From: a bacterium
GTDB taxonomy: Bacteria; Patescibacteriota; Minisyncoccia; Portnoybacterales; GWB1-42-6
DNA: 64,000 nt
Direction: 5' to 3'
Assembly (NCBI GenBank): GCA_043800535.1
Contig: JAZDMV010000023.1
Span: 27,264 to 91,263 of the forward strand
Made by a program: the position numbers and the translations under genes
Part shown: one piece after another, positions 1 through 64,000 of the stretch
How the letters are laid out: every line of letters begins with the position of its first letter
Numbering within the stretch: the stretch's first letter is position 1
The notes under the pieces: generated by a model
Databases searched by the model: none
Told to the model about the DNA's origin: nothing
What the model saw: only the letters and a program-made list of their open reading frames with translations

Positions 1-2167
1 CGACCCTAAAACTCATAATGGAGCCAACGTTGCCAAACACCGCGTTTTTTATTTTATCGGTCAGCTGGCCGATGAACTGATGCGCAATAGTCAGATCCAA
101 ACGATATTTTCTTGCTTCGGACAAAATTGTCGCTATGCTTTCTGTGGCAAAGTTTTGAAATTCATCAACATAGAGATAAAAATCGCTACGCGCTTCTTCG
201 GCCAAGTCAATGCGCGAAAAAGCGGCCATCAGAAGTTTGCCCACGTTTATCAAACCTAGCAAACTGCTGTTTATATCGCCAAGCCGTCCTTTGCTTAAAT
301 TTACCAATAAGATTTTTTTGCTGTCCATCAGCTGGCGGTAATTTATCGTGCTTTTTGCCTGCCCGATTATCGGCCGCATGTAGTCGTTGGCGATAAAAAC
401 ATTAAATTTGGAAGTGATATAAGGCACGATATTCTGCAAAGCGGCATCCCCGCCCGCCTTCTCCGCTTCTTTTTCCCAAAAATCCCTGACAACCGGATTT
501 TTGCATTTGGAAAGAAGACGCATCCGGAATTCCTTATCCGCTAACACCTTTGGCACTTCCATTAAAGTGGCCTGTGTTGAAGGATCGTCCATCAGAAGCA
601 GGAGCGCGTTTCTTGCGTATTGCTCAAAAATCGGGCCGCCGGTCGTTTTTAAATCATACAGCTTGTCAAAAATATTCATCAACTCATTAATTATGAAAGT
701 TTTTTGTTCAGGATACGCAGGGTCATATTCAAGCATATTGAGCCCAAAAGGCCGTTCAAGGTCCGAAGGATCAAGCAAAACAACATCTTCAGCGCGCTGA
801 GGCGGAATGATTGCCAAAATTTTTTCTATCAGGTCGCCGTGAGGATCAAGCATGGCCACACCTTTCCCAGCCAAAATATCCTGGGCCACAAGATTGTAAA
901 TCAACGTTGATTTACCCGTACCGGTCTGGCCAACGATGTATAGATGCCTGCGCCGATCGTCCTCCTGCAAACGGGCTTCAGTTTCCTGGCCGCGATAGAT
1001 ATTTTTCCCCAGCACCAGTCCTTGCTTTGGAAGATTTATCGGCGCGGCTGCCTGTTTTGCTTTCAAAAATTTAAGCTCGGGAATCGCCAGCGCCACGACA
1101 GGCAAGTGATATATGCTTGTCAGCTCTTCTGTATTCAAAATCATTTTCTGGCCAGGGTCATAGGTTCGGAAAGAAAAATTATAGACAAGACTTTTGAACG
1201 CACGACCTGATGCTCTTACTATTTTTAGGGTGTTAAAATTGGGGTTGTTGAATTGCGCGAAAGCTCCTTCAAGCTGCGCCAAAATCTCTTCTGCTCTAAC
1301 TTGCGTTGCGCCGGAAGCAAGCAGACGGATATTTGTTTCAAATCCTATTTTGCTTGCTTTTTCTTCAAGCGATTTTACCTGTTCCTGCTGAAGCGGAGTC
1401 AAACCAGACACCAGCGCCTGCGGCTGGGACGGATTTTTATTTTCCCCGCCAAAATTCTTCGTAAAGCCTTTCAATGCTGAAGTTTCTTTTAACGCCTGTT
1501 CAAAAGTCCTGTTTTTCTGCATTTCCTGGGCGATTTTTAGCGCCCTCTTCTGCCAATTGCCTGACGCAGGACGAAAAACTATCTGAAGCGCCGCGCCTTC
1601 ATCCTCTTCTTTCAGTTTGCTGAAAGCGTTTACGATTTCGCCGAGCGGATCTGTTTCCAGATTTTTATACGTTTTAAACGGCCAAAAATCGCTCCTCTCC
1701 AAAGTTATGAACGAGCCGGCGGCGGCGCCCTGCGGATTGAAAATATTATAGTCCTTAACCTTTTCAACCTGCGCCTCCGGGAAAAAACCGTGAATCTGTT
1801 TTTCTACGATGCCCTCTATTTGCTTTGAGGCCGCCATATAAAAACAGACTTCTTGACCGATGTGTGGCACCGCCATCTCAAAAACTACGACCGGCTGGCC
1901 GTAGACAAATTTATCCTTATCTTTGCTCTTGAAGCTGGCCAGCGCCGAATAAAGCTGCTCCATAACCGCTATCAACTCCTTATCGCTTTTCCCCTGGCCT
2001 TCCTGTTTTTTGGCGCGCGGCAGAGTAATTAAAAAAAGGCTCATGGAAAGAGCCCGAAAAATGCTGCCTTTGCTTTTAATGGCCGCTATCAGCAACCACA
2101 TTCCCAAAAGCCCTGCGCACAAACCCAGGCCAATGGTCAGAGGGACGAGAATTAGATTGAGATCCAT
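1..2167 (-). CDS. Membrane-anchored P-loop ATPase of the FtsK/HerA/VirB4/VirD4 (AAA_10/TrwB-like) superfamily. The N-terminal TM domain is fused to the ATPase. The gene is partial, and its 3' end lies beyond the window start.
   Basis: Hand translation of the reverse strand gives MDLNLILVPLTIGLGLCAGLLGMWLLIAAIKSKGSIFRALSM, which is an N-terminal TM helix. A Walker A segment RLQEDDRRRHLYIVGQTGTGKS was verified by reverse-complementing 900-962. The protein is a paralog of 44254..46068 (ATPase) plus 46139..47314 (membrane domain). No long ORF is present on the plus strand. Confidence 0.7.
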   Translation of the reverse strand, partial: MDLNLILVPLTIGLGLCAGLLGMWLLIAAIKSKGSIFRALSMSLFLITLPRAKKQEGQGKSDKELIAVMEQLYSALASFKSKDKDKFVYGQPVVVFEMAVPHIGQEVCFYMAASKQIEGIVEKQIHGFFPEAQVEKVKDYNIFNPQGAAAGSFITLERSDFWPFKTYKNLETDPLGEIVNAFSKLKEEDEGAALQIVFRPASGNWQKRALKIAQEMQKNRTFEQALKETSALKGFTKNFGGENKNPSQPQALVSGLTPLQQEQVKSLEEKASKIGFETNIRLLASGATQVRAEEILAQLEGAFAQFNNPNFNTLKIVRASGRAFKSLVYNFSFRTYDPGQKMILNTEELTSIYHLPVVALAIPELKFLKAKQAAAPINLPKQGLVLGKNIYRGQETEARLQEDDRRRHLYIVGQTGTGKSTLIYNLVAQDILAGKGVAMLDPHGDLIEKILAIIPPQRAEDVVLLDPSDLERPFGLNMLEYDPAYPEQKTFIINELMNIFDKLYDLKTTGGPIFEQYARNALLLLMDDPSTQATLMEVPKVLADKEFRMRLLSKCKNPVVRDFWEKEAEKAGGDAALQNIVPYITSKFNVFIANDYMRPIIGQAKSTINYRQLMDSKKILLVNLSKGRLGDINSSLLGLINVGKLLMAAFSRIDLAEEARSDFYLYVDEFQNFATESIATILSEARKYRLDLTIAHQFIGQLTDKIKNAVFGNVGSIMSFRV

Positions 2168-2440
2168 AAATTAAAAAATCCAAATGTCAAAATCCCCGCC
2201 CGCCAAAGCCGATTGGGCAGACAATGGGATATTGATGATAAGTGGCAGACACGGGTATAATTTATTAAAACCGCTCGCTCGCTTTGGCAATCGGCGGGCA
2301 GACAAATTGCTCCAAATCAATGACTAAAGCCCAAAATCCAAAACAAATTTAATTTAGTCATTTGAGCTTTGTCTGGTTATGCCAGATCTCGCGCAGCGAG
2401 AGATCTGATTTGACATTTGAACTTTGGATTTTGGATTTTT

Positions 2441-2833
2441 CTACACTTCTTTTAGTTTCCCCTTTTCCACTAATTGCTGTCTCAATTCGTCAATCAAAGT
2501 ATCATGAAATTTATCTATCAAGTACGCGTCGCTCGTCGCATTAACCGCCTCAACCGCTTTATCTATGCCTTGAGAAAAAGCCAAATCCACCAGCATTTTA
2601 AGCTGGCGGTCTTTTTCGGTCTGTAAAACCTGACTGGCTGGCGCAGCGGCCTGCGCCGGCACTGCGGGTATCGCGGAGGGCGACGGTGTCGGCTTTAGAG
2701 CTTCTTCGGCAGGAGCTGTCTTTGGCATTTCGGCCATCTTCTCCGTTTTTTCCGTCATCTCCGGCTCGGATGGTTTCTCAATCCGCGGCTCAGCCGTTCC
2801 TCCTTCAGTTGGTTCACGATACGGATCTGCCAT
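2441..2833 (-). CDS. Hypothetical small protein of 130 aa with a Pro/Ala/Glu-rich N-terminus.
   Basis: ORF on the same strand as the ATPase, in a run of tightly spaced genes. No recognisable domain. Confidence 0.4.
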   Translation of the reverse strand: MADPYREPTEGGTAEPRIEKPSEPEMTEKTEKMAEMPKTAPAEEALKPTPSPSAIPAVPAQAAAPASQVLQTEKDRQLKMLVDLAFSQGIDKAVEAVNATSDAYLIDKFHDTLIDELRQQLVEKGKLKEV

Positions 2834-2849
2834 ATTTGATATCGATATT

Positions 2850-3164
2850 TTACAAGTTTAAATCTTTTATCCGGTCAAGAACCTCTTTTTTGAATTTAAT
2901 CACCTCTTCCTCTGTTATTTGCTCGATCTCAGGAACTTTAGAAATCAAAAAACGATATATCTCCTGGTCGTTTTCCTTGCCCAAAAGCTTATTAAATTGT
3001 TCTTTGTCTGCCACTGACAAACTTTTAATCACCTGCAGAAGCACCCGCGTCTGTATAAGGTTGCTCATTTTATTTAAAAGCTCAAATTTTCGTTCGTCAG
3101 CCAGGTCCTGCAATCCTAATTCCGTGATTATGTTTTTATTCATCAGATCACTATTTTGTGCCAT
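2850..3164 (-). CDS. Hypothetical small protein of 104 aa.
   Basis: Same strand as the ATPase and separated from its neighbours by 6-16 nt, which is an operon-like arrangement. Confidence 0.4.
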   Translation of the reverse strand: MAQNSDLMNKNIITELGLQDLADERKFELLNKMSNLIQTRVLLQVIKSLSVADKEQFNKLLGKENDQEIYRFLISKVPEIEQITEEEVIKFKKEVLDRIKDLNL

Positions 3165-3170
3165 AGATTT

Positions 3171-3398
3171 TTAGAAATACTTCTCCGGATTAAATATATG
3201 CCTGCTCCTCGATTGCTGGACTATCGTCCGCAAGTCCTCCGGAAGTTCGCTTATTGCCCTATTCTGCTCTGCACCTTTTTCGTCAAGAAATCGTTTAAAG
3301 CGCTCAAATTTATTTTCCGCTGGTTTTTCTTTTTCAACAGATACGTCCCCGCCTAAATCCTGACCCTCCGCCTTCCCAAAAAAACTAAAAAGTCCCAT
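3171..3398 (-). CDS. Hypothetical small protein of 75 aa.
   Basis: First gene of the minus-strand run that ends in the ATPase. Confidence 0.35.
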   Translation of the reverse strand: MGLFSFFGKAEGQDLGGDVSVEKEKPAENKFERFKRFLDEKGAEQNRAISELPEDLRTIVQQSRSRHIFNPEKYF

Positions 3399-3555
3399 AG
3401 TTAGTTCTCCTTTTTTAATAATAAAAAACTATACCTAAAAATTAGCATCCTTACGGCCTTTCCTCTATTCTAGCACAAAAAAATTAAGCAAGTAAGGCGG
3501 CGCTTTCCAGTTATCCACACGACATGCGTTTTTATCCTGTGATATAATATGCTAT

Positions 3556-5226
3556 ATGGATCAACCAACAAAAAAACTCGGATTGACCCTGCTTTTGCTC
3601 ATTTTAGCAATTGCAGTTTTTTTTAGATTCTATAAGCTGGACCAGATCCCGCCCGCCCTTTATCCAGATGTGGCGATTAACGGAACCGACGCGTTAAATG
3701 CCCTGCAAAATGATGATTTCAGAATTTTTTACCCGGCTAACAACGGCCGCGAGGGATTATTTATGAATCTTATAGCGCTCAGCTTTTCTGTTTTTGGCGC
3801 GAGCGTCTGGGCGATAAAGGTCGTAGCGGCGATGTTTGGTACGCTGACGGTGCTAGGCCTTTATTTAATGATCAAAGAAATGTTTAAAAACGGCTCAAAG
3901 AACGGCGAGTATATTGCGTTGCTTTCCGCTTTTTTTATTGCTGTTTCTTTCTGGCACGTCAATTTTTCACGGATCGGCTTCCGCGCTGTTATGGTGCCGT
4001 TTTTCCTCGTCTGGAGTTTATATTTTTTGTTTAAAGCTAGTAACTCGACACCAATACAAGAAATTTCCACGAATGACACGAAAAAAAATCCTCTTATTCC
4101 TTATTTCCTATTTCTTGTTTCTGGTTTATTATTTGGCCTCGGCTTCCATACATACATCGCTTTCCGCGTCGCGCCTCTGGTTTTAGTGCCGATCTTTATT
4201 TTTGACATGATAAAAAACTGGCCGCGGGTTAAGCTGGGCCGCTGGTTTATTTTTGCGTTCGGCATAATTTTGGCCGTCTCGCCACTTGCTTATTATTACT
4301 TAAATAACCCGGCTGACTTTATGGGCCGGGCGGGACAGGTTTCAATTTTTGCCTCTGCCAGCCCCATAAAGGCACTCTTTGACGCGACGCTCAAAACTTT
4401 AGGCCAGTTCGTTTTCCGCGGCGACTATAACTGGCGGCACAATCTTTCGGGCGCGCCGCAGGTGTTCTGGCCGCTCATTCCTTTCTTTTTGCTCGGCCTT
4501 GCTTATTCACTTATTCAAATATTCAAAAAACAAAATTATATTCAAAGATCCTGGGCTTTGCTTTCCTGCCACTGGTCACTCGTTTTTCTCTGGGGAACGA
4601 TGCTTTTACCCTCAATTCTGACCAACGAAGGCCTGCCTCATGCCCTGCGTTCTATCGGCGCAATTCCCGCCACCTTTATTTTTGTGGGTGTGGGCGTTTA
4701 TTTGGCCATTGATTATCTAAATTCAAAACTATTAAAATACGAACATCTTCTTTTTGCTTATAAATACGCGGCCGCCGGGCTGTTTGTCTTGCTTTTGATT
4801 AGCATTGCCGGCTTTTCTTATTACCAGTATTTTATCTACTGGGGCGAGCATCCAGAAACCGAAGGCGCTTTCACTAAAAAATTTGTTGACGAGGCCTTAT
4901 ATCTTAAATCCCTGCCTTCCGCTGTAAAAAAATATGTGGTGGTCAATGAAAACGGCACGGCTGTGCCATATCCTGACGGCATTCCCATGCCTGCCCAGAC
5001 CATAATGTTCCTTACACAAACAAGCCAACCGCCTGTCCAGGTACAGTATATTAAACACAATCAACTGGCGGATTTGGCGCAAATATCTGATCTTAGCTCG
5101 CCCGTCGTTATATTGCCCATGAAATACGACCAAGAAATCTTCCGGCAGCTCTGGAATATGTTTCCGTATTCGCAAACAGAAATAATGGAAGCCAGCGGCT
5201 TCGCTGTTCTAAAAATCAATTTCTAA
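3556..5226 (+). CDS. Polytopic membrane glycosyltransferase of the ArnT/PMT family (GT83/GT39-like).
   Basis: There are 12 or more hydrophobic segments. The N-terminal region YPDVAINGTDALN...NGREGLFMNLIA is typical of ArnT-like undecaprenyl/dolichyl-phosphate-sugar transferases. Confidence 0.65.
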   Translation: MDQPTKKLGLTLLLLILAIAVFFRFYKLDQIPPALYPDVAINGTDALNALQNDDFRIFYPANNGREGLFMNLIALSFSVFGASVWAIKVVAAMFGTLTVLGLYLMIKEMFKNGSKNGEYIALLSAFFIAVSFWHVNFSRIGFRAVMVPFFLVWSLYFLFKASNSTPIQEISTNDTKKNPLIPYFLFLVSGLLFGLGFHTYIAFRVAPLVLVPIFIFDMIKNWPRVKLGRWFIFAFGIILAVSPLAYYYLNNPADFMGRAGQVSIFASASPIKALFDATLKTLGQFVFRGDYNWRHNLSGAPQVFWPLIPFFLLGLAYSLIQIFKKQNYIQRSWALLSCHWSLVFLWGTMLLPSILTNEGLPHALRSIGAIPATFIFVGVGVYLAIDYLNSKLLKYEHLLFAYKYAAAGLFVLLLISIAGFSYYQYFIYWGEHPETEGAFTKKFVDEALYLKSLPSAVKKYVVVNENGTAVPYPDGIPMPAQTIMFLTQTSQPPVQVQYIKHNQLADLAQISDLSSPVVILPMKYDQEIFRQLWNMFPYSQTEIMEASGFAVLKINF

Positions 5227-5344
5227 TTTTTTATTTCTTGCATCTGAAAATTTTGTAAGAAAATTTTCTTTAAAAATCGCGCATGGCGAAAAATTTATAA
5301 GAAAATCGAGACAAGCGAGGCGTGTAGAAAATTGGCGACGGAGC

Positions 5345-5367
5345 CGCGCCGCCGCAACGGCGGCGCG
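5345..5367 (+). other. Perfect GC hairpin in the intergenic region (10-bp stem CGCGCCGCCG / CGGCGGCGCG, loop CAA).
   Basis: Read directly. It is flanked by the repeated TCTTGCATCTGAAAATTTTGYAAGAAAAT motif (5237..5265). Confidence 0.5.
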
Positions 5368-5481
5368 AGTGCGACTTTACGAGCCAATTTTTAGCCGAAC
5401 GAATCCGATTTTCTAAAATTTTTGCGCCCTGCGCGTGGTCTTTTGTTACTTTTCTGCCATCAGAAAAGTAACAATAAAACT

Positions 5482-7602
5482 ATGTCTGAAACCTTAACCA
5501 AATCTATCGCCGCCTTGCTTTTAATTTTCATGATCTCCGTGGCCTATTACTCCATGCTTGATGATTCTGCCATCATGGACGAAGTTTCGCATCTGCCGGC
5601 CGGATATTCATATGTCAGCCAGGGCGATATGCGCATTAACCCCGAACATCCGCCGCTTGTCAAAGACCTTGCCGGCGGCGCTGTATGGCTCGCTTCAAAA
5701 ATTTATAATATCCAAATTGCTTTCCCTTCAAGCAGCCCTGCCTGGCTCGCCGAAACACGAGGCGCTATAAACAGCCAGTGGAATTTTGGCTTTGATTTTA
5801 TGTATGGCCAGGGCAATCCGGCTGATTTTATGCTTTTTGTCGGCCGCCTGCCTATGCTTTTTATCCTGCTGGTTCTGGGCATTTATATTTTCCGCTGGAC
5901 AAAAGAAATTTTTGGCAAACAGGCGGCGCTTCTGGCTTTATTTCTTTTCGCTTTTTCGCCGACCTTTCTTGCGCACGGCCGGCTCGTTACCACTGATGTG
6001 GCCGCCTCTGCCGCAGTTTTTATCGCTACCTACTATTTTATCCACTGGCTGAAAAAACCAACTGTCTGGACTCTGTTTTTTGCCGGTCTTTGGTTTGGCA
6101 TCGCGCAGCTCGCAAAATTTTCGATGTTTCTGCTCGTATTGCTATTTGGATTTATGGTTATTGCCTGGATAATACATAAATTAATCAGCAATAGAGTCCA
6201 AGCGCCCGAACCTCTTTCTGACGCTTTATACAAAACGCCCGGCAAAGATAATAAAAAAGCGACATCATTCAAGATCGCATGGCGGCATCTTGGTGGCCTT
6301 GTCTTTATCTTTCTTTTTGGCTATGGTTTTGTCGTCACGCCTGTATACTATTTTCACATAAAGAATCTTCCCGCGGAAAAACAACGCCAGGAAGCTGTCT
6401 GCGTTCTTGCGTCCTACGCGGGCGGACCGCTGGATGTAAAAACTCTGGAACAAAAGTCAAGCGAGTGGTGCATGCAAAAGCCGGAGATTGAATTAGCCGC
6501 CTGCAAAACCCCAAGCCGTATCACGCGCTGTCCTGCCGACATTGCCGTTTGGATGTCTGATAAAGCCACACCCTTGCGTGCCTTTGGCCATTATCTTTTG
6601 GGTCTTGTCATGGTTGTCCAGCGGGCAAGCGGAGGCAACACAACTTTCTTCTTAGGCCAGATTTCTGCTGCGGGCTGGAAATCATATTTCCCGATTATTT
6701 ATCTGATCAAAGAACCTCTGACATTGCATATTTTTACACTCATTGCTCTTATCACCCTTGCATATTACTTTGTCCAAAAGAAAACAAAAAAGACAGAGAT
6801 TCCTTTACCGCCGAGCCAAGCCAGCATGCTTAGTAAAATTTCTGGCTGGCTTGAAAAAAATATCGATGCCTTTGCCATGCTCGTTTTTATCGCGCTTTAC
6901 TGGATAACCAGCTTAAGCTCTAACTTAAACATCGGAGTCCGCCACATCCTGCCGACTTTTCCGCTCATCTACACGCTTGTTTCCGGCCAAATAATTTATT
7001 GGGCGAGGAATAAAAAACATGAACCGCTGTCTACATTCCAGCCAAATAGCGCCTTGTCAGCGCAACCACACGTATTATATGATACACGGATTAGTAAACA
7101 AACCAATTTCACGCCTCTAGTGAAGAAACAAAAAACTTACCTTTACGCAAAATACGGAGCAATTTCCGCTTTGGTCGGCTGGCAGGCGGTTTCCGTTATG
7201 GCCGTTTTCCCGTCATTTTTGGCATATTTCAACGAAAGCGTCGGTGGGCCGGGACAGGGATATAAATATGTGGCTGATTCAAATCTTGACTGGGGACAAG
7301 ATTTAGTACGCCTCAAAAGCTGGGCCAGTCAGCAAGGTATCCAGAGACTTTATGTTGACTATTTTGGCGGCGGAGATGCCAAATATTATTTGGGCGATAA
7401 GTTCCAGCCCTGGTGGGGAGACCGAAATCCGTCTGACCTGAAAAGCGGCGACTGGCTTGCTGTTTCAGCCACGTTTCTGCAGGGCGGCCGCGGAAAACCC
7501 GCGCCTGGTTATAAAGACAAAACGGGCTACTACGACTGGCTTAACAACTTGCAGCCAAAAGCGGTTATCGGATATTCCATCTTTGTTTATCAGATACCCT
7601 GA
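5482..7602 (+). CDS. Phospholipid-carrier-dependent glycosyltransferase of the PMT/GT39 family.
   Basis: A DEVSH...PEHPPLVK first-loop motif is present, with many TM helices. The likely start is the ATG at 5482 (MSETLTK) rather than the ORF-track start at 5422. Confidence 0.65.
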   Translation: MSETLTKSIAALLLIFMISVAYYSMLDDSAIMDEVSHLPAGYSYVSQGDMRINPEHPPLVKDLAGGAVWLASKIYNIQIAFPSSSPAWLAETRGAINSQWNFGFDFMYGQGNPADFMLFVGRLPMLFILLVLGIYIFRWTKEIFGKQAALLALFLFAFSPTFLAHGRLVTTDVAASAAVFIATYYFIHWLKKPTVWTLFFAGLWFGIAQLAKFSMFLLVLLFGFMVIAWIIHKLISNRVQAPEPLSDALYKTPGKDNKKATSFKIAWRHLGGLVFIFLFGYGFVVTPVYYFHIKNLPAEKQRQEAVCVLASYAGGPLDVKTLEQKSSEWCMQKPEIELAACKTPSRITRCPADIAVWMSDKATPLRAFGHYLLGLVMVVQRASGGNTTFFLGQISAAGWKSYFPIIYLIKEPLTLHIFTLIALITLAYYFVQKKTKKTEIPLPPSQASMLSKISGWLEKNIDAFAMLVFIALYWITSLSSNLNIGVRHILPTFPLIYTLVSGQIIYWARNKKHEPLSTFQPNSALSAQPHVLYDTRISKQTNFTPLVKKQKTYLYAKYGAISALVGWQAVSVMAVFPSFLAYFNESVGGPGQGYKYVADSNLDWGQDLVRLKSWASQQGIQRLYVDYFGGGDAKYYLGDKFQPWWGDRNPSDLKSGDWLAVSATFLQGGRGKPAPGYKDKTGYYDWLNNLQPKAVIGYSIFVYQIP

Positions 7603-7641
7603 TAAGATCTGAAATTTCTTATCGCCTTGTCTTATAAGCTA

Positions 7642-7664
7642 ATGCCCCGCACGGTGCGGGGCAT
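7642..7664 (+). terminator. Intrinsic terminator after the PMT-family gene. It is built on the recurrent CCCCGCACGGTGCGGGG palindrome.
   Basis: ATGCCCCGCAC-g-GTGCGGGGCAT followed by TTTATAATTATTT. Confidence 0.6.
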
Positions 7665-7710
7665 TTTATAATTATTTCCTTTAAACTATCAGCTGTTTTT
7701 TATTAACTGT

Positions 7711-8565
7711 TTACTGCCAATATTTATAATACACCCTATCCTCAACCCTTAAATCCACATACTCCAACAGGGCGCGTTTTTCCTTTATTTTTTCCTCCAA
7801 TACTCTTTTTAAAGCGTTGATCTGCGATGACGGCGATTTAGTTGTATCCAGCAGAATTCGCCAGCCCTCCGGCGTCAAAATCTCCAAATCGCCAAGCGTC
7901 TGCGAAGCGATTATAAAATCAGTCAAAATCATGTTCACGCCAGCCAGCTCTTTTTTTACCGCCAGGATAAATTTTAAGCGTTCCGGATTTGCGACCGTGC
8001 GGCGCAAATCAAGATCCTGGGAAGTTTTATCATAGACAGTCGGCACTGCCCCGCCACTTAAAATTGGAGCGTTTTTAAAGATAAACCCTTCTGAGTCGAC
8101 AAAAAAACAACTTTCAGCCGATGGTAAACTCGCCTGAACTGCTTGCGTGACCGATGAGGTGGAAATTTCTTCGTTCTCGGGCGCAGGTACACGACACCAG
8201 ATGGCAGATGCCTGCCGTTCCTCAATTTTAATTATGGCCGAGTGCTCAAAGGGCTTTTCTGTCAAAACAACGCTTTTAATCTCTGGAAACGCTCGAATGA
8301 TTGCGCCGATTATTTTTTTCTGGGGAAAAAGAATTAAATTATCTTTGGGAATTTTGTTAAAAAATTTTTCTCCGATTATCGAACGGCTTATTTCTTCGAT
8401 GCTCTTTGCGTCAACCTCTTTTGTTCCTTCTACCTTTATGTTGCTGATTTTGGCAAAAGACGTGAAAACTATCAGGTAAAAAATGCTGGCAATTAAAAAC
8501 AAAAGGAAACCGCCCGCAACGGCTATTTTCCAAACCCATTTTTTACTTCCTCCTTTAGATTTCAT
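7711..8565 (-). CDS. ftsQ: Cell division protein FtsQ/DivIB (POTRA domain).
   Basis: There is an N-terminal TM followed by a POTRA-like region, and the gene sits directly upstream of ddl in a division and cell-wall context. Confidence 0.6.
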   Translation of the reverse strand: MKSKGGSKKWVWKIAVAGGFLLFLIASIFYLIVFTSFAKISNIKVEGTKEVDAKSIEEISRSIIGEKFFNKIPKDNLILFPQKKIIGAIIRAFPEIKSVVLTEKPFEHSAIIKIEERQASAIWCRVPAPENEEISTSSVTQAVQASLPSAESCFFVDSEGFIFKNAPILSGGAVPTVYDKTSQDLDLRRTVANPERLKFILAVKKELAGVNMILTDFIIASQTLGDLEILTPEGWRILLDTTKSPSSQINALKRVLEEKIKEKRALLEYVDLRVEDRVYYKYWQ

Positions 8566-8591
8566 TTTCCATGTTTCTTATTTATAGACTT

Positions 8592-9512
8592 TCATTTTTC
8601 CATCGCTAATTCGATCAACCTGTCCAGCAGTTCCGGAAAGCTAATTCCTGCTGCCGCGGCTGCCTGCGGCACAAGCGATGTTTCGGTCATGCCCGGAATC
8701 GTGTTTATTTCAAGCACAAACGGTTTTGAGCCGTGTAAGATCATATCTGTCCTCGTCACGCCGCGACACCCGAGGCTCATGTGCGTTTTCACTGCCAGTG
8801 CCTGTATTTTTTTTGTCAAAACCGAGTCAATGCGAGCGGGACAAATTTCTTCCGAGCCGCCCTTGTCATACTTTGCTTTGTAATCAAAAAAACAGGAGAC
8901 TTTGGGCTTTATCTCAATAACCGGCAAGGCGCGGGGCTTGCTGTTGCCAAGAACCGCAACGGTCATCTCGCGACCTTCAATAAAATCCTCAACCAAAACT
9001 TTTTGCCCGAAAACCATCGCTTTTTTTATCGCACCCTTGAATTGTCCCGGCCCTTGCACAATTGTCACGCCGACAGACGAACCCTGCGCCAGCGGTTTGA
9101 CAACGCAGGGAAACTTTACTTTTTTCAGCGAAATGTGATTGTTTTTTGCAAAAATAAAATATTTTGGGCTGGCGATTTTTTCCTTCTTGAAAATCTTTTT
9201 TGCCATCTCTTTGTCCATCGCTAAAGCCGAAGCCAAAACGCCGGAAAAGACATAAGGTATCCCAAACAATTCAAACATCCCTTGAATCGTGCCGTCCTCG
9301 CCAAAAGAGCCGTGCAAAGCCGGGAAAACTACATCAACTTTTTTTCTTCTCAAAAGATCAACCAGCTTGAGCAGGTGTTTTGCCGGATCAAACAAAAAAA
9401 CCTCGTACTTATCTTTGGCGAGATTCTTCTTTATCATCTGCCCGGTCTTAATTGAAATATCCCGCTCGGCTGATTTCCCTCCGCTCAGCAAAGCGACTCT
9501 AATTTTTTTCAT
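8592..9512 (-). CDS. ddl: D-alanine--D-alanine ligase.
   Basis: The sequence MKKIRVALLSGGKSAERDISIKTG...HGSFGEDGTIQG shows an ATP-grasp ligase pattern. Confidence 0.85.
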   Translation of the reverse strand: MKKIRVALLSGGKSAERDISIKTGQMIKKNLAKDKYEVFLFDPAKHLLKLVDLLRRKKVDVVFPALHGSFGEDGTIQGMFELFGIPYVFSGVLASALAMDKEMAKKIFKKEKIASPKYFIFAKNNHISLKKVKFPCVVKPLAQGSSVGVTIVQGPGQFKGAIKKAMVFGQKVLVEDFIEGREMTVAVLGNSKPRALPVIEIKPKVSCFFDYKAKYDKGGSEEICPARIDSVLTKKIQALAVKTHMSLGCRGVTRTDMILHGSKPFVLEINTIPGMTETSLVPQAAAAAGISFPELLDRLIELAMEK

Positions 9513-9518
9513 GTCTCG

Positions 9519-10811
9519 CTATTTTTTCTCAATTTTCTTAAACCCGCATAAATCGCGCAAAACTTTAGGAATTTCCACGCTTCCGTCTTTTTGCTGACAA
9601 TTTTCCAAAATCGCGATTAAGATCCTGGGCGAAGCAATAACCGTATTGTTTAACGTATGGACGTATTTTGCGACACCTTCGGCATCTTTATATTTTATAT
9701 TCAGACGCCGCGCCTGCCAATCCGTTAAATTGGAATCCGAATGCGTCTCTCCGTATTTGCCGCGCGAAGGCATCCAAGTTTCAATATCGTACATCTTATA
9801 TTTGCCCGCCCCCATATCGCCGGTACTGCTCAAAATAACATGATACGGCAGCTTCAAATCCCGCAGAACACCCTCTGAAATTTCTCGCATTTTTTCAAGC
9901 CAACCGCTTGATTCGTTAATATCATTCTTGCAAAGCACAACTTGTTCCACTTTCATAAATTCATGCACTCGATAGAGACCTTTTGTGTCCTTGCCATAAC
10001 TGCCGATCTCGGAACGATAGCTCTGCGAAAATCCGCAAACTTTTATCGGCAGATCTTTTTCGTTCAAAGTTTTATCGGAAAAATATGCCAAAAGCGTCGG
10101 CTCTGATGTTCCAGCAAGATAAAGCGGATCTTCTATCACCTCGCCGCTTACCAGTTTGCCCGGGTTGCCAATTTGATATATTTCGTCTTTTCCAAACGGG
10201 AAATGTCCGCTGCCAAACAAAACAAAATCTTTAATAAGTGTTGGGCCAAGCAGCGGTGAAAAACCGCTTTTAATCATTCTCTGCCAGCAGTACCAAATAA
10301 CCGCAAGATGCAGCCGCGCCCCTTCATTTTTTAGATAATAGCCGCGGAACCCGGAAACTTTAACCCCTGCCTCCGTGTCAATAATATCCAGATCGCGGCC
10401 CAGATCCATATGGTCTTTTATTTCAAAATCAAACTCCGGCAAATCGCCCCATTTAGCCACTTCCTTATTTGCTGATTCATCTTCGCCAACAGGCGCGTCT
10501 TGCGCGGGAATATTTGGCACAAGCATCATTAAATAACTATATTCTTTTTCAACGACGGCCAGTTTTCTTTCAAACTCCTTAAATCTTTCTTTCAATTCTT
10601 TTGATTTTTCCAGAAGAGATTCGTTTTTTTCCTTTGCCAGCTCTTTGGAAAACTTATTCTGCTCCGCCTTCAGGGCTTCTGACTTCTGAATTAGATTACG
10701 CCGATTTTGGTCCAATTCCAAAAGCCGGTCTATATCAACCTTCAAAAACTTCTTCTTAACCGCGTCTTTTACCAGATCAGCGTTTTGGCGGATGAATTTA
10801 ATGTCCAGCAT
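9519..10811 (-). CDS. serS: Seryl-tRNA synthetase.
   Basis: An N-terminal coiled coil (MLDIKFIRQN...) is followed by a class II catalytic core. Confidence 0.85.
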   Translation of the reverse strand: MLDIKFIRQNADLVKDAVKKKFLKVDIDRLLELDQNRRNLIQKSEALKAEQNKFSKELAKEKNESLLEKSKELKERFKEFERKLAVVEKEYSYLMMLVPNIPAQDAPVGEDESANKEVAKWGDLPEFDFEIKDHMDLGRDLDIIDTEAGVKVSGFRGYYLKNEGARLHLAVIWYCWQRMIKSGFSPLLGPTLIKDFVLFGSGHFPFGKDEIYQIGNPGKLVSGEVIEDPLYLAGTSEPTLLAYFSDKTLNEKDLPIKVCGFSQSYRSEIGSYGKDTKGLYRVHEFMKVEQVVLCKNDINESSGWLEKMREISEGVLRDLKLPYHVILSSTGDMGAGKYKMYDIETWMPSRGKYGETHSDSNLTDWQARRLNIKYKDAEGVAKYVHTLNNTVIASPRILIAILENCQQKDGSVEIPKVLRDLCGFKKIEKK

Positions 10812-10931
10812 ACATTAACAGATTAAACACGGATTTATTACGGATTTTACACAAATTACACGGATTCCGCTAACTGACAGATTTATATATGTAATCTGCG
10901 CCCATCAGTAAACAATCTGTGTGGCATCTAT

Positions 10932-12371
10932 TTATTTTGGCTTCATCGTCGGAAACAAAATTACTTCTCGGATATTAAAACTGTTTGTCAAAAGTTGAAC
11001 GAGCCGGTCAACCCCCAAGCCAAGGCCGGCGGCGGGCGGCATGCCGTATTCCAGCGCGTCTATAAAGTCCTGGTCAAAACGTTGCACGTCTTCGTCTCCA
11101 CGATGCGCTTCCTGCTCTTTCATTCTTTTTGCCTGCTCAATCGGGTCATTAAGTTCAGAATACGCGTTCATCAATTCAAGCCCTCCCGCAATAAACTGGA
11201 ATCTGGCCGCCTCCTTTGGATTTTTTTCGGACTCTTTTGCCAGAGGCGACATTTCAAGCGGATGATTTGTGACAAAGGTCGGCTGGATGATTTTTGGCCT
11301 GATAGTTTTGAATAGCTCGTCTGTCAGCTTGCAATCATGCATATCATTTTCGGCTTTGCCTCCCGCTTTGGCCAACGCCGCTTCCAGTTCCCCCCGGCCT
11401 GCTCTTCCGATATCCAGGCCGTAATGTTCCATTATTAAATCACACATAGAAACTCTTTTAAACGGCGGCGAAAAATTTATTTTTTGTCCCTGAAATTCAA
11501 TTTCTTTATGTGGTATCAAAAATTCAAATAATTTTTCAACCAGTGCAATTAAATCTTCGTAGTCGGCGTACGCCCAGTAAAATTCCAGCATCGTAAAATC
11601 AGGATTGTGAAGCTTATCCATCCCTTCATTGCGAAAACAGCGACCGATTTCATAAACTTTTTCAAACCCACCCACTAGTAGTCTTTTAAGGTATAGTTCC
11701 GGCGCCACTCGCATGAAAAGTTGCATATCAAGCGCATTTAAATGAGTGACAAAAGGATTTGCCAGCGCGCCGCCCGGCAGGGGCTGCAGGATCGGCGTCT
11801 CTACTTCAACAAAATCTTCCGAATCAAAAAAGGTGCGCAAACCTCGGATTATCTTGCTCCGCAGCAGAAAACGGCGCAAAACATCCTTATTCATCAGCAA
11901 ATCAAGATACCGCTTACGGAATCTTTCTTCAACGTCTTTCAGGCCGTGCCATTTTTCCGGCAGCTGATTCATGGATTTTGCAAGAAGCTGGAATTTTTTA
12001 ACCAAAAGTGTACGCTCGCCTTTCTGGGTCTTAAAAGGCTCGCCCGAAACCCAAATAAAATCACCGACATCAATATTGTCGGCAAAAAAATCATAATCTT
12101 TTTCTCCTATTTCATCTTTTTTAAAAAAAAGCTGGATTTGGCCAGAAGAATCCTCGATGTTGGCAAAGGTTGAGCCGCCGTGGCCACGAAGCGAGCGCAG
12201 GCGGCCAGCCAGGCTAACATGCATCTTTTCTTTTTCCAAAATATCAAATTCATCAAGAACTTCCGCAACAGACATTTTTGTGCCGGTTTTGCCCGGATAC
12301 GGATTTACGCCGGCGGCTTTGATTTGCTCCAGTTTTTTCAGCCGGTCAGATTTTATTTTATCTAAAGACAT
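10932..12371 (-). CDS. lysS: Lysyl-tRNA synthetase (class II).
   Basis: An OB-fold anticodon-binding domain is followed by class II motifs. The length of 479 aa is appropriate. Confidence 0.85.
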   Translation of the reverse strand: MSLDKIKSDRLKKLEQIKAAGVNPYPGKTGTKMSVAEVLDEFDILEKEKMHVSLAGRLRSLRGHGGSTFANIEDSSGQIQLFFKKDEIGEKDYDFFADNIDVGDFIWVSGEPFKTQKGERTLLVKKFQLLAKSMNQLPEKWHGLKDVEERFRKRYLDLLMNKDVLRRFLLRSKIIRGLRTFFDSEDFVEVETPILQPLPGGALANPFVTHLNALDMQLFMRVAPELYLKRLLVGGFEKVYEIGRCFRNEGMDKLHNPDFTMLEFYWAYADYEDLIALVEKLFEFLIPHKEIEFQGQKINFSPPFKRVSMCDLIMEHYGLDIGRAGRGELEAALAKAGGKAENDMHDCKLTDELFKTIRPKIIQPTFVTNHPLEMSPLAKESEKNPKEAARFQFIAGGLELMNAYSELNDPIEQAKRMKEQEAHRGDEDVQRFDQDFIDALEYGMPPAAGLGLGVDRLVQLLTNSFNIREVILFPTMKPK

Positions 12372-12657
12372 AAATATTATGTAAAAAATACTAACTGCGA
12401 ATAAATTAATCTACTCTTGCATCTGAAAATTTTGCAAGAAAATCGCGGCAAGACGAGCGTAGCGAGAAGTTTACGAAGTAATTTTTAGTGAGACAAGCTA
12501 TGATTTTATCAAAATTTTCAGCTGCAAGCAGTCTTTTGGCTACCCCGGCACCAGAACGCCTATGGCGTTCGGTGCGGGGCATGCTTTTCTACTTTACCCC
12601 GTACCGAGCTTGCTCTGGTACTGGGGCTGCCAGAAAAGTAGCTCCTACGGAAAAAAA

Positions 12658-13107
12658 TTACTTAATAGATATTATTTTATATGTCGCCTTGCCTCTAGGT
12701 GTTTCCACTTCCACCATCTCCCCCACCTTGCGCCCCAGAAATGCTTTTCCGAGCGGCGATTCATTTGATATTTTGCCATCAGATGGCTTTGCTTCTTCAG
12801 AACCAACAATGGTAAAATTGTATTTTTCGCCCTGCGAACTCACTTCAATAGTGCCTCCGATCTGCACAGCTGAACTTCCGCCGTTTTTGCTGATGACAAC
12901 GGCATTTTTAAGCAATTCTTCCAGCTCTAAAATTTTGCCCTCGTTAAACGACTGGGCTTCTTTGGCCTGCAAATATTCCGTATTTTCAGATAGATCACCC
13001 AAAGATTTAGCGTCTTCAAGGCGCTGTGCTATTTCCTGCCGTTTGAGCTTTAGCTCCTCCAGCTCTTTTTTTATCTGCTCCAATCCTTCTTTGCTGAGAT
13101 ATTTCAT
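12658..13107 (-). CDS. greA: Transcription elongation factor GreA.
   Basis: A coiled-coil N-terminus (LEDAKSLGDLSENTEY) is followed by a GreA C-terminal domain. Confidence 0.85.
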   Translation of the reverse strand: MKYLSKEGLEQIKKELEELKLKRQEIAQRLEDAKSLGDLSENTEYLQAKEAQSFNEGKILELEELLKNAVVISKNGGSSAVQIGGTIEVSSQGEKYNFTIVGSEEAKPSDGKISNESPLGKAFLGRKVGEMVEVETPRGKATYKIISIK

Positions 13108-13209
13108 ATTATTGACGGATTATGCGAATGGCTTCGCCTGCAAATCTTGCGAATAATTATTCGCATAATTAGCAACCGTAGCAACGACATTCGCGCTATT
13201 CGTTAACCT

Positions 13210-15147
13210 CTACCTTGTAAAATAATATTTAAATACTTGATTGGCCACGGGCACCGCATAGGAAGATCCCTCGCCTGCGTTTTCAAGCATGATCACCAAA
13301 GCAACCTTCGGATCATCATACGGCGCAAATCCGACAAACCAGGCGTTTTCCCGCGCCTGGCCTGCAACCTGAGCGGTCCCTGTTTTGCCTGCCACTTTAA
13401 CTGGCAAGTCATTGAGCGCCGCCGCTGAACCGCTTGTCACTGCTTCGCGCATGCCCTTTCTCACCGCTATCAGATTGTCACTGTTCACAAGATTTTCGCG
13501 CCTCACCTGCGGTTCAAACACTTTAATACTATTTTTATCTGAATCTACGATTTTGTCAACCAGGCGCGGCACAAACAGTTTCCCTCCGTTGGCAACTGCG
13601 GAAATTGCAGACGCCATCTGAAGCGGCGTAACCAGCAAGTCGCCCTGGCCTATTGATACATGATATGTATCGCCGATAAACCAGCTTTCATTTTTTGCTT
13701 TTTGCTTCCATTCACCATCCGGAACAAGACCGGTTTTCTCACCAGGCAAATCAATGCCCGTCAGCTCTCCTAAGCCAAACAGGTTTAAATATTTTTTGAT
13801 CCGGTCAATTCCGAGCCCGTCTATGTTTCCCCAGCCGCCGCCGACTGTGTAAAAATAAACATCGCATGACTGGGCAATGGCCGAATATAGATTGACCGAA
13901 CCGTGCGCCTTCCAGTCCGGAAAATTATAAACGATGCTCGGATTAAATTGACTGACAATAGTTATCTGGCCCGCGTCATAAATCACGGTTGATGGCGTCA
14001 CCACTTTTTCCTGCAGGGCCGCCGCCGCCATCATCGGTTTTATCGTTGAGCCCGAGGCATACTGGCCGGCGATCGCCCGATCAAACAATGGCCCCGATGG
14101 GTCTTCATACAATTTATTCAGATCTCCTGGGTCGGTATTTTTTTCAAAAAGATTATTATCAAAGCTCGGCAAACTGACCAGCCCGAGAATTTCGCCGCTT
14201 TGAACATCCATTGCCACGGCCGAAGCGCGGCTGATATTTAAGTTTTTTGCCATCCCCCTGAGCTCTGAAAAAATCTTTTGCTGCAAGCCCAAATCAATGC
14301 TCGTCACTATGTTTTGACCTGCTATCGGTTCTTTTACTCCCATCTCTTTAATTTGACGCCCAAAAGCGTCAATCTCCGCCAATTGCTCTCCTGCTTGCCC
14401 CTTGAGAATATCCTCATATTGCGCCTCCAGCCCGCTTTTGCCTAATCGATCGCTAAATTCGTAATTATCAGGCAGGCTCTCAATTTCTTCTTTCGTGACG
14501 CGGCCTGTATAGCCAAGGATGTGACTTAATGTTTCTGCAAATGGGTATTGGCGGACTACTCCTTTTTCCAGGCGCAGGGCAGGAAAATCCTGCAGCCGCG
14601 ACTCCAGGTCCAGAATTTTTTCCTGCTCAAGGTCGGAGACCAAAAGTATCCGCTGATTTTTTTCAAAATTAAATTCAACAAGTTCTTGATTTATATCCCG
14701 GGGGTTCAAGCCCAATAAAAAACTTATCTGCTCAATCATTGTGTCACGCTCTACTTTATCCTTGGGCAGATCCTGAGGCAAAAGAAAAATATCAAAACTG
14801 GGCATATTATTCACCAACACCTCCAAATCCCGGCTATAAATTAGCCCTCTTGGCGCCATCACAGGATAAGCCCGTAAGCTATTACGTTCTGCCAATTTTC
14901 CATAAAGCTCGTCTTTTAAAATCTGCAGATACCCCGCTCTTCCTGCCAACATAAGAAGCGCCAAAACAATTAGCCCAAAAAACAACAAAAAAATCCTCGG
15001 CCGCAAAGGGGTTTCTATTCTTTGCTCGGCAAAATCAGCCGATTTTTCAGCATCCAACAAAACTTCTTCTGCTTCAATATCTTCCCCAAACGAACGTTTT
15101 ATCTTCAGGCCTTTCAACTCTTTTTTAAATTCGGATAAGTAGTCCAT
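13210..15147 (-). CDS. mrdA: Penicillin-binding protein 2 / peptidoglycan D,D-transpeptidase (MrdA-like).
   Basis: An SGSTIKP (SxxK) motif is present within a transpeptidase domain. The gene lies downstream of mreBCD. Confidence 0.8.
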   Translation of the reverse strand: MDYLSEFKKELKGLKIKRSFGEDIEAEEVLLDAEKSADFAEQRIETPLRPRIFLLFFGLIVLALLMLAGRAGYLQILKDELYGKLAERNSLRAYPVMAPRGLIYSRDLEVLVNNMPSFDIFLLPQDLPKDKVERDTMIEQISFLLGLNPRDINQELVEFNFEKNQRILLVSDLEQEKILDLESRLQDFPALRLEKGVVRQYPFAETLSHILGYTGRVTKEEIESLPDNYEFSDRLGKSGLEAQYEDILKGQAGEQLAEIDAFGRQIKEMGVKEPIAGQNIVTSIDLGLQQKIFSELRGMAKNLNISRASAVAMDVQSGEILGLVSLPSFDNNLFEKNTDPGDLNKLYEDPSGPLFDRAIAGQYASGSTIKPMMAAAALQEKVVTPSTVIYDAGQITIVSQFNPSIVYNFPDWKAHGSVNLYSAIAQSCDVYFYTVGGGWGNIDGLGIDRIKKYLNLFGLGELTGIDLPGEKTGLVPDGEWKQKAKNESWFIGDTYHVSIGQGDLLVTPLQMASAISAVANGGKLFVPRLVDKIVDSDKNSIKVFEPQVRRENLVNSDNLIAVRKGMREAVTSGSAAALNDLPVKVAGKTGTAQVAGQARENAWFVGFAPYDDPKVALVIMLENAGEGSSYAVPVANQVFKYYFTR

Positions 15148-15631
15148 TTATTTTTTTATAAATTAAAAGCATCGCGAACGAAAACAAAATATTCAACGCC
15201 ACCTCTAAGGGAACAATCCGCCAAAGCGCGAACCAGAAATAGACCTGACTACCAGAGGAAACCCAATAAAAAAATTTTATCAAAAATATATTTAATATGC
15301 TAAATGTCGTGCATGCCAAAACAATCAGCGTGGCCTGACCGAAAAGATCCGTCATTTTCAGAATATTTTTGCCCAAAACCGAGGCGAGCCAGCCGACGAA
15401 CACAAAACTCAGTGAATAAACGCCAAACGCTTCGCTTGAAAATAAATCAAGCGCTAACCCGACTGCAAGCGCCCATACAAGAACTGATGGCGTGTCTTTT
15501 TTTATAACCAATATCAAAGCGGCCGCGAACAAAAAATTCGGGGACACGCCAAAAATATTCAGACGAGGCGCAAAAGCCAGCTGAAAAATTAAAAGCAAAA
15601 AAAATATTAAAAAAATAAAAAATGATTTCAT
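15125..15631 (-). CDS. mreD: Rod shape-determining protein MreD.
   Basis: A small polytopic membrane protein located between mreC and pbp2. It overlaps the pbp2 start by 23 nt. Confidence 0.65.
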   Translation of the reverse strand: MKSFFIFLIFFLLLIFQLAFAPRLNIFGVSPNFLFAAALILVIKKDTPSVLVWALAVGLALDLFSSEAFGVYSLSFVFVGWLASVLGKNILKMTDLFGQATLIVLACTTFSILNIFLIKFFYWVSSGSQVYFWFALWRIVPLEVALNILFSFAMLLIYKKINGLLIRI

Positions 15632-15644
15632 ACGCTTACTCCCG

Positions 15645-16454
15645 CTATTCGGCCCCCAAAATCACTAATACCGACTCTATCTCCTTATAATTTATCAAGG
15701 GCTTAACTATAAATCTTTGGAATACTTCGCTTTCGCCAGAAATTTTCTTTTCTACCTTGCCGATGACGAGACCCCTCACTATTTTGCTGTCCAGGCCCGA
15801 AGACACAATTAATTCGCCCAGTTTTATCTCTTTTTCTGGCGGCACCATATCAAGAATAAGCCCGACCCCGTGGTCACCTTTTATTACGCCACCCTCTCTT
15901 GAATCCTGGCCCAGCACAAAAACAGTACTGTCAGAATCGGTCAAGGCAAGCACCTTGCTGGAATTTACGCTGACCTCCGCAACCTTTCCCACCAGAAACC
16001 CACCGGCAAAAATAACTGCCCGGCCTGTTTCAATGCCGTCATTTGAACCTCGGTCTATTAAAAAATACCTGCCCAAATTGCCCGGGTCAAAACCTATCAG
16101 ATGAGCCAACACGAGTTTCGATTTAAGCGCCGGCCTCATATCCAGTTGCTTGCGCAAAAAATCATTTTCCTGTTTGATTTCGGATAGATTTACAAGTTTT
16201 AAAATTAGTTCACGATTTTCCTGCTCCAGCTGCGAACTTTCCCGGATTATACTTTTTAGGTTAAAAGTTGCTCCAAAAACATCAGAAATCTTTATGCCCG
16301 CTGCCACAAACGGCCTGGCTATTGGAGCGGCGACTGAATAAAAAATCTTTTTTGGCCAGCCCAGCCACCCGATTGAATTAAAAAAAATCAGCAACGCAAT
16401 TGCTGCTAACAGGCCCCCAAGAATATAAAATTTTGAAAAATCATTTTTCCGCAT
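15645..16454 (-). CDS. mreC: Rod shape-determining protein MreC.
   Basis: An N-terminal TM, a coiled coil and MreC beta-domains are present, and the gene is downstream of mreB. Confidence 0.75.
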   Translation of the reverse strand: MRKNDFSKFYILGGLLAAIALLIFFNSIGWLGWPKKIFYSVAAPIARPFVAAGIKISDVFGATFNLKSIIRESSQLEQENRELILKLVNLSEIKQENDFLRKQLDMRPALKSKLVLAHLIGFDPGNLGRYFLIDRGSNDGIETGRAVIFAGGFLVGKVAEVSVNSSKVLALTDSDSTVFVLGQDSREGGVIKGDHGVGLILDMVPPEKEIKLGELIVSSGLDSKIVRGLVIGKVEKKISGESEVFQRFIVKPLINYKEIESVLVILGAE

Positions 16455-16489
16455 TTAAATTAACTGACTATTTTGCTATCTTGATTTTA

Positions 16490-17542
16490 CTATCTTGGCG
16501 GCTCCTGATATTGCGTTGTCACCAGAACATTTTTAACAGCGTCTATGTCTTCCAGAACCACTCCACAACCCCGCACAACTGCCGTTAACGGATCTTCCGT
16601 TATCTTAACCGGCATTTGCGTTTCCTGCGCCACAAGCTTATCCAGGCCACGCAATAAACTCCCGCCTCCAGCAAGAATAATTCCTCGCTCCATGATGTCG
16701 GCCACCACCTCCGGCGGCGCTTCTTCTATGGTTGAGCGGACAGCATTAACTATTGTTTTCACGGAACGCTTCATTGCTTCGCGAATATCATCAGAATCAG
16801 CGATTACTTCTTTGGGCAGGCCGGAGACAAGATCGCGGCCGCGAAGTGATGCTTCCATTTTATCTTCCAGAGGGAAAGCCGAACCAATAGCGATCTTAAC
16901 ATCTTCGGCGGTTTTCTCTCCAAGAAGCAATTTAAATTCGTCACGCGCATATTGTATGATATCTTCGTTTAGCTTGTCGCCCGCAATGCGCAAGCTTTTG
17001 CAGACCACTATCCCGCCAAGCGAAATGATCGCAACCTCGGTTGTCCCGCCGCCAATATCAACTATCATATTGCCGGCTGCTTCCTGCACGGGCAGGCGCG
17101 AGCCGATTGCCGCGGCCATCGGCTCTTCTATCAAATAAACTTCGCTTGCGCCGGCATTGCGTGTCGCGTCTTCAACCGCCCTTTTTTCAACCTCTGTAAC
17201 TCCCGAAGGCACGCCGATAACGACTCTTGGCCGTGAAAAAAATCTAAAGCCGGGCTTGCAAACCTGGCCTATAAAATATCTCAGCATTTGCTCCGTTATC
17301 TCAAAATCGGAAATTACGCCTTCAACCAGCGGCCGTGAAGCAACGATATGCCCGGGCGTTCTGCCGACCATTCTTTTGGCTTCTTGGCCTATTGCCAAAA
17401 TCTGGCCAGTCTTATTATTGACCGCCACCACCGACGGTTCATTAATAACAATACCCCGGCCTTTGACGTAAACCAGAGTATTGGCGGTTCCCAAATCAAT
17501 CCCGATGTCTTTTGAGAATTGACCGAGCAGTTTCGCAAACAT
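16490..17542 (-). CDS. mreB: Rod shape-determining protein MreB (actin homolog).
   Basis: DIGIDLGTANTLVYV...GGGTTEVAIISLGG are canonical MreB motifs. Confidence 0.9.
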   Translation of the reverse strand: MFAKLLGQFSKDIGIDLGTANTLVYVKGRGIVINEPSVVAVNNKTGQILAIGQEAKRMVGRTPGHIVASRPLVEGVISDFEITEQMLRYFIGQVCKPGFRFFSRPRVVIGVPSGVTEVEKRAVEDATRNAGASEVYLIEEPMAAAIGSRLPVQEAAGNMIVDIGGGTTEVAIISLGGIVVCKSLRIAGDKLNEDIIQYARDEFKLLLGEKTAEDVKIAIGSAFPLEDKMEASLRGRDLVSGLPKEVIADSDDIREAMKRSVKTIVNAVRSTIEEAPPEVVADIMERGIILAGGGSLLRGLDKLVAQETQMPVKITEDPLTAVVRGCGVVLEDIDAVKNVLVTTQYQEPPR

Positions 17543-17639
17543 AATACGACACCGTATCTAAAAATTAATACTTATTAAGTATAACACTTGAGCTTTTAGG
17601 GTCAATGACCTGCCGAATGAAATTTTTAAGAAAAGAAAA

Positions 17640-17670
17640 GGGCGGAATGAGAATTCTTCTCGTTCCGCCC
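17640..17670 (-). terminator. Rho-independent terminator downstream of rseP.
   Basis: Hairpin GGGCGGAAYGAGAA / TTCTCGTTCCGCCC, followed on the minus strand by TTTTCTTTTCTT. A second short GC hairpin with a T-run lies at 17725..17738. Confidence 0.55.
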
Positions 17671-17766
17671 ACATGATTTATAGCTTGTCGACTATATAAA
17701 GGTATGTCAATAGCTAACAAAAAAGCCCCTTTTGGGGCCTTTACGCCATGTTTCTAAAAATTTCTC

Positions 17767-18855
17767 TTAAAATATTTTCGTAATATCCCTGAAAGTAATG
17801 AAAACCATCAGCGCGATGAGCAGAGCAAAGCCGATAGAATTTACAAGATTAGCTGTCTTGGCTTTCATGGGCGAGCCTTTTATTTTTTCGATCAGCAGGA
17901 ACAGTCCCCTTCCGCCGTCAAGCGCCGGAAAAGGAAACGCGTTTATCACTGCCAAATTTATGGAAAGCATGGCAGTCAGTTGTAATAAATAAATAAATCC
18001 CATGGTCACCGCCTGACCAGTAATATTAAATATGCCGACCGGCCCGACAACATCAACTCCCGCCCTTCCGGTCTTAAACACATTTGCAATAATGAAAAAT
18101 AAAGTTGAAATTAAAAGCCAGGCAAGGGAGACAGTCGTCAAAAATCCCTGCCAGATGGCCTGATACCAGGACAGACGAATGTTAGCAACGCTAGCCATTT
18201 CAACGCCCAGTGGCCCCTCGTCCGAAGGCGGATTAGCCCTTGGAGCCATAACAAGTTCTATTTTTGAGCCACCACGCTCAATAACAACTTTCACCTCTTT
18301 CCCTTTTTCGCCTGCAATAAACTGCTGAAATTCGCTCGTCGTTTTGATACCGGCCAAAATCCGGCCTTCGGAATTCTTTACAGAAACAATAAAATCACCA
18401 GCCAGTATTCCGGCGTTAAAAGCCGGTGAATCCGCCGCCAGCCCCACTATCTGGAGTTTTGTATTCGGATATTGGCCGACCTGGCTTTCGTCAATGGCTG
18501 TGGGCAGACCGATAAAGTGGCCCAAAGAAAACAAAAAAACCGCCAGAAAAAAATTCATTAAAACACCGGCGAACAATATCCGTGCTTTCTGCCAGGCGCC
18601 TTTTGACATGAACGAACGCGGTTGGCTTGCACCTTCTCCTTCTTCGCCGTAAATTTTGACAAAGCCGCCAAGCGGTATCGCATTTATGGAATAGAGGGTT
18701 TCTCCTTTTTTTATTCCAAAGATCCTCGGCGGAAATCCAAAACCAAATTCATCCACCCTCACCCCGTTTCGCTTGGCAATCCAAAAATGCCCTAGCTCGT
18801 GGACAAAAACTAAAAGGCCAAGAATTAAAATGAATGTAATAATAGTTAAAACCAT
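17767..18855 (-). CDS. rseP: RIP metalloprotease RseP (site-2 protease, PDZ domain).
   Basis: A HELGH zinc motif sits in the first TM region, and a PDZ domain is present. Length is 362 aa. Confidence 0.8.
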   Translation of the reverse strand: MVLTIITFILILGLLVFVHELGHFWIAKRNGVRVDEFGFGFPPRIFGIKKGETLYSINAIPLGGFVKIYGEEGEGASQPRSFMSKGAWQKARILFAGVLMNFFLAVFLFSLGHFIGLPTAIDESQVGQYPNTKLQIVGLAADSPAFNAGILAGDFIVSVKNSEGRILAGIKTTSEFQQFIAGEKGKEVKVVIERGGSKIELVMAPRANPPSDEGPLGVEMASVANIRLSWYQAIWQGFLTTVSLAWLLISTLFFIIANVFKTGRAGVDVVGPVGIFNITGQAVTMGFIYLLQLTAMLSINLAVINAFPFPALDGGRGLFLLIEKIKGSPMKAKTANLVNSIGFALLIALMVFITFRDITKIF

Positions 18856-18892
18856 GAATTTCTATACTCAATCATTAATCCTTTTTAGACAC

Positions 18893-18972
18893 CCTACTAA
18901 TTTACTAATCTTTTACAAATATTACCAATAATACTAATAAATCCATATTTGCAGTATTTGTAAATTAGTAGA
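18893..18972. repeat. AT-rich palindromic intergenic element, family CCTACnAATTTACTAA...TTAGTAGG (copy 3, diverged).
   Basis: Shares the ACCCTACTAATTTACTAAT...TTTACAAATATTAC...ATTTGTAAATTAGTAG architecture with the elements at 30521..30600 and 32786..32880. Confidence 0.5.
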
Positions 18973-18976
18973 TAAA

Positions 18977-19534
18977 CTATACCGTCATTATCTCTTTCTC
19001 TTTCTTTTCGCCTATCTCTTTTATTTTCCCGTTGTATTCATCGATCAATTTCTGCAGTTCTTCCTTGCCGCGGAATTTATCGTCTTCACGGATTTTTCCC
19101 GCATCCGCCAGATCCTGCATCTGCCTCCAGGCGCCTTCTCTTGCCTGCCTGATTGATATACGGCCTTCTTCCAGTTTCTGATGCAGGGTTTTAACCAGTT
19201 CTTTTCGCGTTTCCTCGCTCGGCACGGACAAATTAATTCTTATGGAATCGCCGTCAACAGCCGAGCTTAGCCCCGGCGCAGAACTAATAATTGCTTTTTC
19301 TATGTTTTTGACGATTGTTTTATCCCACGGCTGGATGATTAAAGTCCGTGAATCCCTCAAATTAATCGCGGCAAGCTGTTTCAACTGCATTTTGCTGTTA
19401 TAACAGTCAACCATAACGTTTTCTATGAGCGCGGGGCTTGCGTGGCCCGTACGCAGAACTGAAATTTCTTGCTTCGCTTTTTCAATAATCTTCTCTAAAT
19501 TCGGCTTGAGATTTTTAATAATTTCTCCGTACAT
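18977..19534 (-). CDS. frr: Ribosome recycling factor.
   Basis: ISVLRTGHASPALIENVMVDCYN is an RRF signature. Confidence 0.9.
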   Translation of the reverse strand: MYGEIIKNLKPNLEKIIEKAKQEISVLRTGHASPALIENVMVDCYNSKMQLKQLAAINLRDSRTLIIQPWDKTIVKNIEKAIISSAPGLSSAVDGDSIRINLSVPSEETRKELVKTLHQKLEEGRISIRQAREGAWRQMQDLADAGKIREDDKFRGKEELQKLIDEYNGKIKEIGEKKEKEIMTV

Positions 19535-19565
19535 ATTTTATTTTTATATTTTATTTTTTATATTT

Positions 19566-20633
19566 TTACTCACTCGTCCCCAAATAAATAAGATTCGGAG
19601 ACATCGGGTCAATCTTAATCAGCTCAATCTTACGCGAAGTAGAAATCTGTTGAGTGGTCCAGGTCTGGCCGCTATTGGCTGACCGGTAAAAAACAGAGCC
19701 AGCGGCATAATATATCGTCTCCGGATTTAACTGGTCTTGAATAATTGCCGAAATCGCAGTTGAGCTTTCAGGCATCAAAATTTTAAGGTCCTGCCAGGTC
19801 TGGCCAGCGTCCCCCGACTTCATTATAGCGTCCGCCAATGCTGCGTATAAAATCCCAGAGTCGCGCGGGTCAATAACAAATCCAATCGCCTTTTTCGTCC
19901 CTAAAAAATCTTTGGCACCCAAGGGAAGTTCCTGCCAGGTTTGGCCAAAATCAGAGCTTTTTTGCAGGCCGTTATTTTCCGTATTTACATAAATTATCTG
20001 GCTGCTTTTTGGATCAATTTTAATATCAGAAATTCCGCTCGAGAACCATTTGAGCGACTGCCAACTGGTACCGTAATCCATGCTTTTCAGCAGGCCTCCT
20101 TCCGAAGTGCCAATATATAAGAATCCTTCATTACGCCGGTCTGCCTCAACGGCCGTCACCGCTGCTCCTTCTTTTGAAATAACATACCCCTCCTGCCAGC
20201 TGACGCCTCCGTCTTGGCTCCGCAAAAGCTTGCCAAAACTATTTTGCAAAACCGCCGCGAAAATGTAATTAGGATTTTTATTGTCAATTTCAACATCATA
20301 AACATCCGCCCTTTTATATAATACGTTGTTGTTATCAGAAAGTTGCTGCCACGTCTCTCCTTCGTTTTCGCTTTTATAAATACCGTTTCCCTGCGTGCCC
20401 ATAAAAAGAATGCTGGGCCTTGCATTGTCTATTGCTAATGACAAGACACCCATACGCCCGATATCCTGTTTTGCACTAATTTTAACTTTCTGCTGCCAGG
20501 TTGAGCCAAAGTCATCCGAACGGAAAATCCCTCCGTCCTTTGACAAGTTGCAGCTAAATGGCAAAACAGCGGCTGTAAAAACAAAAACTGGCGCAATAAA
20601 TATAAAATTTGCTTTTTCAAAAAATTTTGGCAT
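19566..20633 (-). CDS. Secreted BNR/Asp-box repeat protein (sialidase/Ycf48-like beta-propeller).
   Basis: Seven SxDxGxTW-type Asp-box repeats are present (SDDFGSTWQ, SENEGETWQ, SQDGGVSWQ, ...), with an N-terminal signal or anchor sequence. Confidence 0.7.
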   Translation of the reverse strand: MPKFFEKANFIFIAPVFVFTAAVLPFSCNLSKDGGIFRSDDFGSTWQQKVKISAKQDIGRMGVLSLAIDNARPSILFMGTQGNGIYKSENEGETWQQLSDNNNVLYKRADVYDVEIDNKNPNYIFAAVLQNSFGKLLRSQDGGVSWQEGYVISKEGAAVTAVEADRRNEGFLYIGTSEGGLLKSMDYGTSWQSLKWFSSGISDIKIDPKSSQIIYVNTENNGLQKSSDFGQTWQELPLGAKDFLGTKKAIGFVIDPRDSGILYAALADAIMKSGDAGQTWQDLKILMPESSTAISAIIQDQLNPETIYYAAGSVFYRSANSGQTWTTQQISTSRKIELIKIDPMSPNLIYLGTSE

Positions 20634-20635
20634 AT

Positions 20636-21673
20636 TTAAAATTTTAACAATAAATTTTCTAAAATTAGCCTGGCGTTGAAGCTGCTTTCACCAAGTAACC
20701 TTTGCGTCTCCTGAATATTTTTTATCAGGACACAAATTTTGCTAAACGGATATAAGCCGCTTTTTTCTTCCAGAATAGTCAGATTTTTTGCACCAACGCC
20801 CGCCAGCATCTGATCCCGAAACCAAACCAACCACTGCCCCAAAGCTTCTTGGGCTTCGGGCGTATTTTGCGCCATTTTCTGGGCATATCTGAACCTCTCG
20901 GAAAAATCTTTTTTTATCAGGTATTTCAGGTCGTCAACTAGTTTTTCCTGCCTCTGCCACGCCTCGTCTTCATTTAAAAGCGATACTGCCGCGCCCGGCC
21001 TGCCGGCTGATAATCTAGCCGCTTGTTTTATTTTTTTGTCATTTCCTGCACCAAGTTTTTTTAATCCTTCGGCGATCAAATTTTCTTTTACTGGCAGAAA
21101 TTTTATCAATTGGCAGCGCGAAACAATTGTTGCAAGAAGCGCCTGCGGCCGGCTCGTTATCAAAATCAACAAACTTTTTTGCGGTGGTTCTTCAAGCGTT
21201 TTTAAAAGGCAATTAGCCGCTTCCTGCGTCATTTTATCTGCTTCGTCAATAATTATCACTTTTTTTGTCGCAGAAAAAGGCGTTAAGTTCAGCTGATGCT
21301 GCAATTCGCGGATCTGGCCGATTTTTATTTCCTTATTTTTTACTTGTTCTTCCTCTTTCTCACCATTAATTGCTGCTTTGCTGCTTTCGCCGCCTGGTAC
21401 AACAAATAAAACATCGGGGTGCCTCCCTTGTTCAATCAGCAAACAGTTACGACACTTGCCGCCACGCTCAGCGTGGCTAGAGACGCGCTCAGCGCGCTCG
21501 CAAGCGCCGGAACCATCCGCCGCGTTTTGACATAAAAGCGCCTTTATAAATTCAAATGCGACTATTTTTTTTCCAACCTTCGGCGGACCGGCAAAAAGAT
21601 AAGCATGCGCCATGCGCCCGGTCTTTATGCTTCGCGACAAAAAATCAATAATTTTTTGATGGCCGATAATCAT
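20636..21673 (-). CDS. holB: DNA polymerase III subunit delta' (HolB).
   Basis: HAYLFAGPPKVGKK...LLCQ...GKCRNC...HPD. It carries a 15-aa palindrome-encoded insertion in the zinc-module loop (see findings). Confidence 0.75.
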   Translation of the reverse strand: MIIGHQKIIDFLSRSIKTGRMAHAYLFAGPPKVGKKIVAFEFIKALLCQNAADGSGACERAERVSSHAERGGKCRNCLLIEQGRHPDVLFVVPGGESSKAAINGEKEEEQVKNKEIKIGQIRELQHQLNLTPFSATKKVIIIDEADKMTQEAANCLLKTLEEPPQKSLLILITSRPQALLATIVSRCQLIKFLPVKENLIAEGLKKLGAGNDKKIKQAARLSAGRPGAAVSLLNEDEAWQRQEKLVDDLKYLIKKDFSERFRYAQKMAQNTPEAQEALGQWLVWFRDQMLAGVGAKNLTILEEKSGLYPFSKICVLIKNIQETQRLLGESSFNARLILENLLLKF

Positions 21674-21725
21674 ACAAACTCAAAACCATAGCCATAAAAA
21701 TCAAAACTTCAAGCTGTTCTGCGAT

Positions 21726-21756
21726 CTTGACATTTGAGTTTTGACATTTGAACTTT
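21726..21756. promoter_or_regulatory. Tandem TTGACATTTGA(G/A) motif in the holB upstream region.
   Basis: cTTGACATTTGAGTTTTGACATTTGAACTTT. The 16-mer TTGACATTTGAACTTT recurs at 2409..2424. Confidence 0.4.
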
Positions 21757-22863
21757 TTATATATTATACCCCACTTTCTTCAAAAAATCTATCAGCTCCC
21801 GCCTGAATCTTTCTTCTGAAAACTTCTCCGCCCGTTTATGGATAACAAGAGGGCTATAATTGGTGAGATTCTCGCGCAGGCGGCGGACTCCGTCCGCCAA
21901 AATCTCCGGCACCGCGTCGTAAAAAAATTCACCCGTTACGCCCGGAATTATTGTTTCAAGCGCGCCACCTCTGCCAAAAGCCAGAACCGGCTTGCCCCAA
22001 CCCATTGCCTCAACGGGCGCTATGCCAAAATCATCTTCGCCCGCAAAAACGAAAGCGGTGCAATTCTTCAGGTATTTATTTTTTTCCTCCTCGTTTCTTT
22101 CGCCTAAGAATTTAATTGTCGGGCCAGCCAGCTCCTCTAATTTTTCTCTTTCCGGCCCGTCACCGATTATTAAAAGCAGCAATTTCAAACGATTAAACGC
22201 CTCAATTGCCAGGTCAATGCGTTTATAGGGTGTCAGCTGCGATACAATCAGAAAATAATTTTCATCTTTTGCTGTCCTGAATTGTCCAAACGTCGGCAGA
22301 CAAACAGGCGGGTAAATAATAAAAGCGTTTCGGCGATAATACTTTTGTATTTTTTCTCTTGTCGCTCTGGAATTAGCGATAAAATAATCGGGCCGCCGCG
22401 ATGAGGATTTATCCCATATCCTCAAATAATGTACTACTAAAGTTGCCAAGGCCCGGCGAACTGGCCCAAAGTCTTGCTCGCGGATATATTGCTTGTTCCA
22501 GTCCCACAGAAACCTTGAAGGCGCGTGACAGTAGCAAATGTGCGTGGTGCCGGGCCGGGTGATTATGGATTTGGCGAAAGCCGAAGACGAAGAAATAACC
22601 AGATCGAATTCCCGCAGATCAAATGTTTCGGCCGCTACTGGTAAAAATGGCAGAAGGTGTTTCTGCCGGCGCCTGATAAATTTGGGCAGCTTTTGCAAAA
22701 AAGATGGCCGTATGTCTGCCCCTGCCAAAACTCCGCCCATTTTTTCTTCGTCGTATAAAAGAGTGTAAATCGGAGCTTCAGGAAAAATTTCATGCAATTT
22801 TAAAAGAACCCTCTCCGCCCCTCCTAATCTAATTAAATAATCGTGGACTAAAGCGACCTTCAT
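21757..22863 (-). CDS. Glycosyltransferase family 4 (GT-B).
   Basis: The C-terminal EX7E-like region is FVFAGEDDFGIAPVEAMGWGKPVLA. The start was chosen at the ATG that abuts the upstream stop, whereas the ORF track extends to 22908. Confidence 0.7.
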   Translation of the reverse strand: MKVALVHDYLIRLGGAERVLLKLHEIFPEAPIYTLLYDEEKMGGVLAGADIRPSFLQKLPKFIRRRQKHLLPFLPVAAETFDLREFDLVISSSSAFAKSIITRPGTTHICYCHAPSRFLWDWNKQYIREQDFGPVRRALATLVVHYLRIWDKSSSRRPDYFIANSRATREKIQKYYRRNAFIIYPPVCLPTFGQFRTAKDENYFLIVSQLTPYKRIDLAIEAFNRLKLLLLIIGDGPEREKLEELAGPTIKFLGERNEEEKNKYLKNCTAFVFAGEDDFGIAPVEAMGWGKPVLAFGRGGALETIIPGVTGEFFYDAVPEILADGVRRLRENLTNYSPLVIHKRAEKFSEERFRRELIDFLKKVGYNI

Positions 22864-23993
22864 TTTTCCGTCAAAAATTGCAGCGTCTCCTTCGCGCATT
22901 TTTTCCAACTAAACCGTTTTAAATTTTCGTATCCCAATTCTATCAGCTTATCACGCGCCTGCTTGTCGTCAATCAATTTGTAAATAGTTTCCGCGATCTC
23001 TTCAGAGTTTTTTGGACTAACAAGCAATGCCGAATTGTTTACCACTTCCGGCATGCTTGATATATTCGAAGTGACTACGGGAATACCAGCGGCCTGCGCC
23101 TCCAAAATCGGCATGCCAAAACCCTCATAGAGCGAAGGGAAAAGAAATACGTCTGCACCGGACAACAATTTTTGCTTTTCATCTTCGCTGACATAGCCAA
23201 GTTCGTGGACTTGAAACTTGAAACTTGAGACTTGAGACCTTATTTTATCATAGCCGAATCCCGGCGAGCCGACCAAAACCAATTCATGCGGGATTTTGTA
23301 CTTCTCTTTTAATGTATTATACGCCTCAAGAATCCCCAAAACATTCTTTTTCAATTCAATTCGTCCTATATACAACAAATATGGTCTGTCTACATCTGTC
23401 ATCCCGGGCTTGACCCGGGATCCAGGCTGTGGACTCTGACTTTTGTCAGATTTGCAAAATGACACTCCGTGATGTACTACGGTAATTTTTGATTCATCTG
23501 CCTCATATAGCTTCATCAAATCATTTTTCGTACTTTGGGACACCGCAATAATTTTTCTTGCATGCTTGACCGCATATTTTGTGCTCCATCGCAAATATTG
23601 CCGGTGACGCCACGGATACATTTCGGGAAAATACTCGTATTCCAGGCCATGAATCGTAACGACTGAATTTTTCGGATGCACCAACGGCAAAACATGCACT
23701 GGAATAAAAAGCGCATCGGGCTTATTAAAAACCATCTCCGACGCCAATCTCAACTGCGTCCACATCGGCAAAGGCCATTTTAATTTTTTGACCTGAAAAT
23801 TCTCGGGCAATTCAAAGTCAAATCTGGGTAAACCCGCCTCCGCTCTTCGAGCTACGGCGGGCAAGTATAACAAAAATCGATGCTCCCCAGCTTCTGGCAG
23901 CATCGTTAAATGTTTTATCAACTGGTATACATACTCTTCAACGCCCGTTCGCGGCTGTTTTATCGCCGCCGCAGCGTTAATTCCGATAGTCAT
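22860..23993 (-). CDS. Glycosyltransferase family 4 (GT-B) with an in-frame palindromic insertion in the interdomain linker.
   Basis: FLFPSLYEGFGMPILEAQAAGIPVV. The 66-bp GC-rich element at 23398..23463 lies inside the ORF. Confidence 0.7.
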   Translation of the reverse strand: MTIGINAAAAIKQPRTGVEEYVYQLIKHLTMLPEAGEHRFLLYLPAVARRAEAGLPRFDFELPENFQVKKLKWPLPMWTQLRLASEMVFNKPDALFIPVHVLPLVHPKNSVVTIHGLEYEYFPEMYPWRHRQYLRWSTKYAVKHARKIIAVSQSTKNDLMKLYEADESKITVVHHGVSFCKSDKSQSPQPGSRVKPGMTDVDRPYLLYIGRIELKKNVLGILEAYNTLKEKYKIPHELVLVGSPGFGYDKIRSQVSSFKFQVHELGYVSEDEKQKLLSGADVFLFPSLYEGFGMPILEAQAAGIPVVTSNISSMPEVVNNSALLVSPKNSEEIAETIYKLIDDKQARDKLIELGYENLKRFSWKKCAKETLQFLTEK

Positions 23994-24047
23994 ATGCTTA
24001 TATTTTACAAAAAAAGGGGGGATTGGAATATCCCACTTTTGCGGGTT

Positions 24048-24491
24048 TTAATCTTTCCATCCATATTCACCATATGCAATTCCCTTCAAATAGAGCCTAA
24101 ATACTTCTTTGATATAATCAACTGTATTCTTTGGCGGTTTTTTTATTGGGAAAAATCTCATATCATCACATTTATGTGGCTCCATAATTTTTGGCTCACC
24201 CTTCCAGTTCTTTACTGTAAAGAAAATATCTATTCTTTCTCCATCGTCTGCCCTTCTGCTCAAAACATGCACAAGACGAACATCTTTTAATCTAATTGAA
24301 ATCCCAATTTCTTCTTTTATTTCACGTATTAATGCTTGACCTATTGATTCCTTCCCTTCCAGATGGCCGGAAGGTAGCCCATATTGACCATCACAAAAAC
24401 CTGTTTGAAATCTTCGTATCAAAAGAACTTCATCTTTTTTTGTTAAAATAAGGTACACTGCGGGTATTATCTTGAATCTTTGTTTTTTCAT
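24048..24491 (-). CDS. Nudix hydrolase.
   Basis: Nudix box GHLEGKESIGQALIREIKEEIGI. Confidence 0.8.
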   Translation of the reverse strand: MKKQRFKIIPAVYLILTKKDEVLLIRRFQTGFCDGQYGLPSGHLEGKESIGQALIREIKEEIGISIRLKDVRLVHVLSRRADDGERIDIFFTVKNWKGEPKIMEPHKCDDMRFFPIKKPPKNTVDYIKEVFRLYLKGIAYGEYGWKD

Positions 24492-24501
24492 TTTACCTCC
24501 G

Positions 24502-24915
24502 TTATTTTATTTTTTCCAAATCGCCATTTATTATAACGGGCTTCATCGCTTCAGTTTCAGTCCTATAAAATTCAAACTCCGGCAAAGGATTTAATATAAA
24601 TATTTTTTGGTTCAATACATGCGCAAAACCAATTTCCAAGAAAGTGTTTGCACCGATATAATTTTTCACGCCGTTTTTATCATAATTTAAAACCAAAACC
24701 GCATCCGCACCTTGCATTTGCCGCCAAAATTCACGAATCGCGTCCATATTGTATTTTTGGTGCAACTTAATCTTTTCCTTCTCTTCGTCGCTTTTTCCTA
24801 TTAAATTATAATGCAACGGGGTCAAAAAACCTTCATGCCCATACGTTTTCAGCGCATCACATACCTCCAGCATTTTCTCCGTAAATTGCATACTGCCGAT
24901 AATCCCAATTTTCAT
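24502..24915 (-). CDS. Hypothetical Rossmann-like protein, possibly related to nucleoside 2-deoxyribosyltransferase or LOG.
   Basis: MKIGIIGS...YIGANTFLEIGFA. The similarity to a named family is weak. Confidence 0.3.
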   Translation of the reverse strand: MKIGIIGSMQFTEKMLEVCDALKTYGHEGFLTPLHYNLIGKSDEEKEKIKLHQKYNMDAIREFWRQMQGADAVLVLNYDKNGVKNYIGANTFLEIGFAHVLNQKIFILNPLPEFEFYRTETEAMKPVIINGDLEKIK

Positions 24916-24926
24916 ATGTTAAAAAA

Positions 24927-25940
24927 TTATTTTTTACTCATCACACTTCTCTTATACACATCAAGATGGTCTAGCGCAATGCCTGCGCCTTTGGCCACGC
25001 ACAGAAGCGGGTCTTCGGCCACAAAACAGGGCACGCCCGTCGCCTGCGTGATAAGCTCGTCAAGGTTGCGCAGGAGCGCCCCGCCGCCCGATAAAATCAT
25101 ACCTTTGTCCATCACGTCAGCCGAAAGTTCTGGCGGCGTATCGTGCAAAACAATTTTTACCGTCTGCACTATCTCCCGCAGACTGTCCGCAATCGCATCG
25201 GTAATTTCGTTGGTCTTGACCGTTATATTCTTTGGCAGACCGCTTATTAGATCACGGCCTCTTGTTTCAAAACTCAGCTCGTTTTTCTGCGGCAAGGCGC
25301 TGCCCACCGCAATTTTTATTTCTTCGGCTGTCCGTTCGCCCACTGCCAGATTATATTTTTTACGCAAAAATTCGGCAATCGCCTGGTCAAGCTTATTTCC
25401 GCCTATTCTGACCGAAGCCCAGGCAACGATTCCGCCAAGCGAAATCACGGCTACTTCAGAAGTGCCTCCGCCAACATCAATTATCATATGGCCAACCGGC
25501 TCGTTAATGGGAATGCCTGCACCAATTGCGGCCAGCACCGGCTCTTTAACGATATAGGCGGCCTTGGCTCCTGCATTTAAAGTCGCGTCAACCACGGCAC
25601 GCCTCTCTGTTGAAGTAATGCCGGCCGGCACAGCTACCATCACATCCGGCCTAAAAATTCTTACAGAACCCGTGGTCTTGTTGATAAAATAACGCAGCAT
25701 TGCCTCGGTCACCCGATAGTCGGCAATTACTCCGTCTCTCATGGGCCTGGAAGCCACAATCGTGTCGGGCGTCCGGCCAAGCATCTCCCGCGCTTCGTTG
25801 CCAACAGCCAAAATCCGGTTATCGTCCAACGATACCGCCACGACCGTCGGCTCGTTTATGACAAGCCCCTTGCCCGGTACATAAACCAGGGTGTTGGCCG
25901 TGCCAAGGTCAATGCCGATTTTTTTGATGAAAAACGCCAT
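24927..25940 (-). CDS. MreB-like actin homolog (second paralog).
   Basis: IGIDLGTANTLVYV...DVGGGTSEVAVISLGG. It is distinct from the mreB at 16490..17542. Confidence 0.85.
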   Translation of the reverse strand: MAFFIKKIGIDLGTANTLVYVPGKGLVINEPTVVAVSLDDNRILAVGNEAREMLGRTPDTIVASRPMRDGVIADYRVTEAMLRYFINKTTGSVRIFRPDVMVAVPAGITSTERRAVVDATLNAGAKAAYIVKEPVLAAIGAGIPINEPVGHMIIDVGGGTSEVAVISLGGIVAWASVRIGGNKLDQAIAEFLRKKYNLAVGERTAEEIKIAVGSALPQKNELSFETRGRDLISGLPKNITVKTNEITDAIADSLREIVQTVKIVLHDTPPELSADVMDKGMILSGGGALLRNLDELITQATGVPCFVAEDPLLCVAKGAGIALDHLDVYKRSVMSKK

Positions 25941-25945
25941 ATTTT

Positions 25946-27217
25946 TTATGCACTAACTTTTTTTATATCCGCCCCCAACCCCGACAACCTTTCTACTAAC
26001 GCCTCATACCCCCGTTCGATCTGATAAATATTATCTATCTCTGTTTTCCCTTCGGCGATCAATCCTGCCATAACCAGCGCCATCCCGGCTCTTAAGTCAG
26101 GACTGACCAATTTGCGGCCATGCAATTTTGTCGGTCCGTTAACAACAATGCGATGAGGGTCGGCCAGGATAATATTTGCACCCATTTGTGTCAGCAGGTC
26201 CGCAAAGAGCAGGCGACGATCGTAAAGCGTTTCATGAATTAAGCAGGAATCACGCGCCTGCGTCATTAGGACAGTATAGGCTGATTGCAAATCTGTGGCA
26301 AATCCCGGGTATTCGTGAGTTTTCAGATCAAAGGCTAATATATTTTTGCTCGGGGAAACTTTTATGCTGTCTCTGCCTAATTTGTAATTTACACCTGTTT
26401 TATTAAACTGCGCCCACAGTGCCTCAAGATGCATCGGCTCACATTTCTTTATTAAAATACTGCCAGAATTTGAAGCGGCCGCCAGCATCGCAAAAGTACC
26501 TGCCTCTATCCTGTCAGGAATAATTTTATACTCGCCGCCGCCCAATTTTTTGACTCCTTTAATTTTTATCGTTGAAGTTCCAGCACCATCAATTTTTGCC
26601 CCTATTTTATTTAAAAAACCAGCCAACGCGGGAATTTCCGGCTCCATGGCACAGTTTTTTAAAATTGTCACGCCTTCGGCGAGACAAGCCGTTGTCATCA
26701 AACTTTCCGTGCCCGTCACTGTCATTTTTCTGAAAAATATTTCCGCTCCTTTTAATTTTTTTGCGGTTAGCCGGTAGTGATTATCAAATATCTTAACTTT
26801 CGCGCCCATTTTTTCAAAACCATCCAAAAATTCATCGATCGGCCTAGTTCCCGCGCCGATGACACAACCGCCCGGATGCGGAAAATAAACCTCCTGGCAG
26901 GTTGCTAAAAGCGGGCCCACAAACATGATTGAGGCCCGAAACTTGTTAATAAGCGCTGATGACAAATTAACGCAAACTTTGCTTTTGAACTGGATCTCAT
27001 CTACTCCTTTTTTTATTTTTTTTACGTTGTGCCCTAAAGCCACAAGCATCTCCTCTGCCCGCCTGCAGTCCTCAATTTCGGGCAGATTTGTCACTAAAAT
27101 CGGCTCCTGTGTCAAAAGAGCCACGGGAAAAATTTTAAGCGCCGCGTTTTTTGCGCCTCTGACCTCAATTTCCCCTTCGAGCGCCTTGCCGCCATTGATG
27201 ATAAATTTATCCATCAC
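25946..27217 (-). CDS. murA: UDP-N-acetylglucosamine 1-carboxyvinyltransferase.
   Basis: MMDKFIINGGKALEGEIEVRGAKNAAL is an MurA/EPSP-synthase-fold N-terminus. Length is 423 aa. Confidence 0.85.
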   Translation of the reverse strand: MMDKFIINGGKALEGEIEVRGAKNAALKIFPVALLTQEPILVTNLPEIEDCRRAEEMLVALGHNVKKIKKGVDEIQFKSKVCVNLSSALINKFRASIMFVGPLLATCQEVYFPHPGGCVIGAGTRPIDEFLDGFEKMGAKVKIFDNHYRLTAKKLKGAEIFFRKMTVTGTESLMTTACLAEGVTILKNCAMEPEIPALAGFLNKIGAKIDGAGTSTIKIKGVKKLGGGEYKIIPDRIEAGTFAMLAAASNSGSILIKKCEPMHLEALWAQFNKTGVNYKLGRDSIKVSPSKNILAFDLKTHEYPGFATDLQSAYTVLMTQARDSCLIHETLYDRRLLFADLLTQMGANIILADPHRIVVNGPTKLHGRKLVSPDLRAGMALVMAGLIAEGKTEIDNIYQIERGYEALVERLSGLGADIKKVSA

Positions 27218-27307
27218 AAAAACAATAATTTATGATTTTATCTTATACCAAATGCCGCCTTTTGACAATCTTGAAAAATATTCAAAAGTGCGCTATATTT
27301 GTAATTA

Positions 27308-28384
27308 ATGACTCTGCGCACAAGACGCTTGCTTTTTTGCTTTTTTGTTCTCGTATTCCTAGTCGCCACCCCGGGCGTTTTGTTTTATGCTGCTGGCTAT
27401 TCGTTTGACTGGCAGAATGCCCGCCTTATTAAGACCGGCGCTTTTTATTTTGACAGCCTGCCCAAAAACGCACAAATTTTTGTTGATAATGAACTATCGG
27501 GCGTAACTCCCAATTTTATCAGCCGCCTTTCACCAGAACAATATCTGGTTAGAATAAGTAAAAACGGCTACACCACCTGGCAAAAAAGTCTTCCGGTAGA
27601 AGAACAAATAACAACCGAAGCCAGAAATATTTTATTAATCCCGAAAAGTCCAAATATAACATGGGTAGCCGATACCGCCAGCTCGACAGAAAAATATTTT
27701 TTGACGCAGGCACAAAAATCTGCAAAACAACTAACTGATAAAATAGCCACCTCGACAAAGTTAAATTTTGCAAATCAGGCCATCTATCAGAATAATCTTT
27801 ATGTTCTGCAAAAACCCAATCTGATTCTTTATCGCGCAGACCTTTCAGGCGCAGTAAAACAACAGCTTTCGCGCGAACCATTGGCCACTTCCACTATTCC
27901 TTACCAGATAAAAATGTCACCGGAACAGACAGCCGTGTTTGAACCGGACGGCAAACTTTATCTTCTTAATAAAGACACCGGTACCTTTAAATTTTTGGCC
28001 GACGGCGTCCAGGGCGCTGATTTTTCTCCAGACAACGAAAAGATGTTTTGGTGGACCGCTCATGAGATCTGGGTCTACTGGCTGAAGGATGTTTATGGCC
28101 AGCCATACCGCAAGGCGGGCGACAGAGAACTCATCACCAGATATTCGGATAAAATAACCCAGGCCGTCTGGTTTGCCAAAACCAGCGAGAACATAATCTA
28201 TGGTGCGGCCGACAGCAACGGCCAAACCCAAATTAAAATCACGGAGCTTGACGGCCGCGACCAAAGAAACACTTTTGACATTTGGACAGCCAAAGACCCT
28301 GATATCTACTGGAACCAAAACAACGATTTGCTCTATGTTTTAACGGAAGGTAAACTGTATTCGGCTGACCTGCTTTCCAGCTAA
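27308..28384 (+). CDS. Membrane-anchored PEGA-domain protein.
   Basis: An N-terminal TM is followed by a PEGA-like motif AQIFVDNELSGVTPNFISRLSPEQYLVRISKNGYTTWQK. Confidence 0.55.
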   Translation: MTLRTRRLLFCFFVLVFLVATPGVLFYAAGYSFDWQNARLIKTGAFYFDSLPKNAQIFVDNELSGVTPNFISRLSPEQYLVRISKNGYTTWQKSLPVEEQITTEARNILLIPKSPNITWVADTASSTEKYFLTQAQKSAKQLTDKIATSTKLNFANQAIYQNNLYVLQKPNLILYRADLSGAVKQQLSREPLATSTIPYQIKMSPEQTAVFEPDGKLYLLNKDTGTFKFLADGVQGADFSPDNEKMFWWTAHEIWVYWLKDVYGQPYRKAGDRELITRYSDKITQAVWFAKTSENIIYGAADSNGQTQIKITELDGRDQRNTFDIWTAKDPDIYWNQNNDLLYVLTEGKLYSADLLSS

Positions 28385-28414
28385 TCCGTGAGCTTTTTGA
28401 CTTTGCAAATTTAA

Positions 28415-28441
28415 AGACCCCGCAGAAATTCTACGGGGTCT
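28415..28441. terminator. Bidirectional intrinsic terminator between convergent genes.
   Basis: AGACCCCG-cagaaattcta-CGGGGTCT with T-runs on both strands. Confidence 0.6.
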
Positions 28442-28443
28442 TT

Positions 28444-29085
28444 CTATTTCTCAAAAACAAAGTGGCCAATTATGCCGATGACCTTAGGCAACTGGGGTTT
28501 CGATATGGATGTGGAAATCCGTAACACTGAAAATCCATCTTCCAGCTGGTGCATAGGCCATGACGACCCGATAACATGCCTTTCCCGGCAATCGCGCATA
28601 AAGCTTACCCACTCGTCCGCCGTCATAACATTAATTCCGTAATAATGATATGATCGGCCTGATTCCAGCAAAAATCCTTTTCGCTGCCCAAGCCAGTCAA
28701 GCGCTCTTATCGCTTCGGTTAGCCCCTCCTCACAGCAAGGACACTGGAAATCGATCATTGGAATATGCCTGATTTTTTCGTCATCCATCCTTACAAGAGA
28801 AACCAATCCCATATTTTCGCGTTTCCTTTTTCGGCACAGCTTTGCCGTCGCCTCAAATGATTCTCCCAGTTCATCCTCCCCGATCCTGAACATCCGCACT
28901 CTTCTGTCGTAATTCCGCTCTGGATCATCATACGCTTCCATTCGCGGCAGTCGCCTGCCTGTTCGGTAAAAGATCAGCTCAAACTTTGCCACGCCATTAA
29001 AGCGAAGGATGAAACCGATAACCTGCTCCAGCGAAACATCATCAATTCTTTTGAAGCTTATTGCCCTTGGATCCAACGCCACCAC
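28444..29085 (-). CDS. Hypothetical protein of 213 aa with a CPCC motif.
   Basis: ORF with a GTG/TTG start region preceded by AAGGAGG. No recognised domain. Confidence 0.4.
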   Translation of the reverse strand: MVALDPRAISFKRIDDVSLEQVIGFILRFNGVAKFELIFYRTGRRLPRMEAYDDPERNYDRRVRMFRIGEDELGESFEATAKLCRKRKRENMGLVSLVRMDDEKIRHIPMIDFQCPCCEEGLTEAIRALDWLGQRKGFLLESGRSYHYYGINVMTADEWVSFMRDCRERHVIGSSWPMHQLEDGFSVLRISTSISKPQLPKVIGIIGHFVFEK

Positions 29086-29102
29086 CTCCTTTTTTAAAAA
29101 AG

Positions 29103-29232
29103 AACAAAAAAAGTGCTCTAAAAGTTACTGCCAGGGACACCATTTCATACACCGGGTTCTCCCTACAGGCCGTTCGCGCCTGACGCGCCCCAGCTTCACC
29201 TCGCCTACGCCACCTGACACAATAACTAAAAG
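29103..29232 (-). ncRNA. Candidate small structured RNA or palindromic element (~130 nt) closed by an 8-bp terminal stem (AGTGCTCT/AGAGCACT). Its identity is unknown.
   Basis: GC-rich interior with nested hairpins (GCGC-ctgac-GCGC and others) in an AT-rich context, located between rpsI and the next gene. There are weak SRP-RNA-like words (GTCAGGT, GAAGC, CUGGCAG) on the minus strand. Confidence 0.3.
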
Positions 29233-29262
29233 AGCACTTATTTTTATTTACCGACTGCTGGA

Positions 29263-29790
29263 TTACCTCTTCGCCCACTGCGGAGATTTGCGCGCGGCCT
29301 TCAAGCCATATTTCTTCCTTTCTTTCATTCTCGGGTCGCGTTTAAGGTAGCCGGCCCGTTTCAGTTTTTTGCGGAAGTCAGCATTAAACTTAACCAGTGT
29401 CCTTGCAATGCCGTGCCGCAATGCTTCTGCCTGGGCGTGAATACCGCCACCAGAAACCTTCGCGACAACTTCAAATCTGTTAAGGGATTTTAACTTTCTC
29501 AAAGACGCCTCGGCTGTCTGCTGGAGTTCTTCCAGCGGGAAATATTCTTTGTATGTTTTCCCGTTGACGGTAATTTTCCCTTCGTCTTCCTCTAAGGGTT
29601 TTATGGTAAAAAGGCGGACTCTGGCAATCGCAGTTTTCCGGCGGCCAACAGCTTCATAATACTTTCTGAGCTTGCCGTTTTTTTCTTCCACTTCCTCTTC
29701 CTGCTTTTCAATCTCAATTTTCTCCTCAACAACGGCAGGAGCCGGCTTAGCCGTTTTTTTCGGTTTTGCGGTTTTCTTTTTAGTAGGCAT
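29263..29790 (-). CDS. rpsI: 30S ribosomal protein S9 with a Lys/Glu-rich N-terminal extension.
   Basis: The C-terminus is ...KKYGLKAARKSPQWAKR. Confidence 0.9.
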   Translation of the reverse strand: MPTKKKTAKPKKTAKPAPAVVEEKIEIEKQEEEVEEKNGKLRKYYEAVGRRKTAIARVRLFTIKPLEEDEGKITVNGKTYKEYFPLEELQQTAEASLRKLKSLNRFEVVAKVSGGGIHAQAEALRHGIARTLVKFNADFRKKLKRAGYLKRDPRMKERKKYGLKAARKSPQWAKR

Positions 29791-29792
29791 TT

Positions 29793-30143
29793 TTATAAGT
29801 TGATTTTTAGGCGCTTGATGACTTTGGCTCTAGTTTTATTCTTCGGCAGCATCCCGAGCACCGCCAGGCGCAGGACTTCGGCCGGATTTTTCGCAAATTT
29901 TTTTTCCAGCGTTTCTTTTCGCAAACCGCCCGGGTAACCTGAATGTTTATAGTAAATTTTCTGGCGCAATTTCTTGCCGCTGAATTTTAATTTTTCCACG
30001 CCAGAAACCTCAACGATATCGCCCGCGTCAACATGTTTTAAAAAAGATGGCTTCCCTTTTCCGCGCAAAAGCACAGACACATCGGCTGCCAAGCGTCCCA
30101 AAATTTTTCCCGTTGCGTCTATTTTATGTATTTTTGTTTCCAT
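29793..30143 (-). CDS. rplM: 50S ribosomal protein L13.
   Basis: Located immediately upstream of rpsI, with the expected L13 length and sequence pattern. Confidence 0.85.
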   Translation of the reverse strand: METKIHKIDATGKILGRLAADVSVLLRGKGKPSFLKHVDAGDIVEVSGVEKLKFSGKKLRQKIYYKHSGYPGGLRKETLEKKFAKNPAEVLRLAVLGMLPKNKTRAKVIKRLKINL

Positions 30144-30168
30144 AATGATTTTATCAATCGTCTCACGC

Positions 30169-30516
30169 TTATACTAGCTCAATTATCACCACCGCCGCGG
30201 CATCAGTTGTCCTTTGCCCCAGTTTTATGATTCTTGTATATCCACCAGCTCTTTCTTTGTATTTTGGCGCGACCTCTTTAATTAATTTTGCCACCGCCGG
30301 CTTTGGCAGAAACTTTTCTGCATTTCTTGCGCCTTCAATACCTCCTTTTTTTGCTTTCGTAATCAAACGTTCAACAAACCCGCGCATTTCTTTGGCCCGC
30401 GCTTCGGTCGTTTTTATTTTTCCGTTCATTATTAAATTCGCCGCCAGGCCTTTTAAGAATGCCTTGCGCTTGTCTCTCGTCCTGCCAAATTTTCTGCCTT
30501 TGTTTGCGTGTCTCAC
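30169..30516 (-). CDS. rplQ: 50S ribosomal protein L17 (GTG start).
   Basis: MRHANKGRKFGRTRDKRKA... The first codon is GTG. Confidence 0.85.
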   Translation of the reverse strand: MRHANKGRKFGRTRDKRKAFLKGLAANLIMNGKIKTTEARAKEMRGFVERLITKAKKGGIEGARNAEKFLPKPAVAKLIKEVAPKYKERAGGYTRIIKLGQRTTDAAAVVIIELV

Positions 30517-30520
30517 GTCA

Positions 30521-30600
30521 CCCTACGAATTTACTAATTTCTACAAATATTACGGATATAATATTTGTAAGATTGGTAATGATTCGTAATTTAGTAGGGT
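30521..30600. repeat. AT-rich palindromic intergenic element, family CCCTACGAATTTACTAA...TTAGTAGGG (copy 1).
   Basis: About 85% identical to 32786..32880. It has an internal perfect inverted repeat TACAAATATTA / TAATATTTGTA. Confidence 0.6.
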
Positions 30601-31541
30601 TATTTTAATTCAAAACCGTGCTTCTTCAACGCTTTTTTGATCTCTTTTATACCCTTATCTCCCATGCCCTCGATCTCTTTCAAAGACCCTTCGCTTTTTT
30701 TTGCCAAGCCGCCGAGCGTCTTTATTCCTGTCTCGACCAACGCATTAACTGTCCTGGTTGAAAGCTTTAATTCTTCAATTTTTATTTTAGTTGCTTCATC
30801 GCCCGCTTTTTCATCTTTGACCACGGCTTCTTTTTTTTCTTCTTCCTCCTCGCCTTTTTCCATCTCTAAAAATAGACCGAACTGGTCAACTAAAATTTTC
30901 GCTGCCTGAATAAACGCTCCTTCAGGCGAAATGCTGCCATCTGTTTCTATCTCGATTTTCAGCCGGTTAAAATCCGTTTGCTCGCCCACGCGCATATTCT
31001 CAACCTGAAAATTTGCTTTTGTCACCGGCGTGAAAAATGAGTCAATCGCAATCATTCCTATTTCCAGCTTCTCTTTTCTCCGTTTCTCCACCGGCACAAA
31101 TCCAAGCCCTTTTTCAACTTTTATTTCTATTTCCAGTTCCGCTTTTTTGTCGGATAGGCTTACGATGTGCGCATCTTTGTTTATAACTTCTATTTCAGAA
31201 CTTATTTTAATGTCGCCTGCTTTTACATCTTTCTGCCCCTTAGCCGAAAGAAAAACAGTTATCGGTTCTTCGCCATAATATCTGAATCTTATTTTCTTTA
31301 AATTTAAAATAATCTCAATCGCATCCTCGATCACGCCTGGAATTGTGGAAAATTCGTGCTGGACACCCTTGATTTTAAAACCGGTGGCCGCTGCACCAAC
31401 TAGAGAAGACAAAAGAACACGACGCAACGCATTACCCAACGTTATCCCATAACCAGGGTAACATCCCTCAATTTCAAAAACGGCGCGGTTTCCCTGCTTC
31501 TCAATGACCTTTGGTTTTTGAGGGAGAGGTATGTTTTGCAT
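30600..31541 (-). CDS. rpoA: DNA-directed RNA polymerase subunit alpha.
   Basis: N-terminal domain sequence YGITLGNALRRVLLSS plus a C-terminal alphaCTD. Confidence 0.9.
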   Translation of the reverse strand: MQNIPLPQKPKVIEKQGNRAVFEIEGCYPGYGITLGNALRRVLLSSLVGAAATGFKIKGVQHEFSTIPGVIEDAIEIILNLKKIRFRYYGEEPITVFLSAKGQKDVKAGDIKISSEIEVINKDAHIVSLSDKKAELEIEIKVEKGLGFVPVEKRRKEKLEIGMIAIDSFFTPVTKANFQVENMRVGEQTDFNRLKIEIETDGSISPEGAFIQAAKILVDQFGLFLEMEKGEEEEEKKEAVVKDEKAGDEATKIKIEELKLSTRTVNALVETGIKTLGGLAKKSEGSLKEIEGMGDKGIKEIKKALKKHGFELK

Positions 31542-31637
31542 AAACTCGCCACTAATCCACGAATTGTCACGAATATCACGAATAAAGATTTAATTTATTA
31601 GCGTCATTCGTGTGTCATTTGTGTATTGGTGTCGCTA

Positions 31638-32267
31638 TTATCTTGAGTAAAACTCAACCACGAGAGACGCCGGATTTAAATCACCCAGGTCCTCGGCAGT
31701 TGGAACATTTAAAATTTTACCTTCTAATTTTTCTTTATCCAAAGAGATCCAGGCGGGAGTTTCGTATTTTTTCAATGTAGCCACCAAATCTTTCATCAAG
31801 TTTGATTCTTTTATTCTCGGCCTTAATTTAATTATCTGCCCTTTTTTTGTCTGATAAGAAGGGATGTCTACTCTTTTATCGTCAACTAAAATATGGCCGT
31901 GGTTGACCAGCTGTCGCGCCATTGCCCGCGATTTTGCCCAACCCAGACGGAATACCACGTTATCAAGCCTTGTTTCAAGCCGCCTCATGAAAATTTCGCG
32001 GGTATCTTTCTTTTCGGCTATCGCGTCTCTTACGTATTTGGCGAATTGGCGTTCAAGCACTCCGTAAGTTCTTTTCACCCGCTGTTTTTCCGCCAATTGT
32101 TTTCCGTATTCCGAGCCGCCGCCCCGGCGCTTTCTGCCACCTTTTCCGTGGATTCCCGGCGGATCAGGTCGTTTTACCATGGCGCATTTTTGCCCAAAAC
32201 AACGGTCTCCCTTCAAAAAGAGCTTTCCTCCTGCCCGTCTGCATTTTTTGCATGTTGCGTCTGCCAT
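31638..32267 (-). CDS. rpsD: 30S ribosomal protein S4.
   Basis: An N-terminal zinc-ribbon-like region CKKCRRAG...C is followed by an S4 domain (RLDNVVFRLGWAKSRAMARQLVNHGHI). Confidence 0.9.
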   Translation of the reverse strand: MADATCKKCRRAGGKLFLKGDRCFGQKCAMVKRPDPPGIHGKGGRKRRGGGSEYGKQLAEKQRVKRTYGVLERQFAKYVRDAIAEKKDTREIFMRRLETRLDNVVFRLGWAKSRAMARQLVNHGHILVDDKRVDIPSYQTKKGQIIKLRPRIKESNLMKDLVATLKKYETPAWISLDKEKLEGKILNVPTAEDLGDLNPASLVVEFYSR

Positions 32268-32318
32268 TGTTGTCTGACTTTATTAGAATAAACACTTCCG
32301 TCAAAATGTAACAAGACT

Positions 32319-32780
32319 TTAGACACGCCTAACTTTCGGCGGCCGGCATCCGTTATGCGGAATAGGCGTTACGTCCTTAATCGCTGCAATTTCAAGGCCG
32401 TGCGAGGCAAGCGCCCGGATAGCCGCTTCCCGGCCACTGCCAATTCCTCTCACATAAACCACCACTTCCCTCACTCCCATCTTTTTTACTTTTTCAATCA
32501 CCGCCTCAACAACTTTTGAAGCAGCAAAAGGCGTTGCCTTTTTCGGCCCCTTAAAACCCAAACCGCCTGAGCTTGCCCATCCCAAAACATCGCCAGCCAT
32601 ATCAGTCATGGTCAGCATAGTATTGTTATAACTTGATTTAATATATGCTTTTGCTTTCTCAACCCTTCTGCCCTTCACTTTTTCCACACCCGATACCGCC
32701 TTTTTCTGCGCGGCTGATACTTCCTGTTCTTCCTTTAGGGCTTCTTCTTCGGATTGAGCAATAATTTTTTTCTTTCCCAT
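32319..32780 (-). CDS. rpsK: 30S ribosomal protein S11.
   Basis: C-terminal GCRPPKVRRV. Confidence 0.9.
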   Translation of the reverse strand: MGKKKIIAQSEEEALKEEQEVSAAQKKAVSGVEKVKGRRVEKAKAYIKSSYNNTMLTMTDMAGDVLGWASSGGLGFKGPKKATPFAASKVVEAVIEKVKKMGVREVVVYVRGIGSGREAAIRALASHGLEIAAIKDVTPIPHNGCRPPKVRRV

Positions 32781-32785
32781 GGCGT

Positions 32786-32880
32786 CCTACGAATTCACTA
32801 ATTTTTACATATATTACCTGCCGGCAGACAAACGAATATAATATTTGTAAAATTGGTAATGATTCGTAATTTAGTAGGGT
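32786..32880. repeat. AT-rich palindromic intergenic element, family CCTACGAATTCACTAA...TTAGTAGGG (copy 2).
   Basis: The 3' 45 nt (ATATAATATTTGTAAAATTGGTAATGATTCGTAATTTAGTAGGGT) are nearly identical to the copy at 30521..30600. Confidence 0.6.
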
Positions 32881-32881
32881 T

Positions 32882-33292
32882 TTAAGTTTTTTCCGCCCCT
32901 GCCTTTCTTCCGCTGCCCATCGTCTTTCTTACATTCCCCCGGACGGTTCTGGTATTGGTCCGCGTGCGCTGGCCTCTGACCGGCAGACCTTTTATATGAC
33001 GGATTCCGCGGTATGAACCGATGTCTTTTAGTCGTTTAATATTCATCATTCTTTCCCTTCGCAGCTCACCTTCAATTTTATAGCTTTTTTCAACAATTTC
33101 TTTAAGAACGTTCAGCTGTTCGGCCGTCAGTTTATTGGCACGTAAATTCGGGTCAATTTTAGCCTGCGCCAAAATTTTGTTGCTCAAAGTCCGCCCTATG
33201 CCATAGATATAGGTAAGCGCGATTTCAATACGTTTATTGTCTGGTATGTTTATACCTGCAATACGTGGCATTGTTTTAAATTCAATATCCAA
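32882..33292 (-). CDS. rpsM: 30S ribosomal protein S13.
   Basis: MPRIAGINIPDNKRIEIALTYIYGIGRT. Confidence 0.9.
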   Translation of the reverse strand: MDIEFKTMPRIAGINIPDNKRIEIALTYIYGIGRTLSNKILAQAKIDPNLRANKLTAEQLNVLKEIVEKSYKIEGELRRERMMNIKRLKDIGSYRGIRHIKGLPVRGQRTRTNTRTVRGNVRKTMGSGRKAGAEKT

Positions 33293-33366
33293 ATTTCCTA
33301 ATTTCTAAATTTTCGGCCTATCGGCGGAAAAAACAAGAAATTGGAAAATAAATAAGCTATAGAAAA

Positions 33367-33480
33367 TCATCCTTGCCTTTGTTTGTGTTTCTTGTTCACA
33401 CAGATAACATAAATTTTCCGCTTGCGGCGAACAATTTTGCATTTTGCACAAATCTTTTTAACTGATGCTCGAACTTTCAT
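33367..33480 (-). CDS. rpmJ: 50S ribosomal protein L36.
   Basis: Not in the ORF track. Hand translation gives [37 protein letters not shown] (37 aa, with the C-x2-C-x12-C-x4-H pattern). Confidence 0.85.
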
Positions 33481-33617
33481 GACAATAAAAATACGGATAC
33501 TTTAGGCGCAAAGCGCTTTATCCGTCTTTTGAGGATTCTGAACTGCAGATCTAGTGAACGCCTTTTCCTTCCAATAACCGGAAGGGTTAAGGCCTGATCT
33601 GCGTTCCGAAAGCCCTT

Positions 33618-33839
33618 TTAAGATAATCGAAGGATAATTCTACCTCTGTTTAAATCGTATTGGCTTATTTCTACCTTAACCCTGTCACCCGGCAAAATTC
33701 TTATGTGATTCATCCGCATCCGGCCCGATAAATGAGCCAGAATCTCTTCGCCGCCCTCCAACCGAACCTTGAAAACCGTGCTTGGCAAAGCCTCAATCAC
33801 TTCCCCTAATTTTGTTGTTTTATCGTTTTTATTAGCCAA
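33618..33839 (-). CDS. infA: Translation initiation factor IF-1.
   Basis: S1-like OB fold: [46 protein letters not shown]. Confidence 0.9.
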
Positions 33840-33940
33840 TTTCGCTTATATTTAAATATATAACGGAATCTTTAATTAGTCAACCCCTCACATGGATGTT
33901 ACGTCGAATGGGCGTATTTGTATAAATTTTACACTGATTT

Positions 33941-35818
33941 TTAGTTTTCGCCATGTGAGGGGTCAACAGTAACCCTTATTTTATCCAGTTGTTTGGGAAT
34001 TTTGCTGCTCCAGAATGGCCAGAGAGAAAAACGTGCTTCTTTTATCTCGGGCCGGCCAAACAGTACATCTTTTATTTCCTGCTCCTTCTTGCCAGCCGTA
34101 ATTTTTTTGATCTCTTCCGTGTCAACCTTCCAGACAACCTCTTGGCTCCCCTGCACTTTAAAGCTTAATTGCCCCTTTTCCATGTCAACTTTGATATCCT
34201 TATATTCAACCTGCGTCCGTTTTTGTATTTCTTTTGTGTCTGACAGAATATCCGCTAAATCGTTCTGAATCAGCCGCCAGATGTCTTCTTCCAAAAATAT
34301 AAGGGCTCGCGCCGTCGCTTTGATGGTCAGAGTAAATTTTTCTGCCTTGCCACCCACCTCAACCGACGGCTTAACTTCGCCCATCTGCGTGGCAAGCGCG
34401 CCCGAAACAAGCTTATACCCATTGGGAATTTGATCGGTTAATTCCTTCTCTGCCTTTTGCTTCAATAAGCCCCAAACTTTTTCTTTCGCCTTGTCAAAAT
34501 CCTCCTGCGTCATTACCCTGACGTTTTCAGTAGACCCGCCAGTCATTGCGTTCTGCGACTTGCCGTAAAAACCAGTATATTTTGGCGAGCCCTTGAATCC
34601 CGGAATGGTGAAATCAGCCGACCCTATATTATAGTCAACTCCTGGCTGATCTGCTTCAACATTTACGTCAAGCGAGCTTGCGATAATTTTTGCATCCTGT
34701 ACCTTTGCGCCCGGAATAGTGACTGTTTTTGTTAGACGATAGATTTTTCCCTGCGGGGAGAGGAATCGCGTTGTCTCAACCAATGTCTGCGGCTCGGAAC
34801 TATACGCGTTAAAAACTGTTATTACGCCTTTGGCTTTATCGTTCAGCTGCCGCTGGCCAGAAGCCGAAAATTCCGCAGTTTCCTTTTCCTCAAGTTTTAC
34901 AATCTGGCCGGGAATTTTATTGGCCGCGACATCCGCCTGGCCAACGTTTTTATCAGCAGTAATCTTAAGATCAATAGTAGCGTTGTCTCTCTTCGCGGCA
35001 ATTGTAATTTCCGCACTTGGCAGCATAAGTAAAAATACGAGACCTGCGATAACAATTGCCGCACCAATAAAAATTCCGAATATTTTAAGAGGCAATGCCT
35101 CCATAAGTCTGCCTGGCAGCAAACGACCTATGCCGCGTCCTTCTTGCATGTCTTCGCTTTTTGCGCGGCCTTTGTGCCGCCACATATAATTGCTGTAATC
35201 TTCCCGTGCCATCTCTGCTTTTTTTACACGCGGCTGTTCTTCTGATGTTTCTTCTGATTCTCTTTGCTTATGCAAAAATTTGGCTGCTCTTCCAAAAATA
35301 CTATTTTTGCCTGCCACAAATTTGCCGCTAGCAGGCCTGACGCCTCTGACAATGTCGCTCATCCGCGCCGGTATGCGTTTCCTTTCTTCTTTCAGCAAAC
35401 CAGCAAATTCATTTTCCGTAAGCTGTTCTTCCATAACTGTCTCGTTATCTTCTTCCTCCTCACTTTCCTCGTCCTGGCCTTCTTCGTTAGTTTCTGACGC
35501 ATATTCTTCATCTTTTTTTTCTTTTTCTTCCTCCTCCGTTTCGTCCTCCACCCCTGCCAGTTCATCAAGCGATTCACTCGCCTGAAAATCCGCTTTTTTA
35601 GCGAGACGAATCGCCGTCGGGTCTTGAGAAATAATAGTTACCTGTTTTCTTAAATTATCCGCTTCCCGTTTAAGCAATTTCAGATTTACCAAGCTCTGCG
35701 TGATTACGGCAGATATCGGAATAACCAAAAATACATCTCGTTTTTTTGCTTTTACGAGCCTGTCAATTACAGACGTAATTTCCTCGTCCGGCCTGATATA
35801 AATTATCTTTTCGTTCAT
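33941..35818 (-). CDS. Hypothetical large membrane-anchored protein. A cytoplasmic acidic low-complexity region is followed by a single TM and a ~380-aa extracytoplasmic domain.
   Basis: EDETEEEEKEKKDEE...EESEEEEDNET acidic tract. TM helix ALPLKIFGIFIGAAIVIAGLVFLLMLP. No recognised domain. Confidence 0.5.
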   Translation of the reverse strand: MNEKIIYIRPDEEITSVIDRLVKAKKRDVFLVIPISAVITQSLVNLKLLKREADNLRKQVTIISQDPTAIRLAKKADFQASESLDELAGVEDETEEEEKEKKDEEYASETNEEGQDEESEEEEDNETVMEEQLTENEFAGLLKEERKRIPARMSDIVRGVRPASGKFVAGKNSIFGRAAKFLHKQRESEETSEEQPRVKKAEMAREDYSNYMWRHKGRAKSEDMQEGRGIGRLLPGRLMEALPLKIFGIFIGAAIVIAGLVFLLMLPSAEITIAAKRDNATIDLKITADKNVGQADVAANKIPGQIVKLEEKETAEFSASGQRQLNDKAKGVITVFNAYSSEPQTLVETTRFLSPQGKIYRLTKTVTIPGAKVQDAKIIASSLDVNVEADQPGVDYNIGSADFTIPGFKGSPKYTGFYGKSQNAMTGGSTENVRVMTQEDFDKAKEKVWGLLKQKAEKELTDQIPNGYKLVSGALATQMGEVKPSVEVGGKAEKFTLTIKATARALIFLEEDIWRLIQNDLADILSDTKEIQKRTQVEYKDIKVDMEKGQLSFKVQGSQEVVWKVDTEEIKKITAGKKEQEIKDVLFGRPEIKEARFSLWPFWSSKIPKQLDKIRVTVDPSHGEN

Positions 35819-35868
35819 TTTCAGACTATATTTTTAAAATTTATCTTGCCGCAAAGTAGTTTTTTAAG

Positions 35869-37128
35869 TTATGTCTGCATGAGCCGGATCGCCCTTTTCA
35901 ACATCGGCGCAAAAATGCCTTCATCGCCCAAAAGCTGGACCGATAAGCTGGCCAGCGCCAGAGGCGTCACGTCTTTTGGCTCCTTCAACTTTCCTGTTTT
36001 ATCTTCTATGCCTACAACCTGAGCCGGATCAATAAAATTAACTTCCGGCACCTGTAAAAGCGGCAAATCTTTTGCCCAGTCACCCGATTCCAGAGCTTTT
36101 TTTATTCCCGGCAAACTGCTGCCGCCGCCGCAAAGCAGAATTTTTGAAGGCAACGGGCTTAATTTGGAAAATTCGCTTAAGGCCAGACCCACCCCGCCGA
36201 GCCACACCTTTATGTCCTGTTTAAAAATATCAGAAATTTTTTTCTTAACGCCGCTCGAAATTTCTCCACGGCTATATTTTAGCTTTATCTGCTCGCCTTC
36301 TGTAAAATTAACCGCCAGATTATCACAAAGACGCTTGGTAAAAGCACGGCCGCCCAGAGCAAATGATTTTATTCCTTCAAGTCCGCCCTGGCGCAGAAGT
36401 GCGATATCCGTTGTGCCACCGCCGATATCAATAAAAATCACGTCGTTTTGATTTTCAATATCAATGCCTCTGGCAATCGCATATGGTTCGGCAGCTACAA
36501 AAAGCAGATCGAGATTCAAGGTCTTAGCAATAGAATTTATCGCGCCAAGATGGAGAAGCGGGGCGTAGGCATTAAAAATGCTGAGCGTTATCTCCTTGCC
36601 CTGAAAACCCAAAGGATTTGTCACCTGATATCCGTCAATTTTTACTTCAACGATTGTCGCGTTTATCATTTTTACCTCAATTTCGGAAATTCCGCTTTCC
36701 TCGGCCAGTTCCTGACGAATTTTATTGAACGCCTTCCATTGTATTTTCTGGATAATATTTTTGAGCTCCGGCATTTCTATCTTTTCCTTCGGCTCTTCCC
36801 GTTCGCAGGCAAAACTAAAAGTCGCTCCTTTGACAAATTCTCCGGCAATACCAATTATCGCCTGGCTGACTTTGGTTTTGGCCTCGGCCTCAACCGCCAA
36901 AATCGCTTTTTTACATGTGTCGGCCACGCCTTCTATGTCAGTCACCGCACCAGCTATCATATGCGCGATTTTTTGCGGCTCCAAAACCGCCCCCACGATC
37001 TGGCCGGCTCTTTTTTTCTCGTCTACTTTAACAATGAGTGCTTTTACAAATTCGGTGCCGATATCCAAAACCAAAACGCAATCGCCTTTTATTTTCCTTT
37101 TTCCGAAAATCTTATCAAAAATGCTCAT
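35869..37128 (-). CDS. Actin-like ATPase of the FtsA/PilM family (ASKHA fold).
   Basis: VLVLDIGTEFVKALIV...VIFIDIGGGTTDIALL phosphate-binding motifs. Length is 419 aa. Confidence 0.6.
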   Translation of the reverse strand: MSIFDKIFGKRKIKGDCVLVLDIGTEFVKALIVKVDEKKRAGQIVGAVLEPQKIAHMIAGAVTDIEGVADTCKKAILAVEAEAKTKVSQAIIGIAGEFVKGATFSFACEREEPKEKIEMPELKNIIQKIQWKAFNKIRQELAEESGISEIEVKMINATIVEVKIDGYQVTNPLGFQGKEITLSIFNAYAPLLHLGAINSIAKTLNLDLLFVAAEPYAIARGIDIENQNDVIFIDIGGGTTDIALLRQGGLEGIKSFALGGRAFTKRLCDNLAVNFTEGEQIKLKYSRGEISSGVKKKISDIFKQDIKVWLGGVGLALSEFSKLSPLPSKILLCGGGSSLPGIKKALESGDWAKDLPLLQVPEVNFIDPAQVVGIEDKTGKLKEPKDVTPLALASLSVQLLGDEGIFAPMLKRAIRLMQT

Positions 37129-37195
37129 TGAATTTTTCTCTCTTTCATTATACTAAAAACCGCCCCGCCAAACAATCATAAATATCCACCGCTCG

Positions 37196-39028
37196 TTATT
37201 CCAAAACGGCCTTGATGCGCCTAACCCCAGCCGAACTTGCCTCTTCCTTAACTATTTTGAATCTTCCTAATGCACTAGTCCGCTCAACGTGAGGACCGCC
37301 GCAAATTTCGCGACTGAAATTTCCGATACTATAAACCTTGACCCTCTCCCCGTATTTTGATTCAAACACGCCCATCGCGCCTTTGGCTTTTGCTTCGTCC
37401 AGCCCCATTTCTTTCATTGCCACCGGTAAGTCAGCCATAATTTGTTCATTGACAATCTCTTCAACTTTTTTAATTTCTTCTGGCGTCACTTTTTGTGGAT
37501 GCGAAAAGTCAAAACGCAATCTTTCGGCCGTGATATTTGAACCTTTCTGCGTGACATGATTGCCAAAGACTTGCCGCAACGCCTCAAGCATAAGGTGCGC
37601 GGTTGTATGATATTTGACCACTTGCTCGGAATGGTCCGCCAGCCCGCCTTTGAATTTCTGCTCTGCTCCGGCGCGAGAAAGTTCCTGATGCCTGATCAGC
37701 TCTAAATTGAATTCCTCCCTTAACTTCTTATCATTCGACCAATATCCATGATGCTCAAAGTATTCTTTCGTCATTTCGTAAGGGAAACCGTACGTTTGGT
37801 AAAAATCAAAAATTAATTTACCTGTTAAATCACCCTCTTTGATTTTCTCAATAAATTTTAGAGCCTTGTCTAGAGTAACAACAAACTTTTCTTCTTCCCT
37901 TACGAGCCGCTCTTCAATGAACGCACGATTATTATGCAACTCTGGATAAACGTTTCGGTACATTTCTATAACAACATCCGCGACCTTAAATGTAAAAATC
38001 TCACTAATGCCAAGCTGTTTGCCGTATCGCACAGCGCGGCGGATAAGACGTCGAAGCACATAGCCGCGTTCAACGTTTGACGGCTCAAGCCCTTCGGCCA
38101 AAATAAACGTCGCCGCTTTTATATGATCCGCTACAATGCGCACGGCGCGTGTTATTTCCAGCGTTTCGCCGTGTTTTTTCCCCGAAAGCTCCTCAGTCTT
38201 TTCAAAGATCGGATAAAATAATTCATTATCAAAAGTATCTGTTTTGCCGTTTAGAACAGAAATTGTCCTTTCGAGCCCCATGCCTGTGTCCACGTTCTGC
38301 TGTGACAATTTTTCATAAGTTCCGCCTTCGGTCTTATTGAATTCCATAAATACGTCGTTCCAAACTTCCATGATCCTGCCCGCATCCGCTTCTTCGCCAA
38401 AAGTTTTTTGAAGTGCGCCCAAATCCGGCGAAACGTCGTAAAACATTTCCGTGTCCGGCCCGCAGGGCCCGGTTTGGCCAGCCGGCCCCCACCAGTTATC
38501 TTTTGCGGGCAGGGGAAAAATCCGAAAATTTTCATTGCCGGCGATCGTTGTGCCAAACGCACAGACCTCGGCATTAATGCCCGCTTTGGCGAACTGCGTT
38601 TTCCAGGCATCAATTGATTCCTGGTCAATCGGCGAATTTTCGTCACCCATAAAAACACTTATGTATAACCTTTGCGGTTCAAGCCCCAGCCATTTTTTGT
38701 CAGTTAAAAATTCCCAGCTCCACTCAATCGCCTCTTTTTTAAAATAATCACCGAGCGACCAATTGCCCAACATCTCAAAAAAAGTTAAATGACGGTTGTC
38801 GCCAACGTCGTCAATATCGGTTGTGCGGATGCACTTTTGCGCGTCAGCCAGCCGCTTGCCGGCCGGATGGCTCTGTCCCAAAAGATACGGCACGAGCGGA
38901 TGCATTCCGGCAGTCGTAAAAAGTACGGTTGGGTCGTGTTCGGGAATCAAAGGAGCCGAGGGAATTACTGCATGCCCCTTTTCTTTCATAAAATCCAGGA
39001 ATTTTTTACGTAGTTCGTTTGCGGACAT
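37196..39028 (-). CDS. alaS: Alanyl-tRNA synthetase, short form. The catalytic, tRNA-recognition and editing domains are present, but the C-terminal C-Ala domain is absent.
   Basis: N-terminus FTTAGMHP...NWSLGDYFK, and editing-site sequence HTTAHLMLEALRQV...GGPHVERTS. At 610 aa it is shorter than the ~870 aa typical of bacteria. Confidence 0.8.
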   Translation of the reverse strand: MSANELRKKFLDFMKEKGHAVIPSAPLIPEHDPTVLFTTAGMHPLVPYLLGQSHPAGKRLADAQKCIRTTDIDDVGDNRHLTFFEMLGNWSLGDYFKKEAIEWSWEFLTDKKWLGLEPQRLYISVFMGDENSPIDQESIDAWKTQFAKAGINAEVCAFGTTIAGNENFRIFPLPAKDNWWGPAGQTGPCGPDTEMFYDVSPDLGALQKTFGEEADAGRIMEVWNDVFMEFNKTEGGTYEKLSQQNVDTGMGLERTISVLNGKTDTFDNELFYPIFEKTEELSGKKHGETLEITRAVRIVADHIKAATFILAEGLEPSNVERGYVLRRLIRRAVRYGKQLGISEIFTFKVADVVIEMYRNVYPELHNNRAFIEERLVREEEKFVVTLDKALKFIEKIKEGDLTGKLIFDFYQTYGFPYEMTKEYFEHHGYWSNDKKLREEFNLELIRHQELSRAGAEQKFKGGLADHSEQVVKYHTTAHLMLEALRQVFGNHVTQKGSNITAERLRFDFSHPQKVTPEEIKKVEEIVNEQIMADLPVAMKEMGLDEAKAKGAMGVFESKYGERVKVYSIGNFSREICGGPHVERTSALGRFKIVKEEASSAGVRRIKAVLE

Positions 39029-40449
39029 ACAAAAATAGACAGAAAATTTTTACTTTATTAATAAATCTTAAAACCAAATCTCGCCCGCCATGGCTTTAGC
39101 GGCGGCGGGGCGGAGTTCGTTTGCCGTCATGCCTGTAATTTATCACAAAATCGCAATTTCGACAACCACGGCATCACATAATGGCGTCTCGCGCCGCAAA
39201 CTAGACAACCCTATGCCAAAAGTCAAAGGTTGTCTTGTGGATGCGCCATCTTTACAACAAAACCGCCATATGTTATATATTAATTGTACCTTTCAAATAC
39301 TCATTTCTTAGGCTATTTTATTCCGATATTCTATTAGGACACTCTATTTTTCCTATTTCACAGGAAAGGAGGTGTACATGAGACATTCCGAGCGTTTCTT
39401 TTCACATTATCTGGCCTTTTTCGACTCCAGAGCAGGTCCTACGATAGTGCCTACATTCCGCAAGAATGAAAGGGGGTGATAAAAATATGCGGGGCCGTGT
39501 TATCGGTCCTGAATGTTCATTTTTTACTTCGCCTTTTTGGAGGCATGATGCGTAATAGATTCCTCTGACAATTGAATGTATTTTCTTGCCGACTTCTTCT
39601 GAAGCCGGGGCCAAAATGAGCGACTAGCGTCGCACAGGCCGGTCCGACAAGCTCGGACACGAAAAACGGCCAAAAAGAAAAGAACGGGAAAAGAGGGGTG
39701 CAAGGACGTATAGCAAGGCGTAACAGCAAGAAACACACAAGCAAAGGCCATCAAGGTCATCAGGCGGAGCGGCCTTGAGCCAACAGACCGCCTCCGGACA
39801 GTGGGCATGTTAAAATCCGGGATTTTAGGACCGAGGTCTGGCTGTGCACGTGCACGCGCCAAAGAAATGCTTCGGTCGCGCAGAAGAAAGCGCTGCCAGA
39901 CGCCTGCTGCCGATTTCGAGCGAAGCGCAGAGACATCCGGCCCAGTGCCTGTTCTCTCAAAGGCTTTGCCGTCGTCATGCGCTCTCATTTTGTTCCCTCG
40001 TCTCATACTACAGTTCTTGCCCCCTCAATTCCCAACAAAAAAGACCTTCATCGTAAGGTCTTTTCTTTTACCCCCACACCAAGTTTTGGTGTGGGGGTTT
40101 ACAAAAAATTTTCCTGCCTGTGGATAATATTCTTTACAAAAACCCGTCAAAATGATATAAAGGAAATAGGTAATAGTTCTCTAACAAGAAAGGGAGAGGC
40201 GGGGCGCGAATACCAATAAATCTTCATTGCAACACTGAACTTATTTTAATACTCCCTCCTCACCACGGGGGCCACCTCCTCCCCCATCACCCATATCCGG
40301 CACCTCCTTTCTAGCCGCCTCGCCTCTTCCCTTTCTTTCTATATAAAAGCTCCCACCATCGGGAGCTTTTTCTTTTTTATTTAGACACCAAAACAAGCCA
40401 CATTCTGACAGAAATACCCGCGCTCTGGAGCGCGGGTATTTCTGTCACG
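39029..40449. other. Roughly 1.4 kb apparently non-coding, GC-enriched region with multiple hairpins and terminators and two tiny SD-preceded ORFs.
   Basis: No ORF with a plausible protein in any frame. Plus-strand terminator-like hairpins lie at 40042..40060, 40071..40097 and 40348..40380. Mini-ORFs at 39378 (26 aa) and 39476 (21 aa) each follow an AAGGAGG/AAGGGGG box. Confidence 0.5.
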
Positions 40450-41802
40450 TTACTGAATTACTCCTCCACCCAATAGTTCACCTTTTTTGCTATAGAACAC
40501 CGCGCTCTGTCCCGGCGTCACCGCCCGCTGGGGCTTGCCGAAAATTACACGCACAGTGTCATTGCGAGCCCCGACGTGAAATCGGGGCGTGGCAATCCTG
40601 TAAATAACAGCCGGACTAGCTTCGCTCTTATATCTTATTTTTATCAAAACTTCCTGCGGCAATTTTGCCTGCCCTCCGTAGCCTTGCCTGCCCGCAGTAG
40701 CTTTAGCGAAGGAGGGGCGGAGGCGGGGCGCTTGCCTGCTTGTCCAATTTATATTGCCCGCCGCCAGTTCTTTGCTATACAGATCTTTTTCATCGTTGCT
40801 GACATATAAAATATTTTTGCGCGTGTCTTTTTTAACCACCCACCACGGCCCCTGGTTCAATGGAATATTTTTACGCTGCCCGATGGTATAAAACGCTAGA
40901 CCCTGATGTTCACCCAAAATTTTACCATCTTTCAATTTGTCATTCCCGCGAAAGCGGGAATCCAGACTGGATACCGGATCAAGTCCGGCATGACACGAAT
41001 TATAATCTACTATTTTTCCTAGCTTCATTTTTATATATTTTTTCAAAAAGCTTTCAATATCGCGCGCCACAAAACAAAGATCAAAGCTCTCGCCCCGCCT
41101 GAAAGACAGTCTCCATTTTTTTGCTAATTTATACACTTCCTCTTTCGTATAGTCGGCCAAAGGAAATAATACGCGACTCAATTGCCTCTGTGTCAACGCA
41201 TACAAAAAATATGACTGATCCTTATCTTTATCCTTGGCCTTAAAAATTGTATACGTGTCATTGCGAGGAGCCCCGCACCGTGCGGGGCGACACGGCAATC
41301 CCAAAATGATATCGCCAACGGCTGTTTGCCTCGGGATTGCTTCGCCCCGACTTACATCGGGGCTCGCAATGACGCTACTTTGTATTTTCGCATAATGCCC
41401 GGTGGCAATATAATCAGCCCCCATGCCGAGCGCTTTTTTGAATAAAAGCCCAAACTTAATTTTTTTATTGCACACAACGCACGGATTTGGCGTTCGCCCG
41501 GCGTCGCTCTCGCGCAAAAAATGATCAACTACTTCTTTTTTAAATTCTTTCCCCAGGCGCAGGATATAAAAAGGGATGTCTAGTTTTGAAGCCACGTCTC
41601 TAGCCGCCTGCTCTGCACCCGCGCTACAGCAAGTATTTGTAGCCGCAAAGCGTGCATTCGGCTCTGCCCAGAAACGCATAAAAACGCCAACGACATCATA
41701 TCCTTGCTTTTTTAATAACGCCGCTGCCACAGAAGAATCAACCCCACCAGACATTGCAACTATTACTTTTCCCTTTGATTTGCGCATATTCTCTTCTATC
41801 AT
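40450..41802 (-). CDS. mnmA: tRNA-specific 2-thiouridylase MnmA carrying four in-frame palindromic-element insertions.
   Basis: VIVAMSGGVDSSVAA PP-loop...GADYIATGHYA...KDQSYFLY...AVTPGQSAVFY. It is about 83 aa longer than E. coli MnmA. The ORF-track start at 41970 is probably too far upstream, and the ATG at 41802 (MIEENMRKSKGKV) follows a terminator. Confidence 0.75.
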   Translation of the reverse strand: MIEENMRKSKGKVIVAMSGGVDSSVAAALLKKQGYDVVGVFMRFWAEPNARFAATNTCCSAGAEQAARDVASKLDIPFYILRLGKEFKKEVVDHFLRESDAGRTPNPCVVCNKKIKFGLLFKKALGMGADYIATGHYAKIQSSVIASPDVSRGEAIPRQTAVGDIILGLPCRPARCGAPRNDTYTIFKAKDKDKDQSYFLYALTQRQLSRVLFPLADYTKEEVYKLAKKWRLSFRRGESFDLCFVARDIESFLKKYIKMKLGKIVDYNSCHAGLDPVSSLDSRFRGNDKLKDGKILGEHQGLAFYTIGQRKNIPLNQGPWWVVKKDTRKNILYVSNDEKDLYSKELAAGNINWTSRQAPRLRPSFAKATAGRQGYGGQAKLPQEVLIKIRYKSEASPAVIYRIATPRFHVGARNDTVRVIFGKPQRAVTPGQSAVFYSKKGELLGGGVIQ

Positions 41803-41843
41803 TTTATTTTTTAGAATAACATCATTTTTGCCAAAAAGAAAAG

Positions 41844-41870
41844 CCCCGGATGAACATTGTTCATCCGGGG
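41844..41870 (-). terminator. Intrinsic terminator after the MYG1-like gene.
   Basis: Perfect 13-bp inverted repeat CCCCGGATGAACA-t-TGTTCATCCGGGG, followed on the minus strand by CTTTTCTTTTTGG. Confidence 0.6.
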
Positions 41871-41884
41871 CCACAAAAAGGGTA

Positions 41885-42979
41885 CTAAGCGGCTTTCTTA
41901 TGATAAAGATTGAACCGCTTATCCCTGCACTTTCTGAGCCCCCAGACATACTTTTCGCACCACCGCCCATTGCACTTTACCTCCTTGCATGGATCAACTA
42001 AGGGTGCACAAGCCAAAGCAATTGCCCCAGCCACTTCCATAAAAGAGAGGGCTGTTGGTTCCTTATCGGGCGCCGAGAAGCTCCCATTAAGAAGCTGACT
42101 CTTGTCCTTTTTGGAATAATACCAAAAATGGCATTTATCGCAATCCTCGGCCACCTCCATCTCCTGCCAGTCTGGCAGAATAATCTTACGTTTTACCAGC
42201 TCCTGCATCCGTACAATCCTTACCACATCAATAAAATTAATTTTCCGCTGAAAATCTGGCGTGGTGAAGATTGCCGTATTGCCAGTGGTGCGCCGCTGAA
42301 TTATAATATCAACCATGTCGCCAAATCTCCAACGGATCCATTTGTTCATCTTACGGCTATCTGATTCAACAACCGCGATTCCAACCGGACCTTTGATAAT
42401 CCGGCCTTTTTCACGAAATTCGTCTTCGCATTTAAAAAAGCGAATTTGGCCGCGCAGATGACGACGAATCCCATCCACCGCCCAATCAAACGCTGCTGGT
42501 AATTCCTTGTCACTCTCGCAATCATCCCAACCATCATTTAAAAGCGAGTGGATATCAAATGGCATACTTCGGCCTTCATCATCCACCCTTTTGCAAAATT
42601 GCAGGATCTTCTGCAGCTCTGGTTTGTGAGAAATCTGTAAAATTTCCGCCGCCAGATGCGCGCAGGAGGAAATACCTTTTCCGTGCTCGTCTAAAATTCC
42701 TCCCCCGATACCGATCGGGAGAATTTTGTCCTTTAATAAGATCTCGTCACCGCTCTTGCCTTTTGCATCCTCTGGCACGCGGCCTTCCGTCCAAAATTCC
42801 ATCCTTGCCTTTTCAACGCCAGGGAAGATTCCTCTGCCCCACGTCACACATTCTACGTATGCCAGAACCTCATCAAAATGCGGCATATTGTGAGTTGCAA
42901 TTTTCTTGACTGGCCACGGGCCAACACCTCCTAACCGCTTCTGCCACCATTTCAACTCTGTGCTCGCCATTGTCGCCAT
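41885..42979 (-). CDS. MYG1/UPF0160-family metal-dependent hydrolase with a Cys-rich C-terminal tail.
   Basis: IATHNMPHFDEVLAYV resembles the MYG1 N-terminal HxxxHxDE motif. The C-terminus is CDKCHFW...CAPLVDPCKEVKCNGRWCEKY. Confidence 0.5.
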   Translation of the reverse strand: MATMASTELKWWQKRLGGVGPWPVKKIATHNMPHFDEVLAYVECVTWGRGIFPGVEKARMEFWTEGRVPEDAKGKSGDEILLKDKILPIGIGGGILDEHGKGISSCAHLAAEILQISHKPELQKILQFCKRVDDEGRSMPFDIHSLLNDGWDDCESDKELPAAFDWAVDGIRRHLRGQIRFFKCEDEFREKGRIIKGPVGIAVVESDSRKMNKWIRWRFGDMVDIIIQRRTTGNTAIFTTPDFQRKINFIDVVRIVRMQELVKRKIILPDWQEMEVAEDCDKCHFWYYSKKDKSQLLNGSFSAPDKEPTALSFMEVAGAIALACAPLVDPCKEVKCNGRWCEKYVWGLRKCRDKRFNLYHKKAA

Positions 42980-43162
42980 TTTCGCACCCTCCTTAAATGA
43001 TATTTTAAGGTTAAATTTTAAAGAACCCTATCACCTGTTCACCAAGAACTCCCATTTTTCCCTCCTTTTGGTTGAATTTTGAATACACATATTATAATAG
43101 ATAGCTAACCATATGTCAAGAAAAGTTGCCTCCCTCAAAAAATCATGCTATAAATATAATAC

Positions 43163-43735
43163 ATGTTAAATTACAACGACCTGCGCCCCGGCACTTTTTT
43201 TATTTTGGACGGCCAGCCCTATGAGGTGCTGGAGTTCAGTTTCCTGCGTATGCAGCAAAGAAAACCGGTTGCCCAGACAAAAATAAAGAATCTTATTTCC
43301 GGCAAGATCATCAGCCGTAATTTTCAGCCCAACGAAACTTTTGAAGCCGCCGACATCAACTATAAAGATGTCAAATTTTTATATGCCCATCGCGGCAAAT
43401 TTGTGTTTTCCGAAACCAAAGACCCGTCAAAAAGATTTGAATTGGAAGAACAGCAAATTGGCCAGCTGCACAAGTTTTTAAAACAAAACAGTGAAGTAGA
43501 AATGATAGAATTTGAAGGAAAAATCATTAATACAGCACTCCCGATAAAAATGGAATTTAAGGTGATTGAGGCGCCACCGGGCATAAAAGGCGACACCGCG
43601 CAGGGAGGCGTCAAAGCCGTTAAAATAGAAACGGGCGCTATGATTAACACTCCTTTCTTCATTGAAGAAGGCGACGTCATCCGGATCAACACACAGACCG
43701 GAGATTATACAGAACGGGTAGAAAAGTCAAAATAG
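43163..43735 (+). CDS. efp: Elongation factor P.
   Basis: Three-domain EF-P, 190 aa (…FILDGQPYEVLEF…PGIKGDTAQGGVK…). The loop at the E. coli K34 position reads RMQQRKP rather than KPGKG. Confidence 0.85.
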   Translation: MLNYNDLRPGTFFILDGQPYEVLEFSFLRMQQRKPVAQTKIKNLISGKIISRNFQPNETFEAADINYKDVKFLYAHRGKFVFSETKDPSKRFELEEQQIGQLHKFLKQNSEVEMIEFEGKIINTALPIKMEFKVIEAPPGIKGDTAQGGVKAVKIETGAMINTPFFIEEGDVIRINTQTGDYTERVEKSK

Positions 43736-43752
43736 CCTCATAAAATTTAAAA

Positions 43753-43782
43753 AGAGGGCACCGGATATTTCTGATGCCCTCT
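43753..43782. terminator. Bidirectional intrinsic terminator (efp and the convergent 133-aa gene).
   Basis: AGAGGGCA-ccggatatttctga-TGCCCTCT with T-runs on both strands. Confidence 0.6.
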
Positions 43783-43789
43783 TTTGTTA

Positions 43790-44191
43790 TCAATCTATTT
43801 TCTCTTGTTTTAAAATCTTTAAGAATCTTTCCTCCAGTATCCAAACGGCGCCCAGCGCCGCCTTGCCGTGATGTTCTTCAAATTTTTCCAATATGATCTG
43901 ACCCATTCTCTCGTTCATGGTGAATGATGACATTTGAGGTCCGGTTCGTAACAGACAGCCAGCACCCCTAAAAAGAACGTCTTCAAACTCGCCACAATAC
44001 GGAAATCTGCTTGATGGCAAAATCCCGAAAGTCCACTCTCCAAAATCATCAGAAAATTCTTTTGCCAAACGACTAAAGATAGTGTAGACAGATCTTTCCG
44101 TAATTATTCTTGAACCTCCCTGAAAAAATAGAGCCATAACCGCAAGCATTATCTCGGCACCGGGAATTTTATTACCATCTTTGCCTCTCAT
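43790..44191 (-). CDS. Hypothetical protein of 133 aa, the last gene of the ATPase operon.
   Basis: ORF 62 nt downstream of the ATPase gene on the same strand. Confidence 0.4.
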   Translation of the reverse strand: MRGKDGNKIPGAEIMLAVMALFFQGGSRIITERSVYTIFSRLAKEFSDDFGEWTFGILPSSRFPYCGEFEDVLFRGAGCLLRTGPQMSSFTMNERMGQIILEKFEEHHGKAALGAVWILEERFLKILKQEKID

Positions 44192-44253
44192 ATTTACCCT
44201 CCTTCCACCAAATTTTCAAGAACAACTTTTTATATATTTTTTCCTGGCATATC

Positions 44254-46068
44254 TTATAATTTTACCGCTTCTCCTTCATTCAAAGCGCCTCCATTCCCAT
44301 TTTCTTCTTTCTTTATCTCTGGCTCTTTCTCTTTCTCCTCCTCGGTTCTATCTCCCAAAACCTCGCTTAACGTTTCGCGAAGTTCGCTTAAATTGACCTC
44401 TTTCTTTTTCCGCCTCATATCAGAAAACTTTGACGGCTCTTTTTTTGCCGCCTCGGCTAAAGAAACCGGCGCGCCCGTGTCTTTTATTAAAACTTCGCCC
44501 GAAGCGCTTGGATTTGACGGCCGCCTCGGCGGGTTAGAATTTTGCGCAAAATTATCCCGTCTTGGAAAATCGCCATGCGGCTGCGGCGTCCCTTTTTGCT
44601 CCTGCGAACGCACCTGAGCCAAACAATCCTGACAATAGACGGGCCTGACGCCGTCGGGCTTAAATTTCAAGCGGATTTTTTTGCCACAGCTACTGCAAAC
44701 CGCATCAAACGAGGGCTCTTCTGGATGAAATTCTGCCTTGTGCGCCGGCGAAATTTCGTGGCTCAAGACCATTTTTCCTTCTTTCTCACTTTCTATCACT
44801 CCGCTCCACTTGGCAATTTTTTCTTCAACTTCCTGGCGGCTCGTGCTGTAGCGTTCCCTAGAGACACGAATTATTGTTTCGCGGTGTGAAATTTCCGGCG
44901 GTGCGATCGGCGGCAGAGTCGTGGCGGAAAAGGGCCGCGAAGCAATGCCGTCTATCATTAATTTCAGATATATCTGGGCAAATCCTAAATTAACAAGGTC
45001 ATTAGCCGAAAACTCGGGCATAAATTCTTTTTCAAGAAATTCAGCATCAGTCGCGCCGACCCGAAAAGTAAGCATGCTCCCCACGTTCCCAAAAACCGCA
45101 TCAGCCACCGGTTCAACCATCTGCGTTATATACTGATGCGCCAAAACCAGATCAAGACGGTATTTCCTGGCTTCTGACAAGATCGCGGCAAAAGATTCTG
45201 TGGCAAAATTCTGAAATTCGTCAACGTAAAGATAAAAATCCTTGCGCTCTTCCTCGGGAACATCAATACGCGACATGGCGGCTAATTGCAGCCGAGTAAT
45301 CAGCATTGCGCCCAGCAGCGCCGAATTATCCTCGCCAATGCGGCCTTTGGACAAATTCATTATAAGAATTTTTTGCGAATCCATCGCCTCTCTGATATTG
45401 ATGGATGACGTTGTCTGGCCGACGATATTACGAATTAATGGACTTGTCAAAAACTGACCTACTTTATTTTGAATAGGCGCCACTGCTTCGGCCATGAATC
45501 TGTCCGGATATTTTGCAAATTCATCAACCCAAAATGCCTTAACAACCGGGTCAGCAATTTTTTCCACCACTTTTTTCCGGTATTCTTTATCGACTAAAAT
45601 TCGCATCGTTCCAAGAAGGGTTGAGCCGGGGTATTCAAGAAGCGCTAAAATCGCGTTGCGCAAAACGTATTCCAGCCGCGGCCCCCAGGATTCGGCCCAC
45701 AACTTTTTAAAAACGCCGACCAGGCCAGAGGCGACAAGGTGCCTGTGTCCAGGGTCAACTTTTTCAATGACATTAAAAGCTATCGGAAAATCGAGGTCCG
45801 CCGGATTAAAATATATGACATCATTCAATCTGTTTGACGGAATAAAATCAAGCATCTTCTCGGCAAATTCGCCGTGCGGGTCCACTATCCCGATCCCTTT
45901 GCCCGACTGGATATCCTGAATTGCCATATTTTCCAAAAGCGTAGTTTTGCCCATGCCAGTTTTACCAATAACATAAAAATGGCGGCGGCGATCGGCCGTT
46001 TTTATTCCGAATTTTACCCGCTGGTCGCGGAAATTCGTTTCAGCAAAAAATGTGATATCGTCAGCCAT
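44254..46068 (-). CDS. P-loop ATPase of the FtsK/HerA/VirB4/VirD4 (AAA_10/TrwB-like) family with a C-terminal CxxC-x17-CxxC zinc ribbon and a disordered acidic tail.
   Basis: KTADRRRHFYVIGKTGMGKTTL Walker A, and IVDPHGEF. It is a clear paralog of the ATPase half of 1..2167. Zinc ribbon: CSSCGKKIRLKFKPDGVRPVYCQDC. Confidence 0.75.
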   Translation of the reverse strand: MADDITFFAETNFRDQRVKFGIKTADRRRHFYVIGKTGMGKTTLLENMAIQDIQSGKGIGIVDPHGEFAEKMLDFIPSNRLNDVIYFNPADLDFPIAFNVIEKVDPGHRHLVASGLVGVFKKLWAESWGPRLEYVLRNAILALLEYPGSTLLGTMRILVDKEYRKKVVEKIADPVVKAFWVDEFAKYPDRFMAEAVAPIQNKVGQFLTSPLIRNIVGQTTSSINIREAMDSQKILIMNLSKGRIGEDNSALLGAMLITRLQLAAMSRIDVPEEERKDFYLYVDEFQNFATESFAAILSEARKYRLDLVLAHQYITQMVEPVADAVFGNVGSMLTFRVGATDAEFLEKEFMPEFSANDLVNLGFAQIYLKLMIDGIASRPFSATTLPPIAPPEISHRETIIRVSRERYSTSRQEVEEKIAKWSGVIESEKEGKMVLSHEISPAHKAEFHPEEPSFDAVCSSCGKKIRLKFKPDGVRPVYCQDCLAQVRSQEQKGTPQPHGDFPRRDNFAQNSNPPRRPSNPSASGEVLIKDTGAPVSLAEAAKKEPSKFSDMRRKKKEVNLSELRETLSEVLGDRTEEEKEKEPEIKKEENGNGGALNEGEAVKL

Positions 46069-46080
46069 AATCAGAATAAA

Positions 46081-46130
46081 GATTTAAGATCTATGATTTA
46101 AGAATAAATTCAAAATTCTTAAATCTATAT
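46081..46130. promoter_or_regulatory. Palindromic element in the 70-nt gap between the membrane-domain gene and the ATPase gene.
   Basis: ATTTAAGAA-taaattcaaaa-TTCTTAAAT (9-bp perfect inverted repeat) plus a GATTTAAGA direct repeat. Confidence 0.35.
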
Positions 46131-46138
46131 TCCCAAAT

Positions 46139-47314
46139 CTACACCGTCGGCAAACTTATCGGCGGCTCGCCTTTTTTGGTCGCCAGCCACGGCGTCATCG
46201 GCGCCTTAATAGATGAGGAAGGAAAGTGATACAAGCTAGCCAACTCTTCAATGTTTAAAGTGAACCCCTTATCCCAGAATGTCCTTTGGCGCAAGAATCT
46301 TATCAGCTTTCTCTGTTTATAAATTTTTCTCTGTTTGGCAAAAAGATAATTAGCTTTGGTCATATTTTTCGCGTCCGGCAAAATGGTGTTTCCATTCAAA
46401 GCCGCAAACTGGTTAAAAAATCCCATGCTAGCGCTAACATTTGCCATTGACATAATTTCGCGCCTTGCCACATAAGCGAACTGGACTTTTGTTTCGTAGG
46501 CCTTTTTTGTGGCTTTCATTTCAACCAGCCCAATACTCTCTCTCTGTCCGGGAGAAAGCATCGGAAAAGGAACAGTGACACCTTCCGGCGCGGCAGGCGC
46601 AGGTCTTGCCTGTTCCATCAATTTTACAGCAAATTTTTTTGCTTCTTCGGCCCATTTGTCCGGTTGCGGCCTGATGAAAAACTGAATCCATATTTGTTCG
46701 CCTTGCCTAAGTTTGCTCATTACTTCCATAAGCCCGCCCAAAGGGTCTATAAATTGCGAGATGCCCTTGGAAGAAATGACATCAAGCTGCATCATGTAGG
46801 TTCGCAAAGGATAAGCATCCGGCTGGGCCAGTTTCATTTTTGTCGCCCAAAAATCCCAATTTTTATTAGGGATATCGGCCGGAATATTTTTTACATAATC
46901 TTCAACTTCCTTAACTTCTGTCTGTGGGTAATGACTCCAAATATGCGATTCTATCAGATTCCTGAACTTTGCGGGCGCCCTGACAAAAAAATGAATGCCC
47001 CCGTCAATCCCGACAATTTCAAACACAAAGTAATCCTGGATGAATCCTTTTACATATTTTTGATATTTTGTCGCGATAGTGCCAAAAATCCCCCAAAATC
47101 CCGCAAAAACCTGCTCCATAATTTTTGGACTCTGCTCCATGTCGCGGGGTGGCTTAATTTCAAGCAGAACCCACTGGATTCCCTGCCAGTAAACACGCCT
47201 GATATAATACATCCAGGTATCAAAAAAGGCTATGGCCAAAACAACCGGCAGCCATAGCCACCAAACATCCAAAAGGTAATTAAATATCACTTTTGAAAGC
47301 TCGAAAGGTGTCAT
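46139..47314 (-). CDS. Membrane-anchored protein, homologous to the N-terminal domain of the fused ATPase at 1..2167.
   Basis: A single N-terminal TM (LLDVWWLWLPVVLAIAFF) is followed by EIKPPRDMEQSPKIMEQVFAGFWGIF. The fused gene has the matching segment ITLPRAKK...IAVMEQLYSALASF. Confidence 0.6.
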   Translation of the reverse strand: MTPFELSKVIFNYLLDVWWLWLPVVLAIAFFDTWMYYIRRVYWQGIQWVLLEIKPPRDMEQSPKIMEQVFAGFWGIFGTIATKYQKYVKGFIQDYFVFEIVGIDGGIHFFVRAPAKFRNLIESHIWSHYPQTEVKEVEDYVKNIPADIPNKNWDFWATKMKLAQPDAYPLRTYMMQLDVISSKGISQFIDPLGGLMEVMSKLRQGEQIWIQFFIRPQPDKWAEEAKKFAVKLMEQARPAPAAPEGVTVPFPMLSPGQRESIGLVEMKATKKAYETKVQFAYVARREIMSMANVSASMGFFNQFAALNGNTILPDAKNMTKANYLFAKQRKIYKQRKLIRFLRQRTFWDKGFTLNIEELASLYHFPSSSIKAPMTPWLATKKGEPPISLPTV

Positions 47315-47359
47315 TCCTTGTAATAGACACTGTTAAAGATCCTGATTGGATTTAAAATT

Positions 47360-48424
47360 TTATACTAGCGCGTAACGGCCGTCCTCCAATTTTTTGAAGG
47401 CCTTTTTGTTCTGCAAATTTATAAGGATGGTATTTTCTTTTATCTGGCGCTTGGCCAAAACATTCTTTACAACCTCTCCTTTGGCCATCGGCCCTTTCTC
47501 TTTGATTATATCACGGATAACATCAACAACGGTACCGGGCGCATATCCCCATTCGGCCAAAGCATAAATCCCGCGGCCGATAAGAACAAACCGCGGGTCT
47601 TTTATGAGCTCGTTGTGAACCGTCTGCACATAAGCCGGCTTATTCTGCGGCAATTGTTCATTGATCTGATTGGTAACTTCTGAAAAATGAAACGGCTGGC
47701 CGGCTTTTTTGAATACTAAATAGGCCTTGTCGCGCACGCCACGCGGAGAAATTTCCGGCCAGACAACCAATCCGAATTCGCCAAAACGATTTTGGTCTAT
47801 GATCTTGGAAGCATCAATATAAGAAAAAGTCGCCTTGTCAGAAATATTCGGCAACTTGCTTTTAACAACTCTATAAAGCTCCTCGTCTTTTAAAACCTTG
47901 GGATTCTTATCAAAATATCTGACAGCCGAGTCCACTGCCCGTTCCGCCTTTTGAATGGCACTGCTGTTAACCGCCCAGAATGTATGAAATTCATCAGTTT
48001 CAGGATAACGGCTAAACCGCTCTCCCAGGGTCAAAACAAGATTAAGTGCCGCTTTGCACAAGCTAAGTTCTGCTTCGGCTTTTTTCTGTAATTCAGCTAT
48101 CTGACTCGCAGGAAAACAATAACAGACCAAGTCGTCAAACGCCCTGTCTTCACGCCGCAACTCGCCGTACTGCTTAAAATAATCGTGAATTTCATCTTCA
48201 AGAGGCCGTACCTTTTCGCGCACGCCCGGCTGCAATAAATAATCAAGGCCGTTCTTCTCGATCTGCCGCACTCTCTCTCTTGTTATGTTATACTGGTCCC
48301 CGATTTCCTGAAGCGTTTGCGGAGTTCCGTTTTCAAGACCAAAACGCCGCCTGACCACATCCTGTGTCCGGCGGTTGTCTATTCCGCTAATAAGTTCTGA
48401 TATCAAATAATAAGGATTTTCCAT
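47360..48424 (-). CDS. Sigma-70 region-4-like HTH domain fused to a ~280-aa domain of unknown function. It is the first gene of the ATPase operon.
   Basis: RRTQDVVRRRFGLENGTPQTLQEIGDQYNITRERVRQIEKNGLDYL matches the sigma-70 r4 / LuxR-like HTH pattern. The upstream sequence has TTGACA-17-TATCTT. Confidence 0.55.
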   Translation of the reverse strand: MENPYYLISELISGIDNRRTQDVVRRRFGLENGTPQTLQEIGDQYNITRERVRQIEKNGLDYLLQPGVREKVRPLEDEIHDYFKQYGELRREDRAFDDLVCYCFPASQIAELQKKAEAELSLCKAALNLVLTLGERFSRYPETDEFHTFWAVNSSAIQKAERAVDSAVRYFDKNPKVLKDEELYRVVKSKLPNISDKATFSYIDASKIIDQNRFGEFGLVVWPEISPRGVRDKAYLVFKKAGQPFHFSEVTNQINEQLPQNKPAYVQTVHNELIKDPRFVLIGRGIYALAEWGYAPGTVVDVIRDIIKEKGPMAKGEVVKNVLAKRQIKENTILINLQNKKAFKKLEDGRYALV

Positions 48425-48596
48425 ATCTTTCTCTTTCTAATAAGATATCATAATAAGGCAATATTGTCAACCCAGTTAGAGATTTCCCCACAAATCCTAT
48501 GTTTTTATAAAAGGAAGCCGTAGGCGGTTCGCCAAAAAAACTTTCACATATTTCGATTACTCGTTGAAATTCTAACAGGGTCAACGGGCCATGCTT

Positions 48597-49502
48597 TTAC
48601 CTTACCGAGACCAGCCGTTTTCGCCTAAAACGCTCCCAACTGACCAAAAGGGTACTGGCAATAAAAATTGAAGAATACGTCCCGAAAAACAGCCCTATGA
48701 TCAGCACCAAAGAAAAATATCTTGTACTTTCCCCGCCAAAAAGAAATACTGCCAGCATCGTCAGGAGCACCACAAGGGATGTATTTATTGAACGGCCCAG
48801 TGTCTGGTTGACGCTGACCTCAACCGTGTTTTCAAAATCAGAACCAACGCCCTTGCGCAGATTTTCGCGGATACGGTCAAACACAACTATTGTGTCGTGG
48901 ACAGAAAAACCAAGAATAGTGAGCAAAGCAGTCACAAAAAGCAGGCCAACTTCAACGTCCATAAAATGCCCGAGCACCGCAAAAAAACCGGTCGGAATGA
49001 CAACGTCATGCAAAAGAGCAATGATTGCCGCCACTCCATATCGCCAAGAAGCAACGGGTTTGGAAACCTTGCGAAATGCATATGCTATATATATGACAAT
49101 CATAAGAAGTACGAAAACGATTGCGTAAACAGCCCGCCGCTGCAATTCCTGGCCTATGACCGGGCCGACTGATTCAAAGCTTTTTTCTTCAACAACGGAA
49201 GAACCGCCCAGATCAGTAATTATTTTTTGATGGGTTTCTTCGTTGATATCACGAAACTTTAAAATGGCACCTTTATCTCCTACCGGCTGAATGCTGATAT
49301 TGCCCAAATCTATCTCAGCCAGCTTCTGCTCAATTGCGGAATTGGCCGGCCGCTCCCCCTTAAACTCAACCTGCAAAAGCGAACCACCGGTAAAATCAAT
49401 GCCTAGTTTCAAACCCCACAAAATCAACGCCAAAATACTGGCGCATAAAAGAATGCCCGAAATTGAGTAGAATATTCGACGATGACTAATGATTGGTATC
49501 AT
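48597..49502 (-). CDS. secF: Protein translocase subunit SecF.
   Basis: Six-TM SecDF fold, with FTGGSLLQVEF in the periplasmic loop. Confidence 0.85.
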   Translation of the reverse strand: MIPIISHRRIFYSISGILLCASILALILWGLKLGIDFTGGSLLQVEFKGERPANSAIEQKLAEIDLGNISIQPVGDKGAILKFRDINEETHQKIITDLGGSSVVEEKSFESVGPVIGQELQRRAVYAIVFVLLMIVIYIAYAFRKVSKPVASWRYGVAAIIALLHDVVIPTGFFAVLGHFMDVEVGLLFVTALLTILGFSVHDTIVVFDRIRENLRKGVGSDFENTVEVSVNQTLGRSINTSLVVLLTMLAVFLFGGESTRYFSLVLIIGLFFGTYSSIFIASTLLVSWERFRRKRLVSVR

Positions 49503-49518
49503 AAAAATTTCTAATTTC

Positions 49519-51039
49519 CTAATTCCCTGACTTCTTCACGCCAAACAGCCAAAGCGAATTTTCAAGCCCCGGCCTCATAATAAGTTTCAAAAATATCCTC
49601 GTGACAGTTATGGCTGAAAACATACTTACAAAAATGCCCAGCGCCAAAGTTAAAGCAAACCCTTTGATGATGCTTGTGCCGAGCCAGAATAAAATCGCGC
49701 ATGTTATAAGCGAAGAAACATTAGAATCACGAATGGAAGTCCATGCTCGCTTAAACCCCTCATCAACTGCAGTGGCCAGGCCTCTGCCCCAGCGCAATTC
49801 TTCTTTGACGCGCGCAAATATCAATATATTAGCGTCAACCGCCATTCCAATTGATAAAATAACGCCCGCAATGCCTGCTAGAGTCAAGGTGACAGAAAAT
49901 AATTTAAAAAGTGTAAGCACGATTGCCGTATATATCAAAAGCGCAGCAACGGCCACGAGGCCAGGCAGACGATACCAGAAAATCATAAAAAGTATAACCG
50001 CTGCCAGGCCGATAATTCCGGCAAGCAAGCTGGCACGAAGCGATATCTCGCCCAAAGACGGGCCGATTGTCTCTTGGTTTATCAAATTTATCGGCACGGG
50101 CAGAGCGCCGGCATTAAGCCGCTGCGCAAGAGTCTTTACCTCTGCGTCAGTGAAATTGCCGGTTATCTGCGCCTTGCCTCCTGTTATTGCATCCTGGACG
50201 CGCGGAATGCTTATCGGTTCGTCATCAAGATAGATTGCCACGGGTTTTCCGACGTTGCGTTTCGTGATTTCTTCAAAAAGCTTAGCACCTTCGTCATTGA
50301 ACTGAAGCGAAACCATCGACCGGTATGTCGTGTTATCAAAATTGACCTGGGCGTTTGCCAGATACTTGCCATTCAGCCCTGTTGACATAAAACATGGGTC
50401 ATTAGCCGAACCATATAAACGCAAGAAAGTAATAAACTCCGTCGGGTTGTCACAAATTGCATCTTTGATCTGCGCCGCGGTCGTTGTGCCAACCGTTTTA
50501 TCCAAAATCTGGTCGCGCTGGTCTGCCGGCCGCTCTTCCTTAAATTCCAGGAAAGGCGTCTCGCCTATCATTTTTATCGCCTGATTAATATCCTTGACGC
50601 CAGCCAGTTCAACTATTAAACGATGGTGCTCGCCAACAGTGTCTATCTGCACTACCGGCTCGGCGATGCCAAAAGCATTTACCCTTCGCTCGATGACGTC
50701 ACGCACGCCCTGCATTGCGTCGTTTATGCTAGCGGAGCCGATTTGACTTAAATCCGCCTCATATACCAGGTGTGTTCCGCCCAAAAGGTCAAGGCCAAGA
50801 CGGAATGGTTTATTGAAAAAATGCGGGATGTTGGGCAGACTTTTTAAAAAACTGACGTTATTTTTGCCGGCGTTCAGCCAGTCAGCCCCTTTGTCCCAGG
50901 CCCTCGGGTAATCCAAAAATGCGCAAAAAAGCGCGACCGCCACAACCAAGATCGCGATCCAGGCGTTGCGTGATATTTTGCCTTGGCTAAAAAATAAAAA
51001 CCTGAAAGGTTTTAAAATTATTTCGGTTATTTTTGCCAT
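49519..51039 (-). CDS. secD: Protein translocase subunit SecD.
   Basis: A large periplasmic domain plus a C-terminal 6-TM region. It is adjacent to secF. Confidence 0.85.
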   Translation of the reverse strand: MAKITEIILKPFRFLFFSQGKISRNAWIAILVVAVALFCAFLDYPRAWDKGADWLNAGKNNVSFLKSLPNIPHFFNKPFRLGLDLLGGTHLVYEADLSQIGSASINDAMQGVRDVIERRVNAFGIAEPVVQIDTVGEHHRLIVELAGVKDINQAIKMIGETPFLEFKEERPADQRDQILDKTVGTTTAAQIKDAICDNPTEFITFLRLYGSANDPCFMSTGLNGKYLANAQVNFDNTTYRSMVSLQFNDEGAKLFEEITKRNVGKPVAIYLDDEPISIPRVQDAITGGKAQITGNFTDAEVKTLAQRLNAGALPVPINLINQETIGPSLGEISLRASLLAGIIGLAAVILFMIFWYRLPGLVAVAALLIYTAIVLTLFKLFSVTLTLAGIAGVILSIGMAVDANILIFARVKEELRWGRGLATAVDEGFKRAWTSIRDSNVSSLITCAILFWLGTSIIKGFALTLALGIFVSMFSAITVTRIFLKLIMRPGLENSLWLFGVKKSGN

Positions 51040-51084
51040 ACAATATTATATTGGCAATATACTACATAAATGCTTTTTTGTCCA

Positions 51085-51210
51085 CCCCGCCTAGAAGTTA
51101 CTCAAAAAATTGCCGACATTTACAAGAGCAAGCCGCAGGCGATTCGCTGGAAAACATTCACCAACCAAACACGTTGTCGAACTTCTGGCGGGGTCAAAAC
51201 TTTTTTTGTT
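51085..51210 (+). ncRNA. Candidate ~125-nt structured RNA closed by a 14-bp terminal stem and followed by a U-run. Its identity is unknown.
   Basis: CCCCGCCtAGAAGTT...(90 nt)...AACTTCTGGCGGGG, then TCAAAACTTTTTTTGTTG. It lies in the secD upstream intergenic region and has internal GCGATTCGC and GGAAAAC features. Confidence 0.3.
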
Positions 51211-51215
51211 GTTGA

Positions 51216-51244
51216 GCGGCGCCCCGCACGGTGCGGGGCGCCGC
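51216..51244. repeat. GC-rich palindrome GCGGCGCCCCGCAC-g-GTGCGGGGCGCCGC.
   Basis: The CCCCGCACGGTGCGGGG core recurs at 7645..7661 and, with the central GG replaced by CC, inside the mnmA insertion (41271..41287). Confidence 0.6.
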
Positions 51245-51319
51245 GGCTATCTTCCCTGTAATGATCAGACGCCTGAAAAAAATCAGGCCGGACAAAAATG
51301 TCCGACCTGCCTTTACAAC

Positions 51320-52048
51320 TTACCTGATTTTTTTCATCAGGGCTCTGATCTTTACAATCTGATCCCCTAGGTTTTCTCTCTTAGCAATTCCCATCGCCTC
51401 CAAACAAAAGGACATAGCCACTATTTTGTAATCCACGGGCCGGCTTTTTTTCCGGCGCAGCATATGCGCTCCTAACGCCCTAAGGACCCTGACGCGGGTG
51501 TCGCTTTTTACACTTACCATCCTCTGTGCCTCACCAAAATAAATTCCCCCGTCATCAGCTTTCTGCCTGTCTCTTATCTCGCCAAGTTTTATCTTAAGCA
51601 GAGCCAAGCTGTCAGTACAGATATCACTCCTTGACAGTGCTTCGTTGATGCATTTAAGCGCATCTTCGTAATGCCCGGGCCTGAAAAACGCGGCGGCCAG
51701 AATGCTTGCTCTGATATCAAGCTGGCCCACGGTCATGTTTTTAAGACCGACAACCTCGTCCGACAATCTTAACGCCTTGCACAGCGCCCAGATCGCCCTT
51801 GGCAGCCAAAAAATAGCCAGCAGCCAATTCTGCCTTGCCCGTGCCAAAGCATTGCCCCAGGCAGTATAATACGTGCTTGAAAGCGCCATCAAACCCTCAA
51901 GCTCCTTACCCTTCGCCTTCAGATATTTATAGCGCAGGCGACTCCAGGCAATCGCGCCACCCTTGCCCCAAAGTTTCCCCTGCCGGGTCAATGTATAGAC
52001 CTTCTGTCCTACATCATCTCCGTAATCATCTCTTGCTTTTTCGTCCAT
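51320..52048 (-). CDS. Hypothetical protein of 242 aa.
   Basis: ORF with no recognised domain. Confidence 0.4.
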   Translation of the reverse strand: MDEKARDDYGDDVGQKVYTLTRQGKLWGKGGAIAWSRLRYKYLKAKGKELEGLMALSSTYYTAWGNALARARQNWLLAIFWLPRAIWALCKALRLSDEVVGLKNMTVGQLDIRASILAAAFFRPGHYEDALKCINEALSRSDICTDSLALLKIKLGEIRDRQKADDGGIYFGEAQRMVSVKSDTRVRVLRALGAHMLRRKKSRPVDYKIVAMSFCLEAMGIAKRENLGDQIVKIRALMKKIR

Positions 52049-52150
52049 TTTATCCCTCCTTTATAAAAATAGTATGTACAAAATTCAGATATAATAATAT
52101 ACCATGTGCTGTATTTCTTGTCAAAAAAAGGCCCCTGACTTAGCGGGCCT

Positions 52151-52681
52151 TTAATTTAATGAATCAACCACCGTAACCTCCCATTTAAGAACTTCGCACC
52201 CCTCTGGACTGTTAAACAGCGCCTTGCCACGAAACTTATCGCGTCTCAGGAGTAACGGAAGCCAATACCTATCAACCTGCCACATGTCATCATAAGGAAT
52301 ATCTTCGATTCTGAATTTTTGTGGGCGCATCTCGTTTGTTTCTTCCGCCTTCCCTTCCCATTTATCCGCCAGATAAGCATGCATCTCCACGATCAGCGGC
52401 ACTTCTGTAAATTCAAATTCCATAATTCCCTGCTTCTCTAATCTTTGTACTGAAATCCCGGCGCCTTCGAGGCCTCCTGTTTCCTCCCACACCTCCCTCA
52501 CTGCAATTGTGTCAATCCACTCGTCCGCCTCCTGTTTGCCTCCAAAACCATTCCATTTTCCGGCACCGAACAATCCCTCTTTTTTCATCCCCAACCAGAT
52601 CTCTCCTGTTTCAGGAATTGTGACGAAACACACCGTCGCTACTATTCTTTTCTTCTCCATAAATCCCTCCTCTTTTTTCAA
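52151..52681 (-). CDS. Nudix hydrolase.
   Basis: Nudix box GGKQEADEWIDTIAVREVWEETGG. Confidence 0.7.
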   Translation of the reverse strand: MKKEEGFMEKKRIVATVCFVTIPETGEIWLGMKKEGLFGAGKWNGFGGKQEADEWIDTIAVREVWEETGGLEGAGISVQRLEKQGIMEFEFTEVPLIVEMHAYLADKWEGKAEETNEMRPQKFRIEDIPYDDMWQVDRYWLPLLLRRDKFRGKALFNSPEGCEVLKWEVTVVDSLN

Positions 52682-52701
52682 AAAACAAATTTATCAGCAA
52701 A

Positions 52702-53250
52702 TTATTTGCTCGTATTTTGACCAACCGCCGGAAGCTCTGACAACTGCGACTTGCCGATAGCGAAGATTAATTTGTCAGAAAACGGATTCCCTTCCTTGCC
52801 CATTAAGGCAAGCGCGCAGGTCCGGTGCATTCCCTCTACCACGAAAATCCGGCCATCGCTCAAATGAAGAGCGGATACAACTGATTCTTTCGGATAATTC
52901 TCCATCATTGCCCGAATGGTAACGTTATTGGCAATAGCGGCACGGGAAGCCAGGTCAGAAAATGACTTTGTTTTTTCTCCATCATACTGCCTTTCTATCC
53001 AGGTCCTGAAAGGCCCTCCAAACCAATCACAGACCACCAAAGAAGGATCTAAAACTTCATAGAAGCCCCAGCTGGCTTTGGCGCATTCAAAGCGTCTTGC
53101 ATATCCTTTTATACGCCATTCGGCCCAGGAAGCAAATCCTCTTTCCTTGGCAAGCTGATTCCAGTTTGCCTTTTCTCCCTCGCTCTTATACCAGCAAAGA
53201 AAAACTTCCTCCCATTCACATTCTCTTATTAATTTAATCTGCTCGTTCAT
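52702..53250 (-). CDS. Hypothetical protein with a ParB/Sulfiredoxin-like GxHR motif.
   Basis: RIFVVEGMHRTCALALMG resembles the ParB/Srx DGhHR core. The assignment is weak. Confidence 0.35.
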   Translation of the reverse strand: MNEQIKLIRECEWEEVFLCWYKSEGEKANWNQLAKERGFASWAEWRIKGYARRFECAKASWGFYEVLDPSLVVCDWFGGPFRTWIERQYDGEKTKSFSDLASRAAIANNVTIRAMMENYPKESVVSALHLSDGRIFVVEGMHRTCALALMGKEGNPFSDKLIFAIGKSQLSELPAVGQNTSK

Positions 53251-53298
53251 TTTTTCCTCCTTTCTATTTTATTATTTATTATTTTTATTAAAGCATCC

Positions 53299-53694
53299 CT
53301 ATTCCAGCCCAAACGCTATCAAACCGTATTTTTTGATTTTTTCACGGTAATTCGGAAAGCTATGATAAATTTTTTCCAGTTCTTCTTTCGTTTTTAACCT
53401 CGGATCAATGTCTTTAACCTTATATCTTTTCAGCATTGCAGCTATGGATCTGAAAGTTTGCACCCGCTTAACTTTTTTCTCAAAATTTTTCTTCCCGCAG
53501 ACCAAAACCAGCGTGTCTCCGGCTTTAATGTCCCTGTATTTTTCCGTCCCCGCCCGCGTTTCAATTTTTTTCCGGCCATCGCGGATCGCCTCAAAAATAT
53601 CTTTGTTGACTGCACGGAATTTTAATATCGCAATTTTATTTGCCATAGCGTTTCTTATATTTATTTCAGCGTCCGCAGGAATTACATCAGTCAA
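53299..53694 (-). CDS. ASCH (PUA-like) domain protein.
   Basis: 131 aa beta-barrel pattern ...DIFEAIRDGRKKIETRAG...GDTLVLVCGKK... Confidence 0.45.
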   Translation of the reverse strand: MTDVIPADAEINIRNAMANKIAILKFRAVNKDIFEAIRDGRKKIETRAGTEKYRDIKAGDTLVLVCGKKNFEKKVKRVQTFRSIAAMLKRYKVKDIDPRLKTKEELEKIYHSFPNYREKIKKYGLIAFGLE

Positions 53695-54217
53695 TACTTA
53701 TCTCGCTAAAAATCTGCTCTGATGATTTGTCTGTAGCATCTATAAATTTAATACCGAGTTCATTCGCCTTCCGTTCTATTTCTTCAGCATACCTTAAAGC
53801 ATTCTCAAGCTGATAATCAGTTCTGCCCATAGGGTTTTCCCTACTCGCGTGACGTAAATTTTTGGCAAGAATTTGCGAGTCAACTTTCAAAAAGTATACC
53901 CTATCAAACAAATCGATAACGCTGAAAATATTTCCCGATAATCCAAACAGATAAATTTCTTTCTGCTTGTCGAGGAATTCTTTTAAGAATTTCCTATCCC
54001 AGAGAAATTTGTGATTATCGAGAAATTCTTTACTGGCATCCTTTGGATATTCAACCTTATCTCCTTTCCCATCAAACCAGTCAGATAAACCATCAATTAA
54101 ATCTGCGTCAACAGCGTTAATACCACGCCTTCTTAATTCAGCCGAAACATGAGTCTTGCCCGAACCAGATGAACCAATAATTAATATTTTCTTGCGCATA
54201 TTCTTGTTATCTCCCAT
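53687..54217 (-). CDS. Small P-loop NTPase/kinase (adenylate- or shikimate-kinase-like).
   Basis: KKILIIGSSGSGKTHVS Walker A at the N-terminus. Length is 176 aa. It overlaps the ASCH gene by 8 nt. Confidence 0.55.
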   Translation of the reverse strand: MGDNKNMRKKILIIGSSGSGKTHVSAELRRRGINAVDADLIDGLSDWFDGKGDKVEYPKDASKEFLDNHKFLWDRKFLKEFLDKQKEIYLFGLSGNIFSVIDLFDRVYFLKVDSQILAKNLRHASRENPMGRTDYQLENALRYAEEIERKANELGIKFIDATDKSSEQIFSEISID

Positions 54218-54252
54218 GACATTTTTTGAATTTATTTCTGCGTCCGCAGGAA

Positions 54253-54672
54253 TTATTTGTTCTTCAAGGCATCTTTTACCTGATTTATGTGATGCTCGAA
54301 ATGTGGTTCATCTCCTTCGTCAAATACCCAACTCATATGCGGCCTCTGCCTAATTTTATTTTCGCCGAATTTTTGGATATTATCTTCCAGTATTACCTGC
54401 CATTTTTCCAATTCAGATATAAGTGCCACTGGAGAATAGTTTTCGAACTCACGATAAATTCTGTCATTGAATTTATCGTAATTGTCCGTCGACATAAACC
54501 ATGGTTCCTTTCCTGTTTCAAAAACCTTTTCCAACTCATTAGCACACTCTCTTTCCCATCCGACTAAATGAGATAAAACATCTTTTACCTGCCATTTTTT
54601 CGTTACAGAAACTTTCCAATCTGATTCTTTAAGGGTTTTAAAAAAGGTTATTGTGTCCATGCTATTTTCCAT
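54253..54672 (-). CDS. Hypothetical DinB/YfiT-like protein.
   Basis: Helical bundle with HLVGWE...H pattern. The start was chosen at MENSMD (54672), which abuts the secA stop. Confidence 0.35.
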
Positions 54673-57391
54673 GGCACTTCTTATATTTCTTTCCACTTCC
54701 GCACCAGCAAGGGTCGTTGCGGCCCAGCTTAGCTGGGCTTGAGCCCCGCTGAGCGGGGCGGCCAATGTTTTTGTTACCTGAGGCAGAAGCAGATGGGTCG
54801 GTGCCACGATTTTCGCGCGCTTGCGCCAAAGGCAATTCTTGTCGCGGAGCGTCTTTTGCCAGCACGACTTTATAGATTGATTTTACAATATTTGACTCAA
54901 TCGCCGCCAGCAGATCCCGAAATAATCTGTGGCCTTCGTTTTTGTATTCAACCAGCGGGTCTTTCTGGCCATAAGCTCTTAATCTGACGCTGTCGCGCAG
55001 ATGCTCCATATTATCCAAGTGATCCATCCAGAAAATATCGATCGTCCGCAGGGTTAAAAACTTTTCAATTTCGCGCATGCTTTGCGGCCCGACTTCTTTT
55101 TCTTTCAGTTCATAGGCATTTCTGGCGGCTTCCAGCAAATAATTTATTATCTCATCCCGCTCTTTTAATTCCCGAATTTTTTGCTGGGCGTTAATTGGCA
55201 AAGGAAATATGGAATTTGCCGCTTCATAAATTTCTTTCAGATTCCATTCGCTCGCGTCTCCGGCCGTATTAAATTCCACCAGCCCCCGAACTTCTTTTCC
55301 TATCCATTCGCTGACCTGTTCGCGCAGATCAGCCCGTTTGTCATCGCGAGGAGCCGAGTCATCGAGGTGACGCGGCGATCCCGTGTTATGATTTTCTGCG
55401 GGATTGCTTCGCTCGCCCCCTCCAAGCGGGGTCTCGCTCTCAATGACACGACTTTTGCTTTCCAATATTTCTTTTCTCCATCTATAGATCCTCTCTCTCT
55501 GCTTATTCATCACGTCATCGTAATCAAGGACGTGTTTCCTGACATCAAAATTATATCCCTCGATCTTGGCCTGCGCGCCTTCAATCGCTTTTGATATCAT
55601 TCCGTTTTCTATTGCTTCGTCTTCCGGCATTTTCAAAACTTCCATCATCCGCTTAATTCTGTCCGAGCCAAAAATACGCATTAGATCGTCCTCCAACGAA
55701 ACAAAAAATTGTGAAGAACCCGGGTCGCCTTGACGTCCCGCTCTGCCGCGCAACTGGTTATCAATTCTCCGCGCCTCATGGCGCTCCGTGCCCAAAATAT
55801 GTAGGCCACCTGCCTCCACAACGCCTTCGCCAAGTTTAATATCAACGCCGCGGCCCGCCATATTGGTTGCCACTGTCACCGCGCCTTTTTGCCCTGCCTG
55901 CGCGATGATCTGCGCTTCCTGTTCGTGGTTTTTAGCATTCAAAAGCTGATGCGGAATGCCTTCTTTTTTAAGATAAGCGGATAAAAGTTCGTTTTTTTCT
56001 ATGGAAACAGTGCCCACAAGCACTGGCTGGCCAATTTTGTGTTTCTCTTTTATTTCCCGAACCACGGCGATAAATTTGCCGTTTTCCGTGCGATAGATCC
56101 TGTCACGCAGATCCTGACGCACCATGGGCTTGTTTGTCGGCGCAACCACCACCTCAAGCTTATAAACTTTGAAGAATTCCTCCGCGTTTGTTGCCGCGGT
56201 TCCCGTCATGCCGGCCAATTTATCATACATACGAAAATAATTCTGGAACGTAATTGTGGCCAATGTGCGCGACTCCTGCTGAACTTTAACGCCTTCTTTT
56301 GCCTCGATCGCCTGATGAAGGCCTTCTGAATACCGGCGGCCAAACATCAAACGGCCCGTAAAATCGTCCACAATGATAGCTTCACCATCTTTCACCACAT
56401 AATCCTTATCAAGTTTGAAAAGCACTTCCGCCCGCAATGCCTGTTCTAAATGATGAACATATCTTATGCCGCCTTCATTATAAATATCCATGCCCAGAAT
56501 TTTTTCAACTTTCGCAATGCCTTCCTCGCTTAAGCTAACCGTCCGCATTTTTTCATCAATTGTGTAATCTTCTTCTGCTTTTAATTTGGGCACGATCCTG
56601 GAAAAAGTTTCATATAGTTTTCCGGAATCAGCATCCGGCGCTGAAATAATAAGCGGCGTCCGCGCCTCGTCGATCAAAATTGAATCCACCTCGTCCACTA
56701 TCGCGTAGTGATGGCCTCGCTGAGCCATTTGCGACAGATCCTGCACCATGTTGTCCCGCAGATAATCAAATCCAAATTCGTTATTTGTGCCGTAAGTAAT
56801 ATCTGCCTGATAAGCAAGCGGGCGCGGCACTTCTTTTAAATTTTGCATTTCAACTGTGACTTCGTTTCTGTCCGGGCCGGAATGCGGTTCAAAAAGATAT
56901 GCTTTATCATGCACGACACAGCCGACCGAAACACCGAGTGCCTGATAAATCGGCCCCATCCAGTTGGTGTCACGTTTGGAAAGATAGTCGTTGACAGTGA
57001 CAACGTGCACGCCTTTGCCTTCCAGAGAGTTTAAATAAATTGCCAGGGTTGAGGCCAAAGTTTTGCCTTCGCCTGTTTTCATTTCCGCGATACGCCCCTG
57101 ATGTAAGACAGTCCCACCAAGAAGCTGCACATCAAAATGCCGCTGACCAAGCGTTCGTTTTGAAGCCTCGCGCACCGCGGCAAATGCCTCGGGCAGAAGC
57201 TCGTCCAGCGCCTCACCTCCGCCAACTGGCGGATTCAGGCGCTTACGAAATTCTTCAGTTTTTCCCTTAAGCTGCGGATCAGAAAGCGCCTCAAATTCTT
57301 TTTCCAACCCGTTGATCTTTTCAACCAACGGCATAAGTCTTGAGGCCTGCCGCTCATCCGCACTGCCGAAAATTTTAGATAGAATAGACAT
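54662..57391 (-). CDS. secA: Preprotein translocase ATPase SecA. It carries an in-frame 36-codon palindromic-element insertion and a C-terminal zinc finger.
   Basis: 909 aa. DEAD-like motor, and the C-terminal [15 protein letters not shown]. The segment [38 protein letters not shown] is encoded by 55340..55447. Confidence 0.9.
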
Positions 57392-57569
57392 TGATCAAAA
57401 TTCAGAATTAAGAATTTAGAATAAACTATACTCTTAAATCTTCTTTATCATTCTACTCTCATTTGACAAAAAATCAATCCTTCGACATAGCTTGAAATTA
57501 TGCAAAAATAAAAGGCAGAAAGGCCTTTTTCTATAACAGGCCTCCCTGCCTTATCTCTATAAAAAATCC

Positions 57570-57779
57570 TTACAGCTGCATAGCCTTTGCCACGCGTGGT
57601 ATTATTACTCCCTGAAGATAGTTCCTCCTAAATATCAATTTCTCCTTCTTCCCCTCGGGCAGCGCCTTACGTTTCAATTTTGCCTCAATGGCAGTTACTT
57701 CTCGCTGGTGCCCTTCAAATCTTTGCCACGTCTTTCTTACTATGTTTTCTTCATCTACCATCATTTCACCCCCTAATTT
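57570..57779 (-). CDS. Possible small protein of about 70 aa, of uncertain validity.
   Basis: ORF MMVDEENIVRKTWQRFEGHQREVTAIEAKLKRK... lying between secA and the agmatinase terminator. No recognised domain. Confidence 0.2.
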   Translation of the reverse strand, partial: KLGGEMMVDEENIVRKTWQRFEGHQREVTAIEAKLKRKALPEGKKEKLIFRRNYLQGVIIPRVAKAMQL

Positions 57780-57911
57780 AATTTCCTCTACCAGTCTACC
57801 AGGTCTAGAAAAACTCATTATTCCGCAACCGAAATCATTAACCAAAACACCACCTCCTTCCTCTATTAAAATACACACTCAAACTATATGTGCTGTAAGT
57901 AAAAGAACCAA

Positions 57912-57933
57912 AAATCTGGCCTAAGCCAGATTT
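57912..57933 (-). terminator. Intrinsic terminator after the agmatinase gene.
   Basis: AAATCTGGC-cta-GCCAGATTT, followed on the minus strand by TTTTGGTTCTTTT. Confidence 0.6.
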
Positions 57934-58002
57934 ATTATTACTCGCCTGTTCAATTTTGTCAACAACATTATCAACAACCGCAAAAAGCACAGACGATTAT
58001 CT

Positions 58003-58932
58003 TTAGCTCTGCTTGGCCGCTTCTGCCAGAATGGCCCGCCCGAACTCTGCCACTTTTGAAACAAACACGTATCCGATGATCTTATAAACCAGCTTTGCCG
58101 CTACAAAATCAGGCGCGGCCAGGCCTTCTATCGGCGCCAGCTCCACTACGTCCGCACCAATGATATTTTTCTTGCTTGCCACGGCTTTCAGGATCTCCAT
58201 CGCCTGAATCCACTGCAGTCCACCTGGCTCCGGCGTCCCGGTTGACGGCATTAGGCTTGAATCAAAAACATCAACATCAAAAGTCAGGTAAACATTCTTA
58301 CCAAGAGACCTGACGATCTCCGCGATTTTCCATTTTTTCATGTCTTTGGCCCAGAATGTTTTTATTCTTTTCTGATTTTGCTTCCAGAAACCGAATTCAT
58401 TTGTGTCGGTGCCTATATTTCTTATGCCGACCTGGGTTAAGATAACATTATTTAATTTCAGGCACTGCCGCATAACACAGGCATGGCTAAAAATACTTCC
58501 TTCATATTCGTCGCGCAGGTCCGCGTGCGCGTCAAACTGCAGAATGGAAATTTCTTTATATTTTTTCAGCGCCGCGCGCAGAGCACCCAAAGTCAAAGAA
58601 TGTTCGCCGCCCAAAACAAGCGGGAATTTATCCAGTTTATAAATTTCGTCAGCAATCTGTTCAACCTGCCCAATCGCGGCTTCTTGCGTTTTTTCTATCA
58701 CCGGCTCAGCTAAGGTTGATATCTTAACTTTTTTATAGACATCCGCTTCCAGCTCCTCATCAAACGCTTCAAGGTTCGGGCTCACCTCAATAATTCTTTG
58801 CGGCCCTTTGGCCGTCCCTCTGCCAAAAGTCACGGTTTTTTCCAGCCCGAAAGGCACAATGACAACATCGCTTTTTTCAACCGGAATACTTTCTATATCT
58901 AAAAAGTTTCTTTTTGCCAACCTTAATTCCAT
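58003..58932 (-). CDS. speB: Agmatinase/arginase-family ureohydrolase.
   Basis: DAHADL...FDVDVFD...STGTPEPGG are the manganese-binding motifs. The start was chosen at ATGGAATTAAGG (MELRL), which is preceded by GGAGAA. Confidence 0.75.
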   Translation of the reverse strand: MELRLAKRNFLDIESIPVEKSDVVIVPFGLEKTVTFGRGTAKGPQRIIEVSPNLEAFDEELEADVYKKVKISTLAEPVIEKTQEAAIGQVEQIADEIYKLDKFPLVLGGEHSLTLGALRAALKKYKEISILQFDAHADLRDEYEGSIFSHACVMRQCLKLNNVILTQVGIRNIGTDTNEFGFWKQNQKRIKTFWAKDMKKWKIAEIVRSLGKNVYLTFDVDVFDSSLMPSTGTPEPGGLQWIQAMEILKAVASKKNIIGADVVELAPIEGLAAPDFVAAKLVYKIIGYVFVSKVAEFGRAILAEAAKQS

Positions 58933-58987
58933 GATTCTCCAAACGCACATAAACTTCCGTGCTCCCGAGCACGGAAGTTTATGTCTA

Positions 58988-60079
58988 TTAGTTTTTATAT
59001 TTAACACGGACAGGAAAAGTACTCCAGTCAAAAACCGGCTTCTTTCTCCTTTTAGCGTCCGTTAATGATTTTTCAAACAATGTCTGGGCCACAAACGGCA
59101 AAGCAAGAGTGATGTCAGCAAAACACTGCACTTTCTTTGCGCCTTGGCGAACCTTGCCCCACGATTGCGCCTCCTCAAACGTGCAGCCCGAAAGCCCGCC
59201 CCAGTGCGGCGCATCCGTTGTTATTTGAATGGCGTAGGAGTGCGGCTTGCGGAAACCTTCTTTTTCAGGGAACGGGGTATCACTTTTTATATATGAAGGG
59301 TCGGCCAAATCACCAGTCACCTCAGCTGTCTGCTGAATATAATTTTTAGGCACGCCGCCGCCAAGATACACAACTCCGGTTTTTTCAGAATTACGAGTCA
59401 AATAAGCGGACTCGGACAAATCCTTGATCGTATCAACAATAAATTTTTTATTATTTTTCATCGCGCTGTACCAGACAGCGATCCCAATGTAGCTGTCGCC
59501 AAAAGAAGGAATAAAAACCGGCACGCCTTGCTTGTAAGCGTTTATTAAAATAGAATCGGGGTCTTTGGAAATTTTTGACAATTCCCTGCCCATAAGTTCC
59601 GTGATTTCACGCGAAGAATAAACCTGTCCGTCTTTTAAATACTGCGATGCCATGCGTTTTATGAAAAATTCTCCGGTCAGAAGATCCATTTCTTCTGCCA
59701 GGATGTCATATATCCTGACAATGCCTTCTTTGAATAACCGCATATCGTCCATCACCGGCTCGCCGATAAAATGTTCCCTGCCCAACGTCTCAAAGGTTTC
59801 ATGAAACATCTGGGCGCCGGTTGAGACAATCGCATCAACAAATCTGTTCTTGACCAGAAACGCGATAATTTTGCGCATTCCGGCAGGAATAATCGCGCCG
59901 GAAATTCCAAGCCAAATAGTGATCTTTTTTTCCTTCATCATTTCCCGCCAAATTTTTGTTATCTCGCCAAGCTTTCTTCCCTGAAATCCAGCCGACGCCA
60001 AATTCTCCACCAGATCCGAGGTTAATTGTTCTTTTATTTCAACAGGTTTTGTTTTGTGTTGTAGAAAATCTTTTTTCAA
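58988..60079 (-). CDS. Deoxyhypusine synthase homolog (DHS-like, NAD-dependent aminobutyl transferase).
   Basis: VYLGGGVPKNY matches the eukaryotic and archaeal DHS ILGGGVVKHH region (catalytic Lys conserved). EAQSWGKVR matches EAVSWGKIR. Confidence 0.75.
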   Translation of the reverse strand: MKKDFLQHKTKPVEIKEQLTSDLVENLASAGFQGRKLGEITKIWREMMKEKKITIWLGISGAIIPAGMRKIIAFLVKNRFVDAIVSTGAQMFHETFETLGREHFIGEPVMDDMRLFKEGIVRIYDILAEEMDLLTGEFFIKRMASQYLKDGQVYSSREITELMGRELSKISKDPDSILINAYKQGVPVFIPSFGDSYIGIAVWYSAMKNNKKFIVDTIKDLSESAYLTRNSEKTGVVYLGGGVPKNYIQQTAEVTGDLADPSYIKSDTPFPEKEGFRKPHSYAIQITTDAPHWGGLSGCTFEEAQSWGKVRQGAKKVQCFADITLALPFVAQTLFEKSLTDAKRRKKPVFDWSTFPVRVKYKN

Positions 60080-60085
60080 AGTTGT

Positions 60086-60168
60086 CTACGGATTACGAAT
60101 TTATTACGGATATACGGATTTACATTATGCATTTTATCTGTATATCTGTACTCATCCGTATTCTGTAG
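60086..60168. repeat. AT-rich palindromic intergenic element, family CTACGGATTAC...GTATTCTGTAG (copy 1).
   Basis: It shares its 5' 11 nt and 3' ~40 nt (TTTTATCTGTATATCTGTA..CATCYGTATTCTGTAG) with 62144..62223. Confidence 0.6.
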
Positions 60169-60175
60169 TTAAATT

Positions 60176-61549
60176 TTACCACCCAAACAGCCGTCCCACA
60201 TCTTCAGATGTTTCGCGGCGTCTGGCTATGGTCAGAACTCCGTTTTGCGCTATTATTTTAGCCGGCGAAGAAAGAAGACAGTGGTGCGAAGCGAGAGGAT
60301 CCTGATAGGCACCTGAATCAAAAAGCGTAATATTAAAATATCCGTTGCCGTTCATATCTTCCAGGCGCGGCAATAAAATATAAGCGCCGCCGGCCGTATA
60401 TCGATCGTCAGAGTCACAGGAAGAACCGGCCAGCCAGACTTTTGTCATTTTTTCCGCATCAAGATTAGTCACCGGAACAATGTGCCATTTTTGGTGAACC
60501 GTCCAGGTATCGATCAGATCATTCATGAAACTGCCGTCAATAATGTACCACTTTGAGGCCGCGGCGTTTTGGATCGGCTTTTCGCACAAAACCTTAAAAA
60601 TGGTTATTTGCGTTGGTCCCATAATATACCTGCCCCACTCGGCGATAATATGAGGGTGCGCGATCTCGCGCTCATCGCAAACTTTTTTTATTACTGAGAT
60701 TATCCTTTTTACGATCGTGCTGGGATTATAAAGTTTTTTCTTTTCATAGGGGATTGCCATCCCGCCGCCAATGTCCAAAGTATCCAATGTGGGATTATAT
60801 TTTTTTATCCTGGCATATATCTCAATCGCTTTTCCCACGGCTTCGATTATGCCTTTTTGGTCAGTTGTCTGCGAGCCGACATGATAATGCAAAACTTTCA
60901 AATTCCTGATCCGTCCAAGCTCATAAATTTCTTCCGGCGCCAAGCCGTAACGGTCATTCTTTTTATTCCAGTGGGATTTCGCTTTAATTTCCATTTTCGT
61001 CCTGATACCCACCTCGCCGCGGTAATTTTTCAACGATTCGTATTCATTTTGATCCTCTATGATCGGAATGATGGAAAGCCCTTTTTCTTTCAGCTCCTGG
61101 ATCAGTCCAAGATATTTTTCTGTTTTTGGACCGTTGCAGATGACTCTTATTCTTGAATTAAACTGATCTTGCTCCCAAAGTTTACGCACCAGCCAAAGTT
61201 CATTATATGAGCTTGTTTCCAGGTTGGCGCCTTCGGAGATCAGCGGCAAAACAAATTCTTTGTTCTGATTCACTTTCATCGGATAATGATAGAAGAATCT
61301 CCCTTTATAATCCTGACCCTTGATGTGGAAATTAAAGGTTTGCATCAGGTCTAGATACCGTTTTTCGATCATGAACGGGAATGCGATCTCAAGAGGCGTA
61401 CCGAATTTTGCCACAATGTCGGCGATATTATACTGATAGTTCCCTTCTCTCACAACAAGTTCGTTGTCTTTCGAAATACCAAAAAACTGGGTATTGAATT
61501 CCTCTTTACCCAATTTCCAAAATTTTTCAAACTTTTTTTGTTTTTTCAT
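60176..61549 (-). CDS. speA: PLP-dependent fold-III decarboxylase, SpeA-like arginine decarboxylase.
   Basis: HYPMKVNQNKEFV resembles the SpeA YPIKVNQ motif, and the TIM-barrel-plus-beta-sandwich length is appropriate. A carboxy(nor)spermidine decarboxylase is not excluded. Confidence 0.6.
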   Translation of the reverse strand: MKKQKKFEKFWKLGKEEFNTQFFGISKDNELVVREGNYQYNIADIVAKFGTPLEIAFPFMIEKRYLDLMQTFNFHIKGQDYKGRFFYHYPMKVNQNKEFVLPLISEGANLETSSYNELWLVRKLWEQDQFNSRIRVICNGPKTEKYLGLIQELKEKGLSIIPIIEDQNEYESLKNYRGEVGIRTKMEIKAKSHWNKKNDRYGLAPEEIYELGRIRNLKVLHYHVGSQTTDQKGIIEAVGKAIEIYARIKKYNPTLDTLDIGGGMAIPYEKKKLYNPSTIVKRIISVIKKVCDEREIAHPHIIAEWGRYIMGPTQITIFKVLCEKPIQNAAASKWYIIDGSFMNDLIDTWTVHQKWHIVPVTNLDAEKMTKVWLAGSSCDSDDRYTAGGAYILLPRLEDMNGNGYFNITLFDSGAYQDPLASHHCLLSSPAKIIAQNGVLTIARRRETSEDVGRLFGW

Positions 61550-61637
61550 TTTTTAGCCGAATACCTCCTGTACGAATTTACCGTTGTTCTCTGAATTTTC
61601 AATCCCGCAAACGGGATAAAAGCTTAGAGAAAGTCTT

Positions 61638-62027
61638 TTATTCATTCTTTCTAAATCTCGCCAGCGGCGAAATGCTGTATAATTTTTTAACACTTCGGGC
61701 TCCCCGTTTAAACATTGTTTCTTTCTTTGTCTTAAATTTTCGGATCTCGTCCTCGAGCTCTTCTTTGGCGTCATCCATCATGGAATAAGGGTTGCCGCCA
61801 ATCACTTCGCTTCGGAAAAATTTTCCGGGAATCCGTAAATTTACGTCTGCCTGAAAAATATTTCCTTGCCTCTGACCGCCGACTGCTTTAAAAAATTCAA
61901 TTGTCGCTTCAACCAAATTGGGGTCTACGTTTTCCAAAAACTTTTCTAATTTGCCGATCCTTTTTTCTGCGTAGGAATACAGATCGTCTGAAATTTTTAT
62001 TTCTTTACTTTTTATAATAACACGCAT
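61638..62027 (-). CDS. hpf: Ribosome hibernation promoting factor (short HPF/RaiA).
   Basis: MRVIIKSKEIKISDDLYSYAEKRIGKLEKF... S30AE fold. Confidence 0.8.
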   Translation of the reverse strand: MRVIIKSKEIKISDDLYSYAEKRIGKLEKFLENVDPNLVEATIEFFKAVGGQRQGNIFQADVNLRIPGKFFRSEVIGGNPYSMMDDAKEELEDEIRKFKTKKETMFKRGARSVKKLYSISPLARFRKNE

Positions 62028-62143
62028 AATTTTTTTTACAATAGATTTTTTTATTTTTAAATATTTATTCCCTATTTATTATATTACGCTTGATTTTAAA
62101 AAATGCAACACTTTTTGCAAAAAAATCGCTGTGGATAAAAAAA

Positions 62144-62223
62144 CTACGGATTACAGAATTGTACTTACATACAGAATAAATTTATTTTTATCTGTATATC
62201 TGTAATTCATCTGTATTCTGTAG
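62144..62223. repeat. AT-rich palindromic intergenic element, family CTACGGATTAC...GTATTCTGTAG (copy 2).
   Basis: See 60086..60168. It lies between the murB stop and the hpf start. Confidence 0.6.
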
Positions 62224-62228
62224 CTAAT

Positions 62229-63170
62229 CTAAAATCCGACGTATCGCGTTTCTTCTTCTAAATCAACATCAAATTTTTCTTTTACTTTTTCTTTGCAGAT
62301 TTCTGCCAGTTCCAGAACCTCTTTCGCTTTTGCGCCGCCTGTATTAACTATAAAATTTGCGTGCTCATCGGCAATTTTTGCCCCGCCAACCATCCTGCCC
62401 TTAAGGCCGGCCTGTTCGATAAAATAAGCGGCCGCAATTTTTCCGCCTTTTATTTTGTCTGACAGTTCCGGAAATTTTTTGATCAAAGGATCGCCATTTT
62501 TGACCAAATAGTTTTTAAAAAAGCTCCCTGACGAAGCAAGCGGCGGAATTTTGGCGCTCCGCGTCGTCAAGATTTCTTTCATCCTTTCTTTTGCCTTTCC
62601 TCTTTCATCAACCGCCAATTGCAGCTCAACTTCAAAAATTATTAAATTATCCATTTTTTCTTTAAAAGCACTGCCCCGATAACAAAAACAACAGGCATTT
62701 TTATCAAAATTCACGATCTGGCCGTCTACCATCATTGCTTTTGCACCCTTAACACTTTCTGAAATGCTATGACCATAGGCGCCTGCGTTTCCACAGACAG
62801 CTCCGCCGATAGTGCCGGGAATCCCGATCGCCCATTCCAAACCAGCTAAATCATTGTTGACTGACTCAACCACCAATCTTGCCAGCGGTACACCAGCGTC
62901 GGCTTCTATAATACCAAACTCTTGCCCTGAGCGAAGTCGAAAGGTTGAACTTTGAACTTTTATGACCAGACCGTCAAAACCATCATCGCTGACTAGCAAA
63001 TTACTGCCGCCGCCCATAACAAAATAAGGCACGCCTTTTTCTTTCGCCCATAAAAGCGCCTCCTTAATTTCGCCCGTTGTTTTTGCTTCGTAAAAATATC
63101 TGGCCGGCCCGCCGATGCGAAAAGTCGTGTAATCTGCCAACGAAATATTTTCTTTAATTTGGATTTCCAT
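62229..63170 (-). CDS. murB: UDP-N-acetylenolpyruvoylglucosamine reductase.
   Basis: FAD-binding sequence FRIGGPARYF...GGGSNLL, and a MurB C-terminal domain. Confidence 0.85.
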   Translation of the reverse strand: MEIQIKENISLADYTTFRIGGPARYFYEAKTTGEIKEALLWAKEKGVPYFVMGGGSNLLVSDDGFDGLVIKVQSSTFRLRSGQEFGIIEADAGVPLARLVVESVNNDLAGLEWAIGIPGTIGGAVCGNAGAYGHSISESVKGAKAMMVDGQIVNFDKNACCFCYRGSAFKEKMDNLIIFEVELQLAVDERGKAKERMKEILTTRSAKIPPLASSGSFFKNYLVKNGDPLIKKFPELSDKIKGGKIAAAYFIEQAGLKGRMVGGAKIADEHANFIVNTGGAKAKEVLELAEICKEKVKEKFDVDLEEETRYVGF

Positions 63171-63205
63171 TTTAATTCATCTTACAATAAAATTCGCCAA
63201 ATAAA

Positions 63206-63239
63206 AAGGCCTGGAGAGAAGTTTATCTCCGAGGCCTTT
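63206..63239 (-). terminator. Intrinsic terminator after the saccharopine-dehydrogenase-like gene.
   Basis: AGGCCTGGAGA-gaagtttatc-TCTCCGAGGCCT, followed on the minus strand by TTTTTATTTGG. Confidence 0.55.
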
Positions 63240-63245
63240 GAAAAA

Positions 63246-64000
63246 TCAAAAAACATTTTTGAGCGGTTCCGGGACATCTTCCAGCTCTTTGACTGTCCAT
63301 GGCAATCCCATTACCGCCAATTCCTGCAAAAAAACTTTTGAGCTAAACACTTCATCTTCCGTATTCCTGACTCCCGTCACGCCTTTTCCCCATCTGCCTT
63401 CAAGCAGTAATTTTGCGGCAGTGACTGTGGGAATAGCCGTCGTGTACCCTATCGCGTTACCGCCTGTTTCCAGAAAAGCTTCGCGATGATCACACACCTG
63501 ATATATAAACACGACTTTTTTCTTGCTGCCCTTTATGCCGGATATGACACAGCCGATGCAGGTTTTACCGGTGTAGGTCTGATTGAACTCGTCGCCCTTA
63601 GGCAGGAGCGCCTTTAGAAACTTGATCGGAACGATCTGGTGGCCATCAAACTCAACTGGCTCAATCCCAATCATTCCAATGTTTTTGAGGACCCGCAGAT
63701 ACCAGAGATAGGAGTCACCAAAGGTCATAAAGAAACGGATGCGTTTCAGGTGCGGCAGATGCTTGACCAAACTTTCCATCTCCTCGTGATAGATCATGCA
63801 TGTTTGTTGCCGTCCTGCTTCGGGATAAAAAAAATCAAATTTGACAGGGTTTTCATCGATCAAACGGCCCCGTTCCTTCCATTCTCCGTTCTCCCAAAAA
63901 CGGATCGGCAGGATCAGTTCCCGCAAATTTATTTCCGGGTCAAAGTTAGGAGCAAATTTGAATTTTGCGTCTTTGGTGCCGGCATTACAATCCAAGATGT
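63246..64000 (-). CDS. Saccharopine-dehydrogenase-family protein (bacterial homospermidine synthase or carboxynorspermidine dehydrogenase-like). Only the C-terminal part is visible, and the gene continues beyond the window end.
   Basis: The C-terminal domain resembles the SDH / CANSDH / homospermidine-synthase fold, and the context is a polyamine cluster. This is a weak by-eye assignment. Confidence 0.35.
   Translation of the reverse strand, partial: ILDCNAGTKDAKFKFAPNFDPEINLRELILPIRFWENGEWKERGRLIDENPVKFDFFYPEAGRQQTCMIYHEEMESLVKHLPHLKRIRFFMTFGDSYLWYLRVLKNIGMIGIEPVEFDGHQIVPIKFLKALLPKGDEFNQTYTGKTCIGCVISGIKGSKKKVVFIYQVCDHREAFLETGGNAIGYTTAIPTVTAAKLLLEGRWGKGVTGVRNTEDEVFSSKVFLQELAVMGLPWTVKELEDVPEPLKNVF

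Follow-up and report, generated by a model that had tools for sequence, protein, structure and literature searches.

The secA gene of a member of the Portnoybacterales (Patescibacteriota) carries, inserted in frame, a 108-nucleotide (nt) copy of a palindromic repeat family, F1. The copy occupies a loop that is empty in most related SecAs and is filled by inserts of several repeat families in others. We consider it likely that this segment is a non-autonomous, GC-rich F1 repeat that inserted in the permissive loop between the helical scaffold and helical wing domains, kept the reading frame, and is most likely translated straight through. The window, meaning the whole stretch of DNA that was analyzed, comprises 64,000 nt of contig JAZDMV010000023.1, and all coordinates below refer to it. 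The host gene (54662..57391, minus strand) encodes a protein of 909 amino acids in which all SecA Pfam domains are present, the five recorded being SecA_DEAD, PP_bind, P-loop_SecA, SecA_SW, and SEC-C.

An initial annotation had described an in-frame palindromic element of 108 bp at 55340 to 55447 of secA and had proposed that it is homologous to an element in mnmA. Its sequence and coordinates proved correct. The element (55340..55447, minus strand) is a full-length F1 copy of 36 codons, corresponding to residues 649 to 684. On the coding strand, the 5' terminal repeat GTCATTGAGAG (55437..55447, minus strand) encodes V-I-E-S and the 3' terminal repeat CTCGCGATGAC (55340..55350, minus strand) encodes P-R-D-D; read on the plus strand, the termini are GTCATCGCGAG and CTCTCAATGAC. 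Both termini lie within one mismatch of the F1 consensus, and an inverted-repeat scan extended the terminal arms by one base, to 12 nt with 83% complementarity. Between them, the central stem GCGATCCCG / CGGGATTGC with its 15-nt loop (55375..55407) represents the conserved F1 core GCAATCCC...GGGATTGC; the 9-nt arms of this inner inverted repeat, at 55375 to 55383 and 55399 to 55407, are 89% complementary. The complete layout of the secA copy is GTCATTGCGAG, hairpin, GAAGCAATCCC, loop, GGGATTGCTTCG, hairpin, CTCGCAATGAC. The copy is partly decayed, with mismatches in the terminal repeats and weak side hairpins, and no direct-repeat target-site duplication flanks it.

Family membership was assessed with R1, a covariance model of F1 built from 52 seed copies, all of which came from other genomes and none from the window. 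The secA element matched R1 from end to end (model positions 1 to 82 of 82; 41 bits; E, 5.6e-9). With filters off, the only other R1 match in the window was the mnmA element (41257..41373, minus strand; 50.8 bits; E, 9e-12), a second and better preserved F1 copy of 117 nt and 39 codons that is in frame in mnmA (residues 200 to 238), with an 11-bp terminal repeat that pairs perfectly and a fold into a three-way junction; alignment with solved MnmA structures shows this copy, too, to be an insertion (query residues 199 to 238). The proposed homology between the two elements was further borne out by their global alignment (79 to 81 matches; z of about 8 against shuffles) and by the 15-mer GTCATYGCGAGGAGC, which was found only in these two elements, against a chance expectation of about 0.15 matches, although two occurrences were also seen in 1 of 100 shuffles.

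An alternative hypothesis is that the secA segment is not mobile at all but is a lineage-specific SecA loop, or a palindrome formed locally by template switching, that merely resembles the mnmA sequence. Template-switch mutation can create small hairpins, and shuffled sequences fold about as stably as the secA copy (z scores of -1.5 and -2.3, not a clear difference, compared with -7.1 and -6.6 for the mnmA copy). A local origin could not, however, produce an end-to-end match to a model of copies from unrelated phyla. F1 also occurs in the window mnmA, in other genes of Parcubacteria, in viral contigs, and in plasmids, and orthologs with empty sites exist. We therefore regard this hypothesis as very improbable, and it is effectively refuted for the 108-nt element.

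F1 copies are about 70 to 127 nt long and take the general form YGTCATTGCGAG, variable hairpin, GAAGCAATCCC, loop, GGGATTGCTTCG, variable hairpin, CTCGCAATGACR. The right terminus CTCGCAATGAC was left out of the search pattern used to scan genomes, and it was nevertheless present (at most one mismatch, within 260 nt) in 95 of the 154 pattern matches. We rejected the raw match count of that scan as evidence, as about 110 matches are expected by chance (19 specified bases, 25 gap lengths, and about 1.2e12 positions). The family ranges across many phyla, viral contigs, and plasmids, is mostly intergenic, and is also found in isolate or complete genomes of Bradyrhizobium, Calothrix, and Methylosinus. 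Other intragenic copies likewise keep the frame; these include the copies in mnmA, ValRS (L082), UvrA (L021), a membrane protein (L080), and SPP1-type phage portal proteins. A flanking direct repeat was absent from 47 of 52 F1 copies, and the bases that flank F1 are a pyrimidine and a purine (T31/C16 and A30/G18), extending the palindrome by one Y/R pair.

We found no autonomous element or linked transposase when terminus pairs 0.3 to 4 kb apart were sought within the 8-kb flanks of 120 loci; the recurrent pairs, spaced by about 1.2 kb, have ordinary genes and no transposases between them. Neither the window nor eight F1 loci matched Rfam at the gathering score. Relaxed Rfam scans gave only a chance-level DicF match (E, 0.71) for the mnmA element and only terminator-like chance matches for positions 38900 to 40600. 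RNAalifold recovered the terminal stem only, and pair counts on a structure drawn by the analyst gave zero compensatory changes; an AA/TG dimorphism beside the F1 core is also uncompensated. Since the stems lack compensatory changes, they give no evidence for a selected RNA structure. Searches of the literature with sequence strings and on Patescibacteria and MITE or palindromic topics returned no description of F1.

Within SecA, the insert was placed between the scaffold and the wing, in agreement with the initial annotation, which had expected it on the surface of one of these two domains. In an alignment with Bacillus subtilis SecA (E, 2e-257), the window protein is interrupted only at the insert, with the break at query residue 647; the insert follows the residue aligned to about position 622 of the B. 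subtilis protein (1m6n numbering; 625 in 1tf2), at the end of ..EVIDSEN. The AlphaFold2 model has a helix at residues 597 to 644, a low-confidence coil at 651 to 684 (pLDDT of <50), and a second helix at 689 to 708. In this model, the insert connects the long scaffold-domain helix with the first helix of the helical wing domain, and the 36 added residues probably form a floppy surface loop.

Empty-site alleles, which the initial annotation had suggested seeking in relatives, were common. Among the 94 parsable related SecAs of Parcubacteria, 65 had an empty site and 29 carried inserts of 9 to 67 amino acids, some of which derive from other palindromic families. One empty-site example (P0008 / L003) reads ..LEGRNIGEKTLHQ.. 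and keeps the same eight flanking linker residues. Two relatives (P0034 / L204 and P0005 / L205) carry an element of F2, a second palindromic family named in this analysis, where the window secA has F1, and in a third (P0025 / L326), F1 entered the scaffold-wing loop independently (E, 3.7e-8), with another F1 copy elsewhere in the same secA. The distribution of F1 and F2 is incongruent with the SecA tree, which contains two sister pairs, P0001/P0034 and P0004/P0005, in each of which the first protein carries F1 and the second F2. The scaffold-wing loop of SecA is a permissive hot spot, in which about one-third of related SecAs have an insert and several repeat families have been fixed independently. 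In P0001, P0004, P0034, and P0005, F1 and F2 end at the identical codon, four before L-R-E-Q, which a tolerant loop would not by itself account for. These counts rest on protein-collection matches and targeted contig look-ups; a metagenome scan for SecA relatives recovered mainly proteins from other phyla that were about 50% identical and lacked inserts at this position, and it was uninformative about the hot spot. The protein collection searched contained no close relative and no allele more than 90% identical to the window SecA, which places the recency of the insertion beyond demonstration.

The SecA ortholog at L001 (P0004) contains a homologous copy, 117 nt long, whose codon position is that of the window copy. 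Its palindrome is largely decayed, and the F1 family model no longer recognizes it. The two copies share the derived motifs TTGAGAG and CGCGA (alignment z, 8.3), and they have diverged about as much as the flanking coding DNA (63 to 67% identity). The initial annotation had argued that an orthologous segment without palindromic structure would count against an inserted element; since the match of the window copy to R1 is independent evidence, the segment in L001 is best taken as an old, decaying F1 copy.

Retention of this homologous copy at one codon position, in a SecA of only 70 to 78% identity, could also indicate that the loop, or an RNA or DNA hairpin, has been co-opted and is now kept by selection for a function such as partner binding, translation speed, or wing-domain mobility. 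The wing domain and the scaffold helix are part of the SecA preprotein clamp, which counts in favor of such a role, as does the finding that about one-third of the clade keeps some insert in the loop. The peptides themselves, however, are not conserved, with P0001 and P0004 sharing only the ends VIES..PRD[DE]. Unrelated families contributed the inserts at this site, which range in length from 9 to 67 amino acids, many close relatives have none, the pLDDT of the modeled loop is below 50, and the conserved stems lack compensatory changes. We consider co-option unlikely.

The same comparisons bear on the hypothesis that the insert is an assembly or binning artifact, produced by a chimeric join or a misassembled repeat in the metagenome-assembled genome (MAG). 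The window SecA is known from one contig of one MAG. The gene is nonetheless collinear with its orthologs on both sides of the insert and its frame is intact, independent assemblies (JGI, ENA, and Logan) have homologous or analogous inserts at this site, and F1 copies are present in the isolate and complete genomes mentioned above. An artifact is extremely improbable.

Transcription and translation straight through the secA element are the most likely outcome, and the intact frame is the single observation from which we infer this. An open frame on its own is weak evidence, as a GC-rich stretch of 108 nt will quite often lack stops in any one frame; in the secA copy, three of six frames are open. 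A different possibility is that the element is an intervening sequence that is absent from the protein owing to excision from the mRNA, bypassing by the ribosome (as in T4 gene 60 or the GC-rich "byp" elements of yeast mitochondria), or removal from the protein. Very stable hairpins can form, especially in the mnmA relative (-43 to -66 kcal/mol), and pairing of the element termini would bring the flanks together. Set against this, the frame is open and stop-free in all intragenic copies examined (secA, mnmA, L001, L204, L205, L326, ValRS, UvrA, and the portal proteins), which would be needless if the element were skipped, and it is still kept in the L001 ortholog, where the palindrome is mostly lost. 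No Rfam intron or ribozyme family matched, and there is neither an in-frame stop nor the matching pair of take-off and landing codons that bypassing requires. Group I and II introns are larger than 108 nt, and 36 amino acids are too few for an intein. We judge an intervening sequence improbable and prefer direct translation of the inserted repeat.

The persistence of the secA copy could then be accounted for by its whole number of codons (36), its stop-free frame, and the hydrophilic, probably disordered peptide that it would add at a permissive surface position. After insertion, the element would evolve as fast-changing coding sequence while its palindrome decays.

We also examined the C-terminal linker of SecA, where the initial annotation had suspected a second small insertion. 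The two back-to-back GC hairpins are real; they form a 39-nt (13-codon) insertion (54719..54757, minus strand; residues 879 to 891) without counterpart in L001 and L003, in which the site is empty. A GGCCGC direct repeat flanks the insert, making its placement ambiguous by 6 nt. At the same site, L002 has a different insert of 60 nt, flanked by ATCGG(T/C)CGC. For this 39-nt insert, with its short flanking direct repeats, local origin by template-switch mutation is a real possibility.

Further elements were found elsewhere in the window. The mnmA gene also contains a half copy of F1 (GTCATTGCGAGCCCCGACGTGAAATCGGGGCGTGGCAATCC; 40558..40599, minus strand) that encodes ..RIATPRFHVGARND, as well as an in-frame F2 copy (GTCATTCCCGC..GGAATCCAG..CTGGAT..CCGGCATGAC; 40939..40995, minus strand) that encodes CHAGLDPVSSLDSRFRGND. 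A degenerate F2-like element (GTCATCCCGGG..CCCGGGATCCAGG..AATGAC; 23398..23463, minus strand) lies in the interdomain linker of a GT4 glycosyltransferase.

F1 has parallels in fungal mitochondria, whose mobile GC clusters and double-hairpin elements likewise have GC-rich hairpins in an AT-richer genome, a two-hairpin organization, and tolerance in coding genes. Their sequences are unrelated to F1, and they are organellar, with some bypassed by the ribosome instead of being translated.

Insertion of repeats into bacterial protein-coding genes is a known phenomenon, and F1 matches it as a new instance alongside those of Rickettsia and the intragenic repetitive extragenic palindromes (REPs). Rickettsia palindromic elements (RPEs) are palindromic, about 105 to 150 bp long, and in frame in Rickettsia genes (Ogata et al. 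2000, as recounted in PMC10969869 and PMC3184786). RPEs and the elements described here are alike in being short palindromes of several families, in frame in unrelated housekeeping genes of a small-genome bacterium, with no linked transposase. These sources also indicate that the peptide added by an RPE was judged compatible with the fold of the host protein; the secA insert is likewise in frame at a fold-compatible position. RPEs belong to Rickettsiales and not Patescibacteria, whereas F1 is not restricted to a lineage, is mostly intergenic, and reaches many phyla, viral contigs, and plasmids, and different families turn over at one codon-level site of one gene here, which sets the two apart. 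We suggest that the secA element works like an RPE; it is likened to RPEs by behavior and not by sequence, and we do not claim that it is one.

REPs are hairpin units of 20 to 40 bp that bear either a GTAG or a CGTC tag (Di Nocera et al. 2013, PMC3733652). Like F1, they are GC-rich hairpins that are mostly intergenic, lie near gene ends, and lack target-site duplications; some copies are inside uvrA, tRNA synthetase, and other genes, where they encode 20 to 30 or more residues, and REPs, again like F1, often form inverted dimers that fold into larger structures (PMC3733652). F1 differs from them in consisting of composite palindromes of 70 to 127 nt with GTCATTGCGAG termini (GTCAT) and without the GTAG/CGTC tag. 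Classical MITEs such as Nezha and Chunjie have flanking direct repeats and share terminal repeats with a cognate insertion sequence (IS) (PMC3184786). F1 resembles MITEs in its terminal inverted repeats, small size, stable predicted folds, multiple copies, and lack of coding capacity of its own (PMC3184786) but differs in the absence of direct repeats (47 of 52 copies), and no cognate IS was found in the 8-kb flanks of the 120 loci.

The all-hairpin architecture, the lack of target-site duplications, and the lack of a linked transposase suggest a hairpin- or single-strand-dependent copying mechanism. We speculate that F1 may be copied in trans by such a mechanism, similar to those of REP/RAYT or IS200/IS605 systems; a cut-and-paste MITE mechanism would, in the same speculative vein, be a poorer fit.

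A bolder and more tentative proposal, which we think possible but doubtful, is that F1, F2, and their relatives make up one undescribed double-hairpin superfamily (YGTCATT...AATCC-loop-GGATT...AATGACR) that is carried among bacterial phyla by phages and plasmids and routinely fixed in essential genes of Patescibacteria. Cited for this reading are the four inserts of a single mnmA, the two or three of a single secA, and the copies in ValRS and UvrA. If the proposal were true, the shared end codon in secA would reflect element-for-element replacement or hairpin-targeted insertion, beyond a tolerant loop, and the superfamily would be a major unrecognized source of the lineage-specific insertions that are typical of Patescibacteria proteins.

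[quoted passage not shown] Inserts of this kind lengthen and break up alignments of Patescibacteria proteins, and lineage-specific loops that come from repeats can be mistaken for functional innovations. The inserts also mark permissive sites in SecA, namely, the point where the scaffold helix meets the wing domain, the variable region of NBD2, and the C-terminal linker. One loop filled repeatedly by different families amounts to a natural experiment in the origin of new protein segments from noncoding repeats.

The secA gene (909 aa, minus strand, 54662-57391) encodes a protein with five of the five SecA Pfam domains; its own database record is named as a SecA from a MAG, and its relatives are named as Parcubacteria, Portnoybacteria, and Patescibacteria SecAs. 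Residues 649 to 684 are encoded by a 108-nt (36-codon) palindromic element at 55340-55447 (GTCATCGCGAGGAGCCGAGTCATCGAGGTGACGCGGCGATCCCGTGTTATGATTTTCTGCGGGATTGCTTCGCTCGCCCCCTCCAAGCGGGGTCTCGCTCTCAATGAC), which the initial annotation had described as inserted in frame and homologous to an element in mnmA at 41257-41373. The terminal arms of the secA element pair over 12 nt with 83% complementarity in an inverted-repeat scan, and a 15-nt loop lies between the arms of an inner repeat, GCGATCCCG / CGGGATTGC. In the mnmA element the 11-bp terminal repeat is perfect and the fold is a three-way junction. Its fold z-scores are -7.1 and -6.6; the secA copy, at only -1.5 and -2.3, is therefore regarded as a partly decayed palindrome. 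A 15-mer common to the two copies occurs at just those two sites (about 0.15 expected), and their global alignment has a z-score of about 8 relative to shuffles; on sequence grounds, their likeness is beyond chance. Three of the six reading frames of the secA element are open, the one in use being the most hydrophilic, and G, S, P, D, E, N, and R are abundant in the inserted peptide.

These two elements belong to a wider family of GC-rich palindromic repeats, here called F1. Scanning one genome per species with the pattern GTCATTGCGAG-N(8-32)-GCAATCCC matched at least 120 stretches; the matches listed came from Chloroflexota, Pseudomonadota, Bacteroidota, Planctomycetota, Cyanobacteria, Patescibacteria, and one Bathyarchaeia MAG. 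Because arithmetic gives roughly a hundred chance matches in that much DNA, the raw count is no evidence for a family. The right terminus CTCGCAATGAC, which was not part of the pattern, followed within 260 nt (≤1 mismatch) in 95 of the 154 matches listed, and the inner GGATTGC arm was also present in those F1 matches. As a sequence signature, this unasked-for terminus is evidence for the family. F1 copies, usually 70 to 127 nt long, consist in order of GTCATTGCGAG; a variable hairpin or just CGAAGC; GAAGCAATCCC, a loop, and GGGATTGCTTCG; a second variable hairpin; and CTCGCAATGAC.

A covariance model (R1), built from an alignment of 52 complete F1 copies from other genomes, matched the window at exactly 55340-55447 (41 bits, E 5.6e-9) and at 41257-41373 (50.8 bits, E 9e-12), with no third match when filters were turned off. 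This confirms that the two elements belong to the family, as well as the boundaries initially proposed. No Rfam family matched F1, literature searches by F1 sequence or Patescibacteria topic returned no description, and the family seems undescribed. F1 occurs in more than 120 viral contigs and on plasmids of cultured Novosphingobium, Methylocystis, Methylosinus, and Halomonas, where its positions are unannotated. Copies in other phyla are mostly intergenic or at gene ends.

The insert had been expected at the helical scaffold or wing of SecA, and alignment with the Bacillus subtilis protein places it there. The alignment is interrupted directly ahead of the insert, where the aligned stretch ..EVIDSEN ends (query residue 647, approximately residue 622 in 1m6n and 625 in 1tf2), and resumes in the wing domain. 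An AlphaFold2 model (105 aligned sequences, mean pLDDT 80.5) places the long scaffold helix at residues 597-644 and the next helix at 689-708, with coil of pLDDT <50 between them at 651-684; confidence is also low in the C-terminal linker (847-886). Of the SecA domains the wing is the least conserved, and mycobacterial SecA2 largely lacks it, which makes a tolerant site in this region plausible.

In an alignment of 25 close SecAs, the sequence is hypervariable from the end of ..YRWRKEILE up to LREQVSEW... One relative, P0008 (contig L003), has an empty site of eight linker residues, GRNIGEKT, where the window protein has SKSR, 36 residues, and KRAD. The site has the basal length in 65 of 94 Parcubacteria SecAs in which it could be parsed and carries inserts of 9 to 67 residues in the other 29, so the secA segment is indeed an insertion. 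P0004 (L001) has a 117-nt homolog of the window element at the same codon position, with derived TTGAGAG and CGCGA(T/C)GA changes in common with the window copy (alignment z 8.3). R1 did not detect this copy, its palindrome being too decayed; it has diverged about as much as the flanking coding DNA (63-67% identity) and still keeps the frame. At the same site, P0034 (L204) and P0005 (L205) carry a different palindromic family, F2 (GTCATTCCCGC..GGAAATCCAG..CTGGAT..CCGGCATGAC), whose 84-nt copy in L204 also folds as a three-way junction. The two F2 copies have a common end codon, and it is exactly the codon at which the F1 copies of the window protein and P0004 end as well. P0002 (L002) has an unrelated insert that contains a hairpin and may have kept the right terminus (GTTCGCGATAAC).

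On a neighbor-joining SecA tree of shared columns, the sister pairs are the window protein (F1) with P0034 (F2) and P0004 (F1) with P0005 (F2), so family distribution does not follow descent. In P0025, from a separate subclade, the same loop contains an F1 copy (99 nt, E 3.7e-8), its junction three codons off that of the window copy. The Parcubacteria contig of P0025, L326, contains F1 three times within 9 kb (4654-4767, 5254-5352, and 6762-6842): two in frame in secA, in the NBD2 variable region and the scaffold/wing loop, and one in a nearby intergenic spacer. P0019, the sister of P0025, has no F1-type peptide at the site. Together, the separate subclade and the mixed pairs indicate that the loop was filled several times independently.

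Besides the loop (window SecA residues ~645-685), recurrent insertion points in the SecA clade lie at residues ~58, 225, 274, 521, and 858-883 (alignment A3, 105 sequences); at the NBD2 site (~521), 43 of the 105 proteins have inserts of at least 8 residues. P0019 and P0025 each have peptide signatures, such as SDLNPP...QVVDR, that are repeated at two sites within the protein, which suggests further repeat families. Near the SecA N terminus, NPPVGGGE is encoded by a small GC hairpin at 57212-57235 (coding strand, CCGCCAGTTGGCGG). The hairpin corresponds to a 4-residue insertion that, among the 25 aligned SecAs, is common only to the window protein and P0002.

The host frame is open in every intragenic copy examined. 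Relative to solved MnmA structures, the mnmA gene (40450-41970, minus strand) has three or four palindromic or GC-rich inserts: the F1 copy at 41257-41373, an F2 copy at 40939-40995 (CHAGLDPVSSLDSRFRGND), a third type at 40666-40725 (RLRPSFAKATAGRQGYGGQA), and half an F1 copy at 40558-40599. Its product also has an N-terminal extension of 63 residues. A degenerate F2-like element at 23398-23463 is in frame in a GT4 glycosyltransferase gene (22860-23993, minus strand), exactly in the linker between two Pfam domains (residues ~178-199). Elsewhere, F1 is in frame in a Parcubacteria valyl-tRNA synthetase (L082, 569-660), a UvrA (L021, 2835-2921), and a multi-pass membrane protein (L080, 1969-2081). 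The latter two contigs are labeled "uncultured Gammaproteobacteria"; their GC content (0.42-0.43) and Patescibacteria-style inserts suggest that these labels may be wrong. Four viral contigs have in-frame F1 copies of 75 to 93 nt at similar relative positions in ORFs: L291 (831-905), L268 (4496-4588), L302 (4317-4391), and L313 (941-1015). The L291 ORF is an SPP1 Gp6-like portal protein by Pfam, and the L268 ORF is a clear homolog of it. A partial copy adjoins the F1 copy in L291 and L268.

Two GC hairpins in the SecA C-terminal linker, suspected of being a second small insertion, proved to be one. The window reads ..AAC ATT GGC CGC / CCC GCT CAG CGG GGC TCA AGC CCA GCT AAG CTG GGC CGC / AAC GAC.., and L001 and L003, which lack the 39 nt, read ..ATC GGC CGA/AGG AAC GAT.. 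at the same place. The insertion (54719-54757; 13 codons) comprises two back-to-back hairpins with a GGCCGC direct repeat at its flanks; in L002, a different hairpin insert, of 60 nt, occupies this position and is bordered by ATCGG(T/C)CGC. Local template switching could also have made the 39-nt insert. The window contains four copies of the hairpin CCCCGC-N(3-5)-GCGGGG, versus 0.02 expected. Those at 7645-7661 and 51222-51238 look intergenic and terminator-like, and two are in coding DNA, at 41271-41287 (where the hairpin forms an arm of the F1 element in mnmA) and 54744-54758 (the secA C-terminal insert). Hairpin modules thus seem interchangeable between intergenic and intragenic contexts.

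Other repeats and an unassigned region were also observed in the window. Five pairs of AT-rich short direct repeats (26 to 46 nt, 92-98% identity) lie at 30556-30601/32836-32881, 18890-18925/30519-30553, 60132-60168/62186-62223, 5236-5264/12415-12443, and 53659-53684/54230-54255, with the pair at 30505-30615 also in inverted arrangement. Judged by position against the ORF list, most appear to be in gaps between ORFs, and a role as shared promoter or operator motifs is possible. Two genes are separated by a GC-rich stretch (up to 0.65) of about 1.4 kb (39028-40450). The only ORFs in it, on both strands, overlap and are implausible, and neither an Rfam family nor a tRNA was matched; candidate identities are an undescribed RNA gene, a decayed gene, and a repeat pile.

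The comparisons establish the element's identity, insertion, position, and recurrence at the site; its mode of copying is a matter of speculation. The open host frames suggest that secA would be translated straight through the element. Selection would remove disruptive insertions and spare only copies that are in frame, free of stops, and located in surface loops or linkers, and the mostly intergenic and gene-end copies in other phyla fit such a filter. F1 shows no target-site duplication: a flanking direct repeat is absent from 47 of the 52 copies, and the flanks usually lengthen the palindrome by one pyrimidine/purine pair. No transposase linked to F1 was found at the family loci examined, and the conserved stems show sequence conservation rather than compensatory change. 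We speculate that F1 is copied through REP-like or IS200/IS605-like hairpin recognition in trans rather than as a classical MITE.

In-frame palindromic repeats are already well known, and the secA case, for which the initial interpretation is supported, is another instance. Known examples include Rickettsia RPEs (PMC10969869), intragenic REPs, with copies in uvrA and tRNA synthetase genes (PMC3733652), and BRE, RUP, and BOX elements (PMC3184786). The secA element behaves like an RPE but, coming from a different phylum, is not classed as one. Classical MITEs are flanked by direct repeats and have a cognate IS (PMC3184786), whereas F1 lacks the duplication; it differs from tagged REPs in having no tag and in being larger. 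What lifts the finding above the routine is that the insertion is in an essential Patescibacteria gene, that a seemingly undescribed family has a pan-phylum and viral distribution, and that different families turn over at one SecA loop.

What the first reader, a model, noticed from the sequence alone, without database searches (positions are those of the whole stretch)
58003..64000. Polyamine cluster with a deoxyhypusine-synthase homolog flanked by SpeA-like decarboxylase and agmatinase, plus a saccharopine-dehydrogenase-like gene
The DHS homolog conserves the catalytic-lysine region (GGGVPKNY) and the EAQSWGKVR motif of eukaryotic and archaeal DHS. DHS linked to agmatinase is the arrangement used in archaeal aIF5A hypusination via agmatine, and the DHS family also gave rise to homospermidine synthases. 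The EF-P in this window (43163..43735) lacks the usual KPGKG modification loop (RMQQRKP instead). The bacterial-type SDH-family homospermidine or carboxynorspermidine enzyme at the window edge adds a second polyamine route. Whether the DHS homolog makes (homo)spermidine-like polyamines or modifies a translation factor is open.
Basis: partly seen in the sequence, partly recalled or inferred. Interest (0 to 1): 0.55.

Follow-up and report, generated by a model that had tools for sequence, protein, structure and literature searches.

The report
Agmatine-based homospermidine operon in a CPR bacterium
This is most likely an ordinary polyamine operon that makes homospermidine by joining two agmatine molecules, a pathway described in 2024-2026, here in an ultra-small Portnoybacteria-type bacterium; nothing links it to modification of the translation factor EF-P.

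Summary
The genes are real. On the minus strand lie a short alanine-racemase-fold arginine decarboxylase (60176-61549), a deoxyhypusine-synthase (DHS) family protein (58988-60079) and an agmatinase-family ureohydrolase (58003-58932), followed by a terminator-like hairpin. HPF and MurB come next, and then the C-terminal 251 codons of a carboxyspermidine/carboxyaminopropylagmatine-dehydrogenase-like gene, not a homospermidine synthase.

The DHS homolog keeps the catalytic lysine (K309, in SWGK). Its substrate pocket is of the published agmatine-coupling SpeY/CdmS type: human D243 is Ile, D316 is Leu and H288 is Asn. In a neighbour-joining tree it separates with 100% bootstrap from human and Pyrococcus DHS. 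It groups with curated SpeY-type enzymes and with a mostly archaeal clade annotated "DHS 2".

Portnoybacteria relatives keep the same operon, but most carry a pyruvoyl arginine decarboxylase in the decarboxylase slot. This argues that the shared intermediate is agmatine.

The EF-P loop is indeed non-canonical, with Gln at the tip. All 120 nearest EF-P clusters have the same loop, including lineages for which the search returned no matching DHS.

Best reading: arginine → agmatine → bis(guanidino)homospermidine → homospermidine. It is a new member of a known kind, from an uncharacterised subclade.

The parts
60176..61549 (-). Short (457 aa) alanine-racemase-fold PLP decarboxylase, predicted arginine decarboxylase. 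It would supply agmatine.
   Evidence: PF02784 and PF00278. Best NCBIfam matches are biosynthetic ADC NF003763 (198 bits) and TIGR01273, but only over the N-terminal half of those 620-640-aa models. Best PDB matches are ADCs 3nzq, 3nzp and 3n2o. The size fits the 'ancestral form' AR-fold ADC that lacks the four-helix bundle (PMC8503589, PMC13625781). An ortholog sits in the same slot in Portnoybacteria locus L092 (956 bits). Other relatives have a pyruvoyl ADC there instead (NF009064, 211 bits against a cutoff of 207). The motifs YPMKVNQ, DIGGGM and SSCDSDD resemble SpeA motifs; that comparison rests on my memory.
58988..60079 (-). DHS-family enzyme, predicted SpeY/CdmS-like agmatine homocoupling enzyme (G44G synthase).
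   Evidence: PF01916 at 308 bits. Catalytic Lys K309, W307 and E303 are conserved. The pocket has I200 (human D243), L296 (D316), N246 (H288) and Q285 (Y305), as in curated G44G synthases and as reported for CdmS. In the NJ tree the SpeY side is separated from human and Pyrococcus DHS with 100% bootstrap. The protein falls below every NCBIfam equivalog cutoff: NF002006 401 against 434, and NF002699 239 against 500.
58003..58932 (-). Agmatinase-family ureohydrolase, predicted to hydrolyse G44G (and possibly N1-aminopropylagmatine) to the free triamine.
   Evidence: PF00491 at 216 bits; TIGR01230 at 227 bits against a cutoff of 174. The Mn-ligand motifs GGEHS, DAHAD and DVDVFD are visible in the translation. 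It lies immediately downstream of the DHS homolog in CPR relatives and in WOR-1, DPANN, Planctomycetota and Actinomycetota loci. Best PDB matches are 3lhl and 3pzl.
63246..64000 (-). C-terminal 251 codons of a carboxyspermidine / carboxyaminopropylagmatine dehydrogenase-like gene, cut by the window end. It marks a probable second, aspartate-semialdehyde-dependent triamine route.
   Evidence: PF16653, and NF043000 positions 175-405. It is 82% identical to the 418-aa ortholog in L001. That ortholog matches 4ina, 4rl6, 8h4z and 8deb at 340-392 bits. The YHEE motif (the E228-equivalent CAPADH signature) is present. In relatives an NspC equivalog (TIGR01047, 508 bits) follows it; that gene is absent from this window.
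61638..63170 (-). Intervening housekeeping genes in the same direction, not part of the pathway: ribosome hibernation factor HPF (61638-62027) and MurB (62229-63170).
   Evidence: PF02482, and PF01565 + PF02873. The same order SDH-(NspC)-MurB-HPF-ADC-DHS-AGM-SecA is found in L001, L013, L091 and L092.
57912..57933 (-). Terminator-like hairpin (9-bp stem followed by a T-rich tail), 70 nt after the ureohydrolase stop. Probable 3' end of the operon.
   Evidence: This is a consensus scan only.
58947..58984 (.). Perfect 17-bp-stem hairpin in the 55-nt gap between the DHS stop and the ureohydrolase start. Role unknown.
   Evidence: It is unique within the window and has no Rfam match. Relatives have a 12-nt gap or overlapping genes at this position.
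43163..43735 (+). EF-P with a Gln-tip loop (FLRMQQRKP). Examined as a possible DHS target and judged unlinked.
   Evidence: EF-P domains, and NF001810 at 171 bits against a cutoff of 161. Q32 aligns with E. coli K34. All 120 nearest 90%-clusters have the same loop, as do 44 of 150 representatives of 50%-clusters.

Best explanation
The three genes at 58003-61549 form an agmatine-dependent homospermidine operon of the SpeY (diagmatine) type.

1. The short AR-fold decarboxylase converts arginine to agmatine.
2. The DHS-family enzyme uses NAD to oxidise one agmatine, carries its 4-guanidinobutyl moiety as an imine on K309, and transfers it to the primary amine of a second agmatine. The product is N1,N9-bis(guanidino)homospermidine (G44G, caldomycin).
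3. The agmatinase-family ureohydrolase removes both urea groups to give homospermidine.

The SDH-family gene at the window edge most likely starts a parallel route from the same agmatine pool (agmatine + aspartate semialdehyde → carboxyaminopropylagmatine → N1-aminopropylagmatine → spermidine). That route would share the ureohydrolase.

Shown here: gene identities, conserved synteny, the ADC swap, the pocket residues and the tree position. Inferred: every enzymatic activity and every substrate specificity.
For: - **Published biochemistry.** T. thermophilus CdmS and seven further SpeY homologs from diverse phyla all make G44G from agmatine, and SpeB homologs convert it to homospermidine. Clusters of ADC + speY + speB are described with AR-fold 'ancestral', pyruvoyl and SpeD-derived ADCs.
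- **Synteny.** Portnoybacteria relatives at 77-87% identity keep HPF-ADC-DHS-ureohydrolase-SecA.
- **Non-orthologous displacement.** The ADC slot holds the AR-fold enzyme in the window and in L092. It holds a pyruvoyl arginine decarboxylase equivalog in L001, L011, L012, L013, L017 and L091. The sister WOR-1 clade uses a SpeD-like gene. Only agmatine production is common to the three.
- **Pocket.** Kobayashi et al. name Phe204 and Leu286 in CdmS, against Asp243 and Asp316 in human DHS, as the differing pocket residues. The window protein has I200 and L296 at those positions, plus N246 for the DHS proton-relay His288. K309, W307 and E303 are conserved.
- **Tree.** The split between human + Pyrococcus DHS + HVO_B0182 and the NF002699-validated SpeY types + the window's clade has 100% bootstrap. 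The CPR clade has 100%, and CPR + WOR-1 has 82%.
- **No protein substrate nearby.** No aIF5A or EF-P gene lies in the flanks of any of the 170 DHS loci.
Against: - The protein does not reach the curated G44G-synthase cutoff (NF002699, 239 against 500). Its nearest family, NF002006 (401 against 434), is named 'deoxyhypusine synthase' and has no characterised member that I could identify.
- Canonical archaeal DHS was sampled only through P. horikoshii, so the tree does not show where aIF5A-modifying archaeal enzymes sit relative to this clade.
- Ser67 of CdmS, a proposed guanidino ligand, corresponds to Ala62 here.
- An ADC-DHS-ureohydrolase trio would equally be needed for an agmatine-dependent protein deoxyhypusination. 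Context alone therefore fixes the donor, not the acceptor.
- One metagenomic contig (L032) carries an NF002006-like paralog beside a complete NF002699-type operon. This hints that the two clades may not be isofunctional.
- There are no activity data for any CPR enzyme.
Confidence: 0.8

Rival explanations
1. The DHS homolog uses agmatine as donor but couples it to a different amine acceptor, such as N1-aminopropylagmatine, spermidine or putrescine. The operon's end product would then be another, or an additional, polyamine (for example aminopropylhomospermidine or homospermine-type compounds), or G44G itself would be the end product.
For: A CAPADH/CASDH-like gene and, in relatives, NspC lie in the same gene string, and in L014 directly beside the DHS gene. 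Other amines would therefore be available. The enzyme belongs to an uncharacterised subclade with a CPR-specific 15-residue insertion next to the K245/N246 motif, and has Ala where CdmS has Ser67. L032 holds two paralogs side by side. Some SpeY organisms accumulate N1-aminopropylhomospermidine.
Against: Every SpeY tested so far homocouples agmatine. Thermus CdmS ignored putrescine and spermidine. This window has no NspC.
Confidence: 0.1
2. The DHS homolog modifies a protein lysine (EF-P or another factor) with a 4-guanidinobutyl group from agmatine. The ureohydrolase then trims this to a deoxyhypusine-like residue. This would be a bacterial version of the pathway proposed for haloarchaeal aIF5A.
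For: The closest non-CPR relatives are archaeal proteins annotated as DHS. A DHS plus agmatinase-like enzyme route was proposed for Haloferax aIF5A. Volkwein et al. speculated that bacterial DHS-like proteins might modify EF-P. The EF-P here lacks the canonical KPGKG loop and has a Lys two residues from the tip. No EpmA, EarP or second EF-P is present in the window.
Against: The EF-P tip residue is Gln. The nearby K34 is Arg in several members of the same loop family. The identical loop occurs in all 120 nearest EF-P clusters, down to 67% identity, whereas CPR-type DHS homologs stop at 72% and then drop to 49% (archaeal). EF-P is 15 kb away and is never found beside DHS in 170 loci. The DHS proton-relay His288 and Asp243 are replaced, as in SpeY. 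Bacteria have no aIF5A.
Confidence: 0.04
3. A classical putrescine route. ADC plus a true agmatinase make putrescine. The SDH-like enzyme and a decarboxylase make spermidine. The DHS homolog then makes homospermidine from spermidine plus putrescine, as eukaryotic DHS and plant homospermidine synthase do.
For: The ureohydrolase passes the TIGR01230 agmatinase cutoff. Eukaryotic DHS can make homospermidine from spermidine and putrescine.
Against: The pocket lacks both acidic residues that bind the spermidine amino group (D243, D316) and lacks His288. CdmS does not use putrescine or spermidine. SpeY-associated SpeB homologs tested were inactive on agmatine, and a true agmatinase would drain SpeY's substrate. 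The SDH-like ortholog resembles agmatine-specific CAPADH enzymes more than CASDH at two of three signature positions.
Confidence: 0.04

Closest known systems
[quoted passage not shown]
   Same: DHS fold and conserved catalytic Lys. Hydrophobic residue at human D243 and Leu at D316. Asn at H288. An insertion of about 8 residues after PKN[FY]xQ. Operon partners are an ADC and a SpeB-type ureohydrolase.
   Different: Only 30-35% identical to NF002699-type sequences, and 239 bits against a cutoff of 500. It sits in a separate, mostly archaeal clade (NF002006-like). It has an extra 15-residue CPR-specific insertion (residues ~260-274) and Ala62 where CdmS has Ser67. It is untested biochemically.
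ADC-speY-speB gene clusters of Winogradskyella algicola (ancestral AR-fold ADC), Caldilinea aerophila (pyruvoyl ADC) and Capsulimonas corticalis / Sericytochromatia (SpeD-derived ADC), from PMC13625781
   Same: The same three-gene logic. The window matches the Winogradskyella type, its close relatives match the Caldilinea type, and the sister WOR-1 clade matches the SpeD type.
   Different: Here two ADC folds alternate within one narrow lineage at the same chromosomal position. The operon is embedded between HPF and SecA, next to CAPADH/NspC-type genes. The host is a reduced-genome CPR bacterium.
Canonical deoxyhypusine synthase (human DHS; P. horikoshii 7cmc; archaeal DHS-aIF5A complex 8put)
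   Same: Same Pfam family, NAD-dependent chemistry, catalytic Lys in SWGK, and conserved W327 and E323 equivalents.
   Different: 25-31% identity. H288, D243, Y305, S105 and N106 are replaced. No aIF5A/eIF5A substrate exists in bacteria. Separated by a long branch with 100% support.
Carboxyaminopropylagmatine pathway (CAPADH, CAPADC, APAUH; Synechocystis, H. pylori, S. pneumoniae, Bacteroides; PMC10599626)
   Same: The SDH-like ortholog in L001 matches Wolinella, H. pylori, S. pneumoniae and B. fragilis enzymes at 340-392 bits. It keeps F113- and E228-equivalent signature residues. In relatives it is followed by an NspC equivalog, and ADC and a ureohydrolase are nearby.
   Different: The N104-equivalent is Cys. 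Only the C-terminal half lies in this window. The decarboxylase gene is missing between the SDH-like gene and MurB here. Availability of aspartate semialdehyde in this organism is unknown.
Bacterial homospermidine synthase (HSS, Blastochloris viridis 4TVB)
   Same: Same broad saccharopine-dehydrogenase superfamily as the edge gene, and the same end product as the SpeY route.
   Different: No PDB hit to HSS at E <= 1e-3 for the full-length ortholog. HSS needs putrescine, and the published work describes HSS and SpeY routes as mutually exclusive.
EF-P subfamilies (EpmA-type KPGKG, EarP-type Arg, unmodified PGKGP)
   Same: Three-domain EF-P with the same loop length as E. coli.
   Different: Gln at the tip, within a conserved [RK]MQQR[KR]P loop. 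Gln-tip EF-Ps were listed as a minor type without the P32 proline by Volkwein et al.. Their modification status is unknown.

Membership tests
DHS superfamily (Pfam PF01916) | Full-length match to the DS domain | tested here: met
   308 bits, residues 22-332 on profile positions 1-286 of 288.
DHS superfamily (Pfam PF01916) | Catalytic lysine that forms the enzyme-imine intermediate (human K329), with flanking W327 and E323 | tested here: met
   K309, W307 and E303 in EAQSWGKVR.
SpeY / CdmS G44G synthase | Reaches the curated equivalog model NF002699 | tested here: not met
   239 bits against a cutoff of 500. The Trichormus, Sphingomonas and L032 reference sequences score 564-592.
SpeY / CdmS G44G synthase | Agmatine-type pocket: a hydrophobic residue for human D243 and Leu for D316 (Phe204 and Leu286 in CdmS) | tested here: met
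   I200 and L296. The criterion comes from PMC10981699.
SpeY / CdmS G44G synthase | Genomic linkage to an arginine decarboxylase and a SpeB-type ureohydrolase (or AIH/NCPAH) | tested here: met
   Window gene order. Conserved in L001, L011-L013, L017, L091 and L092, with ADC fold swapping.
SpeY / CdmS G44G synthase | Phylogenetic placement on the SpeY side of the DHS/SpeY split | tested here: met
   100% bootstrap for the split in an NJ tree of 88 sequences and 339 columns. Canonical archaeal DHS is thinly sampled.
SpeY / CdmS G44G synthase | Produces G44G from two agmatines | not testable with these tools
   Needs heterologous expression in E. coli ΔspeB, or an enzyme assay.
Canonical deoxyhypusine synthase (protein-modifying) | Reaches a curated DHS equivalog model | tested here: not met
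   TIGR00321 286 against 304; NF002006 401 against 434; NF002630 254 against 364.
Canonical deoxyhypusine synthase (protein-modifying) | Invariant His288 proton relay and Asp243 spermidine ligand | tested here: not met
   N246 and I200.
Canonical deoxyhypusine synthase (protein-modifying) | A substrate factor with lysine at the hairpin tip (eIF5A/aIF5A type), often encoded nearby in archaea | tested here: not met
   The EF-P tip is Q32. No aIF5A or EF-P lies in the flanks of 170 DHS loci (query validated). Only 64 kb of this genome could be searched.
Agmatinase / ureohydrolase (PF00491, TIGR01230) | Family model and metal-ligand motifs | tested here: met
   227 bits against a cutoff of 174. 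GGEHS, DAHAD and DVDVFD are present.
Diagmatine ureohydrolase (G44G-specific SpeB) | Active on G44G and inactive on agmatine | not testable with these tools
   No sequence signature is published. The assignment is inferred from linkage only.
AR-fold arginine decarboxylase, ancestral short form | SpeA-like catalytic domains without the four-helix bundle or C-terminal extension | tested here: inconclusive
   457 aa. SpeA models match only residues 17-326, and all scores are below cutoffs. The best PDB hits are ADCs. Positional equivalence with pyruvoyl ADC in relatives supports ADC activity. Substrate specificity was not tested.
CAPADH (carboxyaminopropylagmatine dehydrogenase) | Signature residues N104, F113 and E228 (Synechocystis numbering) | tested here: inconclusive
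   The L001 ortholog has C, F and E. The window fragment shows only the E (YHEE). NF043000 scores 298 against 800 for the full-length ortholog.
Bacterial homospermidine synthase (HSS) | Sequence similarity to characterised HSS (4TVB type) | tested here: not met
   No HSS chain among the PDB hits at E <= 1e-3. The top hits are CASDH/CAPADH-type.
EF-P, EpmA- or EarP-modified types | K or R at the loop tip, with the cognate enzyme encoded | tested here: not met
   Q32 at the tip. No EpmA, EarP or EpmC domain in window ORFs of at least 150 aa. The only tRNA-synt_2 protein has an anticodon-binding domain. The rest of the genome was not available.

The most novel reading that the evidence does not exclude
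The enzyme belongs to an uncharacterised, mostly archaeal DHS-family clade (NF002006-like, 'DHS 2') that has an agmatine-type donor pocket. If the acceptor in this clade is a protein lysine rather than a second agmatine, this CPR lineage would carry out an agmatine-dependent, hypusine-like modification of a bacterial protein. The target could be K34 of its Gln-tip EF-P or another factor, with the ureohydrolase finishing the modification.
Probability: 0.04. Interest if true: 0.85.

Novelty: new member of a known kind. Interest (0 to 1): 0.3.

Why it matters
The finding itself extends the recently defined agmatine/SpeY homospermidine pathway to Candidate Phyla Radiation bacteria. It suggests that a genome-reduced organism keeps one, and perhaps two, agmatine-based triamine routes.

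Three points could interest polyamine specialists:

- Within one narrow lineage, two unrelated arginine decarboxylases alternate at the same chromosomal position. This is a clean natural example of non-orthologous displacement that identifies agmatine as the pathway intermediate.
- The CPR enzyme sits in a clade that NCBI names 'deoxyhypusine synthase'. The clade includes methanogen 'DHS 2' and DPANN proteins, and it carries the SpeY pocket. This bears on the open question in PMC13625781 of whether archaea encode agmatine-dependent DHS homologs.
- The cluster combines SpeY-type and CAPADH-type genes around one ureohydrolase.

None of this changes the basic picture.

Tried and rejected
- **Source contig.** Exact-sequence look-ups of the window's DHS, ADC and the identical protein P0001 found nothing on record. 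The remainder of the SDH-like gene and the rest of the 191,907-bp contig could not be read.
- **Characterised SpeY in the same subclade.** A third protein-database search used a profile of bacterial DHS homologs that have SpeD-like and ureohydrolase neighbours. It aimed to pull in cultured, characterised SpeY proteins (Capsulimonas, Caldilinea) and returned only MAG proteins. Whether any tested SpeY belongs to this subclade stays unknown.
- **Haloarchaeal references.** The haloarchaeal plasmid DHS genes were fetched as canonical references. HVO_B0182 proved to be the second paralog, not the canonical enzyme, and the Natrinema and Halogeometricum genes are of the same ~325-aa length and were not scanned. 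Canonical archaeal DHS is therefore represented only by P. horikoshii. 8put did not rank high enough to be printed.
- **RNA elements.** Rfam found no riboswitch or known RNA in 57300-64000.
- **Base composition.** The cluster shows no composition anomaly: 43-47% GC against 44% for the window.
- **SDH-like gene as HSS.** Considered and rejected.
- **Class II aaRS at 10932-12371 as EpmA.** Considered and rejected, because it has the anticodon-binding OB domain.
- **CANSDC-like, pyruvoyl ADC or second EF-P elsewhere in the window.** tblastn found none.
- **Structure prediction.** Not run. The fold is not in doubt, and model coordinates could not be used to measure pocket geometry.

Full report
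**What is there**

The end of the window carries a run of genes on the minus strand:

- An SDH-family gene, of which only the C-terminal 251 codons are in the window (63246-64000).
- MurB (62229-63170) and the ribosome hibernation factor HPF (61638-62027).
- A 457-aa alanine-racemase-fold PLP decarboxylase (60176-61549).
- A 363-aa DHS-family protein (58988-60079; PF01916, 308 bits).
- A 309-aa agmatinase-family ureohydrolase (58003-58932; TIGR01230, 227 bits against a cutoff of 174).
- A terminator-like hairpin (57933-57912), a small ORF, and SecA.

The other ORFs of at least 150 aa in the window encode housekeeping functions (cell wall, MreB, aaRS, ribosomal proteins, Sec) or have no Pfam match. 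None is a further polyamine gene, and none resembles EpmA or EarP. The organism is a Candidate Phyla Radiation bacterium. The identical DHS and EF-P proteins are on record from one 191,907-bp MAG contig labelled 'bacterium'. The nearest named genomes are Candidatus Portnoybacteria.

**The DHS homolog**

Aligned to a human DHS sequence that I verified against the PDB, K329 corresponds to K309 in EAQSWGKVR. GGGVPKNY holds the K287/H288 positions, and His288 is replaced by Asn.

The pocket differs from canonical DHS in the way published for the agmatine-coupling enzyme. Kobayashi et al. single out Phe204 and Leu286 of Thermus CdmS, against Asp243 and Asp316 of human DHS. The window protein has Ile200 and Leu296 at those positions. 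[quoted passage not shown]

I built a neighbour-joining tree of 88 sequences (339 columns, 100 bootstraps):

- The split between human DHS, P. horikoshii DHS and Haloferax HVO_B0182 on one side, and SpeY-type plus the window's clade on the other, has 100% support and a long branch.
- The CPR clade has 100% support.
- Its sister group, with 82% support, contains a WOR-1 bacterium whose gene sits between a SpeD-like gene and an arginase-family gene.

The protein does not pass any equivalog cutoff: NF002006 'DHS' 401 against 434, TIGR00321 286 against 304, NF002699 239 against 500. Its nearest non-CPR relatives, at 43-49% identity, are archaeal proteins (Methanocella and Methanolobus 'DHS 2', DPANN, Thermoproteota) and various bacterial MAG proteins. 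I found no characterised member of that clade.

**Context**

In Portnoybacteria relatives (DHS 77-87% identical) the order SDH-like, NspC, MurB, HPF, ADC, DHS, ureohydrolase, SecA is conserved. The decarboxylase slot is the informative part:

- The window and L092 have the AR-fold enzyme (956 bits to each other).
- L001, L011, L012, L013, L017 and L091 have a pyruvoyl-dependent arginine decarboxylase there (NF009064 above cutoff).
- The WOR-1, Actinomycetota, Anaerolineae and Planctomycetota relatives have a SpeD-like gene.

These are the same three ADC folds described for speY clusters by Li et al.. The only thing the three have in common is that they make agmatine. None of the 170 related loci holds an aIF5A or EF-P gene in its flanks (the aIF5A query was validated). 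Canonical euryarchaeal DHS, by contrast, clusters with aIF5A and an agmatinase-like gene.

**Mechanism**

By analogy with CdmS/SpeY:

1. Arginine is decarboxylated to agmatine.
2. The DHS homolog oxidises agmatine with NAD, holds the 4-guanidinobutyl group as an imine on K309, and passes it to a second agmatine. The product is G44G.
3. The ureohydrolase releases two ureas to give homospermidine.

The gene identities, synteny, pocket and tree are shown here. All activities are inferred.

**The SDH-like gene**

It is not a homospermidine synthase. Its 82%-identical full-length ortholog in L001 matches the Wolinella, S. pneumoniae, H. pylori and B. fragilis enzymes at 340-392 bits, with no HSS hit. 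Xi et al. showed the H. pylori, S. pneumoniae and Bacteroides orthologs to be agmatine-specific CAPADH, defined by N104, F113 and E228. The CPR ortholog has Cys, Phe and Glu at those positions, and the window fragment shows the YHEE motif.

In relatives an NspC equivalog follows (TIGR01047, 508 bits). In this window that gene is absent, and MurB starts 75 nt after the SDH-like stop. The likely picture is a second, aspartate-semialdehyde-dependent route from the same agmatine pool to spermidine. The single ureohydrolase could serve both routes, since B. subtilis SpeB, an aminopropylagmatine hydrolase, handles G44G very well. This part is the least certain.

**EF-P**

The loop is non-canonical. 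Q32 aligns with E. coli K34, within FLRMQQRKP. It is not peculiar to this genome:

- All 120 nearest 90%-identity clusters (100% down to 67% identity; Portnoybacteria, Parcubacteria, Patescibacteria) carry [FLMV]R[MK]QQR[KR]P.
- 44 of the 150 nearest 50%-cluster representatives have Gln at the tip.

Judging from two shared contigs, EF-P and DHS diverge at broadly similar rates in this lineage (92% against 81%, and 82% against 82%). CPR-type DHS homologs stop at 72% identity and then drop to 49% (archaeal), while EF-Ps with the identical loop continue well beyond that point. This suggests that the loop pre-dates the DHS gene and outlasts it. Gln-tip EF-Ps and the idea that bacterial DHS-like proteins might modify EF-P are both already in the literature. 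The SpeY biochemistry has since supplied a simpler role.

One caveat remains. An ADC-DHS-ureohydrolase trio and an agmatine-type pocket define the donor, not the acceptor. A protein acceptor is therefore not formally excluded, and I give it about 4%.

**Verdict**

The locus is a new member, from an uncharacterised and archaeal-related subclade, of the known agmatine/SpeY homospermidine pathway, probably coupled to a CAPA-type spermidine route. Interest is modest.

Noticed in passing
L091:5237-7970 (also L013:10616-13388; L092:9419-12165; L015:2505-2936; L016:2426-3064): In several Portnoybacteria relatives three extra genes sit inside or just after the DHS-ureohydrolase pair. They are an MprF-C-terminal-like GNAT (PF09924), a SET-domain protein (PF00856) and a PurD-like ATP-grasp ligase (PF01071 + PF02843). 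None is present in the 64-kb window. They might modify the polyamine or a protein, or be unrelated cargo.
   Followed up: partly
L032:745-4625: One metagenomic contig, planctomycete-like in the tree, carries two DHS-family paralogs side by side. An NF002006-like gene (745-1791, +) converges on a complete operon of pyruvoyl ADC, ureohydrolase and NF002699-type SpeY on the minus strand. This hints that the two clades may not have identical functions.
   Followed up: partly
window 58947-58984: A perfect 17-bp-stem, 4-nt-loop hairpin fills the 55-nt gap between the DHS stop and the ureohydrolase start. Relatives have a 12-nt gap or overlapping genes there. It is unique in the window and matches no Rfam family.
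   Followed up: partly
P0041, P0092, P0105, P0119; L003, L004, L093 (NCBIfam NF002006 members): Proteins that pass NCBI's 'deoxyhypusine synthase' equivalog NF002006 carry the SpeY/CdmS-type pocket (D243→hydrophobic, D316→Leu, H288→Asn). They include methanogen 'DHS 2', DPANN proteins and a WOR-1 bacterium. In DPANN and WOR-1 they sit next to an arginase-family gene. They may be agmatine-using enzymes that are misnamed as DHS.
   Followed up: partly
window 43163-43735 and P0121-P0390: EF-P with Gln at the loop tip, in a conserved [RK]MQQR[KR]P motif, is a large subfamily in Patescibacteria. It accounts for 44 of the 150 nearest 50%-cluster representatives. A further 51 have Arg in non-EarP-like loops such as HLGRGG and KMGRGG. 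How these EF-Ps work without a known modification is open.
   Followed up: partly
window 63170-63246 versus L001:6286-7473 and L092:1938-3158: The carboxynorspermidine-decarboxylase equivalog (NspC) lies between the SDH-like gene and MurB in relatives. It is cleanly absent at that position in the window, and tblastn finds no copy elsewhere in the 64 kb. In L014 the SDH-like gene abuts the DHS gene directly. The module is being rearranged within this lineage.
   Followed up: partly
window 41885-42979 (-): A 364-aa protein with no Pfam match is transcribed divergently from efp. It has a Cys-rich C-terminus and H..DE / DEHG motifs that, from memory, resemble metal-dependent hydrolases.
   Followed up: no
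window 44254-46068 (-) and 28444-29085 (-): A TraG/VirD4-like coupling-protein ATPase with a treble-clef zinc finger, and an archaeo-eukaryotic-primase-like protein, are present. These may be remnants of mobile or conjugative DNA in this small genome.
   Followed up: no
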